Shown here: positions 1 through 52,643 of the stretch, in pieces
Layout of the letters: every line of letters begins with the position of its first letter
Position numbering within the stretch: the first letter of the stretch is position 1
From: an uncultured Dehalococcoidia bacterium
GTDB lineage: Bacteria > Chloroflexota > Dehalococcoidia > Lucifugimonadales > CAUZEB01
Length of the DNA: 52,643 nt
Reading direction: 5' to 3'
Assembly: GCA_964431885.1 (NCBI GenBank)
Contig: CAYSLK010000014.1
Coordinates: 1 to 52,643 of the forward strand
Notes under the pieces: generated by a model
Told to the model about the DNA's origin: nothing
Databases searched by the model: none
Seen by the model: only the letters and a program-made list of their open reading frames with translations
Position numbers and translations under genes: made by a program

Positions 1-1
1 A

Positions 2-751
2 TCTATAGGCGTCGTGTGTCCATTTTTAGGAGCACATGTAATAACCCGTGAGATGAGTTTTATGGGCGACGCTTTAGCTCACGCTGTTCTGCCAGGTATG
101 GTAGTAGCATACGCTGTAGGATTCAGCCCACTGATTGGAGCAATACCGATGGGAATCATCGTAGCTTTGACAATCGGATACCTAGTTAAGAAATCCAATA
201 TTTCCAATGACACCTCAATCGGTATTCTTTTTACTGGTCTATTTGCCCTGGGCTTAGTCCTTCTCTCATTACTCGGAGGCACCAGAATCAATGTGGAAGA
301 TATATTACTTGGACAAGTAATGAGTACATCAAATACAGATGTATTTGTAACAATATGTCTAACAGTAGTCACACTTATTTTGATGATTCTTCTATATAAG
401 CAGATGGTGTTTATAGGGTTTGACTTTGAAGGCGCCACCGTAGCAGGATTACCCGCGGCAAAAATTAACTACTTATTGTTAGCACTTTTATCAATTGTAA
501 TTGTAGTAACCCTACAGGTTGTAGGAATCATTTTGGTTGTTGGGATGTTAATAACACCCGCTGCAGCCTCTAGCATTATAGTTAGACGTTTCTCAACAGT
601 AATATTTGTGGGGATTTTGTTCGGTGTAAGTTCGGCCGTAATAGGTCTATATCTATCCTACCACCTTAATCTACCATCTGGACCATCAATCGCTCTGACC
701 TCAACCATCATATTTGTTCTGGCCTTTTTACTGAAATGGCGTCGGCATTAG
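2..751 (+). CDS. Metal (Mn/Zn/Fe) ABC transporter permease, ZnuB/MntB family; 5'-truncated by window edge
   Basis: Hydrophobic ORF with ABC-3 family motifs FMGDALAHAVLPG, VGIILVVGMLITPAAAS, LPSGPSI; frame is open back to position 2. Confidence 0.9.
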   Translation, partial: SIGVVCPFLGAHVITREMSFMGDALAHAVLPGMVVAYAVGFSPLIGAIPMGIIVALTIGYLVKKSNISNDTSIGILFTGLFALGLVLLSLLGGTRINVEDILLGQVMSTSNTDVFVTICLTVVTLILMILLYKQMVFIGFDFEGATVAGLPAAKINYLLLALLSIVIVVTLQVVGIILVVGMLITPAAASSIIVRRFSTVIFVGILFGVSSAVIGLYLSYHLNLPSGPSIALTSTIIFVLAFLLKWRRH

Positions 752-818
752 ATTCCTAACATCTAATGCCAGCCTGTACAAAGTATCGTTTCAATCTGAA
801 CTCACTTCAGAACAAAGA

Positions 819-1469
819 CTACCTTTCATAATTCTTGATATAATCAGGTACAGATGTTGAATGACGCATTAGAGGATCTGTTATTGGATCACCGAATTGT
901 CGCATTATAGGTATGGTCCCAGCCCAGACCGGTAGCTCATAATCTTTTTCGTCATCATTGGGAGGACCAACTCGAATCTTTGCCGACATTTCATTCAACG
1001 GATAGCTAATAACAGTGGTATCAAGGAGATCTTTGTTAGAAATTGGCTTTAACCCGTCATCCGAACGCCCAGGAACCAGATGATCCATGAAGGCGTTGAG
1101 CACAGTGAGCTTTTCTGCTTTCTGTTCAACTTTTGTACCAGACCCATAAATAATCACGGATCTATAGTTCATAGAATGATTAAATCCTGATCTTGCCAAT
1201 ACTAAACCATCTAATCTGGTTACGCTTATACATGCCATTATCCCAGAAGCCAGCGCTTTGATGTTTCCAGCCACACGGCTACCATGTATGAAAATCTCGT
1301 CTTCAATCCTTGCGAATGCAGTCGGTATAAGTCTAGGCTCACCTTTGATAACATAGGAAATATGACATATTAATGCACTATCAAGTATCGGATATATGAC
1401 TTCTCTGTCATAATATGCCCGCTTCGGCATACGGTTTATGGTGGTTCGTCTAGTTTTCTTATTAAGCAA
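819..1469 (-). CDS. Pyridoxamine 5'-phosphate oxidase-like flavin-binding protein (NimA/Pyridox_ox_2-like)
   Basis: Motifs RMPKRAYYDRE, LDGLVLARSGFNHSMNYRSV, SAKIRVGPPND, WAG; start moved to TTG at 1469, which follows an AAGGAG RBS. Confidence 0.85.
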   Translation of the reverse strand: MLNKKTRRTTINRMPKRAYYDREVIYPILDSALICHISYVIKGEPRLIPTAFARIEDEIFIHGSRVAGNIKALASGIMACISVTRLDGLVLARSGFNHSMNYRSVIIYGSGTKVEQKAEKLTVLNAFMDHLVPGRSDDGLKPISNKDLLDTTVISYPLNEMSAKIRVGPPNDDEKDYELPVWAGTIPIMRQFGDPITDPLMRHSTSVPDYIKNYER

Positions 1470-1707
1470 GTTACTACACTCCTTTAAGGGATTGTAAACC
1501 GATATCTTTTCACCAGTCAAAGTTAGAGTTATTACCAAGATACAGATTTTGAGTAGTTCATGCTTCGTCAATATAATCTCAGCTAGACTAGCTCTAAGAA
1601 TCTGAAAAAGTTAGCTTTTATCATCAATTTGAAAAGGATCTGTAGTCCCTCTTACTAGATTTATTAAGGTTATTAATCAAGGGCAAGATCAGGTTATACT
1701 ACATTAC

Positions 1708-2583
1708 ATGTCGTATTTAGCTCTTAGTCTAGTAATATCTTCAGCGTTAATACACCCTATATGGAACTTCCTGCTTAAGCGCGGAAGAAACCATAATATA
1801 TTTATTTGGCTAGCGGCCATATGCAGCGGCATATTGTTTATTCCTCTGGGCATCGTCTTGTATCCACAGCACCCGGTAAATCTGTCAGGATGGTTGTATA
1901 TTACAGGTACCATTATCCTACACGCACTTTATTTTACTCTGCTTGGCCGCAGTTATTCCAAAGCGAACCTCTCATTTGTATATCCAATCGTCCGAGGTTC
2001 AGGTGCTGCACTTGTACCTATATTAGGTGTAATTATTTTTGGCGAGCTTGTCTCTTTAGGAGCTGTATTTGGAATACTCGCCATCGTAGTCGGAATATAT
2101 ACAATATATCTATGGGGTAGAGTTTCCTATATTTTTTACAACCCAGTTCGCATGCTTAATGATCCAGGAAACATATCTGCTATATTAACTGGTCTAACTA
2201 CTGCTGCCTATACTTTATGGGATAAAGCAGGAGTAGCTCATGTGACGCCATTACTCTACATGTACTTTATGTTCTTGGGGACTGGGCTCCTACTATCGCC
2301 TTACATGGTTTTTCGACATGGGGTTCAAGCCATACTAAGGGAACTAAAACTAAATAAGCTGTCAATTTTAGCTGTGGGAATTTTAATGTGCGTTTCTTAC
2401 GGATTTGTATTAAGCGCGTTACAATTATCCAAAGTTAGCTATATAGCTCCAGTAAGGGAAGTTGGCATAGTAATCGGTGTTTTACTAGGTTCACTTTTTT
2501 TGGAAGAGTCTTACACAACAGGTAGAATAATAGGGTCTTTACTGATTGTGTTGGGTGTAGTGTTAATCAGCGTATCACCATAA
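1708..2583 (+). CDS. DMT/EamA family transporter
   Basis: 291 aa, about 10 TM segments, two-repeat EamA pattern (LHPIWN, LSFVYPIVRG, YTLWDK, SYIAPVRE). Confidence 0.85.
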   Translation: MSYLALSLVISSALIHPIWNFLLKRGRNHNIFIWLAAICSGILFIPLGIVLYPQHPVNLSGWLYITGTIILHALYFTLLGRSYSKANLSFVYPIVRGSGAALVPILGVIIFGELVSLGAVFGILAIVVGIYTIYLWGRVSYIFYNPVRMLNDPGNISAILTGLTTAAYTLWDKAGVAHVTPLLYMYFMFLGTGLLLSPYMVFRHGVQAILRELKLNKLSILAVGILMCVSYGFVLSALQLSKVSYIAPVREVGIVIGVLLGSLFLEESYTTGRIIGSLLIVLGVVLISVSP

Positions 2584-2672
2584 ACCTTAGTGTGTTCTAA
2601 ACATTTAGAGGATTCAAGGATTCATTTACTCTAGTTTTGATGACTAATAATTAACCTTTAAATCACAATAAC

Positions 2673-3530
2673 CTAAAGTCCATCGATAAAGGAGAGTTCT
2701 TCTGCTAATTCAGCCTCAGTGTAGTAATGTTCCAAAAGTATTGTCGCATCCAAATATTTAACTGATCTGTGAAATTCGACAGGTAGGGTTCCTTTTCCAA
2801 CCGGCAAATGGGAATCATCTCTACCTCTTACGTCATACAAATAGTTATCACTCCAGTGAACATGTGAAATTAAATCTGGGCGAAACAAAAAGGAATTGAT
2901 TTTTGATTCTCTCTCCTTTGATGGAAATCTGTGCGCATACGTACAGACGTGACTTGTATCTAAGCATAATCGTACATTTTGGCGATCTACGTCTAGGCAA
3001 ATTTGAATCCACTCCTCAGGATGCATGCCAAATGCTTCATTCATAGTAGGCCAATTCACTTCATAGAGCGAAGTTGAAACAGAAATTCCATTAAGTTCCC
3101 AGTAGCTATTTATATTTTCTAGCACTATTTCGATATCATATTTCGCAGCATATTCAGCCAAAATCCTTACAGACTCGATATGTCTTTCATAATCTCCCAC
3201 CTGACCTCTGGCTTGAGTCTCTGCAATCCAACGTTTTAATGCAAAATGCATATTAAACTGTTTTACGTAGGGGAATAAAGAGCATTTATCCAAGTAGTCT
3301 TTGAAAACCGCAAGACTTAAGTCCCGGAATTCGTCGTCAATGGCCGCAATGTTTAATCGTTCTCTTCCTATCATTGTAGGAGCATGTGCACTATACAAGA
3401 CATTTGCATATTCAGGGAACTCTTCGATGTTGTCCCTCAGAGAACTTTCAGCCCTCAGATTGTATTTCTCTATAAGATCCAGACCAGCATTGATTGGTAC
3501 GGCTAAAGGATGTTTTATTTGTGCTGTCAT
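2673..3530 (-). CDS. Xylose isomerase-like TIM-barrel protein (sugar phosphate isomerase/epimerase, AP endonuclease 2 family)
   Basis: Metal-ligand motifs VLEN, CLDTSH, HVHWSDN, DSHLPVGKG, ILLE; ATG at 3530 after AAGGAG. Confidence 0.8.
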   Translation of the reverse strand: MTAQIKHPLAVPINAGLDLIEKYNLRAESSLRDNIEEFPEYANVLYSAHAPTMIGRERLNIAAIDDEFRDLSLAVFKDYLDKCSLFPYVKQFNMHFALKRWIAETQARGQVGDYERHIESVRILAEYAAKYDIEIVLENINSYWELNGISVSTSLYEVNWPTMNEAFGMHPEEWIQICLDVDRQNVRLCLDTSHVCTYAHRFPSKERESKINSFLFRPDLISHVHWSDNYLYDVRGRDDSHLPVGKGTLPVEFHRSVKYLDATILLEHYYTEAELAEELSFIDGL

Positions 3531-3561
3531 ATTCGCGCTCCTTAAAGACAATTTACTGATC

Positions 3562-3924
3562 TTATTTTCGTTTTATCCAGTTCCAAATAACGACTGGACT
3601 ACTCCAAACTATCCCTCCGACTAATCCCAGTATAAGGATTGTTACTACAACCTTAATACTGGGACCGGGTCCTCCAAACATTGGCCCTAACAAAGGCACC
3701 AATAAGGTCATATATGCTACACCCATTAAGATTGGCACATTAAAATGAGTGGCTCTACCGACAACTATTGACACTGCAGCAGGACTTATCAAAGCAATGA
3801 TAAATTCGGGTAATGTCAACAGATTGTCATTTGAGAGAAGAAAGGTTGTTAAAAAGAATAGCAGCCCAGCTAGAGATCCAGTTATACCACCAATTGACCA
3901 AATTTTTATTAGTTTCATTCTCAT
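3562..3924 (-). CDS. Hypothetical membrane protein (about 4 TM)
   Basis: 120-aa hydrophobic ORF, co-oriented with neighbours; no recognised motif. Confidence 0.65.
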   Translation of the reverse strand: MRMKLIKIWSIGGITGSLAGLLFFLTTFLLSNDNLLTLPEFIIALISPAAVSIVVGRATHFNVPILMGVAYMTLLVPLLGPMFGGPGPSIKVVVTILILGLVGGIVWSSPVVIWNWIKRK

Positions 3925-4084
3925 CTTTCACACACAAGCAGTGGATAGATAGACCGATGGTCAGACTGTAAGACCTATAACCAACTCATCGCAACTCTTA
4001 ATCATCGCTCCTCATGCCAATTTATACGATGTTCCTGTTGATAAAATAACGTTGTTACATTCGGGATAATGTAATTCTAGGCTC

Positions 4085-4840
4085 CTAACTCTCATGTTCC
4101 CAAAGACTTCTGGTTCCCACATCAACACCTCCATCGACCGATAAAGTTTGTCCAGTTATCCAGGCAGATTCGTCGCAGGCAAAAAACAATGCGGCATAGG
4201 CTATGTCTTGGGGATATCCCGTTCTAGCAAGCGTGCCTGGAACCGGCCTTATTCTGTCTCCTTCACGTAAACCACGAAATAATCCAGCACCAATGGTATT
4301 GACTCGAATATTATCTGCCTGAAATTCTCTTGCTAGATTCTGAGATAAAGCAATGGTTCCTCCTTTAGCTGCTCCATAGGCTACATTGCCCTCCTGTCTA
4401 ACGTTGAAACTTGCTGCTACAGTAACTATCGATCCACCTCCTTGTTCTTTCATAATGGGCCGAACCGACTGAGCCAAGTTATACAAGCTATTCATAGTGT
4501 TGCTGATGGTCGAATTCCAAAAGTTTTCATCTACATCCGACAATTTTCGTTGAGGATCGAAGTTTCCACCAGCGGCAGAATAAACAACATCAATCCGACC
4601 ATATTCATCCAATACTCTTTTAACTAGATCATCTACTTGCGATTTCACAGACAAGTCTCCAGGGATAATCATAGCCGTTCCTCCGGCAGCTCGTATCTGA
4701 TCTGATGTTTCTTTTAATTTTTCATGTCCTCTCGCCGTCAATACAACTTTCGCCCCCTCTTGTGAAAACAAAAGAGCAGTAGCGCGACCCATACCTTGAC
4801 CAATACCCGACAGAAGGGCGACCTTATTCGCAAGTCTCAT
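4085..4840 (-). CDS. Short-chain dehydrogenase/reductase (SDR)
   Basis: SGIGQGMG Rossmann motif, YGAAK catalytic motif, IRVNTI, ITGQTLSVDGG; AGGAG RBS. Confidence 0.92.
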   Translation of the reverse strand: MRLANKVALLSGIGQGMGRATALLFSQEGAKVVLTARGHEKLKETSDQIRAAGGTAMIIPGDLSVKSQVDDLVKRVLDEYGRIDVVYSAAGGNFDPQRKLSDVDENFWNSTISNTMNSLYNLAQSVRPIMKEQGGGSIVTVAASFNVRQEGNVAYGAAKGGTIALSQNLAREFQADNIRVNTIGAGLFRGLREGDRIRPVPGTLARTGYPQDIAYAALFFACDESAWITGQTLSVDGGVDVGTRSLWEHES

Positions 4841-4988
4841 TTTGACTCCTTAATAAATATTTTTCTATACTTTTGGTTTCAATATATTATTGGCCGACTA
4901 ATATCCTTGAGCATGAACAGCGAAACTAAAGTTAGTATAACCCAACGAATCATTAAGTGGACTCTTAATCGAATACAGCATTGGTTTA

Positions 4989-5597
4989 TCACGTGTTTTG
5001 GTCTTGGCTAACAGGCGTTCTGAACATTCGGGACAACATTGGTACCAAGATGGTACCTAGAACATCTATAATAACTAGAACTCCTAAAATGCGAGCCATC
5101 ATATCGTGCATTTCCTCGGTCCAAACAACGATCTGCAGGATGGCCCCTACAATCACAATAATTCCTAAAGTCAGTCTTTGACATATGGAAATCAAAATGT
5201 TAGTAGGGGTCGCTATTAACATCAATAAGGCATGATTAGTACCAATTGCTAATATACCAAGAGACGCAATAGTTTTAAATAGAATTTCATTGTCCGAACC
5301 CTTCCCCCATATTGCCAAGACAACTAATCCATATAGGATTAAAGCTGTGATTATACCTGCAACCGAGAGATGAACATATCGGCGCCGTTCAATATGAAAA
5401 AAACTAGGTAATGAAATTATACTGAAGATCGCCAAAGAGGTTGCCGTCATCAACACTTTACCATCGGTTCCATCAAAGTCACCTACTAAAATAATGGATA
5501 CACCAATTACTGCGTTTATGATCAGGGAAATAACCAGCACGGCTAGAGCTAATCTAGTGGGCCGATAAAAATAATTACTGGATAGTAAATCACTCAA
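4989..5597 (-). CDS. Hypothetical membrane protein (about 6 TM)
   Basis: Hydrophobic ORF; TTG at 5597 preceded by AGGTG is the likelier start (track start 5606). Confidence 0.7.
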   Translation of the reverse strand: MSDLLSSNYFYRPTRLALAVLVISLIINAVIGVSIILVGDFDGTDGKVLMTATSLAIFSIISLPSFFHIERRRYVHLSVAGIITALILYGLVVLAIWGKGSDNEILFKTIASLGILAIGTNHALLMLIATPTNILISICQRLTLGIIVIVGAILQIVVWTEEMHDMMARILGVLVIIDVLGTILVPMLSRMFRTPVSQDQNT

Positions 5598-6152
5598 TAT
5601 TAACACCTATAAATCAGCTGAACGACATTCACGGCATATCCACCTGAGTTCATTCAACCTGTATCGGTTGGACGTTGCATACTCCATCAATAGTAATATG
5701 AAATTTCGGTAACCTCTTTAGGTCGTTTAAATAGACTTGTTACGGCTTATAAGCCTTGACGAAAATGATTAAGCAGGAGTCTATCAAAGTGGTCTCGGAC
5801 AAAAAGGGGTGATGCGAGAGTTATCCATTTTGCCCAGTACACCCAAGGGTGTTTCAGTAAATAACGGGGGTTCATACATCTCTGCTTGCATTTGAGTTGA
5901 CCGCTGTTCTTGGATCAGAAGATGTGCTAAGACTTCAAAGCCAGCCTTAGCACACCCTCAATATTCCACCAAAAACCCCTTACAACTAGGATCAAGTGTC
6001 TATATCGTCAGTTTCATGAAAACATTATCTCAAACAGTCTGAGATTTCAAGTAAGTCTTAACGAAGGACTACCTAATAACTGGGTTAACTTATTTGACTG
6101 CCTATCCTTTTCATGCGACTATTGCGGAGCATTGATATCCAGGAGGTTACCG

Positions 6153-7160
6153 ATGTCAACTTTGACCACCGCACAGATTAAATCCTTTGAAAAAGAAGGA
6201 TATTTATTAGTTCAGAACCTATTGAATCCTGAAAGGATTTTGGATCCTTTGATAAATGAATATGAATTGGTATTAGACCGATTGGCTACCTCGCTTTACA
6301 ATAAAGGTGAGATTTCTTCTCTATTTAAAGGGTTAGATTTTAGTGATCGCATGATTGAAATCGTGAGGGAATCAAGAAGCTGTCATGCGCAATATTTCGA
6401 TATGCACCTTCCAATAAAAGATTGTAAGCTGGATACTCCTTTTTGGACCGGTCCTGCCGTATTTAACGTTCTAACGTCAGATGACTTATTGGACGCAGTG
6501 GAATCTCTCATCGGTTATGAAATTTACTCCAATCCTATTCAACACGTCCGTATAAAGCCGCCTGAAAAGTTCGTCCCTAAGAATAAGTACGGTGAACCAA
6601 TACTTGGTCGAACTATTTGGCATCAGGATCACGGAGTAACCACAGAAGAGGCGGATGAAACTCAGATGTTGACCGTGTGGATGTCATTACAAGATGCCAC
6701 AGTTGAAAAGGGACCCCTACTAGTAGTGCCAGGTAGCCACAAAACTGGCTTGTTGACCCATTGCCCCAATTATTTTGGTAATGGAGTAGCAACAGCCGGA
6801 CAAACCCAAATACCAGAACAATTGTTTGATGTCGAAAATTCCCTCCCACTGCCAACTAAAAGAGGGGACGTGATTTTTATGCACAAGCAAACTATTCATG
6901 GATCACTGCCAAATCTGAGCGATGAGGTAAGGTGGAGTCTAGACCTGAGGTATAATCCGATTGGACAGGCCACCGGCCGATCTGTATTTCCTGGTTTTGT
7001 AGCTCGTAGCCGTGTAAATCCGGAAAGCATACTTAGAGATCCTGAAGAATGGAATAACACGTGGCTGGCAACCCGTGAGAATATGTCCGTGATTAACCAA
7101 GGTGAGGAAGTCGAATTTAGGAGAACACGCTGGGATGGTGGTCAACTAGAATGCGCATAA
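6153..7160 (+). CDS. Phytanoyl-CoA dioxygenase (PhyH) family Fe(II)/2-oxoglutarate oxygenase
   Basis: HxD motif (WHQD), distal His (IHGSLPN), RWSLDLRY, VPGSH; AGGAGG RBS before ATG 6153. Confidence 0.9.
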   Translation: MSTLTTAQIKSFEKEGYLLVQNLLNPERILDPLINEYELVLDRLATSLYNKGEISSLFKGLDFSDRMIEIVRESRSCHAQYFDMHLPIKDCKLDTPFWTGPAVFNVLTSDDLLDAVESLIGYEIYSNPIQHVRIKPPEKFVPKNKYGEPILGRTIWHQDHGVTTEEADETQMLTVWMSLQDATVEKGPLLVVPGSHKTGLLTHCPNYFGNGVATAGQTQIPEQLFDVENSLPLPTKRGDVIFMHKQTIHGSLPNLSDEVRWSLDLRYNPIGQATGRSVFPGFVARSRVNPESILRDPEEWNNTWLATRENMSVINQGEEVEFRRTRWDGGQLECA

Positions 7161-7344
7161 TTCTTATGCCTGATTTATTTTCATGGAAACGGGCTACTAT
7201 TACATAATAAAAGAGTCCTACATCGTACCAGACCAAGTATCAGAGTTCATATTTACTAGCTTACAGTAAAAACCAATGGTATATGTGTGCATTTGATTAG
7301 ATGGACTATAGAGAAAAGTAAAGCGTTCGGGGGAGATCTTCATT

Positions 7345-8772
7345 ATGAATGACGACCTGGCTTTCACCTCATCAATTAACTTACTAGAGCTTATTGCAAC
7401 TAAAGAAATATCACCCGTAGAAATTACTCAACTTTATCTTAATAGAATAGAAAAACTTGATAGCCATTTAAACTCCTATCTTCTATTAACTGCAGACCTA
7501 GCTATTGAACAAGCGCGCAAGTCAGAAAATGACTTGATGACAGGCGCCGATATAGGCCCTCTACATGGTCTCCCAATTTCAGTAAAAGATTCCCAAATGA
7601 CTAAAGGAATAAGAACAACACTCGGTTCCATAGCTCTCAAGGACAATATTCCTACCAAAGACGCCGCGATTATTGAGAAAGTAAAGAAAGCTGGTGCAAT
7701 CATATTAGGTAAAACTAACCTGCCTGAATTTGGTGCAGTAGGTACTTGTGAAAATCACTTAGGAGATGACGGTCGAAATCCTTGGAACACTTCTTACACC
7801 CCCGGTGGTTCAAGTGGCGGAGCTGCAGCTGCAGTAGCGGCGGGGCTTTGTGCACTGGCAACAGGAGGAGATGGCGGTGGTTCTATACGTATTCCTGCCA
7901 GTTTTTGTGGTATATACGGTATTAAACCGTCCCAGGGACGAGTATCCGGATTCAGCGGAGTGGAAAGCGAAACGCCTATGCCCAATATATTTGGTCAACC
8001 TGGCCCACTAAGCCGTACAGTTGCTGATTCAGCATTACTTCTAAACGTTATAGCTGGACACGATCCCAGAGATCCCACTACGGCTAGAAAACCCGTGCCA
8101 GATTTCATGTCCTCAATTAACAAGGATATTAAAGGGTTGCGGATCGCCTGGAGTCCTAATTACGGATTTGCATCCGTAGATCAAGAGGTCATTGATGTTT
8201 GTTATAAAGCTGCCATGATATTTGAACAACTAGGATGCCAGATTGAAGAGACTTCGCTAAAGCTTGAATCACCCTACGATGCCTACGGACCGATCTACGA
8301 ATTAGATGCGTACATGTCTTACGGTCAGTATTATCAAAGCCACAAGGACAAATTAACTCACTTTGCCAAATATTTCATAGAATCTGGTTCTCGTATTTCT
8401 GCTCCAGAACTCAGCCAAGCACTGGGCTTAATAGAAGTATTGAAATCTAAGATAAATACATTCTTCTCTGAGTATGATTTATTGATTTCGCCGACGCTTT
8501 CTGTAGCCGGTATACCCATTGGAGAATTTCCATCAGAAATCGCTGGTAAGCCCTCTTACCCTCACAAATATTTTGGCTTCCATCCGTTTACATATCCAAT
8601 CAATGCTGTAGGCTGCACGGCCGCGAGTATTCCAGCTGGTTTTTCCTCGGAAGGTCTTCCTATAGGGTTACATATTGTTGGTCGCAAATGGGAAGAGGAA
8701 ACGGTCTTTGCAGCCTCAGCAGCCCTAGAGAAAGCTAATCCATGGATAGGCTTCAGGCCCAAGATATCATAA
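7345..8772 (+). CDS. Amidase signature family enzyme
   Basis: [39 protein letters not shown] (Ser-cisSer-Lys triad). Confidence 0.93.
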
Positions 8773-8968
8773 TTAACTCTTGTATATATATAGTATTAAC
8801 AGCACGGAAACCTCAAAGGAATTAATCTTAGATTTAAATATGGAAAATTGCCTTTATTCAGGTGACACGCTAAACGGTCACATGAGTGAGCCAACGAATC
8901 TAATCTAACTCTACTAAGAAAAGGATGGAGTAATAATTTAAGATCTATATATAAGACATCGTGTAAAG

Positions 8969-10156
8969 GTGAATATCTCTGTGAAATCCCAATTCCCTTC
9001 CTTACTTATATCCATACCAAAAGGTGTTCTTGATCTTGGCTGGGGTCATCCTTCGCCTAGATTACATCCCAACGGAATTTTGAAAGCTGCGGCAGACAAG
9101 GTATTATCCCAAGACAGTACACCCCTCCAATATGGAGCCATCCAAGGTTTTGGACCTCTCTTGGAATCTCTTACAACATTCCTGTCAGATGATGATTCAT
9201 ACAGAAGTTGTCTGTTAACGCCTGAGCATCTTTTCCTGACCAGTGGTGCTTCACAGGCAGTCGACTTCGCATCTACTTTGTTCGCCGAAGATGGGGATAC
9301 CGTGTTTGTAGAAGATCCGACATATTATCTAATAAGTTCGATCTTTAGAGATCATCGTATGAATATAATTGGTGTACCAACCGATCACTTGGGGCTAAAT
9401 GTGGACGCTCTAGAAGCTATGCTATCAGATAACTCTATAGCGAAGCCTAAATTCCTTTATACTATGCCCTCTTTTCAAAACCCAACCGGATCGGTCATGC
9501 CACCATTCAGACGTAAACGACTAATCGAACTAGCTCGAACCTACGATTTCCTCATTTTAGCTGATGAAGTATATCAATTACTTTATTACGGATCTCCACC
9601 ACCTATGCCTCTAGCCGGATTTGACACCTCAGAATCAGGTTGTGTCCTTTCGATCGGTTCCTTTTCCAAGATATTAGCTCCTGGACTAAGATTGGGGTGG
9701 ATCCATGCCCAGCCAAATCTCATAGATCGATTCAAAACTGCTGGCATGGCCGTGAGTGGTGGTGGACTTAACCATTTCTCTTCTACACTAGTTCAACAAA
9801 CACTATTTTCAGGCCTTTTAAGAGATAATATAGAGAAACTCAAGGATACTTATTCCACCCGTGTTGATACGATGGCAAACAGTCTCCTCGATTATCCCTC
9901 TGATTTCGATTATTATCCTCCAACTGGAGGTTTCTTTTTTTGGCTTACGCTCAAAGAAGAAATCAATACAAGTGATCTACTAAAGCACGCTAGTAAAAAC
10001 GGGGTCCTCTACCGCCCGGGGATGGAATTTTCCCCTTCAAATTCGTTTACCGATTCGTTGAGGCTTAGTTTTACTCTCTATGAATCTGATAATCTGGCGG
10101 AAGCGCTGAAACGTTTACACATCTCTATAGAAGACTACAGGCACCTCAATTCCTGA
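8969..10156 (+). CDS. PLP-dependent class I/II aminotransferase (LysN/MocR-like subgroup, no HTH)
   Basis: FQNPTG, ILADEVY, GSFSKILAPGLRLGW (PLP lysine). Confidence 0.9.
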   Translation: MNISVKSQFPSLLISIPKGVLDLGWGHPSPRLHPNGILKAAADKVLSQDSTPLQYGAIQGFGPLLESLTTFLSDDDSYRSCLLTPEHLFLTSGASQAVDFASTLFAEDGDTVFVEDPTYYLISSIFRDHRMNIIGVPTDHLGLNVDALEAMLSDNSIAKPKFLYTMPSFQNPTGSVMPPFRRKRLIELARTYDFLILADEVYQLLYYGSPPPMPLAGFDTSESGCVLSIGSFSKILAPGLRLGWIHAQPNLIDRFKTAGMAVSGGGLNHFSSTLVQQTLFSGLLRDNIEKLKDTYSTRVDTMANSLLDYPSDFDYYPPTGGFFFWLTLKEEINTSDLLKHASKNGVLYRPGMEFSPSNSFTDSLRLSFTLYESDNLAEALKRLHISIEDYRHLNS

Positions 10157-10221
10157 CAATCTTATGAAGTATCATGCTAAGTCCTTCTGGTTCCCACAGA
10201 AATGCATGGTTGTTTCAAGAA

Positions 10222-11175
10222 TTAATATACAATGTTTGGTGGCACGCCTTTAAGGCGATACTCTGTAATAATTCGAACCGTTTCGTTAGCTATTGATAAT
10301 TGAGCTTCCTTTGTTTGGCCTCCGATGTGATGAGTCCCGATAACTCCATCCAATTCAAATAACGCATTGTTTATTTGCCCCCGGCCCGTGGCAGGCTCAT
10401 TAGCAAACACGTCTATTCCGATTTTTAAACCACGATTCTTAATGGCATCGACCAAAGCTATTTCATCCACGACTTCAGCACGTGATGTGTTAATTAAATA
10501 GGAACCAGGACGCATAGCACTCAGAAAATCCCTATCGACAAAAGAGTGAGTATCTTCATTTAACGCAACATGTAGACTGACAATATCAGATGAAGAAGCC
10601 ACCTCTAAAAGATTAGTCTTCATATGGATAGCCAGGTTAGTTGCTCTTTCAGAAGTCAGATTCCTACTCCATCCCACCACTTTCATCCCAAAGGCCTTGG
10701 CTCTGGGGATCATGGACTCTCCTATTGTACCGAGACCTATTAAACCCAGAGTTCTACCATAAAGTCCATAGCCATTACTATAAGCAGCTTTGTTCCATAA
10801 TCCAATCTTGAGATCTGCTACATTTTGAGGTATGTGCCTATCCAGTGAAATCATAAGTCCAAACGCCAGTTCCACGACTGCATTTGCATTCTTGCCCGGG
10901 CAGTTACACACAAAAATGTTTTTAGCTTTAGCAACGGCAATGTCTATATTATTAAAACCGGCCCCGGCTCTAATCACCAATTTAAGATTGTCTACATTCA
11001 ACGCTGATTCTATAACTCTGGTGCTCCTGACAACTAAGATATCTGTACAATGCTGTCTGATAGCATCAGTAAGAGTATTCACTGTAATTTCCGGTTTATA
11101 TGCTACTCTAAATCCTGATTCACATAATTTTTCCCGGGCTAATTCCGAAAATCTATCGGCAATAAAAACGTTCAT
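10222..11175 (-). CDS. D-3-phosphoglycerate dehydrogenase-like D-2-hydroxyacid dehydrogenase (no ACT domain)
   Basis: VVRST, RAGAGFNNID, GLGTIG, INTSRA, DVFANEP, HHIGGQT. Confidence 0.85.
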   Translation of the reverse strand: MNVFIADRFSELAREKLCESGFRVAYKPEITVNTLTDAIRQHCTDILVVRSTRVIESALNVDNLKLVIRAGAGFNNIDIAVAKAKNIFVCNCPGKNANAVVELAFGLMISLDRHIPQNVADLKIGLWNKAAYSNGYGLYGRTLGLIGLGTIGESMIPRAKAFGMKVVGWSRNLTSERATNLAIHMKTNLLEVASSSDIVSLHVALNEDTHSFVDRDFLSAMRPGSYLINTSRAEVVDEIALVDAIKNRGLKIGIDVFANEPATGRGQINNALFELDGVIGTHHIGGQTKEAQLSIANETVRIITEYRLKGVPPNIVY

Positions 11176-11290
11176 TTTGTCTATCTTCTACATCCATCAT
11201 CGGCAGGATTATACATGTGGATAATAACTTAACACTGCTATTAGACTATGATTTCAGGTGGTGCCTAAATGGTACTGGAGCAGATACCAG

Positions 11291-12310
11291 TTAACTTAAC
11301 AAAAGCTCCTTCAGGGCAGAATCTATGAATCGAGTATCTACTGGGTTTTTACCAGGAACCCCCGCCAAATGCCCCCACTTAGACGGTATCACACGAAGTT
11401 CTGCATTACTCATTAAAAGAACCTCCTTTTCACTATCCTCCTTTGGAAAATACTGATCCGTCTGGGAGGGCATCACCATGCCTTTCGCCTTGATCGAACT
11501 CAAAGCAAGCTCAATATCACCTTGAAACATATGATTATTGGATATGTCCCCTTCCTGCCAAGTAGTTATCATAGATAACAAGTCATTAGCGTCCATATCG
11601 ACGAATCTTGATTCCCACTCTCGTGAAATATATTCTTCAATTGAGGCAAATCCGTTTTTCAAGTAAATCTTATCTCTGTAGAAATCTTGGGACGGACCCC
11701 AACCCGCATAAACTCTGGACATTGCTTTGAGTCCCTTATGAGGTGCACGTAAGTAGCAACCATTATTATACGAAGAATCGGATTTAAGGGCGGCCTTAAC
11801 TCCTTCAAGAAACACGAAATTATGCACAGAAGTTTTTGCTGAACCACACCATGGTGCTATTCTTTCGACCATATCTGGATACAATGCTCCCCAATGAAAG
11901 ACTTGTTGGGCTCCCATGGATCCCCCACAAACAAGTTTTACTCTATTTATTCCAAAGTATTCAGTAAGTAACCTGTGCTGGGCCACTACTACGTCATAAT
12001 AAGTTAATTTAGGAAATCCACATCTATATTGAGGTTCAGATGAATTGCTAGGCGAAGAAGATAATCCATTTCCCAGTAAATTGGGGATGATTATAAAGTA
12101 TTTTGATGGATCCAACGCTTTATCAGCACCTACCATAGGCTCGTTATTAATATGAGTAGAGGCGAAAGAAGTCGGGTAAACTATTACATTATCACCAGGT
12201 GAATTCAATTTACCATATGTTTTAAATGCTAGTCTGCCTTGTGTGAGAATAGCTCCAGACTGCAGAGCGAAGTCACCCAAATCAAAGATATCACAGTCAA
12301 TCATAGGCAT
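11291..12310 (-). CDS. Alpha/beta hydrolase, homoserine O-acetyltransferase (MetX)-like family
   Basis: GNGLSSSPSN, nucleophile elbow GGSMGA, TDQYF Asp, WGHLAG His. Confidence 0.8.
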   Translation of the reverse strand: MPMIDCDIFDLGDFALQSGAILTQGRLAFKTYGKLNSPGDNVIVYPTSFASTHINNEPMVGADKALDPSKYFIIIPNLLGNGLSSSPSNSSEPQYRCGFPKLTYYDVVVAQHRLLTEYFGINRVKLVCGGSMGAQQVFHWGALYPDMVERIAPWCGSAKTSVHNFVFLEGVKAALKSDSSYNNGCYLRAPHKGLKAMSRVYAGWGPSQDFYRDKIYLKNGFASIEEYISREWESRFVDMDANDLLSMITTWQEGDISNNHMFQGDIELALSSIKAKGMVMPSQTDQYFPKEDSEKEVLLMSNAELRVIPSKWGHLAGVPGKNPVDTRFIDSALKELLLS

Positions 12311-13395
12311 TGCGTTTGCCCAGTATCTGAAGCTGTTTGAATAGCATCTAGTAGTTCATGTCTACGTACTGCAAGGTCGAAGTCTGGTTCCAGACTAATG
12401 CCACGATCTATTGATTGACAAAATCTATACCATAATTGGGCAATATTAAACGGAGGCCCCGCAGGTACATCCGTAGGAATCCAAGTGTAGCGTTTAGGTA
12501 TATGAATACGACTCAACCTGTCTGACCCCACCCGAGAACCGTATAGCCTAGCCTCATCTATGGCCGGTGTACCAGTACTCTTAACAGCCAAAGTTCCCTC
12601 GCTACCGTAAATTTCGAGACGATATCCTGAATCATTATATGGTATGCTTCCGACATGGATAGATACTACGGCTCCACTCTTCAACACACCATTTACTAGG
12701 ATGTTATCAGGAGCATTGACACCCACCGTCCTTCCTGTGTCAGTTTCTCTCCATTCAGGAACCTGGGTGCATACCGTAGCAGAAACCTTATCGAACTCAC
12801 CTAAACACATGCACAGAGCATCCACGGCATGTCCAAAGGCTATTGATAATGTCGTAGCTCCCAGCGATTTGTCTTTCTGCCACGTTCTGGAGGAGGTTCT
12901 ACTCAAGACCCCAGAGTTAAATTGCGTTAAATTAGCTGTCAGAACTTTCCCTAGATAACCATCCCTAATTAAATCTCTTGCCCTCATCAATACCGGAGAC
13001 ACCCTGGATTGAAGGCCTACCATTGACAGGGAACCTTTCTTACGGACCAGAGAGGCCATATGATGCGCCTCTTTTACATTCGCACCTAAGGGCCATTCTG
13101 TATAAACGTGTTTTCCTGCCTTAATAGCATCTACTGTTAATTGATAATGAAAAGGCACGCGTACAACTATCGCCACAGCATCTAAGTCAGCCTTTTCCAG
13201 CATCTCATTGTGATTATGAAAAGCCATAGTTGCACCATATTTCTCTGCCGATTCTATAGCCGTTTCCTTATGAGCCGTACACACGGCTATTAAATCTATA
13301 TCTGGTAACTTAAGTATGGCTGGCGCATGTGCTCTGGGAGTCCAACCGTAAGCCACGTTAGCTCCAATTATTCCCAGACGAACTTTGCTTTTAAT
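12301..13395 (-). CDS. Gfo/Idh/MocA family oxidoreductase (probable non-canonical ATT start at 13395)
   Basis: RLGIIGAN N-terminal strand lies upstream of track start 13356; GKHVYTEWPLG, GHAVD, LEIYGSEG motifs; GGAGGTG RBS before ATT. Confidence 0.88.
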   Translation of the reverse strand: MKSKVRLGIIGANVAYGWTPRAHAPAILKLPDIDLIAVCTAHKETAIESAEKYGATMAFHNHNEMLEKADLDAVAIVVRVPFHYQLTVDAIKAGKHVYTEWPLGANVKEAHHMASLVRKKGSLSMVGLQSRVSPVLMRARDLIRDGYLGKVLTANLTQFNSGVLSRTSSRTWQKDKSLGATTLSIAFGHAVDALCMCLGEFDKVSATVCTQVPEWRETDTGRTVGVNAPDNILVNGVLKSGAVVSIHVGSIPYNDSGYRLEIYGSEGTLAVKSTGTPAIDEARLYGSRVGSDRLSRIHIPKRYTWIPTDVPAGPPFNIAQLWYRFCQSIDRGISLEPDFDLAVRRHELLDAIQTASDTGQTQCL

Positions 13396-13421
13396 AGATT
13401 CACCTCCGATACCTGATTATT

Positions 13422-14663
13422 TTAATCCACCCCAGGTGCAAGAAATCTAGATGTGAGAGCGCCTACGGTATCTCTTATTTCTCGGGCTATATTTTCATCA
13501 CCTATATTAGTCAATGTCTTTATCATTAGTTGAGCTATCTGTCGAGATTCGTTTACTCCAAAACCACGACTTGTAACTGCAGGACTACCTATCCTTAACC
13601 CGCTAGCGATCCTCGGTGGTCTTGGATCAAATGGAATAGCATTCCTATTGACAACAATGTTGACCCTTTCCAGTGATTCCTCAGCCTGTCTTCCAGTGAT
13701 ATCAAGTGGTGTCACGTCAACCAAAACCATATGATTGTCCGTCCCACCAGAAACCAAGCGTATACCTCCATCTCTTAAGCCTTCAGCCATTGCCTTGGCA
13801 TTTTCTCGTATAGACTTTTGGTACTGGATGAATTCAGGCCTCATAGCCTCCCCAAAAGCAACCGCCTTTGCAGCGATGCTGTGTTCCTGAGGTCCTCCTT
13901 GTGCGTTCGGGAATACAGCTCTATCGACCGTCTTTGCAATATCCGAATTGCATAGTATCATACCGCCTCTAGGACCTCTTAATGTCTTATGAGTTGTAGT
14001 TGTTACTATCTGGGCATAGGGAATACTAGACGGATGTTCACCAGCAGCTATAAGTCCCGAAATATGCGACACATCCGCCATCAACAGGGCTCCAACTTCA
14101 TCGGCTATCTCTCGAAAACGTTCGAAATCTATTGTACGAGAATAAGCCGTAGCTCCGGTTACTATCAGTTTAGGTCTGTATTCCTGGGCTATTTGTCGAA
14201 CTTGGGTGAAATCTATGAGTTCGGATTCTCTATCAACTCCATAAGACACAAAATTGTATAGTTTAGAGGAAAAATTGACAGGACTGCCATGAGTGAGATG
14301 TCCTCCATGGTCAAGACTCATTCCCATTACCGTGTCACCTGGACTTATTGTTGCAAAGTAAGCCGCCATATTGGCCTGGGCACCACTATGTGGTTGAACG
14401 TTAGCATGGTCAGCTTTAAATAAGATTTTTGCTCTCTCTATCGCTATCTTTTCAGCGACATCAACGAATTCACAGCCACCATAATACCTACGACCAGGGT
14501 ATCCTTCGGCATATTTATTCGTCAAAACAGAGCCTTGGGCTTCTAGCACAGCTTTACTAGCATAATTTTCTGAAGCTATCAAGTTAATAACGTTTCGCTG
14601 TCTCTCAATTTCCCCTAGAATTGCGGAACCAACTTCCGGATCTTGTCGCATTAGAACGTTCAC
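13422..14663 (-). CDS. glyA: Serine hydroxymethyltransferase
   Basis: [45 protein letters not shown]; GTG 14663 best spaced from AGGAG (ATG 14669 is an alternative). Confidence 0.97.
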
Positions 14664-14963
14664 TCTCATACTCCTACATTTGGATGATTGCACGTAAGTC
14701 AGATAAATTTTATCAACAATCTAATTTTACTCGTTATTGTCAAGACTATCTTAAATAAGTTCCTCATTTTACTCAAAAATAAAGGGTAAATCCCGATGTT
14801 AGATAAACCACAAAAGAATTTAAATGTTGTGTCGATACTCCACACAAAATTGGATTTTATAACCACAAAAAGGGAAATAGGATATCGGTGATTTATGGAC
14901 TAGTTGGCGATTATCCTTTATCCTGTAATACGGTGATAATCATACGGTTGCAAATGGAGAGAT

Positions 14964-16016
14964 ATGAAAAGCGGAGTCTTGAACAAGTTTTGGGATCACC
15001 TACCGGTGACTTCATCCACACCTAAATTCTCTCTTGGCGAGGGCGATACTCCGTTGGTTAAATCTCGGAAATTGTCTGAAATTGTAGGTTGTGAGGATCT
15101 ATATTTTAAGCTTGAAGGATGTAACCCTACAGGATCCTTTAAAGACCGTGGTATGGTCCTCGCAATAGCTAAAGCAATAGAAGATGGCGGAACACGAATC
15201 GCCTGTGCATCAACGGGCAATACGAGCGCATCAGCAGCAGCTTATGGAGCTTACTGCGGACTACCAACGACTGTATTTGTGCCCAAAGGGTACGTTGCCC
15301 AGGGTAAATTGGCCCAAGCAATTGCTTACGGCGCACGCATAATGCTTATAAAGGGGAATTTTGATGATGCACTAAGTCTTGTGCGTGAAATCACGCACAG
15401 ACATCCAGTTGTCTTGGTCAACTCATTAAATCCCTATAGGATCCAAGGCCAGAAAACAGCGTCGTTCGAGATAATTGAAGAACTGGGAAGCGCGCCCGAC
15501 TACTTGTTTATACCAGTTGGTAACGCAGGGAATATAACTGCCTATTGGGTAGGTTTTAAGGAAGCACTACTTAAGGGATGGACGAAGAATAGCCCAAAGA
15601 TGATGGGGTTCCAGGCTGAAGGCGCTGCTCCAATCGTAAGAGGAGCCCCAGTTGAGAAACCTGAAACGATTGCTTCAGCAATAAGGGTGGGCAATCCCGC
15701 CAGTTGGGAAAGCGCTTCTAAGGCCCGTGATGAATCTCAGGGTGTAATAGGTATGGTTTCTGATCAAGAAATCCTGGAGGCTTATGAAATAATGGCAAGT
15801 GGTGAGGGGATATTCTGCGAACCGGCATCAGCCACTTCAATAGCCGGCCTGTTAAAACTTGCTTCAGACGGCTTGAATTTAACAAATAAGAAAATTGTAT
15901 GTGTTATAACCGGGTCAGGATTAAAGGATCCCGAGCTTGCCGGAAAACTCGATACAGTTATGGAAGAATATCCTGCCGATCTAGCTGCAATAGAAAGAGC
16001 ATTAAACGTAACTTAA
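14964..16016 (+). CDS. thrC: Threonine synthase
   Basis: LGEGDTPL, NPTGSFKDRG (PLP Lys), ASTGNTSAS, PVGNAGN, ITGSGLKDP. Confidence 0.93.
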   Translation: MKSGVLNKFWDHLPVTSSTPKFSLGEGDTPLVKSRKLSEIVGCEDLYFKLEGCNPTGSFKDRGMVLAIAKAIEDGGTRIACASTGNTSASAAAYGAYCGLPTTVFVPKGYVAQGKLAQAIAYGARIMLIKGNFDDALSLVREITHRHPVVLVNSLNPYRIQGQKTASFEIIEELGSAPDYLFIPVGNAGNITAYWVGFKEALLKGWTKNSPKMMGFQAEGAAPIVRGAPVEKPETIASAIRVGNPASWESASKARDESQGVIGMVSDQEILEAYEIMASGEGIFCEPASATSIAGLLKLASDGLNLTNKKIVCVITGSGLKDPELAGKLDTVMEEYPADLAAIERALNVT

Positions 16017-16036
16017 TCAAGAGGTTAATAACTAAC

Positions 16037-16597
16037 TTGATAGACAGAGAGAAAATTAAAGAAGCTTTCGTGGACATAATTTCCTCTATAGGGGACGACC
16101 CAAACAGGGAAGGCTTACGCGATACGCCTGAGAGAGTCTCTATAATGTATGAGAAGTTATTCTCAGGTATACATGAGGATCCATCTTCAGTACTTTCCAC
16201 AGGATTTCAGGAAAGTCATGAAGAAGTCGTTATCGTAAGAGACATATCTTTTTTCTCTATATGCGAGCACCATTTTCTACCTTTTTATGGTTCAGCCCAC
16301 ATAGGCTATATACCAAATGGCAAAGTGATAGGTGCAAGTAAGATCGCTCGTGCTCTTGACATACTTGCCCGCCGACCGCAGTTGCAGGAACGCCTTACAG
16401 ACCAGATCGTAGATGCAGTACAAAACACGGTTAACCCAGATGGAGTGATAGCACTTCTTAGTGCTTCTCACATGTGCATGACTATCAGAGGAGTTGAAAA
16501 AACGGATAGCAAAATTGTTACATCAGCCAGCCGAGGCTCCTTTAAATCTCTTCCCAACAGACGGGAGGAGTTCTTTTCACTGCTTAGAGGAATCTAA
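16037..16597 (+). CDS. folE: GTP cyclohydrolase I
   Basis: REGLRDTPERV, CEHHFLPF, RRPQLQERLT, HMCMTIRG; start TTG 16037 after GAGG (track start overlaps thrC). Confidence 0.95.
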   Translation: MIDREKIKEAFVDIISSIGDDPNREGLRDTPERVSIMYEKLFSGIHEDPSSVLSTGFQESHEEVVIVRDISFFSICEHHFLPFYGSAHIGYIPNGKVIGASKIARALDILARRPQLQERLTDQIVDAVQNTVNPDGVIALLSASHMCMTIRGVEKTDSKIVTSASRGSFKSLPNRREEFFSLLRGI

Positions 16598-16599
16598 CT

Positions 16600-17583
16600 A
16601 TGATCACCATAACCACTACTAACAATTTCAGTTCTGTGTTGGCTGAATGGGAAACCCTCCTGCCAAGATGTCAGGCTAATACCATATTCCTGACACCACT
16701 GTGGCAAAAAATATGGTGGGAGCATTTTGGCGAAGGGTACGACCTGCAAATAATTTCCATTTATAAAAACGGCGAACCAATAGGTATAGCACCCTTAACG
16801 CTCCAGAATAATATCCTTACCTTTGTCGGGGATACAGATTTGTTTGATTACCATGATTTCATTGTGGCGGATGGAGAGGAAGATCCGTTCTATTCAGCAC
16901 TAACCGATCATATATCTAAATTGGAGTGGTCAAAGATCTCACTGAAATCAATTAGGCAGGACTCCCCCACTCTGCACTATTTACAAGCATTCGCAAAAAC
17001 CAACGGATATACTTGTAAGATCTCGGAGGAAGACACAGCTCCTACTACTAACCTAAGTCAAACTTGGGACGACTATTTGATGGGTCTTAATAAGAAACAC
17101 CGCCACGAACTTCGTCGTAAATTAAGGAGACTAGAAAAGGCCGAAACCTCTCAACAGTATATATGTAACAATCTAACGTCCATAGAGGCGGATATGCAGG
17201 ACTTCTTCCGATTGCACAAAGCTAGTAGTCCTGACAAGATGGAATTCATGACACTACAAAGGCAGAAGTTTTTTCTGGACACCGCTCTAAACCTCATCCC
17301 CAGAAACCAATTTAAGCTATATTTCTTGGAAATCGACAGTGTGCGTGTCGCATCTTGCATATGTTTCAACTATGCTGGCTCATACTTGTTATATAATAGC
17401 GGATATGACACGAACTACTCACATTGGAGCGTGGGCCTTCTAAATAAAGCCCTCTGTCTACGGGATGCAATTGAAGACGGTCAACACACTTTCGATTTCC
17501 TTAGAGGTAGTGAAAGATACAAGTATGAACTAGGGGGAAAAGACTGTTTCGTTTTTGAATTAAAGATAGATAAAGCCAATTAA
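16600..17583 (+). CDS. GNAT-fold protein, Acetyltransf_6/CelD-BcsL (FemAB-like) family
   Basis: TIFLTPLWQKIWW, DYHDF, WDDYLMGLNKKHRHELRRKLRRL, YNSGYD, FDFLRGSERYKYELG; 2 nt after folE stop. Confidence 0.82.
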   Translation: MITITTTNNFSSVLAEWETLLPRCQANTIFLTPLWQKIWWEHFGEGYDLQIISIYKNGEPIGIAPLTLQNNILTFVGDTDLFDYHDFIVADGEEDPFYSALTDHISKLEWSKISLKSIRQDSPTLHYLQAFAKTNGYTCKISEEDTAPTTNLSQTWDDYLMGLNKKHRHELRRKLRRLEKAETSQQYICNNLTSIEADMQDFFRLHKASSPDKMEFMTLQRQKFFLDTALNLIPRNQFKLYFLEIDSVRVASCICFNYAGSYLLYNSGYDTNYSHWSVGLLNKALCLRDAIEDGQHTFDFLRGSERYKYELGGKDCFVFELKIDKAN

Positions 17584-17895
17584 TTCTTCCGTATATTGCG
17601 GACACTTATATTAAAATGTCTGAATATTTAGTCACCCCTGACACGTAAGACAAATCACTTCCAAAGACAATTACTCTAGTACAATTATTTGATAATTCCC
17701 TGTGTTATCTTCAGTTTTGATAATCAGTTATTGTGGTTAAAATAGCATAATCTCCCAAAGAATCACATATTGAACCAAACGATTATAGATAGAATCTACG
17801 AGACCATTTCTCTGGTCCATGGGATGGATTAGACAGTATTTTTTTAAATACTCAAGGAAGTCCCGAGTATTGTCGAGCCCAAAATGGAGAGATAA

Positions 17896-19113
17896 ATGAA
17901 CAGACTGGCATTACTATCTTTTCACACCTGTCCAGCTGCACAACTAGGGACGAAGAATGCAGGTGGAATGAACGTATACGTGAGACAACTTGCGCAGGAA
18001 TTCGGCACTAGAGGCTATCAAGTTGACGTATTCACTCGATCTCATAACACAAAAGAGCCCAAGATAATCATATTGGGACCAAATACAAGACTGATTCACA
18101 TAGACGGAGGACCCTTCTCAACTTCAAAGGATGACTTATACTTACACACAGATTCATTTATTAGCAACTTATATGAATACGTTGCATTAGAAAATATTTC
18201 TTACGATATTATCCACAGTCATTATTGGTTGTCGGGCTATATAGGTCTTATATTGAATAGCAGATGGCAGATACCGCACATAACGACTTTCCACACACTA
18301 GGTAAAATTAAACTGTCTGCAAGGGCCGGTGAGAATGAATCTGCTGAACGTATATCCACCGAAAAAAAAGTTGTAGATGAAGTGCAAGGCATCATAGTAG
18401 CTACGGATCAGGAGAAAAAGGACCTGATTAAGCTATATGATATTCGAGGCAAAAAGATTCGTGTGATACCACCTGGTGTCAACCTGTCTACATTCCAGCC
18501 AATTTGCCAGGAAAAAGCAAGACGGCGTCTGGGTCTAAACGACGAGAAAATCATCTTGTATGTTGGTCGTGTGGAACCGTTAAAAGGATTACGGCTTTTA
18601 ATAAGAACTCTAACTTACATGGACAACACCCTCAATTTAAAATTGCTTATTGTGGGTGGTGATTTGAACAGAAATCAAGAAATCATCAACCTAGAGTTAC
18701 TGGCTACTAAACTAAACGTCGATAATATAGTTGAGTTTATCGGACCTGTGGAACACCAAAAATTACCCGTTTATTATAGCGCCGCTGATGCATTCGCATT
18801 ACCATCCTATTACGAGAGTTTTGGTTTAGTGGCACTTGAAGCTATGGCATGCCAAACTCCAGTTGTCGCATCCAGAGTCGGTGGACTTAAAACTATAGTC
18901 AAGAGCGGAGAGACCGGATACCTTATATCAAGGCGTTGTCCTGAGGCCTTCGCCCATAGACTAGAAATGTTACTGTCGAACTTTTACCTGCGACATAGCA
19001 TGGGTATCGCTGCACGATCGGCAGCACAAGACATGAGTTGGAAACGCTTAGCAAAAGAGACATTGAGTTACTATACTTCTTTCATCAAAAATGGTAATTC
19101 AGAACACTCCTGA
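17896..19113 (+). CDS. mshA: GT4 glycosyltransferase, MshA (D-inositol-3-phosphate glycosyltransferase)-like
   Basis: MshA-type motifs HTCPAAQLGTKNAGGMNVYV, HSHYWLSG, TFHTLGKIK, GRVEPLKG, PSYYESFGLVALEAMAC. Confidence 0.8.
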   Translation: MNRLALLSFHTCPAAQLGTKNAGGMNVYVRQLAQEFGTRGYQVDVFTRSHNTKEPKIIILGPNTRLIHIDGGPFSTSKDDLYLHTDSFISNLYEYVALENISYDIIHSHYWLSGYIGLILNSRWQIPHITTFHTLGKIKLSARAGENESAERISTEKKVVDEVQGIIVATDQEKKDLIKLYDIRGKKIRVIPPGVNLSTFQPICQEKARRRLGLNDEKIILYVGRVEPLKGLRLLIRTLTYMDNTLNLKLLIVGGDLNRNQEIINLELLATKLNVDNIVEFIGPVEHQKLPVYYSAADAFALPSYYESFGLVALEAMACQTPVVASRVGGLKTIVKSGETGYLISRRCPEAFAHRLEMLLSNFYLRHSMGIAARSAAQDMSWKRLAKETLSYYTSFIKNGNSEHS

Positions 19114-19127
19114 CGAAACCATGCCAC

Positions 19128-20039
19128 TTACAGCCGTTTTTCATACCAGACAGTCTGCCCAATTTTGTCAAATCCAAAAGACAGGTAAAGCTCTCGTGCT
19201 GGAACATTTTCAGCATCAACCTCGAGCTCAATAAAGTTAACATCTTGGGATTTCAAATAGGCGATTCCTGCAGCGACTACAGCCCTTCCTAGGCCTCGTC
19301 CTCTGTAATCAGGGTGCACACCAGTCATACCAATCGAACCGACGGAACAGTTGTCTTTAGATATTCTCTGTGTCCAAACATACGCCGACGGGTAATTCAG
19401 ATAATCCAGAAATATTATGCCCTCGGGTGCAGTGTCTTTCATTTTTGTTCTGGCGCTTATCTCTTCAACAGTATTGGGACAAAATCCCCAACTTGCTTCG
19501 AAAGCTTTGTTTTGCAGATCCGTTAATTGTTGTTCATCGATTCCTGTCTTGAATAAACGAAACGAATATTGAGTGGGGATTTCGACAGAGGAGATATCTT
19601 CTCTCTTACACATCATTTGCCAATAATTTTTCACATATTGGAATTTTGCTTCCTCAAGCAAATTTCGATAGATATCCTCCGAAGATGATATCTCAATATG
19701 TAACAAAGAAACGTCCAAATAATTGGCATGACTTACACTTCTTTCTAACAATAATTCTTCAACACCTTTGTATCTATGAGAACTGACGACACCGCCGGCT
19801 GTAACCGCCCTATCAATCGTCTTTTCGTTAGAGACAAGAGCGAAACCAACGAACTGACCATTATTTGTCTCCGCAATAAAGCAGTTTTCTTCTGGAATAA
19901 TTGAAGGCTGAGACAAAAACTGTCTCATATATTCCGTATCCCGGTATTTAACGGTATCAGTTAAATTGCTAACCTCATTATATAGCTTTGTATACCGATC
20001 TAGATCTTCCCAACAAAATTCCCGTACAAAATAAGACAC
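19128..20039 (-). CDS. Tandem-GNAT acetyltransferase, mycothiol synthase (MshD)-like
   Basis: 303 aa, two GNAT halves; C-half QNKAF...GVHPDYRGRGLGRA...LEVDAENVPARELYLSFGF; convergent with mshA-like gene. Confidence 0.7.
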   Translation of the reverse strand: MSYFVREFCWEDLDRYTKLYNEVSNLTDTVKYRDTEYMRQFLSQPSIIPEENCFIAETNNGQFVGFALVSNEKTIDRAVTAGGVVSSHRYKGVEELLLERSVSHANYLDVSLLHIEISSSEDIYRNLLEEAKFQYVKNYWQMMCKREDISSVEIPTQYSFRLFKTGIDEQQLTDLQNKAFEASWGFCPNTVEEISARTKMKDTAPEGIIFLDYLNYPSAYVWTQRISKDNCSVGSIGMTGVHPDYRGRGLGRAVVAAGIAYLKSQDVNFIELEVDAENVPARELYLSFGFDKIGQTVWYEKRL

Positions 20040-20185
20040 AAACTAATCTCCATGGGTTTACATAGAGTGAACATAATTACGAAAGGCTTAGTCAATCATA
20101 AATTAATTATGCTCAGATTCTATCAGAGGGAATAGGACCTAACAACGTAATAGCCGGATCAATAAGCTATTTCTGACGTAAGCAC

Positions 20186-20214
20186 TTGATTGTGAAGTTA
20201 GCAAGACATATCAT
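20186..20214 (+). promoter_or_regulatory. Candidate sigma70 promoter for the deacetylase-phosphatase pair
   Basis: TTGATT-N17-TATCAT, 41 nt upstream of ATG 20256. Confidence 0.5.
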
Positions 20215-20255
20215 TAACATGGCATTCTTTTTAAATCTCAATTAGGGCTGTAGAA

Positions 20256-20960
20256 ATGATAGAGCGACCTCAAAAAGCAATGGTTGTCACTCCGCATCCT
20301 GACGATGCCGAGATCGGCTGTGGCGGCACTATAGCAAAATGGGTAGCCGATGGAACAGAAGTAGTCTATGTCCTCTGCACCAACGGTGATAAAGGATCAT
20401 CTGATCTTCACATGACTTCGAAAAAACTAGCAAATATTAGAGAAAAAGAACAGAGTCTAGCAGCTCAGGCCTTGGGCATCAAAGAGGTTATATATCTGAG
20501 ATATCCCGACGGCGGACTTGAAGATACAGCTAAATTTAGGGAACAGATAACCAAAGCCTTAAGAATACATAGACCTGACATAGTGTTTTGTACTGACCCA
20601 TTTAAGCAAACATTTTACATGCACCGTGATCACCGTATATCGGGTCAGGTAACGCTGGACGCAGTGTTCCCCTATGCAAGAGATCACTTAAATTATCCAG
20701 AACACCTAAATGAGGGATTAATGCCACACAAGGTAGGGGATGTCCTCATGTGGGGTACAGACAAACCAGACACTTTTATCGATATTAGCGGCACTTTAGA
20801 TCAGAAGACAAATGCTTTAAAGAAACACGCCAGTCAGGTGTCTACTGACGGATCGGAAGGTGATGCTGGTGATTTTATAAAGTCTAATGCGCGAAGAGTA
20901 GGTGAGAATGCAGGCATGGCGTACGCAGAGGCATTTCGCCGTATTCAATTTCGCCGGTAG
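20256..20960 (+). CDS. PIG-L/LmbE family N-acetylglucosaminyl deacetylase (MshB/BshB-like)
   Basis: HPDDAEIGCGGT, TNGDKG, R-x-x-E, YPDGGL, HRDHR, HASQ motifs. Confidence 0.88.
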   Translation: MIERPQKAMVVTPHPDDAEIGCGGTIAKWVADGTEVVYVLCTNGDKGSSDLHMTSKKLANIREKEQSLAAQALGIKEVIYLRYPDGGLEDTAKFREQITKALRIHRPDIVFCTDPFKQTFYMHRDHRISGQVTLDAVFPYARDHLNYPEHLNEGLMPHKVGDVLMWGTDKPDTFIDISGTLDQKTNALKKHASQVSTDGSEGDAGDFIKSNARRVGENAGMAYAEAFRRIQFRR

Positions 20961-20970
20961 GTGAAATTGA

Positions 20971-21702
20971 ATGTACGATCTGCACGCTCACATTCTCCCA
21001 GGCGTAGATGATGGGGCTAAAACTATCGCTGAGTCACTTGATATCGCACGTGTAGCATATAAACATGGTACTAGGCATATTCTAGCAACTCCGCATAGAA
21101 AAGATGTTACAGAAAATTGGTCTATAGAACATATAGATGCCTTGATCAAGAGCCTTAACAAAGAAATTAAGGCCGATGGTCTAAATTTAACTGTCTATAG
21201 AGGTATGGAGAACCATCTTGATCTTAGCCTACCTGAAGAAATAAGAAATGGGAGAGCTCTTCCTATAAATGACTCCAAATATATCCTTATAGAACTACCT
21301 TTTTTCGGGATGCCCCTCTACGTGGAAGAGGTATTGCACCAAATTAAAGCCATGGACTTTATTCCCGTGCTAGTTCATCCTGAACGTATCGAAATGTTTC
21401 AACTGAACCTCGATTTACTGGCATCTTTCACCGATTTAGGAATGCTTACCCAAATAACCGCCGGCAGTATAGTGGGAACGTTCGGCCCCGAAGTAAAATC
21501 ATTAACCCTAGAGATACTTCGCAGAGGTTTGACAGATATAATAGCGTCAGATACTCACAGTCCTACAGGCCCTAGAAGCCCCAACCTAACTGCCGGCCTG
21601 AAACGAGCGGAGGTATTTATCGGGAAGGAAGCCGCTTCCAATATGGTCACTTCTAACCCAAAAAATATTTTCGACAATCAAGATTTTAAAGTCGGTAGTT
21701 AA
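20971..21702 (+). CDS. PHP-family phosphoesterase (CpsB/CapC/YwqE-like)
   Basis: DLHAHILPGVDDGA, ATPH, HPER, ASDTHS; 10 nt after deacetylase stop. Confidence 0.88.
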   Translation: MYDLHAHILPGVDDGAKTIAESLDIARVAYKHGTRHILATPHRKDVTENWSIEHIDALIKSLNKEIKADGLNLTVYRGMENHLDLSLPEEIRNGRALPINDSKYILIELPFFGMPLYVEEVLHQIKAMDFIPVLVHPERIEMFQLNLDLLASFTDLGMLTQITAGSIVGTFGPEVKSLTLEILRRGLTDIIASDTHSPTGPRSPNLTAGLKRAEVFIGKEAASNMVTSNPKNIFDNQDFKVGS

Positions 21703-21719
21703 CATTATTGAAAGCCAAT

Positions 21720-22172
21720 TCATTCCCCTGAACACCAACCGTCGATCTTGATTGGTGTTATAGTTAATATACAGAACTCCGTTTCCTTTATAGCTTTTTC
21801 TGCATATTTCGCACCTTCACTTTCGCCTTTATAATGCATAGAAATAGCTATAAGAAAATCCCAAATACCGTTATATGACTCCACAGCATTACCCTTTATG
21901 AGAACATATTGATAAGGCTCAGTATGACCAGCAATCGACAAAGTTACTCTTGCGTCTCTTTGTATATTACGCACTTTAACGGCTGTAGAAGCAGACATAA
22001 TTCTGATTTTCTCACCATCGTAAAGATGCCATACTGGTGTGACTTGTGGTGACCCGTCACGATTAATCGTAGCTAAATTGGTGATTATAGGTTTTTTAAG
22101 AAAAGCGTCCACATTTTCAGGTGTCAATTGTTTATTACTCCCAATTAGTTTCTCCATTCCACCTATTATCAT
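21720..22172 (-). CDS. PPOX-class (probably F420-dependent) split-barrel oxidoreductase
   Basis: LATINRDGSPQVTPVW, KVRNIQRDARVTL, YVLIKG. Confidence 0.85.
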   Translation of the reverse strand: MIIGGMEKLIGSNKQLTPENVDAFLKKPIITNLATINRDGSPQVTPVWHLYDGEKIRIMSASTAVKVRNIQRDARVTLSIAGHTEPYQYVLIKGNAVESYNGIWDFLIAISMHYKGESEGAKYAEKAIKETEFCILTITPIKIDGWCSGE

Positions 22173-22196
22173 TCTTAATCAGCAGTAGCATATATT

Positions 22197-22805
22197 CTAC
22201 TGCAACATGTCAGAAACTCTGCTCCACACAATTTCAGATAATCTTGTGATAGGCAAAGAAGAATCAATTACCAGCCAGCGCTCTGGATCTCTACTAGCAA
22301 GATCCAAGTATCCGGTTCGGATTCTATCATGGAATGTTTTGTCTTCTTGTTCTATTCTATCCAAATCTCTATTGGATTTCCTGGCAATACCCAATTCCAC
22401 AGGCAAATCTAACAAGACAACTAAGTCAGGTTTTAATCCTTTAGTTGCTAGGTTGTTTACGTTTTCTATTATATGTCGATCGAGTCCTCTACCATAACCT
22501 TGATAGCTTAAGGTTGAATAGATATAACGATCGCATATCACAATTGTCCCCTCCTGCAAGGAAGGTCGTATAACATTCTCCACTAGGGAAATCCTGGCAG
22601 CTGAAAATAAGAATAATTCAGCCATTGGTACAATATCCTTGCCAGATTTAATCCAAGTTGCTATCTTTTCTCCAGTAGGAGTGCTGCCCGGTTCTCTCAC
22701 TGTCCTAACAGTACGACCAGTTTCTGTAAGAATGTGATGAAGTTCGGAACACATTGTACTCTTGCCACTTCCTTCAACTCCTTCAAAAACAATGAATAGT
22801 CCCAT
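22197..22805 (-). CDS. tmk: Thymidylate kinase
   Basis: FEGVEGSGKST P-loop, REPG, CDRY, YQGYGRGL, DRIEQE; ATG at 22805. Confidence 0.95.
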   Translation of the reverse strand: MGLFIVFEGVEGSGKSTMCSELHHILTETGRTVRTVREPGSTPTGEKIATWIKSGKDIVPMAELFLFSAARISLVENVIRPSLQEGTIVICDRYIYSTLSYQGYGRGLDRHIIENVNNLATKGLKPDLVVLLDLPVELGIARKSNRDLDRIEQEDKTFHDRIRTGYLDLASRDPERWLVIDSSLPITRLSEIVWSRVSDMLQ

Positions 22806-22846
22806 TCGTATATTACCCTTCACAATTAAGATTTTACTAAGCCTGC

Positions 22847-22909
22847 AAATGAAGCTCATACGGTACTTGGGTTAAAAATTTAACCCAAGTACCGTATGAG
22901 CTTCATTTA
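22847..22909. repeat. Perfect 31-bp inverted repeat with 1-nt spacer
   Basis: AAATGAAGCTCATACGGTACTTGGGTTAAAA (22847-22877), A, then its exact reverse complement (22879-22909). Confidence 0.95.
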
Positions 22910-22957
22910 AATTAGTTATAACGAAGTAGAAATATTTATGTCTTTTAGGAGAATCAT

Positions 22958-24556
22958 TTACAGACGAGAGATTACTACGTGTCTGCTAGGTTCTCTTCCG
23001 GAACTAGCGGACTTTAGACCGTATTGGTCGGCAATTTGGTGCTGTAAATGACGGACATAAGAACCCTGAGGATGGAGTTCAATTTCTGCTTTTCCCTGGC
23101 CAATTTGTTGAACGGCTCTTTCAGCCTCTTTCACTGCGTTGGTCAGGAGCTCTTCTGATACTTTCTTTCCTTTTTTTCGTGAAATTGCCTTAATGAATTG
23201 TTCAATTTGTGTAACAGTATTCTTCCTCAACACATAAACTGGCTTACCTTTTTTTTCGGCCATTAGCAGCGCTTGGGTCCTACGCCGATAATAATTTTTA
23301 GTCGTTACCAAGAGGTCTGCTTCATCAATCCGAGATACAATCCCTATTGACCCATTAGTCTTGTGCAACGCATCTTGCAATTTGCCCTTGTTAACTCCAT
23401 ATGGGAGTATAGTTACCATTTTTTCAGGAACTTCTAAGACATCATCATTTCCAGATTCGACCGTGAGTGATCCACTTAGCGTAGGGGTATCTATAGCTTC
23501 CATTGACCTATCGTCTCTATTAGATATGAACGTTCTTTCTATTTGGCCATCATCATTGATAATACGGGTCTGGGGAGTGTAAGAAAATCCTCGTAATATT
23601 TTATCTACTACCTCCGTAACATCGGGATGGACTATTACTCTAGACCAACTTTGGATCTCTACCAAAGTGTCAAAAGTTGGAGGGGCTCTCCTTTCCAAAA
23701 CGCTCTTTTGGGTCCGTCGTCGACTCGCTTCTATATCACCCAAGGTTACTGATTGAATCCCTCCTACTAGATCTGACAAAGTTGGATTCATAATCAGGTT
23801 TTGGAGAGTATTACCATGGGCAGTAGCAACTAATTGTACGCCACGTTCAGCTATAGTCCTAGATGCATTCGCATCCAATTCTGTTCCTATTTCATCAATA
23901 ATAATAACTTCAGGCATGTGATTTTCTACCGCCTCTATCATCACCGAATGTTGATACTCCGGAGATCGGACCTGCATGCGTCTCGCACGACCTATACCAG
24001 GATGAGGAACATCACCGTCTCCCGCTATTTCATTTGACGTATCAACAACAATTACACGTTTATTCGCGTCATCTGCTAGGACACGGGCGACTTCCCGTAG
24101 CATAGTAGTTTTCCCAACACCAGGTTTACCCAATAATAATATACTTTTACCGGATGCTATAAGATCTTCAATAATTCTTACAGTCCCGTACACAGCTCTA
24201 CCGACCCTAACAGTCAGTCCAATAGTTCGACCGTTACGGTTACGTATAGCGGAAATACGATGAAGAGTCCTTTCTATGCCTGCCCTATTATCGCCGCCAA
24301 AGTCACCCACACAATCCATCACATACTGTATTTCTTCACTCGTGACCTCATTGGCACTGAGTATAAGAGTCTTATCTGGAAAGCGAGCCTCGGGAAGCCG
24401 ACCTAAATCGAGGATTATTTCCAGTAGATCCCCCATATCTTCTCTGTCTCTGATAACACCCTGAATGTTAGAAGGTAGCTTAACAAGCAAATCCTCTAAA
24501 TCAATATCAATTCTCTCTTGCAATTTTACGTTACGGTCTCCTTCTGTGCCAACCAT
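22958..24556 (-). CDS. AAA+ ATPase with C-terminal R3H domain (Ycf45/SpoIIIAA-like)
   Basis: GKPGVGKTT Walker A, IIIDEIG Walker B, DTSNEIAGDGD, C-terminal RHLQH (R3H); start probably ATG 24556. Confidence 0.88.
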   Translation of the reverse strand: MVGTEGDRNVKLQERIDIDLEDLLVKLPSNIQGVIRDREDMGDLLEIILDLGRLPEARFPDKTLILSANEVTSEEIQYVMDCVGDFGGDNRAGIERTLHRISAIRNRNGRTIGLTVRVGRAVYGTVRIIEDLIASGKSILLLGKPGVGKTTMLREVARVLADDANKRVIVVDTSNEIAGDGDVPHPGIGRARRMQVRSPEYQHSVMIEAVENHMPEVIIIDEIGTELDANASRTIAERGVQLVATAHGNTLQNLIMNPTLSDLVGGIQSVTLGDIEASRRRTQKSVLERRAPPTFDTLVEIQSWSRVIVHPDVTEVVDKILRGFSYTPQTRIINDDGQIERTFISNRDDRSMEAIDTPTLSGSLTVESGNDDVLEVPEKMVTILPYGVNKGKLQDALHKTNGSIGIVSRIDEADLLVTTKNYYRRRTQALLMAEKKGKPVYVLRKNTVTQIEQFIKAISRKKGKKVSEELLTNAVKEAERAVQQIGQGKAEIELHPQGSYVRHLQHQIADQYGLKSASSGREPSRHVVISRL

Positions 24557-24889
24557 TATTCTTCCTAGACAATCCTTTCGAACAGACCCGATTGGCACTT
24601 TTGTTATATATCCAATTTATCCTGGAAATACTCTAACCACACCACCCAGTGATAAATAACGTTAAAGCACTCACTTACTCGATACTTCTATCTAACTATG
24701 CAGCTCTAGCGTAGCTGCTCAATTCACAATATTGGAGCGCTAGGAAAGGATATAAACTGCAGTGGTTCTGACACAACAGAGCTATAATGGATGAGCCAAC
24801 AGAGAACGTAAATATGCCCTAAATTCCAAATTTCACAGCAAACTCATCCGCAGTGTTGACGAGAATTTGATAGCACACTACGTGACAAA

Positions 24890-25480
24890 TCAACGATAAC
24901 TAGCGTCCTCAACCATCTTAAGAAAGAATTCGTGAACCCTAGTGTCTTGGGTTAATTCCGGATGAAATGACGTGGCGAGTAGAGCATTTTGCCTAACAGC
25001 GACAGGACGACCATCATCCAGTTTCGCCAGTATTTCCACACCACTACCGACTCTATCAACAGCAGGTGCTCTTATAAATACAGCAATATAGGGCTCACAA
25101 CCTTTTATCTCCTCAATATCAAGATCAGCTTCGAAACTATCAACCTGCCTACCAAAAGCGTTACGACTAACGTCTATGTCCATTAATTCAAGAGGTTCAG
25201 GCCGGTGATCTGACAAACTCTTAGCCAAAACAATCATACCGGCACATGTACCCCATATAGGCATTCCCTCTTTAGCCTTTTCAGCCAAAGCAGCTCTAAA
25301 GTTGTAAATATCTATCAATTGGACGATAGTAGTACTTTCACCCCCGGGTATAATGAGGCCATCTATACTGTCCAATTGCCATGGAAGGCGAATCTCCGGA
25401 GCATCGACACCTATTTCCTTAAGCATTCTACGATGCTCCAAAAAGTCGCCCTGAATGGCTAGAACACCAATCGAAGTCAC
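24890..25480 (-). CDS. pdxT: PLP synthase glutaminase subunit
   Basis: GVLAIQGDF, PGGESTT, GTCAG, RNAFGRQVDSFE, FHPEL. Confidence 0.96.
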   Translation of the reverse strand: MTSIGVLAIQGDFLEHRRMLKEIGVDAPEIRLPWQLDSIDGLIIPGGESTTIVQLIDIYNFRAALAEKAKEGMPIWGTCAGMIVLAKSLSDHRPEPLELMDIDVSRNAFGRQVDSFEADLDIEEIKGCEPYIAVFIRAPAVDRVGSGVEILAKLDDGRPVAVRQNALLATSFHPELTQDTRVHEFFLKMVEDASYR

Positions 25481-25481
25481 C

Positions 25482-26381
25482 TTACCAACCTCTTACAGCT
25501 AGTTGTTCTGATTCAGGCATCGTTCTCACGTCAAGACCAGGCATAGCATCGCCAAGGCCTCGTGAAACTTCGGCTATAATATGAGGATCGTTATAGTGGG
25601 TAGTTGCTTTCACGATTGCCTGCGCCATGATGTCAGGTCTTTCGGATTTAAATATACCCGATCCTACAAATACTCCATCCACACCTAATTGCATCATTAG
25701 AGCTGCATCTGCAGGTGAGGCCACACCGCCAGCCGCGAAATTGACGACCGGAAGTTTGCCCAATTCCTTGACTTCTTTAACCAACTCGTAGGGAGCCCTT
25801 AGGTCTCTAGCAGTTGCCATCAATTCATCTTCTGACATATTCTGTATGCGGCGAATTTCTCCCATGACGGTTCTTGCATGCCTAACTGCTTCAACTATGT
25901 TCCCAGTCCCTGCTTCACCTTTGGTTCTAATCATAGCCGACCCTTCACCTATACGCCGTAAGGCTTCTCCCAAGTCACGACAGCCACATACGAACGGTAC
26001 TTTAAAGTCATGCTTGTTAATATGATTATTCTCATCTGCCGGAGTGAGTACTTCTGATTCATCAATATAGTCTACGCCCAAAGCCTCTAAAACCTGAGCT
26101 TCAACAAAATGACCGATCCGAGCTTTCGCCATTACCGGTATCGTTACAGCGGCTATTATTTCTGTAATCATGGTTGGATCAGACATACGTGCCACTCCAC
26201 CATCCTTACGTATATCGGAAGGTACACGTTCAAGAGCCATGACAGCACAAGCACCAGCATCTTCCGCTATTTTTGCTTGTTCGGGAGTAACGACGTCCAT
26301 TATTACCCCACCCTTAAGCATTTGGGCTAGTCCAGTTTTTACTCTCCATGTACCTGTTTCGGCCTTAACATCTACAGCCAT
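25482..26381 (-). CDS. pdxS: PLP synthase lyase subunit
   Basis: [47 protein letters not shown]; ATG 26381 after GGAGG. Confidence 0.97.
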
Positions 26382-26436
26382 ATATAACCTCCATTCTTTC
26401 TCAGTATTTTTCTGTTTTACTACATTAAAGCTAAGT

Positions 26437-26506
26437 AGCCAGTCCACTATAAAATACAAATGGTATAATACAAGAACCACTTCTGTGTATTTCTATGGTG
26501 CCACTT
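26437..26506. promoter_or_regulatory. Candidate PdxR operator region
   Basis: CCACT-core motifs (GTCCACTA 26442, AACCACTT 26475, TGCCACTT 26499) plus TGGTAT at 26461, between divergent pdxS and a MocR-family gene. Confidence 0.45.
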
Positions 26507-26522
26507 AGAGGGGAATAATATC

Positions 26523-28007
26523 ATGGAATCGACTATTGTGTCTTTAATGAGTTTAAAACTCCATCCCTATGATTCTGTTCCACTATATAGACAACTATAC
26601 GAACAGCTCCGTAATATTATTCTTAACGGCCAACTGCCGCCAGGTACGAAACTTCCCTCCACAAGAGGGTTATCAGATGAATTATCTATAGCACGAAATA
26701 CCGTGCTGAACGCATACGATCAACTTCTTGCTGAAGGCTACTTAAAAGGGCGGGTTGGCTCAGGGACTTACGTAGCCTCTGAACTTCCAGATGAATTACT
26801 TCAAGTCAGGGCAAATGCCAATCTTTCAGGCATTTCAAATAGGGCTAGTAGAACCCTTTCTCGACAAGGTGATTTAGTGGCTAGGTCATCCGTAAGTGAG
26901 CCGCACGACTTCGCAGTACCTAAGGCTTTTCGCCCTGGGCTCATGGCAATGAGTGTATTCCCTTTCAAGCTATGGGCCCGCCTTTGGGGTCGTCAATGGA
27001 GAAGAAGGTCATTAGATTTGCTTGGCTACGGAGATCCGACAGGGTACCGGCCACTTAGATTAATAACTGCTGAATATCTGAAGGTAGCTAGAGGTATACG
27101 TTGCGACGCTGATCAAATTATTGTCGTAGCCGGTTCACAACAGGCGCTGACCATAGCAACAAGAGTGCTTTTAAACGAAGGTGATGAAGTCTGGATGGAA
27201 GACCCAGGCTATCCAGGAGCACATGCAGCATTTAGGGGGGCAGGGGCGCGAGTACTACCCATACCAGTAGACATACAAGGCCTAGACATAGATCACGGCG
27301 TTTTGCATGGTGATGATGCTAAACTCGTTTATGCTACCCCCTCACATCAATATCCACTAGGTGTGACTATGACCCTTTCACGGCGACTTGAATTATTAGA
27401 TTGGTCTAGACGATCAAATGCGTGGATATTAGAAGATGATTATGACAGTGAATTTCGTTACACAGGTATGCCTCTAGCTGCTTTGAAAGGTCTAGATACT
27501 GAGGGACGCGTAATTTACATTGGATCTTTCAGTAAGATGCTATTTCCATCATTAAGATTGGGCTATATGGTTGTTCCGCCAGATCTAGTCGACACCTTTG
27601 CCGCTACTCGAGCCTTAATAGACAGAGGTTCGTCATCCCTCGACCAAGCCGTGCTAGCAGAATTTATATCGGAAGGCCATTTCGCCCGTTACGTTCGTCG
27701 AGCCCGCATGCTCTACGCCGAAAGACAGAAAACATTGGTTGACGCCGCAACAGATAAACTAGAAGGTCTGCTTGAAGTCCCACCTTCTGATTCGGGTATG
27801 CACTTGGTGGGATGGCTACCAGAAGGACTTGATGATCTAATAGCCTATAAAAAAGCAGCGCAGCATAATGTAGAAGCCCCACCACTTTCAGTTTACTATA
27901 CGGAATCTCCAGAAAGAGGGGGATTATTACTTGGATATACAGGGGTAGATACGTGCGAAATAAAGGAAGGTGTTAACAGATTGTCCCATGCACTCGAAAG
28001 TCTTTAA
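26523..28007 (+). CDS. pdxR: MocR/GabR family regulator (GntR wHTH + aminotransferase-like domain), probable PdxR
   Basis: PLYRQLY...KLPSTRGLS...ARNTV...LLAEGY wHTH; TPSHQYPLG, EDDYDSEFRY, GSFSKMLFPSLRLG; divergent from pdxST. Confidence 0.85.
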   Translation: MESTIVSLMSLKLHPYDSVPLYRQLYEQLRNIILNGQLPPGTKLPSTRGLSDELSIARNTVLNAYDQLLAEGYLKGRVGSGTYVASELPDELLQVRANANLSGISNRASRTLSRQGDLVARSSVSEPHDFAVPKAFRPGLMAMSVFPFKLWARLWGRQWRRRSLDLLGYGDPTGYRPLRLITAEYLKVARGIRCDADQIIVVAGSQQALTIATRVLLNEGDEVWMEDPGYPGAHAAFRGAGARVLPIPVDIQGLDIDHGVLHGDDAKLVYATPSHQYPLGVTMTLSRRLELLDWSRRSNAWILEDDYDSEFRYTGMPLAALKGLDTEGRVIYIGSFSKMLFPSLRLGYMVVPPDLVDTFAATRALIDRGSSSLDQAVLAEFISEGHFARYVRRARMLYAERQKTLVDAATDKLEGLLEVPPSDSGMHLVGWLPEGLDDLIAYKKAAQHNVEAPPLSVYYTESPERGGLLLGYTGVDTCEIKEGVNRLSHALESL

Positions 28008-29224
28008 TTATGATTCGAATTCAAGGCCTTCGTGTGATCCAAACTGACTGGTGAATTAAGCTCAAATGGACTTGAAAGACCTAACTCTTTACCAATTTCA
28101 CGGATGGCCGGTGCGACTTCCTCTCCTAGCAATCTGATACATGTCATTGAATCTTCATGGTTAACCCTGCCATGATTAGCGTATAACGATAATATGGACG
28201 GGCGTGTTTCTTCTAACAGAACCTTGAGTTGTTTAATCACTTGATCAGGAGTTCCAGCAATAATACTTCCTGACTCCAATTCATTTTGATAAGAATCATC
28301 CCTTTGCTGTTCCATGTCACGACGCAATTTCAGACGAGCGGCAGCAGAACTATAACCTGGTGGACTTAACCATTCAGGTTGAGTAGAACCCTTTCGCTCA
28401 CCACGTTGCATCCAGCGAAATTCTTCTCCGCCTTTCAAAGCCTTCTCCTCTGTTTCAGCGACATGGCATCGAATCAGGTATCCTCTTTGTTCCGGACCTG
28501 ATTCGTAACCCATTCTACTGGCCGTGTCATCATAGAGTTTCCAAATTGCCTTTGTGCTTTCTATAGTCGTATTGAGTGCGACATATGGATAACGATGTTC
28601 AGCTGCCCATACAATCGTCTCCAGGCTGGCCATTCCAGGAATCCATATTCTTGGATGCGGCTGCTGCAATGGTAATGCCCAGGGATTAACTACCCTAAGC
28701 TGATAATGATTTCCCTCCCACCTAAACGGACCATGTTCCGACCAGATTTTCATAATGATATCGTGCGCTTCTTTAAATCTTTCCCTGTTATACGCAGGAT
28801 TGACGTTGTTAGCGTATTGTTCTTGCCCGGCACCTCTCACAAATCCCGAAACGATACGTCCTTTGGATAACATATCCAGCATCGCGATCTCCTCTGCGAT
28901 CTGAATTGGATTATCTGTCACAGGCAAGGGATATCCCAGCAGAACTATCTTAATTTTCTCGGTCATGCCCGCTAATACTGAGGCGAATATATGAATCTTG
29001 GCTTGCATACAGAGAGGAGTGTTATGATGCTCATTAAGCATAATCCCATCAAAACCTACTTCTTCTGCATAAAGATATTCCTCAAGCCTCTCATTATACA
29101 ATCTACTCCCCTCGACAGGGTCAAAAAACTTGTTGGAAAAAACGAGATTATTACGACCTGCCTTTATCGCTTCCGATTCTGGATACGTCGACATAGGTTG
29201 TTCAGTAAAGTACATCAGGAACAT
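28004..29224 (-). CDS. Luciferase-like monooxygenase (LLM) family flavin-dependent oxidoreductase
   Basis: GFDGIMLNEHH, AEEIAMLDMLSKGR, GFVRG, PLQQPHPRIWIPG, IAGTPDQV. Confidence 0.9.
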   Translation of the reverse strand: MFLMYFTEQPMSTYPESEAIKAGRNNLVFSNKFFDPVEGSRLYNERLEEYLYAEEVGFDGIMLNEHHNTPLCMQAKIHIFASVLAGMTEKIKIVLLGYPLPVTDNPIQIAEEIAMLDMLSKGRIVSGFVRGAGQEQYANNVNPAYNRERFKEAHDIIMKIWSEHGPFRWEGNHYQLRVVNPWALPLQQPHPRIWIPGMASLETIVWAAEHRYPYVALNTTIESTKAIWKLYDDTASRMGYESGPEQRGYLIRCHVAETEEKALKGGEEFRWMQRGERKGSTQPEWLSPPGYSSAAARLKLRRDMEQQRDDSYQNELESGSIIAGTPDQVIKQLKVLLEETRPSILSLYANHGRVNHEDSMTCIRLLGEEVAPAIREIGKELGLSSPFELNSPVSLDHTKALNSNHN

Positions 29225-29769
29225 TTTATTTACCTTTCATGTAAAGCCAAATTAACAAATAATTACAATAAACTAAATATACAATTTTTAATTATCGAGG
29301 GTCCGGCAGACTGTTACTTTAACCTAATCCACACCGACCAAAAGTACACTATGTTGGTAGCATCTCCACTAAATGCCAATTCTTTAACCGTTCGCCAGCG
29401 GAACGAACACGTGAACGCAACTCAAAAAGTCAACTATCTATCTGGAGGATCTTCCGAATGTATTCTAAAGACTAACACGAAACGGATTTTGCTAATTAAG
29501 TCACCTGTTTGAAGAAAATCAGAAATAAGGCGTTGTTTGACCACGGGGATGCTAACACAGATGGCCGAATTTCTCAACGATTGACTGATACTCATATCCA
29601 AGTTTTTACTATCAATTCCTCACGGATTCCACTATCTTTTACCTTCTCCAATAGATCCCCGTAAGAGTTACATCGTTCAGTGGATGACTTGGCTTCAATT
29701 AAGGCTTTTCAAGTACCAGAGTGATTGCATTACCAGTAAATCCATCCTATTTCAAGATCATCGGCTGGA

Positions 29770-30609
29770 CTAAAGAGGTATAAACCAATTATTAAATTCA
29801 GACGCAATTCTCTCTTCGCCGTCAAAAGTTAAATAACCTCTTCGAACAGACCTCGAGAAAGGTAAACGAGACATAAGAAAGAGTATGTAAACGTTGGTAC
29901 TAAGATGAAAGGTTACCGTAGCTGTATTCTGTGTGGAGGGCATGATATTGAATTCTTCACCATTGATAACGATATCGTGGCCATCCTCTGGTGAATCAGT
30001 TAGATCGAATCTGTATATTATTGGCACAGTAAGCCGTGTAGAGCTTCTAAACATAATACTTAGCCACGACTTCATCGTTTTCTTTAGAAAAGATTCCACG
30101 CGTGTGTTCAGTTGCGCCTGTCTGTTAAAACCATACTCTATATCTCGTCCATGCAATGCTAACTCCAGAATGCGATGTTCAATAAGACGGGAAATTGGCA
30201 TAATGGTGCGCGAGTGCCAAGCTGGATCTCTGTATGCCTCTGGATTGAGGGATGCTATTAGAGTGTTTAATCTCCTACAGGAGGTATTAAATTCAGGAAA
30301 CACGTCTTCGTGAAATGCAATTCTAACTGAAATGACGCGCTCAAGATATTCCTCTCCCTTTAGATGATGATATCCCATAGGAGGAGAGGTTTGACCCTTA
30401 AGAGCCCTTTCAATACTTTGATAATTAGCTTGCGACTCTAATATTAAATGACTTACTACATCAGCTATATTCCATTGTTCACACCCGCTACCGTAACTCC
30501 TCGCATCTCGCCATACTTCATCAGGTAAAGAATACAGATAACCAGCTAAATCATTGGACAGTGTCCTTAAAAGCTGGATGTTAGATTGTATTCCCATTAA
30601 ATCAGTCAT
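29770..30609 (-). CDS. DinB superfamily / mycothiol-dependent maleylpyruvate isomerase (MDMPI)-like protein
   Basis: CEQWNIADVVSHL and ELALHGRDI metal-site motifs; C-terminal SCP2-like alpha/beta region. Confidence 0.78.
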   Translation of the reverse strand: MTDLMGIQSNIQLLRTLSNDLAGYLYSLPDEVWRDARSYGSGCEQWNIADVVSHLILESQANYQSIERALKGQTSPPMGYHHLKGEEYLERVISVRIAFHEDVFPEFNTSCRRLNTLIASLNPEAYRDPAWHSRTIMPISRLIEHRILELALHGRDIEYGFNRQAQLNTRVESFLKKTMKSWLSIMFRSSTRLTVPIIYRFDLTDSPEDGHDIVINGEEFNIMPSTQNTATVTFHLSTNVYILFLMSRLPFSRSVRRGYLTFDGEERIASEFNNWFIPL

Positions 30610-30707
30610 GTTTCAACTCTGTACTGACGGAGTTACTCTAATAGCTTATGTCTCTTAATACATTGCGCCACCGTTACAATTGCAACGTAACTAAAGCTAT
30701 ATTGTGT

Positions 30708-31721
30708 TCATACCCCCTGGTCGAAGAGAAATGCCACCAGATCTGCAGTCCTACAACTATACCCCCATTCATTATCGTACCAACCCACGACTTTTATCAT
30801 GTTACCACCCATTGACATGGTAGATAACCCATCGATAATGCAACTATGAGCATTCTGTTTAAAATCACTACTTACAAGAGGTTCTGTTGAATAATCTAAA
30901 ATACCCTTCAGCTCTTCAGTAGATGCTTTCAAATATGCACAGTTGATATCTTCAACAGAAGCGTCTTTACTTAAAACAGCTACAAAATCAGTTACCGACA
31001 CTGTTGATGTTGGCACGCGAAACGCCATTCCATGAATCTTTCCGTTTAATTCCGGTAATACTAAACCCACAGCTTTGGCAGCTCCCGTCGTGGTTGGAAT
31101 AATATTCATGGCCGCAGCTCTGGCTCGGCGTAAATCAGAATGGACCTGATCTAGAATGTTTTGGTCGTTAGTATAGGCATGGATAGTACTCATTAATCCA
31201 CGTTCCACACCAAATTCATCATGTATAACTTTTACCATAGTAGCAAGACAATTCGTTGTACATGAGGCGTTGGAAATAACATTGTGTTTGCCAGCATCAT
31301 AATTCTGCTCGTTTACACCAAGTACAATTGTTATGTCCTCTCCTTTCGCTGGAGCTGATATAACAACTTTCTTGGCCCCACCATTCAGATGACCGGATGC
31401 CCCCTCTGCATCTGTGAAGAACCCGGTAGACTCTATGACTATATCTGCACCATGATCGCCCCACGGCAAATTAGCGGGATCCCTATCCGACATAACCTCT
31501 ATGGTATTGCCATCTATAACAATACTATTGTCCTTTGCTTCGACTTTTCCTGGATAGACCCCGTAATTAGTATCGTATTTAAACATGTGGGCATTCGTTG
31601 CTGTATCAGTCAGATCGTTTACAGCCACTACTTCCAATTTATCCGGATATCGCTCCATAATCGCTCGCAAGACTTGACGACCAATTCTCCCAAACCCGTT
31701 TATACCTACGCCAGATACCAT
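30708..31721 (-). CDS. gap: Type I glyceraldehyde-3-phosphate dehydrogenase
   Basis: [36 protein letters not shown]; ATG 31721 after AAGGAG. Confidence 0.97.
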
Positions 31722-32021
31722 CTTTAGCACTCCTTTTAAATTACACTACGTTTAATGTTAAAGAATAAAACGCGATCCGTTTCTTTTAAACACGGTTAAG
31801 TATTCGAATCTCAGCTAAATCTTTGTTTTCCTATACAGGATAAGGAAACAATTACTTTGAGATAAATCTATTCTATACTGGGATTCCTCGTAGTCTCAAG
31901 TCACCTTTCCGATAGGTCGTTGAAACATCTTGTCTAGACATCGATAACTGTTAGCATATGCCAGATTCTAACAAAATATGATTCATGATACCTGATGCAA
32001 TATTCGTGTTCAAAACCTACA

Positions 32022-33320
32022 TTAAAAATTAAATTTATCGTAAATTTCGCGACCGGCAAATTTGGCCTCATATCCTAATTCCCTCTCGATGCGGAGCAAT
32101 CTATTATATTTCGATGTGCGCTCACTACGAGCAGGTGCACCAGCCTTGATTTGTCCCGCATTAGTACCAACAGCAAGGTCAGCAATTGTAGTATCTTCTG
32201 TTTCACCAGATCGATGGCTTATAATGATGCCCCAATCTGACTCTTTAGCTAGCTTTATCGCTTCCAGCGTCTCTGTAATCGTACCTATCTGATTTGGTTT
32301 TACCAAAAGGGCATTGCATGCATCCAAATCAATGCCCTTTTTTATTAACGCTGTATTAGTAGTTAGTAAATCGTCGCCTACCAATTGCACTTTCTGTCCT
32401 ATTCTTTTTGTCAGAGACTTCCAGTTATGCCAATCTCTCTCGGCCATACCATCCTCTATGCTGATGATCGGGTATTTACTCGTCCATGATTCATACAGAT
32501 TTATGAGTTCTTCTGGAACACAAACTCTCTTCTCATTTTGAAGATTGTACGTGGCATCTTCCATGACGAAAAACTCTGAAGCTGCGACGTCAAGAGCTAT
32601 GAAACATTGTTTCCCAGGTACGTACCCTGCTTTATCAATAGCGTCTACTATAAGTTCTATAGCCTGTTCATTTGAAGAGAGATCAGGTGCGAAACCTCCT
32701 TCATCACCCACAGCGATACTTAGATTTAAAGACGCCAGAAGTTCTTTCAAAGAATGATATATCTCTACACCAGCTCTCAATGAATCCTTAAAACTATCGA
32801 AAGCGACTGGAACAATCATAAATTCTTGGAAATCAATAGAGTTTGTGGAGTGTCTACCTCCATTTATAATATTAAGCATTGGAACAGGTAGCACAAATCC
32901 ACCTTCTTCATGGAATCGTAAGTATAGCGGTTGACGACTACGATTTGCTGCAGCGTGAGCGAATGCCATGGATACGCCAAGAATAGCATTAGCTCCTAGT
33001 TTGCTTTTGTTAATGCTGCCATCTAAATCTATAAGTTTTCTATCTAATGATTCCTGGTCCTTAAGTGGATATCCAACTAATTCTGATGCGATTATTCTGT
33101 TTATGTTTTCTACAGCTCTAAGAACGCCCCGTCCTTGAAAACGTTTAGGGTCCTCATCCCTTAGTTCTAAGGCTTCACCTACTCCGGTACTGGCTCCAGA
33201 AGGGACAAGAGCTCTTCCGTGAACTCCGTTAGAAAGGCTCAACGTTACTTCTAAAGTCGGATTGCCACGGGAATCCAGCACTTCTGTGGAGAAGAGTTTA
33301 GATACAACTTCCAATGTCAA
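32022..33320 (-). CDS. eno: Enolase
   Basis: DSRGNPT, PSGASTG, QEFMI, GDEGG, SIEDG, VGDDL, KPNQIG, SHRSGETED. Confidence 0.97.
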   Translation of the reverse strand: MTLEVVSKLFSTEVLDSRGNPTLEVTLSLSNGVHGRALVPSGASTGVGEALELRDEDPKRFQGRGVLRAVENINRIIASELVGYPLKDQESLDRKLIDLDGSINKSKLGANAILGVSMAFAHAAANRSRQPLYLRFHEEGGFVLPVPMLNIINGGRHSTNSIDFQEFMIVPVAFDSFKDSLRAGVEIYHSLKELLASLNLSIAVGDEGGFAPDLSSNEQAIELIVDAIDKAGYVPGKQCFIALDVAASEFFVMEDATYNLQNEKRVCVPEELINLYESWTSKYPIISIEDGMAERDWHNWKSLTKRIGQKVQLVGDDLLTTNTALIKKGIDLDACNALLVKPNQIGTITETLEAIKLAKESDWGIIISHRSGETEDTTIADLAVGTNAGQIKAGAPARSERTSKYNRLLRIERELGYEAKFAGREIYDKFNF

Positions 33321-33327
33321 ACCTCCG

Positions 33328-33822
33328 TTAAGGCGACATTACATCCATTAAATTCCGTCGCCTAGCTGCATTTATCGCCTTATCAACAGCGTCAACAGGA
33401 TCTGTAGCAACTTGAATAGACTTGTCTTCCACACCGTTACGAGACATTTTCCAAGTCCTCAAACCTATCGTTGGTATATTTTCTGCCAATGCATGGCCAA
33501 TCTCAGAAAGGGTGCCAAAGGCTCCACCAATAGCTATCACAGATCTTCCAGATTTCACAACGATAACATTACGTGCATATTTCAATCCTGTACAAATCGG
33601 GTAATCTACCCATTTATTAGACTGGTTAGGATTATCTCCGGGCAATATTCCTATCGTATTGCCTCCTGTAGCCTTCGCTCCTTTACAAACCGCTTCCATA
33701 ACTCCACCCATACCTCCACATACAACGGTAACACCTCTCTTACCCAATGCTTTACCGACATCTTCCGCTAAAGCATAAATATCAGGTTCAGCATTGCCAC
33801 TGCCGATTACTGAGATTATCAA
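33328..33822 (-). CDS. LOG/SLOG family protein (TIGR00725-like)
   Basis: CGGMGGVMEAVCKGA, TIGILPG, ARNVIVV, GGAFGTLSEI; AGGAGG RBS. Confidence 0.85.
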   Translation of the reverse strand: MIISVIGSGNAEPDIYALAEDVGKALGKRGVTVVCGGMGGVMEAVCKGAKATGGNTIGILPGDNPNQSNKWVDYPICTGLKYARNVIVVKSGRSVIAIGGAFGTLSEIGHALAENIPTIGLRTWKMSRNGVEDKSIQVATDPVDAVDKAINAARRRNLMDVMSP

Positions 33823-34081
33823 TTCCTGTAACCTCCTAACAAAGTACCCGACTGTTGGAATTATAACACCACGATGTAAGGCGGAAAATGGCTCAAATAT
33901 TGAACCTATAAAAAAGATCTGTAATTATACAGATCTGCCATAATTAGTTTTTCTGTCGGGAAAAATGATTATTCGTAACAGTGTATGATAACTTGTGTTT
34001 CCTTAACATGCGTTGTCTTAACCAATACTAATCCTGTAGTAAACTTCTTCTGAGTTTATATCCATACTGGAGGTCTAATAT

Positions 34082-34375
34082 TTGAATGTCGGAATTTGCA
34101 AGATCAAAATACGACTACCAGAGAACCAAACCTTAAAAGGTAAACGCAGCGCAATTAACTCAATTTGTCATCGTATTAGAAATAAATTTAACGTTTCTAT
34201 ATCAATAGTGGATGATCAGGATACCTGGCAATTATCTACTATAGGTATAAGTTACGTGAGTAATGATACACGACAAACCAATAAAATCCTCAATCACGTG
34301 ATAGCCTTCCTTCAATCCGCCCGAGGTGACATAGAGTTTGTTAGTAGCGAACAGGAAACTCTAACGGGTTTTTAA
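34082..34375 (+). CDS. DUF503 (YlxP-like) protein
   Basis: TLKGKRS...RIRNKFNVSI...QDTWQ pattern; GGAGG before TTG. Confidence 0.85.
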   Translation: MNVGICKIKIRLPENQTLKGKRSAINSICHRIRNKFNVSISIVDDQDTWQLSTIGISYVSNDTRQTNKILNHVIAFLQSARGDIEFVSSEQETLTGF

Positions 34376-34462
34376 CTTAAATTTTGACTACACTAATTTT
34401 ACGATTTATTTATGGAAGAGGAATGTAATATATAATCTTAGTCTGTTTGAACCGGGAGTATC

Positions 34463-34843
34463 ATGATGAATCAAAACAACAAAACACCTAGAGATCAAGA
34501 GCGTATCAGATTGTTTTTACACACGGAAGCAATTGCAATCTTAATCACATCTCTCAGTGCATTAAGATCAGAACTAGCACTTGCTGACGAACAAATTAAA
34601 GAACTTCACGCCCCAGAAATAAAAATTCGCATCCCAGATAATCTGTTTCAAAGCTTAGATCCCATTATCGAATCCATATCTACAAGTGTAATGGAACAAA
34701 GTGAACGATATTTTGATGAGAAAAAAGATTTAGAAGGTAAGCAAATATTCCACTCTACAATTCACGAACGCTGGCAATGGCATTCACAACTTATAGAACT
34801 TATGCAGTTGGTTTTGGCAGCAGCATATAGAAAAAACGATTAA
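34463..34843 (+). CDS. Hypothetical helical protein
   Basis: 126-aa ORF, GGGAG RBS, followed by a hairpin; no recognised motif. Confidence 0.65.
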   Translation: MMNQNNKTPRDQERIRLFLHTEAIAILITSLSALRSELALADEQIKELHAPEIKIRIPDNLFQSLDPIIESISTSVMEQSERYFDEKKDLEGKQIFHSTIHERWQWHSQLIELMQLVLAAAYRKND

Positions 34844-34872
34844 GATAACCAATGCTCTTCTTGGGTTATCTT
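34842..34872 (+). terminator. Candidate terminator hairpin
   Basis: AAGATAACC...GGTTATCTT 9-bp inverted repeat at the stop of the 34463 ORF. Confidence 0.45.
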
Positions 34873-35050
34873 GTCTCTCGTTCAGCACATTTTTACAGAT
34901 GTTTTATCAACCTTTTAACGTCACATAACTTTTAATCGTAATACCACTCATTGCACCTGATTCCTTATTACTAAGATCATATATATTTGATATCCCTAAT
35001 TCGAACTTTCCGACATAACTATGAGCTTTAATAACTAAACTATAATCCGA

Positions 35051-35079
35051 TTGACTCGCTGTAAAACTTATGATAAGTT
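35051..35079 (+). promoter_or_regulatory. Candidate sigma70 promoter of the selenoprotein gene
   Basis: TTGACT-N17-TAAGTT with an extended TG motif before the -10. Confidence 0.45.
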
Positions 35080-35178
35080 CCAGACAAGTAAGAAATACTC
35101 CATGTGTAAGTCTTACACGCTAATCATGAGAGATTGTTTTCAGTTTTATGAGATTGTTAACTAACTGAGGAGGAAAAT

Positions 35179-35466
35179 ATGGCTACCGGTGAAGGTAAAT
35201 TTGAAGTAGAAATTATTTACTGCGTCCCTTGAGCTCATCTTGGTACGGCGGTCTGGATGGCCTCCGAGATCTTCGCTGAAGGCGGAAAGGATATAGCCAT
35301 GAGGATTACTCCTGGTACAGCTGGAATACTACAGGTTTTTATAGACGGTGACAAAGCATATGATAAGTTAGAAGAAGACGGACAATTCCCGACACTACCG
35401 CGAGTTAAGGAAATACGTGCTCTTGTTAGAGCAAAACTGGATTCTCTTTCATCGAATGCTGATTGA
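35179..35466 (+). CDS. SelW/SelT/SelH (Rdx) family selenoprotein, CxxU motif, 95 aa
   Basis: GAGGAGG RBS, ATG 35179, MATGEGKFEVEIIYCVP-TGA(35230-35232)-AHLGTAVW, in frame with track ORF 35257..35466 (TPGTAGILQVFIDG...GQFP). Confidence 0.9.
35237..35270 (+). promoter_or_regulatory. Putative bacterial SECIS hairpin
   Basis: ATCTTGG/CCGAGAT outer stem, GGC/GCC inner stem, G-containing apical loop about 20-24 nt 3' of the UGA. Confidence 0.6.
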
Positions 35467-35484
35467 AATTTAGCTTTAATATAG

Positions 35485-35527
35485 AAATAAAAAGCTCTAG
35501 GCTGATCCAGCCTAGAGCTTTTTATTT
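35485..35527. terminator. Intrinsic terminator (potentially bidirectional)
   Basis: Perfect 20-bp inverted repeat AAATAAAAAGCTCTAGGCTG-ATC-CAGCCTAGAGCTTTTTATTT. Confidence 0.88.
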
Positions 35528-35588
35528 GCTCTCATTCGTCTCATTATCACAATTTTCAAATAACAAACCCTGAAGATGAGGTGGTCTC

Positions 35589-37967
35589 TTGGGCGCCCTA
35601 AACGGTATTACTGTTCTGGATACTACCGATAATATGTCAGGTGCGATAGCTACGATGCTATTATGTGACAACGGGGCTAGAGTTATACATGCAGAAATCG
35701 ACCCTCGCCCTAACTCAAGGGCCGCTCCAAAATATGCAATTTGGGACAGGGGTAAAGAAAAGCTCCATTTGAAGGATTTACATAATAGCCTCAAGGGTGC
35801 TAAACACGGTCAAGTAAGCCTAACCAGACTTTTTTACCAGTTGGTTAAAAGCATTGATGTTTTGGTTACTGACTCAACGGCACCCTTGCATTCTATAATA
35901 GATATCAACTACCAGAAGCTTTCAGCTATTAATCCTCAGTTAATTTATTGCTCTATAACTTCATATGGCGAGAAAGGACCCATACGACATGACTTATCGC
36001 TAGATGACCTAGTTATGGCTCGGACGGGTATTTTATCGTCACAACCCTCCTTTCGGCCAGGTCCTGTACATGTAATCCATCCCTTACCTAGCATAGGGGC
36101 TTCTCTGTGGGCATCCATAGGAATCTCAGCTGCTCTATATGCCCGAGAAAGAACGGGTCTGGGAAGGAACGTAGAAACTTCCCTTATGGCAGGAGCCTTG
36201 ATGTTCTCACCCAAAACGCTCGGTGAACATCTACCAGATTTCTTTTTCCCTAATTCCCCGGCAGGAGGTGGACCTTTCTATAGCTTATATGAATGTGCAG
36301 ACGGAGAATGGATTCACTTAGGCTGTATCCATGGAGGGTTTATTGATGTTGCGATATCAGTCATGGGCATAGCTCATTTAATGACAGAACCTAGATTCGG
36401 CGAGGGAAGGGATCCGGATTCCGAAGACTCTAGACGAGAACTGTTTGAAATAGTCAGAGAGGTCATAAAGACTAAGTCGTTCAACGAATGGGAAGCCTTA
36501 TTTGAAGATGCTGATGTTCCATTTGCCAAAGCATGCACAACAGACGAAAGTATGGACAATCCTCAAGTTCAATTTAATGATATGGTCGTAAAAATAAAGG
36601 ATCCAATGCTTGGGGATATGCTGCAAATGGGCAATCCGATTAAATTTAGCGAATCACCCGGTGACATTAGAAATGGCAGACTTTTACCTAATAAGCAGAC
36701 ATTGGAGGATCTTTCAAAGGCTATCTCAATTAAAAACATCCCTAGCAGTAAGACTAATAAGATTAGAGGAGATCAACTTCCAGCCCCTTTAGAAGGGGTA
36801 AATGTAGTCGAGCTAACTAATGTAATTTCTGGGCCGATGGCAGGCAAAATTTTAGCAGATATGGGTGCTAACTGTATCAAAGTGGAACCTCCTTATGGTG
36901 ACATTTCGCGTGCAGGCGGATCTGAGTTTTTCATCCATCTGAATTCCAATAAACGTTCCATTTGCTTGGATGCGAAGACCGATTCTGGAAAAGACGTATT
37001 ACAAAAGTTAGTTTCCAAGGCAGATGTTATCCTTGATAACATGCGTCCGGGCACTGCAAGTCGTCTGGGTGTTGGACATGAATCGATAGCGAAGCTTAAT
37101 CCTAAGATAATTGAAACTCACATCACCGGGTATGGCTCATATGGACCATATTCTCAAAGACCGGGTGTTGACCCTCTGGCCCAAGCACTAATGGGGCTGC
37201 ATAGAGCCCAAGGAGGAACAGAAAACCCGCCCGTCTTTTTGGGAAAACTAGCACCTACTGACTTTGCTTCGGGATCACTCGGAGCCCTAGGTACCGTCAT
37301 GGCTCTGTTTTATAGAGAGAGGACAGGAACTGGTCAATCAGTGGAAACCAATCTTTTAAATGCCGGAATATTACTTAGTTCAGAGAGTTTCAGCAGATAC
37401 GAAGGGAAGCCAGAGAGAATTCTTGCAGACAGAGGTCAGCACGGACTCGGTGCTTTACATCGCCTGTACCAAACAAATGATGGTTGGATTTACATGATCG
37501 CAAGTTCGGAAAAAGAATTATTGGCCCTGTCTGAGATTATTAGCTTAGATAAATCATCGAAGAAGTACAACCTTCCCGATTTCAAAAATTTGGCGGATTT
37601 AGGCACCACCTTAACTCAAAAACTGTCTGATATATTTCGCGGTTACAACTCCAATGACTGCTTGCAATTGCTGCACGACGCTGGAGTTCCTTGTGCACCC
37701 GTCATTTCCAACTATGGGATAGGATTTTTTTCTGACCCTCAGGCAATCTCAAACAACATGATTATAGAACATCATCACAGAACGTTCGGCAAGCTTAGAC
37801 TCTCACATAATCTGATCGTCTTTGGAGCTACGAAGGAGATATGTGCTAAACCAACACCACTTCTCGGAGAACATTCCGCAGAGATATTAGAGGAATCAGG
37901 ATTCTCCGATATCACAATCAATAGGATGTTCGCAAATAAAACAATAAAAACAGATTACACTTACTAA
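35589..37967 (+). CDS. Family III CoA-transferase (CaiB/BaiF) with two fused domains
   Basis: 792 aa; two copies of L.G..V....GA..I..E.P, NP..I...IT.YG..GP; NSNKRSICLD, DNMRPG, PLLGEHS. Confidence 0.9.
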   Translation: MGALNGITVLDTTDNMSGAIATMLLCDNGARVIHAEIDPRPNSRAAPKYAIWDRGKEKLHLKDLHNSLKGAKHGQVSLTRLFYQLVKSIDVLVTDSTAPLHSIIDINYQKLSAINPQLIYCSITSYGEKGPIRHDLSLDDLVMARTGILSSQPSFRPGPVHVIHPLPSIGASLWASIGISAALYARERTGLGRNVETSLMAGALMFSPKTLGEHLPDFFFPNSPAGGGPFYSLYECADGEWIHLGCIHGGFIDVAISVMGIAHLMTEPRFGEGRDPDSEDSRRELFEIVREVIKTKSFNEWEALFEDADVPFAKACTTDESMDNPQVQFNDMVVKIKDPMLGDMLQMGNPIKFSESPGDIRNGRLLPNKQTLEDLSKAISIKNIPSSKTNKIRGDQLPAPLEGVNVVELTNVISGPMAGKILADMGANCIKVEPPYGDISRAGGSEFFIHLNSNKRSICLDAKTDSGKDVLQKLVSKADVILDNMRPGTASRLGVGHESIAKLNPKIIETHITGYGSYGPYSQRPGVDPLAQALMGLHRAQGGTENPPVFLGKLAPTDFASGSLGALGTVMALFYRERTGTGQSVETNLLNAGILLSSESFSRYEGKPERILADRGQHGLGALHRLYQTNDGWIYMIASSEKELLALSEIISLDKSSKKYNLPDFKNLADLGTTLTQKLSDIFRGYNSNDCLQLLHDAGVPCAPVISNYGIGFFSDPQAISNNMIIEHHHRTFGKLRLSHNLIVFGATKEICAKPTPLLGEHSAEILEESGFSDITINRMFANKTIKTDYTY

Positions 37968-38046
37968 TAGCTGTCAATAGGCTACTAACTATCGATAACT
38001 GGATGCTTATCCTAGATATTCTAACCGCTAGAAGAATTGACTTTAA

Positions 38047-40926
38047 TTGGATAAAAACGTGACATCAGACGAGCAAAATAGAGATATCATAGCTCCTGCC
38101 AAACTTCCACTGGTTTTATTAGGTATTGCTATAATTCTTGTAATAGTATCGCAAATACTTGTGCGTCACTTCGCTCCCGCTTGGGTAATAACACCTCTTG
38201 TAGTCGCTGCAATACTTGTTTCATTAGTTGTTTCGGGAAAGAAGTATCGCGAATTAGACAAAATTAACACCATCAGCGATCGAATCACCTATTCTAAACC
38301 TAATAAATCCAGAATGTTGGAAAACAAACTCGGACTAGTATTTACTTCTCTGGGCGCGCTCTTCTTACTCATTTCACTTTCTCGGTTTCCCGTAGGGCCA
38401 CCCTACATCTTAAGTTGGTTATGCTACAGCGTGGCTATGGCATGTATCCTCCTTAGTCTCCCAACATTTGACGGAGGCTGGACTAAATTCATTAGATATA
38501 TTTCACAGGGGAAAGTTATCACCCTTAATCTTAAAGACCTTCCAATTTGGGTTGCATTTGGGCTGATATTATCTGTGGCCTTAGCACTCAGACTTTACGG
38601 ACTTCAAGATCTTCCGGCGGGTTTTTGGTATGACGAAGCCGCGAATTTAAGTATCGCACAGCAAATACAAGAAGACCCAAGTTCCACACCCGTATTCTCT
38701 AGAGTTATTCCAATATTTTATCTCGTTCCCACAGCCATCCTTATTAGCATATTAGACGTCACACCATCTTCAATACGGGTAATCAGTGTGGCTTTCTCTA
38801 TCTCTGGAATAGTCTCTTTATTTCTCCTCGCAAGATTCATATTAGGTACCTATCCGGCATTACTTTCGGCCTTGATATTGAGTGTAATGAGATGGGACAT
38901 TAACTTTAGTAGAATTGGTATGGCCCCAATAACAATGACCTTTACTACAACCTTGGCGGCCTATCTCACCCTAAGGGCTCTAGAGAGAGGACGTGTTTCT
39001 GGCTATGGATACGCAGGAGCTTCATTGGGCTTCGGGTTTTGGTTTTACAGTTCTTTCTACATTTTCCCCATTGTAATTGGATGCATTGTAATTCACCATA
39101 TCTTCACTAAACGTCCTGAAATCAAGCCCTTTGTAGGTAAATTAACTTTTATGATCACAATGGCCATATGTATAGGGGCCCCAGTTGCCCAATATGCTGT
39201 CCTTAACCCAGATTCCTTTTTCTCAAGAGTCGAATCCACCAGTGTGTTTACAGAAGGTCCCGTGAAAGAAAGCTTAGTTGATATTAAATCCGGCTTTATG
39301 AAACATGCTCTGATGTTTCATTCAAGAGGCGATCCCAATCCCCGGCACAACCTACCAGGATCCCCCATGCTTGATTTTGTTTCGGGAACTCTCTTTATCC
39401 TAGGTCTAATTGTCGCCATATTGAAATGGAGAAATATCGGCCTATTCTGTCTCCCATTGTGGCTTTTTATAATGATCCTGCCTGGGGTACTAACCATCCC
39501 AGGGGAAGCTCCTCAAGCCCTGAGGTCTATAGGCGTTACTCCAGCTGTAGCTATACTTATCGCGATAGCCATCTATACCATATGGTTAACAGGACGTTCC
39601 GCCGAATGGATTATTGTAAGGAAAGCAACTCCTTTTATAACCATCTTATTTCTGGGAGTTATTGCAGTGAGTAACATTAACACTTATTTTCATACCCAAG
39701 CTAATCATCCTGATGTATTCTCATTATTTAGTACTGATGAAACATTGATCGGAGAACACATGCTGGAATTACAGCAAAAGGGTTACAGCATGCTAGTTTC
39801 TGGTCAATTCCAACACAGCCTAAACAGATCACTGTTTGCAAATGAACCACGTGTCGATGTGATTAAAGGACCTGAATCGATACCAATTCACACAAGCTCG
39901 GTTTGGTTGGGAGCATCTGTCTATCTGGAACCCAGAGAGGAAAATCTCTATCATCTTCTACAACTTTATTATCCTGACGCACAATTTAGGGAAATTCGTC
40001 CGCCTAACGGAAAGGATATTTTATTCTATTCAGCAGTTATTAGCAGAGAACAACTTGAAGCAAGACAAGGATTAACAGCCATATATACTTTCCGCGACAA
40101 CTCTGTTAAAGAAATGATACAAAGAAATACGGAGGCTATTTGGCTTACTGAATTCAAATCGGAAGACATGCCTATTAGTCTATTATGGAAGGGTTCCATA
40201 CATATTAACACTCCTGGTGAATACTCATTCATTCTAGAAGGAACAGCCGATGTCGATGTCATTCTAAACGGTAGAAAACTTCTGGATAAGCGAAAAAGTA
40301 TCGCCCATATCAAGCCTGCTATCGGCCTTCACTCAATACTTGTGACAGGACGCTTACATACTAACAATGACCGTTTTAGAGTACTCTGGCACCCACCAAA
40401 TGGCGAAGTCACAGCTATCCCGACTGAACATCTCTATCATGGCACGATTCGCCCAATGGGCTTATCTGGACGGTTTTACACTCTGCAGGGAGATTCTACG
40501 GCCGCTCTCAACTTGATTACAACGAAAGTTCCAGACGCCACCGTCCTGACACCATCCATGGATGCATTCTGGTATACCCCTGTAGTCTCTACCCCTTACA
40601 TTGCAACCTGGGAAGGCTCATTAAACGTTAATAAAAGCGGTGTTTATACATTTCAGGTTAATGGCACTGGAAAGATAAAGTTGACCATAGACGGGTTCAT
40701 TAATTTGGAACATCCTCCAACAAATAGCATTGCATCAGAAAAAAGATTGACTTTAAAAGCAGGTGAGCACCAAATACGAGTAGATTACACTTCTCTTAGC
40801 CCGCCATCTCGTTTCGAAATTTTATGGGCTAAGTCAAATGAAGAATTAAAACCCATACCCATCAGAGACCTCTCACCCAACTTAGACCACTTATTCAGTA
40901 TACTGGAAAGTCGGGCAAAGGATTAA
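38047..40926 (+). CDS. GT-C (PMT/ArnT-like) membrane glycosyltransferase with C-terminal PA14-like domains
   Basis: LALRLYGL...GFWYDEA, INFSRIG, RGDPNPRHNLPG, many TM segments; two WxGxxxxxxxGxYxF beta-rich repeats at the C-terminus. Confidence 0.8.
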   Translation: MDKNVTSDEQNRDIIAPAKLPLVLLGIAIILVIVSQILVRHFAPAWVITPLVVAAILVSLVVSGKKYRELDKINTISDRITYSKPNKSRMLENKLGLVFTSLGALFLLISLSRFPVGPPYILSWLCYSVAMACILLSLPTFDGGWTKFIRYISQGKVITLNLKDLPIWVAFGLILSVALALRLYGLQDLPAGFWYDEAANLSIAQQIQEDPSSTPVFSRVIPIFYLVPTAILISILDVTPSSIRVISVAFSISGIVSLFLLARFILGTYPALLSALILSVMRWDINFSRIGMAPITMTFTTTLAAYLTLRALERGRVSGYGYAGASLGFGFWFYSSFYIFPIVIGCIVIHHIFTKRPEIKPFVGKLTFMITMAICIGAPVAQYAVLNPDSFFSRVESTSVFTEGPVKESLVDIKSGFMKHALMFHSRGDPNPRHNLPGSPMLDFVSGTLFILGLIVAILKWRNIGLFCLPLWLFIMILPGVLTIPGEAPQALRSIGVTPAVAILIAIAIYTIWLTGRSAEWIIVRKATPFITILFLGVIAVSNINTYFHTQANHPDVFSLFSTDETLIGEHMLELQQKGYSMLVSGQFQHSLNRSLFANEPRVDVIKGPESIPIHTSSVWLGASVYLEPREENLYHLLQLYYPDAQFREIRPPNGKDILFYSAVISREQLEARQGLTAIYTFRDNSVKEMIQRNTEAIWLTEFKSEDMPISLLWKGSIHINTPGEYSFILEGTADVDVILNGRKLLDKRKSIAHIKPAIGLHSILVTGRLHTNNDRFRVLWHPPNGEVTAIPTEHLYHGTIRPMGLSGRFYTLQGDSTAALNLITTKVPDATVLTPSMDAFWYTPVVSTPYIATWEGSLNVNKSGVYTFQVNGTGKIKLTIDGFINLEHPPTNSIASEKRLTLKAGEHQIRVDYTSLSPPSRFEILWAKSNEELKPIPIRDLSPNLDHLFSILESRAKD

Positions 40927-41333
40927 ACGGAGTGGGACCTTCCGTCTTCGTCCACCTCATGGCCTGATGGTGCTACCCCATCCAAATACTTAGTGTGGTT
41001 GAAGGGATCTTGGATAGGAAAAAATCCCAGAATTTGAGCCTCAGATGCCTCTTTATTTGTGAATCCATGAGGAACATTGGGAGGGACGACTATTGTATGG
41101 TCCGCTCCTACAAAGTAGGTTTCACCATCTATGACAACCTCCAAAGCACCTTTTAACACTACGATTAATTCGTCAGCTTCATGGGTATGAAGAGGCGCAC
41201 CAGCCCCGGTTCCTATAGAACTAAGAGACATACTACTACTTGTAGTACCATCTCCTTTTTTTGTAATGTCCCATTTCCTATAATTCGGTCTCCAAGGTGT
41301 TTCGTCGGTATTATTATGATCAATTATTGGCAA
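40923..41333 (-). CDS. Cupin domain protein
   Basis: PLHTHEADE and VPPNVPHGFTN cupin motifs; likely start TTG 41333. Confidence 0.85.
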   Translation of the reverse strand: MPIIDHNNTDETPWRPNYRKWDITKKGDGTTSSSMSLSSIGTGAGAPLHTHEADELIVVLKGALEVVIDGETYFVGADHTIVVPPNVPHGFTNKEASEAQILGFFPIQDPFNHTKYLDGVAPSGHEVDEDGRSHSV

Positions 41334-41511
41334 TATTATCACCGTCCACATTAAACAAATAAATAGGATTTTCTGTCTGTTAGACAAACCGTAATATGTT
41401 TTTTGTAGGCTGTCAATGCTTACGCCTAACGATGATGATATTTTCCAGCTATGATATACTTCGCCCTAATCTCATTCTGTACGATTAAGTGCTTTATCTT
41501 TGGAGGAAGTG

Positions 41512-43092
41512 ATGTTCGACGTTATCATAGCTGGAGGAACAGTCGTTGATGGAACAGGAATCCCGGGATTCCGTTCCGACATTGGTATAACCGGGGATCA
41601 TATAGTCGCGATAGGAAACTTATCTCAGTCAGAGGCTAAGAGGACTATTAACGCCAAAGGTCTCGTGGTGGCGCCAGGATTCATTGATACTCATGCTCAT
41701 TCTGACGGAGCTTTACTGATGGATCCTCAACATGCAAACGGATTACGCCAAGGAATCACAACAGAGATTCTAGGTCAGGACGGTCTGTCCTATGCACCGT
41801 TATCAACAGAAAATTACCGTGTGTACCGGCGTTATCTCGCAGGCATATTAGGAGAGCCTCCTGAAGATCTGGACATGAGCTCTGTCAGCTCTTTCAGGTC
41901 ACACTACCACAAAAAAGTCGCTATAAACACAGCATATTGCGTTGCTCACGGTGCTGTTCGACTTGAAACACTAGGGTTCAAGGATGTTCCTTTGGTGGGA
42001 GATCCTTTAGAAAGGGCTAAAATTCTAATCCGGGAAGGAATCGAACAGGGAGCAGTAGGATTTGCGACCGGCATGTCGTACCATCCAAATTCTTGGAGTG
42101 ACACTGCCGAGATGGTAGAGCTCTGTAAAGTGACTCAAGAAATGGATGGTGTGTATGTAACTCATCTCAGGGATGTGAATACAGATCGTGCCTTCGGGGG
42201 AGGAGGAGTGCCTGAGGCGCTCGAAATCGGAAGGCAGTCCGGTGTTAAAGTCCATTTCTCTCATCACCGTACCCAACCGGGCACTGAAGGTAAAGTTGCT
42301 GACAGAGTAAAGTTGATAGACGAGGCTAAAGCCAACGGCGTTGACTGTACACTGGAACTATACCCTTATCCAACCGGCAGCAGTTTTCCAGCCAGCTTCC
42401 TTCCTAGTTACGCACACGAAGGGGGACCTGATGAAATTCTTAAAAGACTCAAGGATCCCATAGAAAGAGCGAAGATAATAGAATACCTAGACGATTACGA
42501 TAGGCGACCATTAGACGAAGCAGTGTTCACGTACGTCCCACGGAACAGCCATTACGAAGGAATGACCTTATATGATATAGCGCAAGAGAGAAGCGTCTCT
42601 ATGGGTGAGGCAATATGTGACATGCTTGTAGAGGAGGATCTACAAATTTGTTACCGAGGAGCTCCTCCGCATAACATATCAGTGTGGCGACAAATCAGCC
42701 AGGATTGTGTTGAGTTACTATCAAGGGACGACTACATGGTCGGAAGCGACGCTATACCATTAGGTAGCCTTCCACATCCGCGTGCATACGGATGTTTCCC
42801 CCGGTTCATAGGTAGACTACGTCGAACATTTAACATTATTGGTCTAGAGCAGATGGTACAGCGAATGACTCAAAATCCGGCTGTACGCTTCGGTCTTACC
42901 AAGCGCGGAGTAATAAAGGAAAATTACTACGCCGATATCGTAATATTTGATGCAGAGCATGTGATCGATAATGCAACATACGACGATCCTATTCAATTTC
43001 CAACAGGTATTCCATATGTTATTGTTAATGGCCAGATAGCTGTCGACAATGAAGTCTGTACCGGTATTCTAGCCGGTCAGGCTGTCCCTTAG
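41512..43092 (+). CDS. N-acyl-D-amino-acid deacylase family amidohydrolase
   Basis: VVDGTG, APGFIDTHAHSD, THLRD, HFSHH, GSD...PHPRAYGCFPR, ADIVIFD; ATG 41512 after GGAGG. Confidence 0.9.
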   Translation: MFDVIIAGGTVVDGTGIPGFRSDIGITGDHIVAIGNLSQSEAKRTINAKGLVVAPGFIDTHAHSDGALLMDPQHANGLRQGITTEILGQDGLSYAPLSTENYRVYRRYLAGILGEPPEDLDMSSVSSFRSHYHKKVAINTAYCVAHGAVRLETLGFKDVPLVGDPLERAKILIREGIEQGAVGFATGMSYHPNSWSDTAEMVELCKVTQEMDGVYVTHLRDVNTDRAFGGGGVPEALEIGRQSGVKVHFSHHRTQPGTEGKVADRVKLIDEAKANGVDCTLELYPYPTGSSFPASFLPSYAHEGGPDEILKRLKDPIERAKIIEYLDDYDRRPLDEAVFTYVPRNSHYEGMTLYDIAQERSVSMGEAICDMLVEEDLQICYRGAPPHNISVWRQISQDCVELLSRDDYMVGSDAIPLGSLPHPRAYGCFPRFIGRLRRTFNIIGLEQMVQRMTQNPAVRFGLTKRGVIKENYYADIVIFDAEHVIDNATYDDPIQFPTGIPYVIVNGQIAVDNEVCTGILAGQAVP

Positions 43093-43114
43093 AACGCATT
43101 AACGGTTCCTTAAA

Positions 43115-43852
43115 TTGCAGTTTATCGATATCGGTCTTGCAATAGTAAGTAGTTTTCTATCGGCGTTTGTATTTAGTACAGTAGGCTTTGGCATAGGTAT
43201 GACTAGTACACCTATGCTCCTCTTTGTTTTTGATCCTCAGACAGTTGTGGTGGTCGTAAACACAGTCTCTTTAGTTCTATTTGTTCTCATAATTATTCAA
43301 ACTAGGTCTTCTTTGCCAATACGCCAGATAACACCGATAAGCATATCAGGAATTTTAGGCGTTCCGTTCGGAATATTTGTATTAGATTGGGCCGATACAA
43401 GCATTCTAAGACTAGGGATTACTATATTAATTATTTTACTCACACTAGCTGTTGCTATAAACAGACAAAGTCCAATCCTAGACCGAAAATTCGCAGGTAT
43501 TTTTGTCGGGTTTATAGTAGGAATACTGATCACATCTACAGGTGTGGGAGCCATTTTTTTGGTGTTATTTCTGCTCGCTCGCAATTGGTCTAAGAATGCT
43601 ATGAGAGGGGGATTATCTCTTTATTTTCTATTCTTAGAAGGGGCAGCCGTATTAAGTTATCTGATAACTGGCATGATGACCTTTGAACGAATAGTGTTGA
43701 TCTCTATCTCTATAATACCCGCTCTGATGGGATTTGGACTTGCTTCGCTAGTAGTCAGTCGCATGAATGAAGACATGTTCCAAAGAGTCGTAATACTCGT
43801 CATCATAATCACCAGTCTGGTCGTAATTGTTAGAGAAATAATCGCGCTATGA
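43115..43852 (+). CDS. Sulfite exporter TauE/SafE family membrane protein
   Basis: VGFGIGM..P motif, GVPFG, about 8 TM segments, 245 aa. Confidence 0.78.
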   Translation: MQFIDIGLAIVSSFLSAFVFSTVGFGIGMTSTPMLLFVFDPQTVVVVVNTVSLVLFVLIIIQTRSSLPIRQITPISISGILGVPFGIFVLDWADTSILRLGITILIILLTLAVAINRQSPILDRKFAGIFVGFIVGILITSTGVGAIFLVLFLLARNWSKNAMRGGLSLYFLFLEGAAVLSYLITGMMTFERIVLISISIIPALMGFGLASLVVSRMNEDMFQRVVILVIIITSLVVIVREIIAL

Positions 43853-44010
43853 AAGCTCATATATTCGAGGACATTCTACATTGATCAAAAATACAGTGGT
43901 TTTAACGGCAGTTATTTCGGGCATATTTACTTTATTGCGATCATTGAAACACGCTTAATGTTTTTCTCGTCTCTGATATTACACATCCCAGTTTATATGC
44001 CGAATATTAT

Positions 44011-44048
44011 TTAACATTTATTTAACATTCTTGCAATATTTCAGAAAC
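44011..44048 (+). promoter_or_regulatory. GlnR-box-like array upstream of glnA
   Basis: TTAAC-N6-TTAAC-N6-GCAAT-N6-GAAAC at 44011/44022/44033/44044, followed by a TAATAAT -10-like element at 44058. Confidence 0.55.
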
Positions 44049-44177
44049 ACTCTCCATTAATAATGCTGTCACTCTGTCCGGAGTAAGTCGAAAGGCGATA
44101 GCCTATACTCCGTTTCTCTAACTCGTTTATCTAATTATAAATATGCAATTTTACAGCATGTTGAGGAGTGTATAAAA

Positions 44178-45623
44178 ATGAGGCTTGGGAATCTCGGTTC
44201 AGAACAGGTTATCGATCTGGCACAAGACATGGGAATACAGATGATCGATCTAAAGTTTGTTGATCTGCCAGGTACGATGCAACATCTTTCTATACCCACT
44301 ACCGAATTAACACCAGATCTTTTTAAAGAAGGCACGGGTTTTGATGGCTCTAGCATTCGAGGGTTTCAAGCGATAAATGAAAGCGATATGCTACTTTTAC
44401 CCGATCCATCCACTGCCGTTCTGGACCCAACCTTTGAAATTCCCACCCTGAGTTTAATCTGTAATATTATTGATCCTTTGACCGGGGATGGATATGCTAG
44501 GGATCCGCGTCGTATCGCTCAAAAAGCGGAGGATTACCTCAAGTCTACGGGTATAGGTGATTTAAGTTATTGGGGACCAGAAGTTGAATTTTTTATATTT
44601 GATGAGGCTCGATTTGATCAAACTGCCCATAGCGGATACTACTTTGTAGATTCAGATGAAGGCATATGGAATTCTGGATCTGAATCTGTCTTAAATAAAG
44701 ATTTAAACAGAAACCTTGCCTATCGTCCTAGACTAAAGGGAGGGTATTTCCCTTCACCGCCTATAGACACCTTCACTGACATCCGTTCAGAAGCTGTTCT
44801 TTTAATGCAGGACTTTGGGATTCATGTCGAGAAACACCACCATGAAGTTGGGACGGCCGGACAAGGTGAAATTGATATACGTTACGACACCCTAGTTAGT
44901 ACGGCAGATAATGTAATGGTATATAAATATATACTCAGAAATATAGCTAGAAAGCACGGTAAAGTAGCCACATTCATGCCGAAGCCCATATTCGGTGACA
45001 ACGGCACCGGAATGCATACCCATCAGAGTATTTGGAAAGATAACGCTAATCTCTTCCACGGCCAGGGGTATGCCAATATGAGTGACATGATGAAATATTA
45101 TATTGGCGGTCTACTAAAACACTCACCTGCCTTACTAGCTTTCTGCGCTCCAACAACCAATTCGTACCGACGACTAGTACCAGGGTATGAAGCTCCAGTC
45201 AATCTCGTATACTCTGCACGTAATCGTAGCGCCTGCGCGAGAATTCCAATGTACTTCGATTCCCCGGCCTCCAAGAGAATAGAATATCGCTGTCCAGACC
45301 CTACAGCTAATCCCTATTTGGCTTTTCCTGCAATGCTTATGGCAGGAATAGACGGCATAATCAATAAAATCGATCCCGGAGATCCAATGGATGTAGATGT
45401 ATACGAATTAACCTCTGAAGAAATCTCTAATGTACCCAAGGTTCCCGGAAGTCTCGAGGACTCTTTAGATGCCCTAGAGAAAGACAATGAATTCCTAGTC
45501 CAAGGAGGCGTCTTTACTAAAGATATAATCCAGACATGGCTGGATTATAAAAGAAACGTAGAAGTAAATGAAATGAAGCTTCGTCCTCACCCATACGAAT
45601 TCTACATGTATTTCGATTCATAA
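44178..45623 (+). CDS. glnA: Glutamine synthetase type I (GSI-beta-like)
   Basis: [67 protein letters not shown]. Confidence 0.96.
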
Positions 45624-45704
45624 AATAACGAATGGTTTTTAAATGGGCTGGTATCCAATTACCTAATTAAGGCCAGATGCTATACAAAACGGGGGCATTT
45701 TCCG

Positions 45705-46673
45705 ATGGAATACGCGTTTGGAGCCCTAGCACAAGGGGTGTTTTCAAATCCAGATAATATATCCTTGCTCGCACTTAAAGGGGAAGAGTTCGGATTTGAA
45801 ATGATGTGGGTGAATGATCACATTATTATGCCTTCCAGCATAAACTCCCGTTACCCTTACTCTGAGGATGGTAAATTCAATGAGTTTGGAGAATCAGGTG
45901 ACTATCTTGAACAGTTAACAGTTTTAAGTTATTTAGCCGCTTTGACGTCGAAGGTCAAACTTTTGTCTTCTGTAATGGTTGTGCCCTATCGCGATCCAAT
46001 CTTGACTGCAAAGATGCTTTCTTCTATAGATATCTTATCCAAAGGCCGTCTCTTGCTAGGATGTGGAGCAGGCTGGATGCAAGAAGAATTCGAAGCATTA
46101 GGACGTCCTCCTTATGAAGAAAGAGGGACTGTAACCGAAGAATATATTCGTATTTTCAAAAATCTCTGGACTGAAAAATCACCTTCCTTTGCCGGACAAT
46201 ACACTTCGTATTCAGACATAGTGTTCGAACCTAAGCCACTGCAAACACCACATCCGCCTATATGGATCGGTGGAGAAAGTCGCGCGGCGCGTGAACGGGC
46301 AGTGAGAGTCGGAGACGGTTGGTTTCCAATAATAGACAATCCACGGTACCGACTTGACACGCCAGAACTTTTTAAAGCGGGAGTCGAAAGTCTAAAAAAA
46401 CTATCGACTAACTATAATCGTGATCCTAAAACTTTGGGGATCACATTTGCAGTTAATTTATATGATGATACTCAGGCACACATTGGAGATGACGGAAGAC
46501 GCAAAGTCTTTACAGGTACCCATGAACAAATTGCTTCAGACATTATCGAATACAACAATGCAGGTGCGCAGGCCATGATGTTGGGATTCAACATAGACAG
46601 ACGCTCACCAAATACAACTATCGAACAGATGCACAGATTCAGTGAATGTGTGCGCCCTTTAGTTGGAGCTTAG
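45705..46673 (+). CDS. LLM-class, probably F420-dependent oxidoreductase
   Basis: WVNDHIIMP, SVMVVPYRDP, GAGWMQEEFEALG, PKPLQTPHPPIWIGGES, GDGWFP. Confidence 0.9.
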   Translation: MEYAFGALAQGVFSNPDNISLLALKGEEFGFEMMWVNDHIIMPSSINSRYPYSEDGKFNEFGESGDYLEQLTVLSYLAALTSKVKLLSSVMVVPYRDPILTAKMLSSIDILSKGRLLLGCGAGWMQEEFEALGRPPYEERGTVTEEYIRIFKNLWTEKSPSFAGQYTSYSDIVFEPKPLQTPHPPIWIGGESRAARERAVRVGDGWFPIIDNPRYRLDTPELFKAGVESLKKLSTNYNRDPKTLGITFAVNLYDDTQAHIGDDGRRKVFTGTHEQIASDIIEYNNAGAQAMMLGFNIDRRSPNTTIEQMHRFSECVRPLVGA

Positions 46674-46702
46674 TACGATTTAACTTTGAGTGGATTAAAG
46701 AT

Positions 46703-48040
46703 ATGTTAAACAGAGATTCAGAAGCTATAGAATATGTGCTGCATGCAGCTAGAGAAAACGATGTTAAATTCATTCGGCTGTGGTTTACCAATATACTGGG
46801 TAGTTTGAAGGGATTCTCAATAACAGTTGAAGAATTGGAAAACACTTTAGTCCGAGGTATGGGATTTGATGGGTCTTCTGTTGAAGGATTTGCTCGTTCA
46901 GACGAAAAGGATCTTTACGCGTTACCAGATCCTAACACATTTAATATTCTCCCTTGGAGACCAAAAACTAATGCCGTCGGAAGGATGTTTTGTGACATCA
47001 TCACACCCAGTGAAAGATATTTTGAAGGTGACACGAGATATGTTCTCAGGCGAAATTTAGAGCGAGCAGCAAATCTTGGATTTACTTACTACGTCGCACC
47101 TGAAATAGAGCACTTCTATTTCAAGGATGCTGATAGTACTACAATGCTCGATCAGGGCGGATATTTTGACCAAGATGCTACAGATCTATCTACCGACCTA
47201 AGACGAGAAACCGTGTTAATGTTAGAGGAGTTTGGTATACCCGTGGCATCAAGCCATCATGAAGCCGCCCCCAGTCAACATGAAATAGACCTAAAACATA
47301 CAGATGCACTAACTATGGCCGATACTGTTATGTCATACAGATTGGTCGTTAAGGAAGTTGCGAACAAGTATGGCTATTACGCAGCTTTTATGCCTAAACC
47401 AATTGCAGAAGTCAATGGTAATGGTATGCATATACACCAATCTCTGTTTAGAGGTGACCAGAACGCCTTTGTGGATACAAATGATGCCCACCAACTTTCC
47501 GATACCGCTAAGTATTTCATTGCCGGTCTTTTACATCATTCCCTTGAAATAACTGCTGTTACCAATCAGTGGATCAATTCTTATAAACGGTTGGTTCCAA
47601 AATTTGAGGCCCCTACATATGTCTCATGGGCCACGGTTAATAGATCTGACTTAATACGAGTTCCAGCATATAAGGCAGATCGAGAAATGTCCCGTCGTAT
47701 CGAGTATCGCGCACCAGACCCTGCATGTAATCCCTACCTTGCATTTAGTGTTATGCTTGCAGCAGGCCTCGAAGGAATTGAGAAAAAATATGATCTCCCC
47801 TCACCAGTGGAAACCAACGTTAATGAAATGAGTAAGAAGGAACGTAAAAAGCACGGAATAGAGGAATTACCTTCTAACTTGTGGGAGGCTATACACATTA
47901 CAGAACAAAGTACTCTCGTTCAGAAAGCCTTAGGGAAACACGTCTTTAAGAGTTTTATAGAAAATAAAAAGATCGAATGGGAAATGTACCACTCCAAAAT
48001 AAGTGATTACGAGATCAAAAGATATTTACCTATACTTTAA
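46703..48040 (+). CDS. Second glutamine synthetase family protein (GSI-alpha/GlnA2-like)
   Basis: VKFIRLWFT, FDGSSVEGFAR, HHEAAPSQHEIDL, FMPKP...NGNGMH, NSYKRLVP, IEYRAPDPACNPY; start ATG 46703. Confidence 0.92.
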   Translation: MLNRDSEAIEYVLHAARENDVKFIRLWFTNILGSLKGFSITVEELENTLVRGMGFDGSSVEGFARSDEKDLYALPDPNTFNILPWRPKTNAVGRMFCDIITPSERYFEGDTRYVLRRNLERAANLGFTYYVAPEIEHFYFKDADSTTMLDQGGYFDQDATDLSTDLRRETVLMLEEFGIPVASSHHEAAPSQHEIDLKHTDALTMADTVMSYRLVVKEVANKYGYYAAFMPKPIAEVNGNGMHIHQSLFRGDQNAFVDTNDAHQLSDTAKYFIAGLLHHSLEITAVTNQWINSYKRLVPKFEAPTYVSWATVNRSDLIRVPAYKADREMSRRIEYRAPDPACNPYLAFSVMLAAGLEGIEKKYDLPSPVETNVNEMSKKERKKHGIEELPSNLWEAIHITEQSTLVQKALGKHVFKSFIENKKIEWEMYHSKISDYEIKRYLPIL

Positions 48041-48149
48041 ATCAGAGAGTTCATTTCGCATCGCTCTCAAAATATTAGACCTCGCTTTTTGATAGAATCG
48101 TTTATAATACCAATCAATACAATCATGATTTCGAAAATAAGGAGAACTG

Positions 48150-49175
48150 ATGACAAGCCAGAAAATCTCGTACATAAGTGCAGCGAAACCAGAGACATCA
48201 GAAACAATTTTATTCGAAGAACAACTCGCGGGTCTAGATTACGATATTGACGTCCATGTCTGTACAAGTGAAGGCGAAATTATCGAGGCCGTTAAGGGTG
48301 CTGATGTTATTGTCAATCGTGGTGTAGCTATGCCCCGTAATATTATCGAGCAAATTGATTCCGCACAGGCAATCGTCAGTCTGGGTCATGGATTTGACAG
48401 AATAGATCATTACGCAGCTACGGACAACGGAATTATGGTAGTAAACTCAGCAGGTTTCTGCACAGAGGAGGTAGCCAACCACGCTATGATGCTGCTCTTA
48501 GCTTCTGCCAAGAAGTTGACGTTCCTCAATGAAACGCTAAAATCTGGTAATTGGGACAATGAAACCCGTAGTAATCTAAACCCTTTGGGCACTATTGACG
48601 GGCAAACATTAGGACTAGTCAGTTTTGGGAATATTGCGAGAGCTGTAGCTCGCAGGGCACAAGCATTCGGACTAAGAGTAATTGCTTATGACCCTTATAT
48701 ACCATCTTGGATAGCTAAAGAGTACCGAGTAGAACTAGTTAGCACACTTAGAGATTTGGCTGAAAACTCAGACTATATCTCAGCTCACGTACCACTTAAT
48801 AAAGAGACGGGGAAAATGATGGATTCGGAGTTCTTCAACGCTATGAAACCCAACGCCTATTTTATAAACACATGTCGTGGGGGAACAGTTGATGAAGAGG
48901 CGCTAATCCAAGCACTGCAAGCCGGTAAGATAGCTGGAGCCGGCTTAGACGTGTTTGCTGAAGAACCTACTTCCAAAGATAATCCCCTTCTAAAAATGGA
49001 CAACGTCATAGTGACACCCCATTCGGCTGGAACATCAGAGATATCATTTCAAACGGGATTTACAAGGATGGGCCAAGAAACTGCCAACCTCATAAAGGGT
49101 CGCTCACCTATGTCGCTAGTTAATCCGGAAGTGCGATCGAGTATAGCTATAAGACCTGCCGCTCGTCACGTATGA
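48150..49175 (+). CDS. D-2-hydroxyacid dehydrogenase (CtBP-like)
   Basis: GHGFDRID, CTEEVANHA, FGNIA, INTCRGG, DVFAEEP, TPHSAG; AGGAG RBS. Confidence 0.9.
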   Translation: MTSQKISYISAAKPETSETILFEEQLAGLDYDIDVHVCTSEGEIIEAVKGADVIVNRGVAMPRNIIEQIDSAQAIVSLGHGFDRIDHYAATDNGIMVVNSAGFCTEEVANHAMMLLLASAKKLTFLNETLKSGNWDNETRSNLNPLGTIDGQTLGLVSFGNIARAVARRAQAFGLRVIAYDPYIPSWIAKEYRVELVSTLRDLAENSDYISAHVPLNKETGKMMDSEFFNAMKPNAYFINTCRGGTVDEEALIQALQAGKIAGAGLDVFAEEPTSKDNPLLKMDNVIVTPHSAGTSEISFQTGFTRMGQETANLIKGRSPMSLVNPEVRSSIAIRPAARHV

Positions 49176-49207
49176 TTGATAGTGATGAGACTCTTAAAGA
49201 CTTCCAT

Positions 49208-49978
49208 CTATTGGGCTAAATACCCCCCATCGGCGGCAAGAGCATGTCCCGTAACAAATGATGACTCATCGGAGCACAGCCATGTGACGACTTGCGCTAT
49301 CTCTTCAGAAGTTCCCAATCGTCCAATAGGATGGCGTCGGATAACACGCTCCCTAAGCTTGTCGTCACCTTTGGATATGCGATCCATCATGGGGGTTTCT
49401 ATATAACCGGGACACACGGCGTTAACTCTTATACCTGACTTTGCATATTCTAAAGCTGCAGTCTTTGTTAGACCAATTACACCATGTTTAGCAGCTACGT
49501 AAGAGCATGCCCCGGGCATGCCAACCACTCCCGCTATCGAAGCCGTGTTTACGATACATCCAAATCCTTGCACTAGCATTTGTATGATTTCGTATTTCAT
49601 TGAAAGCCAAACACTCTTTAGGTTTATATCAATAACCCTATCCCAATCGGCTTCGGAATACTCATGTATAAACTTATTATCAGCTTTATTCACGCCCGCA
49701 TTATTGAAACCATAATCAAGCCTGCCGTACGTAGTAACAACTTTTTCGATGAGATATTGGCAACTCTGAGTTTTTGTCATGTCAGTCATAACGAAAATTG
49801 ATTTGCCGCCCTTTCCATTTATTTCTTTTGCAGTCGCCTCGCCCTGTAAATCATCAATGTCAGCGACGACAACACTAGCTCCATTCTTAGCAAATGCTAA
49901 TGCTGTAGTTCGTCCTATACCTGAACTTCCACCGGTTACCAAGGCTACTTTACCATCAAATTTTAGAGCCAAAACCAC
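49208..49978 (-). CDS. SDR family oxidoreductase
   Basis: TGGSSGIG, NNAG, YVAAK, VNAVCPG, DGG. Confidence 0.93.
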   Translation of the reverse strand: MVLALKFDGKVALVTGGSSGIGRTTALAFAKNGASVVVADIDDLQGEATAKEINGKGGKSIFVMTDMTKTQSCQYLIEKVVTTYGRLDYGFNNAGVNKADNKFIHEYSEADWDRVIDINLKSVWLSMKYEIIQMLVQGFGCIVNTASIAGVVGMPGACSYVAAKHGVIGLTKTAALEYAKSGIRVNAVCPGYIETPMMDRISKGDDKLRERVIRRHPIGRLGTSEEIAQVVTWLCSDESSFVTGHALAADGGYLAQ

Positions 49979-50053
49979 AATCCTCCAATTACTTTCATCA
50001 ATACATATTTAATCTCAGATGCAAATACTGTATCTGTATTCGGTCTCAATTTT

Positions 50054-50821
50054 TTACTGACAGACAAAACCTCCATCCACGGACATCGTGTGACCGGTTA
50101 CAAAAGAAGCATTATCAGAACAAAGCCAAACTGCCGGTGCTGCTATCTCCTCAGGACTGCAAAAACGCCCTATCGGTTCCTTACCTAAAAAGCGTTCCTT
50201 AAACCCAGGTAAACCTAATGCAATCCTTTCGGTCATAGGCGTATAAGCCCCACCAGGACAAATAACATTAACCCTGATACCATATTTGGCATTCTCTAAG
50301 GCAGCTGTTTTTGTCAGTCCTATTACCCCGTGCTTACTGGCCGCATATCCGGCACCGGCTGCTATACTGCCGACCAAACCGGCAATAGAAGAAGTGTTCA
50401 CTATAGAACCACTCCCCTGTTTCAGCATCTGAGGAATCTCATATTTCATACACAACCAGACACCTTTCAGATTCACCCCTAGTACCCTATCCCAAACTTG
50501 TTCTTCATATTCGTGGGTTAGTATCCCTTGAACACCTTCTATTCCGGCATTATTAAATGCACAATCTATTCTACCGAACTTAGCAATAGTTCCATCGATC
50601 ATGTGTTTTACTTCAGAAGCTTTAGAAACGTCCGTTTGCAGAAAGACAGCCTCACCGCCCTCTGACTCAATTTCTGCAACAGTTTGATTCCCGTCATCAG
50701 AATTAATATCAACAACCACGACTTTAGCACCTTTTTTTGAGAAAATCATACACGCGGCCTTACCTATGCCCGAGCCTCCACCTGTCACAATTGCCACCTT
50801 CTCTTTGAAATGACTCTCCAT
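50054..50821 (-). CDS. SDR family oxidoreductase
   Basis: TGGGSGIG, NNAG, YAASK, VNVICPG, DGG. Confidence 0.93.
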   Translation of the reverse strand: MESHFKEKVAIVTGGGSGIGKAACMIFSKKGAKVVVVDINSDDGNQTVAEIESEGGEAVFLQTDVSKASEVKHMIDGTIAKFGRIDCAFNNAGIEGVQGILTHEYEEQVWDRVLGVNLKGVWLCMKYEIPQMLKQGSGSIVNTSSIAGLVGSIAAGAGYAASKHGVIGLTKTAALENAKYGIRVNVICPGGAYTPMTERIALGLPGFKERFLGKEPIGRFCSPEEIAAPAVWLCSDNASFVTGHTMSVDGGFVCQ

Positions 50822-50851
50822 CTTAATCTCCTTAGATGCATGATTTGAAAT

Positions 50852-51892
50852 CTACGGTATGGTTACCAATATTTTCCCAAAGAAATTTATGTCTTCCATC
50901 ATTTTATGTGCTTCAGGCACTTCTGTAAGTGGAAACGACTTATGAATGACACCACGTATCACTCCTTTACCAGCTAATTCAATAATCTGTCTCAGATCTT
51001 CATTACGACCCATAAAAGCTCCGAATATAGTCTGCTGCCTCAAAAATAACAACCCTATCTGTAAGTCAACTTTATAGCCAGATGTAGCACCACATATACC
51101 GTAACGACCGCCAATCGCCAATGAGGATGTAGCATCATGCCAAAAATCCGTACCCACGTGGTCTAGGACCACATCAACTCCTTTGCCGTCGGTTAATGCT
51201 CTCACTCTCTTTGCTACATTTTCCACTTTATAGTTAATAACTTCATCCGCACCCAAATCTCTGGCCTTATTCATCTTCTCATCCGTGCTGGTCGTGGTTA
51301 TCACTTTAGCTCCTATAACATTCTTTGCAACCTGTATACCTGCTGTGCCAACTCCACTGGACGCAGAAGGAATCAATACCGTTTCCCAGGGTTTGAGAAC
51401 AGCTTTCCTGAGCATAATAGACCAGCAAGGCAAAAAGACAGTTGGCATGGAAGCAGCCTGTTCATAACTCAAATTCGCTGGAAGCTGTACAACGTTAGAC
51501 GCCTCTACCGAAACATACTCCGCATAACCACCGTTAGTCGTTACGCCCAACATGCCGGAGTTTACACATAATTCGGGTTCACCTCTTATACAAAACGCAC
51601 ATTCAGTGCAGATTATTCTGGGGTTAACAACCACACGGTCCCCTATACCTACTCTGGAAACATTGGTCCCAATCTCGACAACTTCTCCCGCAACGTCACT
51701 ACCCAAGATATGCGGCCCATCAAAATTGAGTCTAGTGCCTCTCTGGCCCGCTCTGGTAAAGATATCAAGACGGTTTAGGGCACACGCTCTTACTTTGACT
51801 TTGACTTGGGTCGGTCCAGCATCAGGTTCGTCAACTTCGCCGTATACTAGAGTTTCAGTTCCACCATGTTTTACAATATATACTGCCTTCAC
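50852..51892 (-). CDS. Zinc-binding MDR alcohol dehydrogenase-like protein
   Basis: ALNRLD, ILGSDVAG, structural-Zn CxxCxxC-x7-C (CTECAFCIRGEPELC), GGYAEY, SASSGVG. Confidence 0.9.
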   Translation of the reverse strand: MKAVYIVKHGGTETLVYGEVDEPDAGPTQVKVKVRACALNRLDIFTRAGQRGTRLNFDGPHILGSDVAGEVVEIGTNVSRVGIGDRVVVNPRIICTECAFCIRGEPELCVNSGMLGVTTNGGYAEYVSVEASNVVQLPANLSYEQAASMPTVFLPCWSIMLRKAVLKPWETVLIPSASSGVGTAGIQVAKNVIGAKVITTTSTDEKMNKARDLGADEVINYKVENVAKRVRALTDGKGVDVVLDHVGTDFWHDATSSLAIGGRYGICGATSGYKVDLQIGLLFLRQQTIFGAFMGRNEDLRQIIELAGKGVIRGVIHKSFPLTEVPEAHKMMEDINFFGKILVTIP

Positions 51893-51913
51893 TCAACTAG
51901 TCCTCCTACCCAA

Positions 51914-52643
51914 TTAGACAACTAATGGCTTAATATTTGATGCGAAATGCTCCATACGGGATAAGGTGTTATCCAATTCGGCCTCACCAAACCTGAGCAT
52001 TAGTGTACGTACACCCAGTTCTTCAAAGGTTTTTATATCATCCGCTATCTCTGATGGATTGCCCGTAAAGCATCGTCGTTCACCGTCAGGCAATAATTCC
52101 TTTTCTTCATTGTACCAACTAGCACTGTACGCTAAATCGATCGTGTCAGGATTACGTCCAATCTTATTTGCATGCCCCCGTACACGAGACAAATAACTAG
52201 AGAATTCTGTAGGAGTTCCGACCGGAAAACGTGGGTTGCTTCCAATCGGATACCAGGCATCTCCTAGTTCAGCTGCTCTTCTAAGTGCTGGTGGGCTCTC
52301 TCCACCTATCCATATAGGCGGATGCGGTTTTTGTATTGGCTTTGGTGCGAATGTCACATCTGAGAAATTTGCGTATTTTCCTTGAAATCTTGGATTGTCT
52401 TTCGTCCATAATTCTTTGAAAACTCGAATGTACTCATCGCTTACAGCTCCACGTTCCTTATAGGGCGCAGTCCCTATAGCAGAAAATTCTTCTTCCATCC
52501 AGCCTACGCCACATCCAACGATCAGACGTCCCTCTGACAACACATCGATCGTAGCTAGAATTTTAGCTGTTAAGACGGGATTTCTATGAGGCAACACCAT
52601 GACTGAAGTTAGTAGTCTGACTTTCGTGGTAATTGCTGAAAGA
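51914..52643 (-). CDS. LLM-class, probably F420-dependent oxidoreductase; 5'-truncated by window edge
   Basis: MVLPHRNP, GVGWMEEEF, PKPIQKPHPPIWIGGES, GDAWYP; frame open to window end. Confidence 0.9.
   Translation of the reverse strand, partial: LSAITTKVRLLTSVMVLPHRNPVLTAKILATIDVLSEGRLIVGCGVGWMEEEFSAIGTAPYKERGAVSDEYIRVFKELWTKDNPRFQGKYANFSDVTFAPKPIQKPHPPIWIGGESPPALRRAAELGDAWYPIGSNPRFPVGTPTEFSSYLSRVRGHANKIGRNPDTIDLAYSASWYNEEKELLPDGERRCFTGNPSEIADDIKTFEELGVRTLMLRFGEAELDNTLSRMEHFASNIKPLVV

Follow-up and report, generated by a model that had tools for sequence, protein, structure and literature searches.

A CpsB/YwqE-type PHP phosphoesterase in a mycothiol-like gene cluster of marine Dehalococcoidia: a candidate phospho-glycoside phosphatase

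A gene encoding a CpsB/YwqE-type PHP metal-dependent phosphoesterase (243 aa; positions 20971–21702, forward strand) lies directly behind a PIG-L-type deacetylase gene in a mycothiol-like cluster of a marine Dehalococcoidia genome. We regard its product as a candidate enzyme for dephosphorylating the phospho-glycoside made by the cluster's MshA-like glycosyltransferase, a recruitment to which we give about an even chance. All positions refer to the window, that is, the whole 52,643-nucleotide stretch of DNA analysed. CpsB-type phosphatases normally regulate capsule synthesis, and to our knowledge every characterised member of the CpsB/YwqE PHP subfamily is a protein-tyrosine phosphatase. YwqE of Bacillus subtilis and CpsB/Cps4B of Streptococcus pneumoniae are such PHP-fold, metal-dependent enzymes (structures 3qy6, 3qy8 and 2wjd). 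The PHP trinuclear-metal scaffold also hydrolyses small phosphomonoesters, as in HisK-type histidinol-phosphate phosphatases and TrpH/YciV-type 3',5'-nucleotide bisphosphate phosphatases.

The protein matches the Pfam family CpsB_CapC (PF19567) at 173.2 bits (cut-off 27), with residues 2–234 aligned to profile positions 2–233 of 234. Among solved structures it is closest to YwqE (3qy6; 135.7 bits, E = 1.6e-38), followed by CpsB (3qy8/2wjd; 73 bits). It does not qualify as a Cps4B equivalog (NF041488; 96.5 bits, cut-off 400), and no Pfam or NCBIfam match to the HisK-type or TrpH/YciV-type families was found for it. The AF2 model (pLDDT 96.5, pTM 0.93) gave Foldseek TM scores of 0.90 to 3qy6 and 0.89–0.90 to 2wjd and 3qy8, at structural alignment identities of 33% to YwqE and 26% to CpsB; beyond these relatives the TM score falls to about 0.6, among amidohydrolases. 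Residues D3, H5, H7, D13, D14, H42, H136, E138, R139, D194, H196 and R202 are invariant among 35 aligned homologues, with E80 and E108 nearly so, and H5, H7, H42, E80, E108, H136, D194, H196, R139 and R202 remain invariant or nearly invariant over 84 aligned homologues. The His, Asp and Glu residues presumably act as metal ligands and the conserved arginines presumably play the roles described in structural work on YwqE and CpsB. The reading frame is full length with all catalytic residues intact, and the gene is best explained as encoding an active CpsB/YwqE-type PHP metallo-phosphoesterase, the activity being predicted from the sequence and the model. Structure prediction, suggested earlier as a check on the pocket, thus upheld the CpsB/YwqE-type fold but yielded a catalytic site and fold indistinguishable from those of YwqE and CpsB. 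Around that site, seven positions are at least 90% conserved in the cluster-linked clade described below, are shared by the window protein and differ in the kinase-linked group; five of the seven are close neighbours of metal or phosphate ligands (H42 has A39 and D45 nearby, E80 lies between M79 and N81, and G200 is near R202).

The neighbouring genes were assigned by a family-library scan of 15 window ORFs spanning 13422–29224, the other parts of the window being covered by three genome-wide family searches. Immediately upstream of the PHP gene and on the same strand lies a PIG-L family de-N-acetylase gene (MshB/BshB-like, 234 aa; 20256–20960; PF02585, 120.3 bits), whose NCBIfam scores of 116 bits for BshB1, 72 for BshB2 and 56 for MshB (MshB cut-off 224) are all below the cut-offs. 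Divergent from it, on the reverse strand, is a gene for an MshD-like GNAT acetyltransferase (303 aa; 19128–20039) with GNAT Pfam matches and a match to the MshD model TIGR03448 (77 bits over residues 51–299, cut-off 163). The MshA-like GT4 glycosyltransferase (405 aa; 17896–19113, forward strand) scores 373 bits on TIGR03449 (cut-off 462.5), 124 on BshA and 106 on the sucrose-phosphate synthase domain, and its best solved relatives are Corynebacterium glutamicum MshA (273.8 bits) and then sucrose-phosphate synthase 6kih (242 bits). Directly upstream of the transferase, a further GNAT of the Fem/CelD-like family PF13480 (Acetyltransf_6; 327 aa; 16600–17583, forward strand; 82 bits) scores 19.5 bits on FemAB_like, below the cut-off; most related loci have this gene ahead of the MshA-like one, whether the PHP gene is present or absent. 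Cluster anatomy and conserved adjacency put the PHP gene in the MshA2 position, following the step of an MshA-type transferase and ahead of that of a PIG-L-type deacetylase.

A CpsB/YwqE-like PHP gene had been noted to start 10 nt past the deacetylase, and this was borne out: exactly 10 nt separate the deacetylase stop codon (TAG, 20958–20960) from the PHP start codon (ATG, 20971). An AGGTGA ribosome-binding-like motif (20959–20964, forward strand) lies 6 nt before the ATG and overlaps the deacetylase stop, and the two genes may be translationally coupled. The two genes had been noted as sharing a putative promoter; between the divergent MshD-like and deacetylase genes lies one sigma-70-like site (TTGATT-17-TATCAT; 20186–20214, forward strand), at most a possible promoter, and the promoter scan showed none between deacetylase and PHP gene. 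The scan carries no weight because its four sites fall below the 6.7 found in shuffled sequence, and promoter and terminator predictions, being not above chance, were dropped as evidence. Metatranscriptome contigs from four studies (at least 99% identity) partly cover the transferase, deacetylase and PHP genes, and one spans the deacetylase–PHP junction (20873–21023). Such RNA-library contigs are weak support and no proof of transcription, and portions of the stretch that they do not cover are uninformative.

Both MshA and sucrose-phosphate synthase use phosphorylated acceptors, and since these are the closest characterised relatives of the window transferase, a phosphatase step is to be expected in the pathway. 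Residues K78, Y110, T134 and R154 of C. glutamicum MshA, which we take to be its phosphate ligands, are kept in the MshA-like protein and kept or conservatively replaced in sucrose-phosphate synthase; being shared in this way, they mark a phosphorylated acceptor rather than inositol specifically. By analogy with MshA, the acceptor would be inositol phosphate, for a transferase that scores below the MshA equivalog cut-off. For mycothiol itself, two reviews have the MshA product dephosphorylated (PMC7278568, PMC6178380); the first speaks of ‘an unidentified phosphatase’, and in the second the deacetylase acts directly after the phosphatase. No gene for this MshA2 step is named in the part of the mycothiol literature covered, and other reviews name the step only.

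The host is a 2.06-Mb Dehalococcoidia MAG from seawater (95.7% complete, 6% contamination). An inositol-3-phosphate synthase is encoded elsewhere in its genome (541.7 bits on TIGR03450), and this enzyme was found in 167 of 201 genomes of the class at a threshold of 1e-40, which missed one genus (g30, 0/6) and most of one family (f19). A re-test with PF01658 recovered a longer synthase type in all five genomes re-tested out of those missed by TIGR03450, and we therefore dropped the gaps as an argument against an inositol acceptor. The genome also carries two IMPase-family genes, which could perform the dephosphorylation instead. No MshC equivalog was found in the host genome; two CysRS-like genes considered for that role both score as cysS (one at 516 bits, the other, truncated at the end of its contig, at 337 bits) and below the MshC cut-off, and were rejected. 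The canonical mycothiol set of MshA, MshB, MshC and MshD equivalogs is thus not present in the host. Because the transferase reaches 373 bits against the required 462.5, the MshC equivalog was not found and the deacetylase scores higher on BshB1 than on MshB, the cluster's pathway is, on these sequence scores, not the canonical mycothiol pathway.

Tyrosine kinase and capsule genes had been said to be absent from the window, and as far as tested this holds for the whole MAG. The best match to the BY-kinase model TIGR01007 reached 29 bits (cut-off 108) and lay off this contig, the best Wzz match (PF02706) reached 21 bits (cut-off 25.5) on another contig, and the priming sugar transferase family Bac_transf (PF02397) had no match. 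Hence the cognate BY-kinase and Wzz that would mark a BY-kinase phosphatase system were found neither adjoining the PHP gene nor elsewhere in the MAG.

Across the 201 class genomes, PHP homologues occur in 44, and 26 of these are linked by coordinates and fetched loci, with a PIG-L gene at most about 400 bp away or an MshA-like gene at most 5 kb away. The linked genes come from eight GTDB families, with PHP identities down to 33–35%. BY-kinases (TIGR01007) were detected in only 3 of the 26 linked-PHP genomes of the sample and in none of five further ones (three of the five being records titled as chromosomes), whereas 15 of the 18 genomes with an unlinked PHP encode one. The phylogenetic profiling proposed with the original prediction came out in its favour: PHP orthologues travel with PIG-L and MshA-like genes and not with BY-kinase loci. 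In a separate set of 32 related loci (PHP identity 45–81%), the gene directly upstream of PHP is PIG-L in 27 and MshD-like in four, the remaining locus ending at a contig edge; 16 of the loci have an MshA-like gene no farther than 8 kb away, and 20 contain an MshD-like gene. The nearest relative, 81% identical, has the same neighbours, and the PIG-L–PHP pair persists while the remaining cluster is rearranged, split or duplicated.

The PHP tree (84 rows) recovers a clade of 45 Dehalococcoidia sequences (SH-aLRT 97), 43 of which adjoin cluster genes at identities down to 33% (38 adjacent to PIG-L, four adjacent to the MshD-like gene and one near the MshA-like gene); the other two are a contig-edge row and a partial gene. 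Within a single clade such adjacency is in part shared by descent, and it does not count as independent evidence. Among the basal (sister) Dehalococcoidia PHPs, a nucleotidyltransferase gene stands beside PHP in six of the nine loci scanned, and the four of these nucleotidyltransferases compared with NCBIfam all hit rmlA models, three of them at scores above the cut-off; together with the BY-kinases of their genomes, these neighbours indicate a polysaccharide context. Beyond the Dehalococcoidia/Nitrospirota clade, the nearest homologues belong to classical kinase/export loci: in Bowmanella the PHP gene comes right after a Wzz-GNVR-AAA_31 kinase gene and a Poly_export gene, in Mesorhizobium it adjoins Poly_export, Wzz/AAA_31 kinase and Wzy_C genes, and in Acholeplasma the order is Wzz, AAA_31, PHP.

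The MshA-like gene (154/201 genomes), PIG-L (162/201) and the module of the two (put at about 155–160/201) are far commoner in the class than PHP (44/201), and most lineages therefore do without it in the presumed pathway. Two same-order relatives (G064 and G029) carry decayed PIG-L-adjacent PHP copies that lack several metal ligands, so PHP activity would be dispensable there. No recurrent substitute phosphatase was found at the PHP position in 20 PHP-less loci, and non-orthologous displacement of PHP is therefore unsupported. What these loci do contain is one PAP2 gene (next to PIG-L, L120) and a metallo-beta-lactamase-fold gene in three loci (L130 scanned), the other neighbours being unrelated. 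A calcineurin-like metallophosphoesterase lies between the MshA-like and MshD-like genes of L010, and four further loci (L012, L013, L014 and L017) have an ORF of like size and start at that position, L010 being the one scanned. A weak search for PIG-L–PHP or GT–PHP fusions among proteins of 427–2000 aa gave no match at E ≤ 1e-10.

What follows is our inference as to what the PHP enzyme acts on, in what order the steps run, which acceptor is used and what is finally made. In one Dehalococcoidia lineage, a mycothiol-like small-molecule pathway would have taken the enzyme over from polysaccharide/BY-kinase biology. Inositol-3-phosphate synthase, encoded elsewhere, would supply inositol phosphate, which the MshA-like GT4 would join to UDP-GlcNAc to give GlcNAc-inositol-phosphate; the PHP enzyme would strip the phosphate, before or just after de-N-acetylation, the co-translated PIG-L enzyme would free the amine, and the Fem-like PF13480 GNAT and the MshD-like GNAT would acylate it. 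The original suggestion that the enzyme acts on a sugar-inositol phosphate and not on phosphotyrosine is thus partly supported: it gains from the gene linkage, the BY-kinase contrast and the clade-specific residues beside the ligands, but the catalytic residues and fold are those of YwqE and CpsB, and the inositol moiety comes from analogy. Under a broader version, which falls somewhat short of an even chance, a phospho-glycoside has replaced protein phosphotyrosine as the substrate throughout the PHP clade of marine Dehalococcoidia (relatives of SAR202). The clade would then supply the ‘MshA2-type’ phosphatase dedicated to an undescribed glucosaminyl-inositol pathway that spans the class and has the Fem-like GNAT, possibly aminoacyl-tRNA-dependent, in place of the MshC ligase.

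Alternatively, the PHP enzyme may be a small-molecule phosphoesterase of the cluster that acts on something other than the transferase product, such as another phosphorylated precursor, an intermediate with a phosphodiester bond or an end product undergoing salvage or recycling. We consider this unlikely, at about one chance in five, even though the transferase is no MshA equivalog and resembles sucrose-phosphate synthase nearly as closely as it does MshA, the IMPase-family genes are available for a simple monoester step, and the extra phosphoesterases in or beside relatives' clusters (L010, L120) mean that more than one phosphate-removing step may exist. The tightest and most persistent partner of the PHP gene is the deacetylase, and the genes present predict no other phosphorylated intermediate; in the mycothiol scheme, deacetylation comes next after the phosphatase (PMC6178380).

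Slightly less likely again is that the protein is still a protein phosphotyrosine phosphatase whose kinase is non-classical or encoded in the unassembled part of a MAG that is 95.7% complete, and whose position is either regulatory, for example controlling cluster enzymes, or simply inherited synteny. Such a reading draws on the full-length CpsB_CapC match and the YwqE/CpsB catalytic residues and fold, on the BY-kinases (15/18 genomes) and rmlA-type neighbours of the basal Dehalococcoidia PHPs, and on the many carriers of the transferase–deacetylase module that dispense with PHP. It sits poorly with the failure to find a BY-kinase, Wzz or priming transferase in the host MAG, with the scarcity of BY-kinases among linked-PHP genomes, and with a PIG-L–PHP pair that outlasts rearrangement, splitting and duplication of the cluster. 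That the gene is a decaying remnant, functionless in this genome, is very improbable: the patchy distribution of PHP in the class and the two catalytically degenerate copies in the same position in same-order relatives point that way, but the window gene is full length with every catalytic residue intact, its 81%-identical nearest relative keeps the same neighbours, its AF2 model is very confident and near-identical contigs occur in RNA libraries.

On the preferred reading, recruitment to the phospho-glycoside, the window enzyme would stand apart from several known systems. With YwqE and CpsB it shares the Pfam family, the His/Asp/Glu metal ligands, two arginines and the fold; it differs in that no BY-kinase or Wzz partner was detected nearby or genome-wide, its gene follows one for a PIG-L deacetylase in an MshA-like cluster, residues specific to its clade adjoin the ligands, and its predicted substrate is a phospho-glycoside. 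The sucrose-phosphate system offers a parallel, pairing a GT4 from this sub-group, whose product is a phosphorylated glycoside, with a phosphatase dedicated to hydrolysing it, although that phosphatase is a HAD superfamily enzyme and not a PHP, and in the window a deacetylase follows, implying a GlcNAc donor. Like MshA2, the PHP enzyme would work downstream of an MshA-type transferase and upstream of a PIG-L-type deacetylase, with both of which it is encoded, but its host has no detected MshC equivalog, and the transferase and MshD-like protein are below equivalog cut-offs. The case does not extend to the actinobacterial MshA2: among 14 control genomes PF19567 matched only in B. subtilis and was not found in C. 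glutamicum, a known mycothiol producer and the one actinobacterium searched, and most Dehalococcoidia carrying the module lack PHP. The window protein is at most a functional analogue of MshA2 from another phylum, and no claim on the actinobacterial enzyme follows from it.

What the linkage does provide is a specific PHP enzyme genetically tied to the phosphatase position of a mycothiol-type biosynthesis, which makes the step directly assayable. If the proposed function is correct, it would give the CpsB/YwqE PHP subfamily its first small-molecule substrate, and an MshA2-type step its first genetically linked phosphatase in any organism. A family annotated everywhere as capsule tyrosine phosphatases would then be reusable in small-molecule metabolism, a point of relevance for automatic annotation. 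The cluster hints at a novel amino-sugar-inositol compound of low molecular weight, which may be a thiol, throughout Dehalococcoidia; no description of a mycothiol-like cluster in SAR202, Dehalococcoidia or Chloroflexi was among the matches listed from a partial coverage of the literature. The host group is abundant in the sea, with at least half of the sampled words of the window DNA present in each of 12 seawater or marine runs.

The CpsB/YwqE-type phosphoesterase gene (hereafter PHP; 20971–21702, + strand) encodes a 243-aa protein that is matched end to end by the Pfam family CpsB_CapC (PF19567; 173 bits), and it is the only PF19567 gene in its own genome, a 2.06-Mb MAG of 187 contigs (completeness 95.7%, contamination 6%) in which the window is contig C14. 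The nearest solved structures are YwqE (E = 1.6e-38) and then CpsB, and an AlphaFold model (35 homologues, pLDDT 96.5) resembles both at TM 0.89–0.90, with amidohydrolases next at ~0.6. The residues that we take to be its metal and phosphate ligands (H5, H7, H42, E80, E108, H136, D194, H196, R139 and R202) are all intact. The protein thus genuinely belongs to the CpsB/YwqE PHP subfamily and is probably active; its score lies far under the cut-off of the NCBI equivalog model for Cps4B (96.5 versus 400). Its most likely function, to which we would give about an even chance, is to remove the phosphate from the phospho-glycoside that the MshA-like transferase of the cluster produces. On this reading PHP would be a functional analogue of MshA2, the phosphatase step between the MshA transferase and the deacetylase of the mycothiol scheme, within a Dehalococcoidia pathway akin to that of mycothiol synthesis, a role testable by ordinary enzymology.

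The surrounding genes are SHMT (13422–14693, −), ThrC (14964–16016, +), FolE (15899–16597, +), a PF13480 Fem/CelD-like GNAT (16600–17583, +), the MshA-like GT4 (17896–19113, +; scoring 373 bits against an MshA cut-off of 462.5, and only 124 on BshA), an MshD-like GNAT (19128–20039, −) and the PIG-L deacetylase (20256–20960, +); beyond PHP lie a convergent F420-type PPOX gene (21720–22172, −) and dTMP kinase (22197–22859, −). PHP does start 10 nt after the deacetylase, as originally noted, the stop-to-start gap being 10 nt by sequence. The motif AGGTGA overlaps the deacetylase stop codon ahead of the PHP start, and a putative promoter common to the two genes is plausible. Short contigs of at least 99% identity from four metatranscriptome libraries (four studies), in which DNA carry-over is possible, fall on the transferase, deacetylase and PHP genes, and one of 151 nt crosses the deacetylase/PHP junction (20873–21023), though such contigs do not define transcripts. 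Further downstream, a 546-aa protein (22958–24598, −) combines an AAA/SpoIIIAA-like ATPase, R3H and the Pfam ‘PTPase’ domain PF25516 (69 bits); several relatives keep it on this side of the cluster too, with no link to PHP seen. PdxT (SNO) and PdxS (SOR_SNZ), beside a divergent PdxR-like GntR-aminotransferase fusion regulator (24890–28007), form an ordinary pyridoxal-phosphate synthesis unit.

Among solved structures the transferase is closest to Corynebacterium glutamicum MshA (273.8 bits), followed by a sucrose-phosphate synthase from a cyanobacterium (242 bits), an enzyme whose acceptor is phosphorylated. K78, Y110, T134 and R154, presumably the phosphate binders for inositol-phosphate in MshA, are kept in the window's transferase; because the synthase keeps or conservatively replaces them (R, Y, S, R), these residues would argue for a phosphorylated acceptor generally, not for inositol specifically. 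The acceptor of MshA is phosphorylated in the mycothiol scheme of one review (PMC6178380). The accessible text of reviews, including this one, names a ‘phosphatase MshA2’ without any gene, and that of another gives the enzyme as ‘an unidentified phosphatase’ (PMC7278568). The MAG encodes inositol-3-phosphate synthase, as do 167 of the 201 class genomes, and re-testing genomes missed by the first model with PF01658 gave five positives out of five; the MAG's own copy scores 541.7 bits on the mycothiol_INO1 model, under the cut-off of 638. At C180:7346–10653 (locus L004) the end of the synthase gene overlaps the start of a second GT4 gene (408 aa), which suggests that a second pathway draws on inositol phosphate. 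The search for an MshC equivalog in the MAG found none, both CysRS-like genes being cysS, and thus the end product may be other than mycothiol and the Fem-like GNAT may take the place of the MshC ligase as the amide-forming step. One of these cysteine-tRNA ligase genes (C135:1814–2998 and C103:2522–3430) lies beside ispD/ispF and the other, cut by a contig end, beside pyruvate kinase; the second gene could be a paralogue or reflect the 6% contamination of the MAG.

Searches with the PHP protein recovered 80 loci, 32 of them from Dehalococcoidia (45–81% identity). Directly upstream of PHP in these 32 is PIG-L (27 loci), an MshD-like gene (four) or a contig end (one); an MshA-like gene lies within 8 kb in 16 and an MshD-like gene in 20. 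Where the PIG-L–PHP pair is isolated, the genome carries an MshA-like gene elsewhere (five of five). The other 48 loci (28–38% identity), from Mesorhizobium, Nitrospirota, Bowmanella, Acholeplasmataceae, Gemmatimonadaceae and Bacillota, have no PIG-L, MshD-like or MshA-like neighbours. In the MAG the PIG-L query matches four places, one of them a paralogue of 51% identity on contig C10 (C10:13126–13791), and several relatives in GTDB family f9 carry two tandem PIG-L genes ahead of PHP.

Across the 201 class genomes, PHP was detected in 44 (E ≤ 1e-5), MshA-like genes in 154 (TIGR03449, E ≤ 1e-60), PIG-L in 162 (E ≤ 1e-25) and capsule-type tyrosine kinases (BY-kinases, TIGR01007) in 57 (E ≤ 1e-15; 43 over cut-off). 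Sorting the 44 by gene coordinates and 31 fetched loci gave 26 genomes from eight GTDB families with a linked PHP, i.e. within ~400 bp of PIG-L or 5 kb of an MshA-like gene, at identities to the window PHP down to 33–35% (family f9). The 18 unlinked cases include a doubtful partial match (G088, 26% identity) and one on a 3.1-kb contig that cannot be judged (G045). BY-kinases occur in three of the 26 linked genomes versus 15 of the 18 unlinked ones (by family, 3/8 versus 8/11); since related genomes are not independent, we give no P-value for this contrast. Five more linked-PHP genomes, three titled as chromosomes, yielded no BY-kinase. The linked PHP travels with the PIG-L and MshA-like genes and seldom with BY-kinases; most carriers of MshA-like genes lack PHP. 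The absence of tyrosine kinase and capsule genes originally noted for the window held for the families searched, and did so across the MAG: no BY-kinase (best 29 bits, cut-off 108), no Wzz domain over cut-off and no Bac_transf priming transferase.

In a quick IQ-TREE phylogeny of 84 PHP sequences (27 of 31 near-identical Mesorhizobium rows dropped), Dehalococcoidia and Nitrospirota form one group (67 rows, SH-aLRT 96), and the Dehalococcoidia by themselves form a group of 61 rows (SH-aLRT 89). Within the latter, a 45-row clade (SH-aLRT 97) holds 38 PIG-L-adjacent, four MshD-adjacent and one MshA-near PHP, plus one partial gene and one copy at a contig edge whose sequence equals that of a linked PHP. 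Among other PIG-L-adjacent PHPs, that of G033 falls just outside this clade, and those of G029 and G064 have very long branches near the midpoint root, where placement is unreliable. Outside the class, PHP follows Poly_export and Wzz-GNVR-AAA_31 kinase genes directly in Bowmanella, adjoins Poly_export, Wzz/AAA_31 kinase and Wzy_C in Mesorhizobium, and comes after Wzz and AAA_31 in Acholeplasma; the one Nitrospirota locus scanned (L064) has aspartokinase, a phosphoglycerate-mutase-like gene and TonB. Basal Dehalococcoidia PHPs, which have no link to PIG-L, adjoin a nucleotidyltransferase directly at six of nine scanned loci (L094, L104, L105, L109, L113, L117). All four run against NCBIfam match rmlA models, three of them rmlA_long at 466–489 bits (cut-off 320), the shorter L104 protein being under cut-off. 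No Wzz or AAA_31 family appeared among 18 scanned ORFs, a subset of the flanks, at the nine loci; most basal-PHP genomes do have BY-kinases, yet on other contigs. Two loci, L105 and L101, continue with a gene of the B12-binding radical SAM type; at L101 the neighbour of PHP is something other than a nucleotidyltransferase. The picture is of an ancestral PHP tied to polysaccharide synthesis, one descendant lineage of which moved behind the deacetylase, mostly in BY-kinase-less genomes.

The proposal that PHP acts on a sugar-inositol phosphate rather than protein tyrosine is partly supported: linkage, the BY-kinase contrast and the tree favour it, whereas the fold and catalytic machinery of the linked clade do not distinguish it from tyrosine phosphatases, and a nearly class-wide module mostly does without PHP. 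What does set the linked clade apart from the kinase-linked group is seven conserved residues that the window PHP shares (A39, D45, M79, N81, L122, V133, G200), five of them flanking H42, E80 and R202; at an eighth position of this kind, 189, the clade has H whereas the window PHP has D, like the kinase-linked group. Of 20 Dehalococcoidia loci that lack PHP (L120–L139), some of them in small closed genomes (1.4–1.9 Mb), most carry the module, a tight array of Fem-like GNAT, MshA-like and PIG-L genes with or without the MshD-like GNAT; PHP occurs in only about a fifth of class genomes, and no recurrent substitute phosphatase occupies its position in the 20 loci. Two same-order relatives with genomes of 1.3–1.4 Mb have PIG-L-adjacent PHPs that have lost ligands, G064 (L108, C9) through H5K, E80S, D194E and R202L and G029 (L114, C10) through H5N, H7K, D13Y, H42S, H196V and R202D, and these look like decaying or non-catalytic copies. 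Two IMPase-family genes are also present in the MAG. The C. glutamicum control genome yielded no PF19567 member, so PHP does not settle the actinobacterial step.

Other genes accompany the cluster locally. In one group of relatives (loci L010, L012, L013, L014, L017) an inserted pair separates the MshA-like gene from the MshD-like one; the L010 pair (4564–6208), the one scanned, encodes a membrane protein of the DUF502 family together with a calcineurin-like metallophosphoesterase, the latter a predicted second phosphoesterase within the cluster. A PAP2 phosphatase adjoins PIG-L in one PHP-less locus (L120, 3810–4334). A 216-aa metallo-beta-lactamase-fold protein, which may resemble glyoxalase-II-type thioester hydrolases, directly follows PIG-L in L130 (6588–7238; the one scanned) and L132, and a similar 216-aa ORF lies at the other cluster end, beyond the Fem-like gene, in PHP-less L123. 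The closest relatives of the PHP gene are in MAGs titled Dehalococcoidia bacterium, one with SAR202 in its title; the window has a G+C content of ~41%, and 12 marine or seawater sequencing runs contain at least half of its sampled words.

Follow-up and report, generated by a model that had tools for sequence, protein, structure and literature searches.

Selenocysteine (Sec) insertion in bacteria is established to proceed through SelB which, together with Sec-tRNA(Sec), is recruited by a hairpin. SelW proteins adopt a thioredoxin-like topology of the form b1-a1-b2-b3-b4-a2. SelW-like proteins with a CxxU motif are described in the surveys by Zhang, Gladyshev and co-workers (2005, 2008) as the most abundant marine selenoprotein family. 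In the GOS data, the SelW-like family is represented by 427 Sec forms, from 40 samples, and by 56 Cys forms, and a later marine survey assigns 11.3% of the selenoprotein genes to it. Reviews place the SelW-like proteins, with their CxxU motif, under PF10262, and SelW has been reported to interact with glutathione (PMC1088965).

The gene analyzed here is located in a window (the whole stretch of 52,643 nucleotides under study) that corresponds to contig C14 of a 2.06 Mb assembly consisting of 187 contigs (95.7% complete, with an estimated contamination of 6%). Judged from its sequences, the bearer of the gene is a marine SAR202-type Dehalococcoidia bacterium. Positions 35179-35466 very probably encode a 95-residue SelW-like (Rdx) selenoprotein of marine SAR202 in which the UGA codon at 35230-35232 is decoded as Sec.

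The reading frame and its product

The gene (35179-35466, + strand) is a frame of 95 codons, including a single in-frame TGA at 35230-35232, that is followed by a TGA stop. The ATG start codon (35179-35181) is separated by a 5-nt spacer from the Shine-Dalgarno-like sequence GAGGAGG (35167-35173, + strand); most of the 30 loci compared below likewise have a GGAGG-like motif within the 20 nt that precede the inferred start. The frame has TGC (35221-35223) as codon 15 and TGA as codon 18; the translation around them reads EIIYCVP-TGA-AHLGTAVWMASE, with the CVPU redox motif encoded by TGC GTC CCT TGA (35221-35232, + strand). The complete selenoprotein frame comprises MATGEGKFEVEIIYCVP, the TGA at 35230-35232 and then AHLGTAVWMASEIF, and stays open up to the second TGA at 35464-35466. 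The earlier note, which was made from the letters of the window, had pointed to a strong ribosome-binding site in front of an ATG at 35179, to an in-frame TGA at the fourth position of a CxxU motif, and to continuation of the frame into an Rdx-like C-terminus, and all three observations hold: GAGGAGG is located 5 nt 5' of the ATG, codon 18 directly follows YCVP, and the open part of the frame is covered by a family match. The ORF list for the window contains just a 69-aa piece of this gene (35257-35466, + strand), the stub produced by ordinary ORF calling.

The read-through protein matches the Pfam family Rdx (PF10262) with an E-value of 7.3e-12 and a score of 45.8 bits (cut-off 22.6); the match covers residues 9-84 of the protein and positions 1-73 of the 74 in the model. 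A six-frame search of the genome detects this Rdx copy alone. Two NCBIfam models gave scores below their cut-offs, narrowly in the case of TIGR02174 (CXXU_selWTH; 31.4 vs 34.2) and by far for NF041051 (SelTWH_Campy; 30.2 vs 88), and the gene is therefore not filed under either of them. These scores may be part of the reason why the gene is left unnamed by annotation pipelines.

A profile made from 28 orthologs matches the solved structures 2oka (E 6.9e-13), 2ojl, 2fa8, 3dex, 2obk and 2p0g (E-values up to 2.8e-11), as well as mouse SelW (2npb, E 0.0048), and in the profile alignment CVPU is superimposed on CTQC of the Cys-type proteins 2oka and 2ojl. The AlphaFold model, which was built from a 28-row alignment with Cys replacing Sec, has a pLDDT of 92.8 and a pTM of 0.84 and contains the elements E8-15, H21-38, E39-46, E51-55, E58-62 and H73-92, that is, b1-a1-b2-b3-b4-a2, with C15-V-P-U18 placed between strand E8-15 and helix H21-38. 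In a Foldseek comparison, the matches listed among the first 22 ranks are all bacterial SelW-related proteins, with 2oka, 2fa8, 3dex, 2ojl, 2obk and 2p0g among the best (E about 1e-6, TM 0.66-0.74, 26-34% identity), or mouse SelW (2npb, rank 22, E 1.4e-4, TMq 0.69, 16% identity), with thioredoxins coming next. Assignment of the 95-residue product to the Rdx/SelW family is supported by sequence, profile and predicted fold alike. The 69-residue stub, by contrast, would begin at Met27 within helix a1, lacking strand b1 and the redox motif.

The internal UGA codon and its decoding

A six-frame search of 60 relatives (one from the same genus and 59 from the same order, each representing another genus) yielded matches in 47, of which the best 30 loci, namely the window and loci from 29 genomes, were compared; weaker second matches, possibly paralogs and in some cases devoid of TGA, lie outside this column comparison. 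YCVP is followed by TGA in 28 of the 29 loci from relatives (29 of 30 with the window) and by TGC in one, L029 of genome G053. In the protein alignment A2, which excludes L035 and L048 (their matched stretches overran a stop), no variation is seen at C15, V16, P17 or the TGA/Cys column. The pairing of Sec with Cys at this column is seen in L029, in P0002 and L081 (both YCVPC) and in the solved relatives (CxxC). A scan of species-representative genomes produced 24 loci, and YCVP-TGA is present in all 19 that are labelled Dehalococcoidia, Chloroflexota or SAR202; this set overlaps the 29 relatives' loci (L056 equals L027 in protein), and the two are not independent. The Firmicutes-labelled loci L075-L079 were dropped as chance C-terminal matches that show no such CxxU/C motif. 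Among 200 other genomes sampled from the phylum, 14 contain a match at E <= 1e-8, one of which, G036, belongs to the same order and has Cys; TGA occupies 14 of the 16 places found in this sample, and no match was obtained in its 19 listed genomes labelled as the same class. The alignment of homologs proposed in the earlier note accordingly comes out in favor of the selenoprotein, with TGA in 28 of 29 loci of the order and 19 of 19 named loci.

Two Cys-containing genomes merit separate mention. G036, which is 97% complete, lacks selB, and its SelW-like gene has YCVPC, that is, Cys in place of Sec. G053 possesses selB, and its Cys form still retains the letters of the hairpin that is described below.

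Across the 30 loci, the nine codons on the 5' side of the TGA vary little at their first and second positions (mean entropy 0.36 and 0.29 bits, respectively) and almost only at the third (1.29 bits). The inferred start is separated from the TGA by 13-22 codons in 29 loci and by 24 codons in L048. Given this third-position bias, the upstream starts and the GGAGG-like sites, the stretch before the TGA is therefore translated.

The machinery for Sec decoding is encoded in the same assembly, with selA (531.6 bits), selB (341.8), selD (371.1) and tRNA-Sec (70.2) all above their cut-offs, albeit on contigs C144, C138, C47 and C156 of the MAG and not on C14; the tRNA-Sec has the anticodon TCA according to ARAGORN, which finds no tRNA in the window. 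The selD gene is of the Sec type, with one in-frame TGA in SCAGUASK. This selD, itself a selenoprotein gene, is located on the minus strand of contig C47 of the window's genome (G000, locus L014, around 2380-2390). Of 61 genomes of the order (G000-G060), 53 have a selB above the curated cut-off, which indicates that the use of selenium is general in this group. The earlier note had conjectured that the organism decodes selenocysteine and had proposed a genome search for selA, selB, selD and tRNA-Sec; the presence of all four, including tRNA-Sec(UCA), supports the conjecture. It had also considered a genome devoid of Sec machinery in combination with relatives that all carry TGC or TGT; what is found is the machinery, together with TGA in 28 of 29 loci.

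A bSECIS-like hairpin follows the UGA (35246-35266, + strand), with stems 35246-35248/35264-35266 and 35250-35253/35259-35262 and the loop UGGAU (35254-35258), which corresponds to Trp-Met codons. The helix 35246-35253/35259-35266 consists of seven pairs around a C.U mismatch and has an energy of -9.4 kcal/mol alone and -10.5 kcal/mol in context. The rules for bSECIS elements, as given in the bSECISearch model (PMC13188914, legend of Fig. 2A), call for a loop of 3-9 nt with a G among its first two nucleotides, for 4-16 bp in the upper stem, and for a distance of 16-37 nt between the UGA and the loop together with a minimum free energy of at most -7.5 kcal/mol; in the 35246-35266 register, the hairpin agrees with all four bSECIS rules. 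Across the 30 loci, 76.3% of the cells are paired in the 8-position helix and changes on both sides occur at five of the eight positions (12 cells); in none of 500 shuffles was this level of pairing or of covariation attained. Sliding the register always lowers the score, and the shift by -3 comes closest, with 67.5% of the cells paired. The window's own minimum-energy fold, which adopts another register with a 7-bp lower stem, has 70.6% of the cells paired in the 30 loci; its lower helix is 62% paired and contains no double changes, and this fold is ranked below the 8-position helix.

As a single sequence, 35220-35300 folds no better than its shuffles (z 0.19; 104 of 200 shuffles are as good), and the case for the hairpin therefore rests on comparative data. 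RNAalifold returned only three pairs for the 30 loci, in another register and with -2.44 kcal/mol, and a search of the whole window against Rfam at gathering thresholds gave no matches and therefore no curated RNA family over the hairpin. The loop letters are set by the invariant Trp-Met codons, which makes RNA and protein constraints inseparable there, and the exact structure is ambiguous given the pairing levels of the -3 register and the minimum-energy fold. On the comparative evidence, we take the hairpin after the UGA as real, with an ambiguous register.

Sec insertion and the redox chemistry of the SelW-like protein, both of which we infer from these data, would take the following course. 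SelB with Sec-tRNA(Sec) would be recruited by the hairpin, which begins 13 nt downstream of the UGA, its apical loop lying at a distance of 21 nt. The true stop would be the second UGA, which lacks a hairpin of this kind and precedes a strong terminator. The product is a small thioredoxin-like protein with Cys15 and Sec18 between b1 and a1; these two residues most likely cycle between the selenol/thiol and selenenylsulfide states, and the protein would act as a thiol-dependent oxidoreductase.

Three other readings of the internal TGA have to be weighed against this one. The TGA could be a nonsense mutation or a sequencing or assembly error in a Cys-type Rdx gene, which would then be a pseudogene, and the TGC in the ortholog L029 of G053 and the public 92-aa Cys form P0002 indeed make a Cys ancestor or variant possible. 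Such an origin is nevertheless extremely improbable, considering that relatives of different genera share a TGA at this column in 28 of 29 loci, that purifying selection is apparent on both sides of it, and that the genome encodes the full Sec machinery; one systematic error common to independent MAGs and complete genomes is implausible. Moreover, the same letters recur in RNA libraries: contigs from four metatranscriptome libraries (four studies) match the window without a mismatch over 35178/35179-35419, 35195-35384 and 35186-35374, and all of them bridge the TGA. These contigs may stem from DNA and do not give transcript ends; they mainly exclude an assembly error.

It is also very unlikely that translation ends at the UGA and yields a peptide of 17 residues, the 69-residue ORF that starts at Met27, or both. 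This is what the ORF caller and the database entries present, and conservation of Met27 places an ATG equivalent to 35257 in 29 of the 30 loci; however, the 69-aa piece starts in the middle of helix a1 of the model, no GGAGG-like site precedes 35257, the 17 upstream codons vary synonymously while the encoded protein sequence is conserved, and the orthologs each carry an RBS and a start of their own, 13-24 codons upstream of the TGA. Just as slim is the chance that the UGA is read through without Sec, by near-cognate insertion of Cys or Trp or by a general reassignment of TGA. TGA terminates 8 of the 41 stop-to-stop frames of at least 200 codons in the window, and there is therefore no general reassignment; the solved relatives have Cys at this column, the genome has selB and tRNA-Sec(UCA), the hairpin agrees with the SelB-dependent model, and TGA also occupies the canonical Sec site in selD of the same genome.

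Flanking signals and gene neighborhood

An intrinsic-terminator-like hairpin (35485-35527, + strand; 20 bp, loop ATC, -29.5 kcal/mol) begins 19 bases past the stop codon. Its G+C-rich core, 35493-35504/35508-35519, is formed by AGCTCTAGGCTG and CAGCCTAGAGCT and is followed by the T-run TTTTATTT (35520-35527); the sister genome retains the stem. This terminator escaped the pattern scan, as its T-run is base-paired with an A-run on the 5' side. The claims of the earlier note on flanking signals fared differently: the strong terminator proved to be present, whereas the candidate promoter of the gene did not find support, as the pattern scan detected no sigma-70-like site upstream of the gene on the + strand. 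Below the scan criteria, a perfect TATAAT is located at 35041-35046, and TTGACT (35051-35056) and TAAGTT (35074-35079), separated by 17 nt, amount to 8 of 12 matches by eye. The block that contains TATAAT and TTGACT-TAAGTT (35041-35079, + strand) is identical in the sister genome and lies approximately 100 nt before the start codon. The 340-nt upstream spacer as a whole is 87% identical to that of the sister genome, which is about the level of the neighboring genes (83-88% protein identity) and therefore is uninformative on regulation.

The upstream neighbors in the window encode enolase, GAPDH, a SLOG-family protein, a DUF503 protein and an unnamed 126-aa ORF; in other loci, the upstream neighbors vary and include a helicase, an ABC permease, a 2-hydroxyacid dehydrogenase and a DUF503 protein. 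The 126-aa ORF (34463-34843, + strand) has no Pfam family and is 85% conserved in the sister genome and 55% in the MAG locus L057. On the other side, the 959-aa protein encoded at 38047-40926 (+ strand) combines a PMT_2 glycosyltransferase domain with a C-terminal PA14 domain, and L037, L048, L058 and L070 also have PMT_2 genes in the vicinity of the SelW-like gene.

Directly downstream of the SelW-like gene and on the same strand is a gene for a fused double-domain family III CoA-transferase of 792 aa (35589-37967, + strand). The same arrangement is found in 12 of the 29 genus-level loci (11 by Pfam and L041 by tblastn only) and in 10 of the 19 named MAG loci, that is, in 22 of 48 loci from overlapping sets (L027-L031, L033, L038-L041, L045, L054, L056, L057 and L062-L069), but in none of the 15 loci from more distant Chloroflexota. 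The window's genome contains 12 CoA-transferase III domains in only 10 genes, and chance adjacency is therefore unlikely. The strong terminator lies between the two genes in the window. A conserved two-gene unit of the SelW-like gene and the ~790-aa double CoA-transferase in this SAR202 order, as might be suggested by gene order, appears doubtful. The downstream pairing itself may be a new observation; a literature search for SelW together with CoA-transferase returned nothing related by title. If functional, the pairing would offer a first clue to the physiology of this selenoprotein family, the most abundant one in marine data, and might, for instance, reflect redox care of the CoA-thioester enzyme or of CoA itself.

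In the sister genome G001 (L027, 2159-3285), the CoA-transferase is split into two overlapping frames, 2159-2671 and 2548-3285, which suggests a frameshift or an assembly error, and the intergenic spacer of this locus has about 40 extra bases compared to the window.

Annotation and comparison with known selenoproteins

The truncation to 69 aa that the earlier note had predicted for standard annotation is what public collections contain, in the form of P0003, a 69-aa entry that is 100% identical to the stub and whose longest contig has 52,643 bases, as the window does. The public protein collection gave 29 matches: 27 stubs with lengths of 63-71 aa, the stub of the window itself, and a single full-length protein, the Cys form P0002, with 92 aa and YCVPC. 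Two of the stubs are named 'predicted Rdx family selenoprotein' by JGI. Stubs without the active site make the counts of redox proteins and of selenium use too low in SAR202, a major deep-ocean lineage. No literature that links SAR202 to selenoproteins was found in the searchable library, and lineage-wide selenium use in SAR202 may be under-reported, which is a point of annotation rather than of mechanism. The value of the present case is in annotation, the gene being cut at the UGA by gene callers; nothing in it is new in kind.

The SelW-like gene belongs to a long-known family and has the long-known CxxU form, and is not a discovery. With the SelW-like selenoproteins of the Sargasso Sea and GOS data it shares the CxxU motif, the Pfam family Rdx (PF10262, formerly pfam05169) and the marine habitat. 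The prevalence of Sec (427 vs 56 Cys forms in GOS, TGA in 28 of 29 loci here) and a hairpin after the UGA with G in a small apical loop are common to both as well. There is no difference in kind, the present copy coming from SAR202, the subfamily of which is characterized by an invariant YCVPU...W motif and scores just below the TIGR02174 cut-off. Compared to the bSECIS consensus, the hairpin has the 5-nt loop, the 4-bp upper stem with 3 additional bp, GG from loop position 2 and the 21-nt spacing in common, whereas the window's own minimum-energy fold departs from the rule in having the Gs at loop positions 3-4.

The Cys-type proteins 2oka, 2ojl, 2fa8, 3dex, 2obk and 2p0g, which were deposited as hypothetical or SelW-related proteins, share the order of the secondary structure elements and the place of the redox motif with the SAR202 protein but contain CxxC where the latter has CxxU. 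Mouse SelW (2npb) resembles it in both the fold and the CxxU site, although the identity is only 16%. In eukaryotic SelW, the SECIS is located in the 3'-UTR (PMC13188914), whereas in the present gene the hairpin is in-frame, directly 3' of the UGA.
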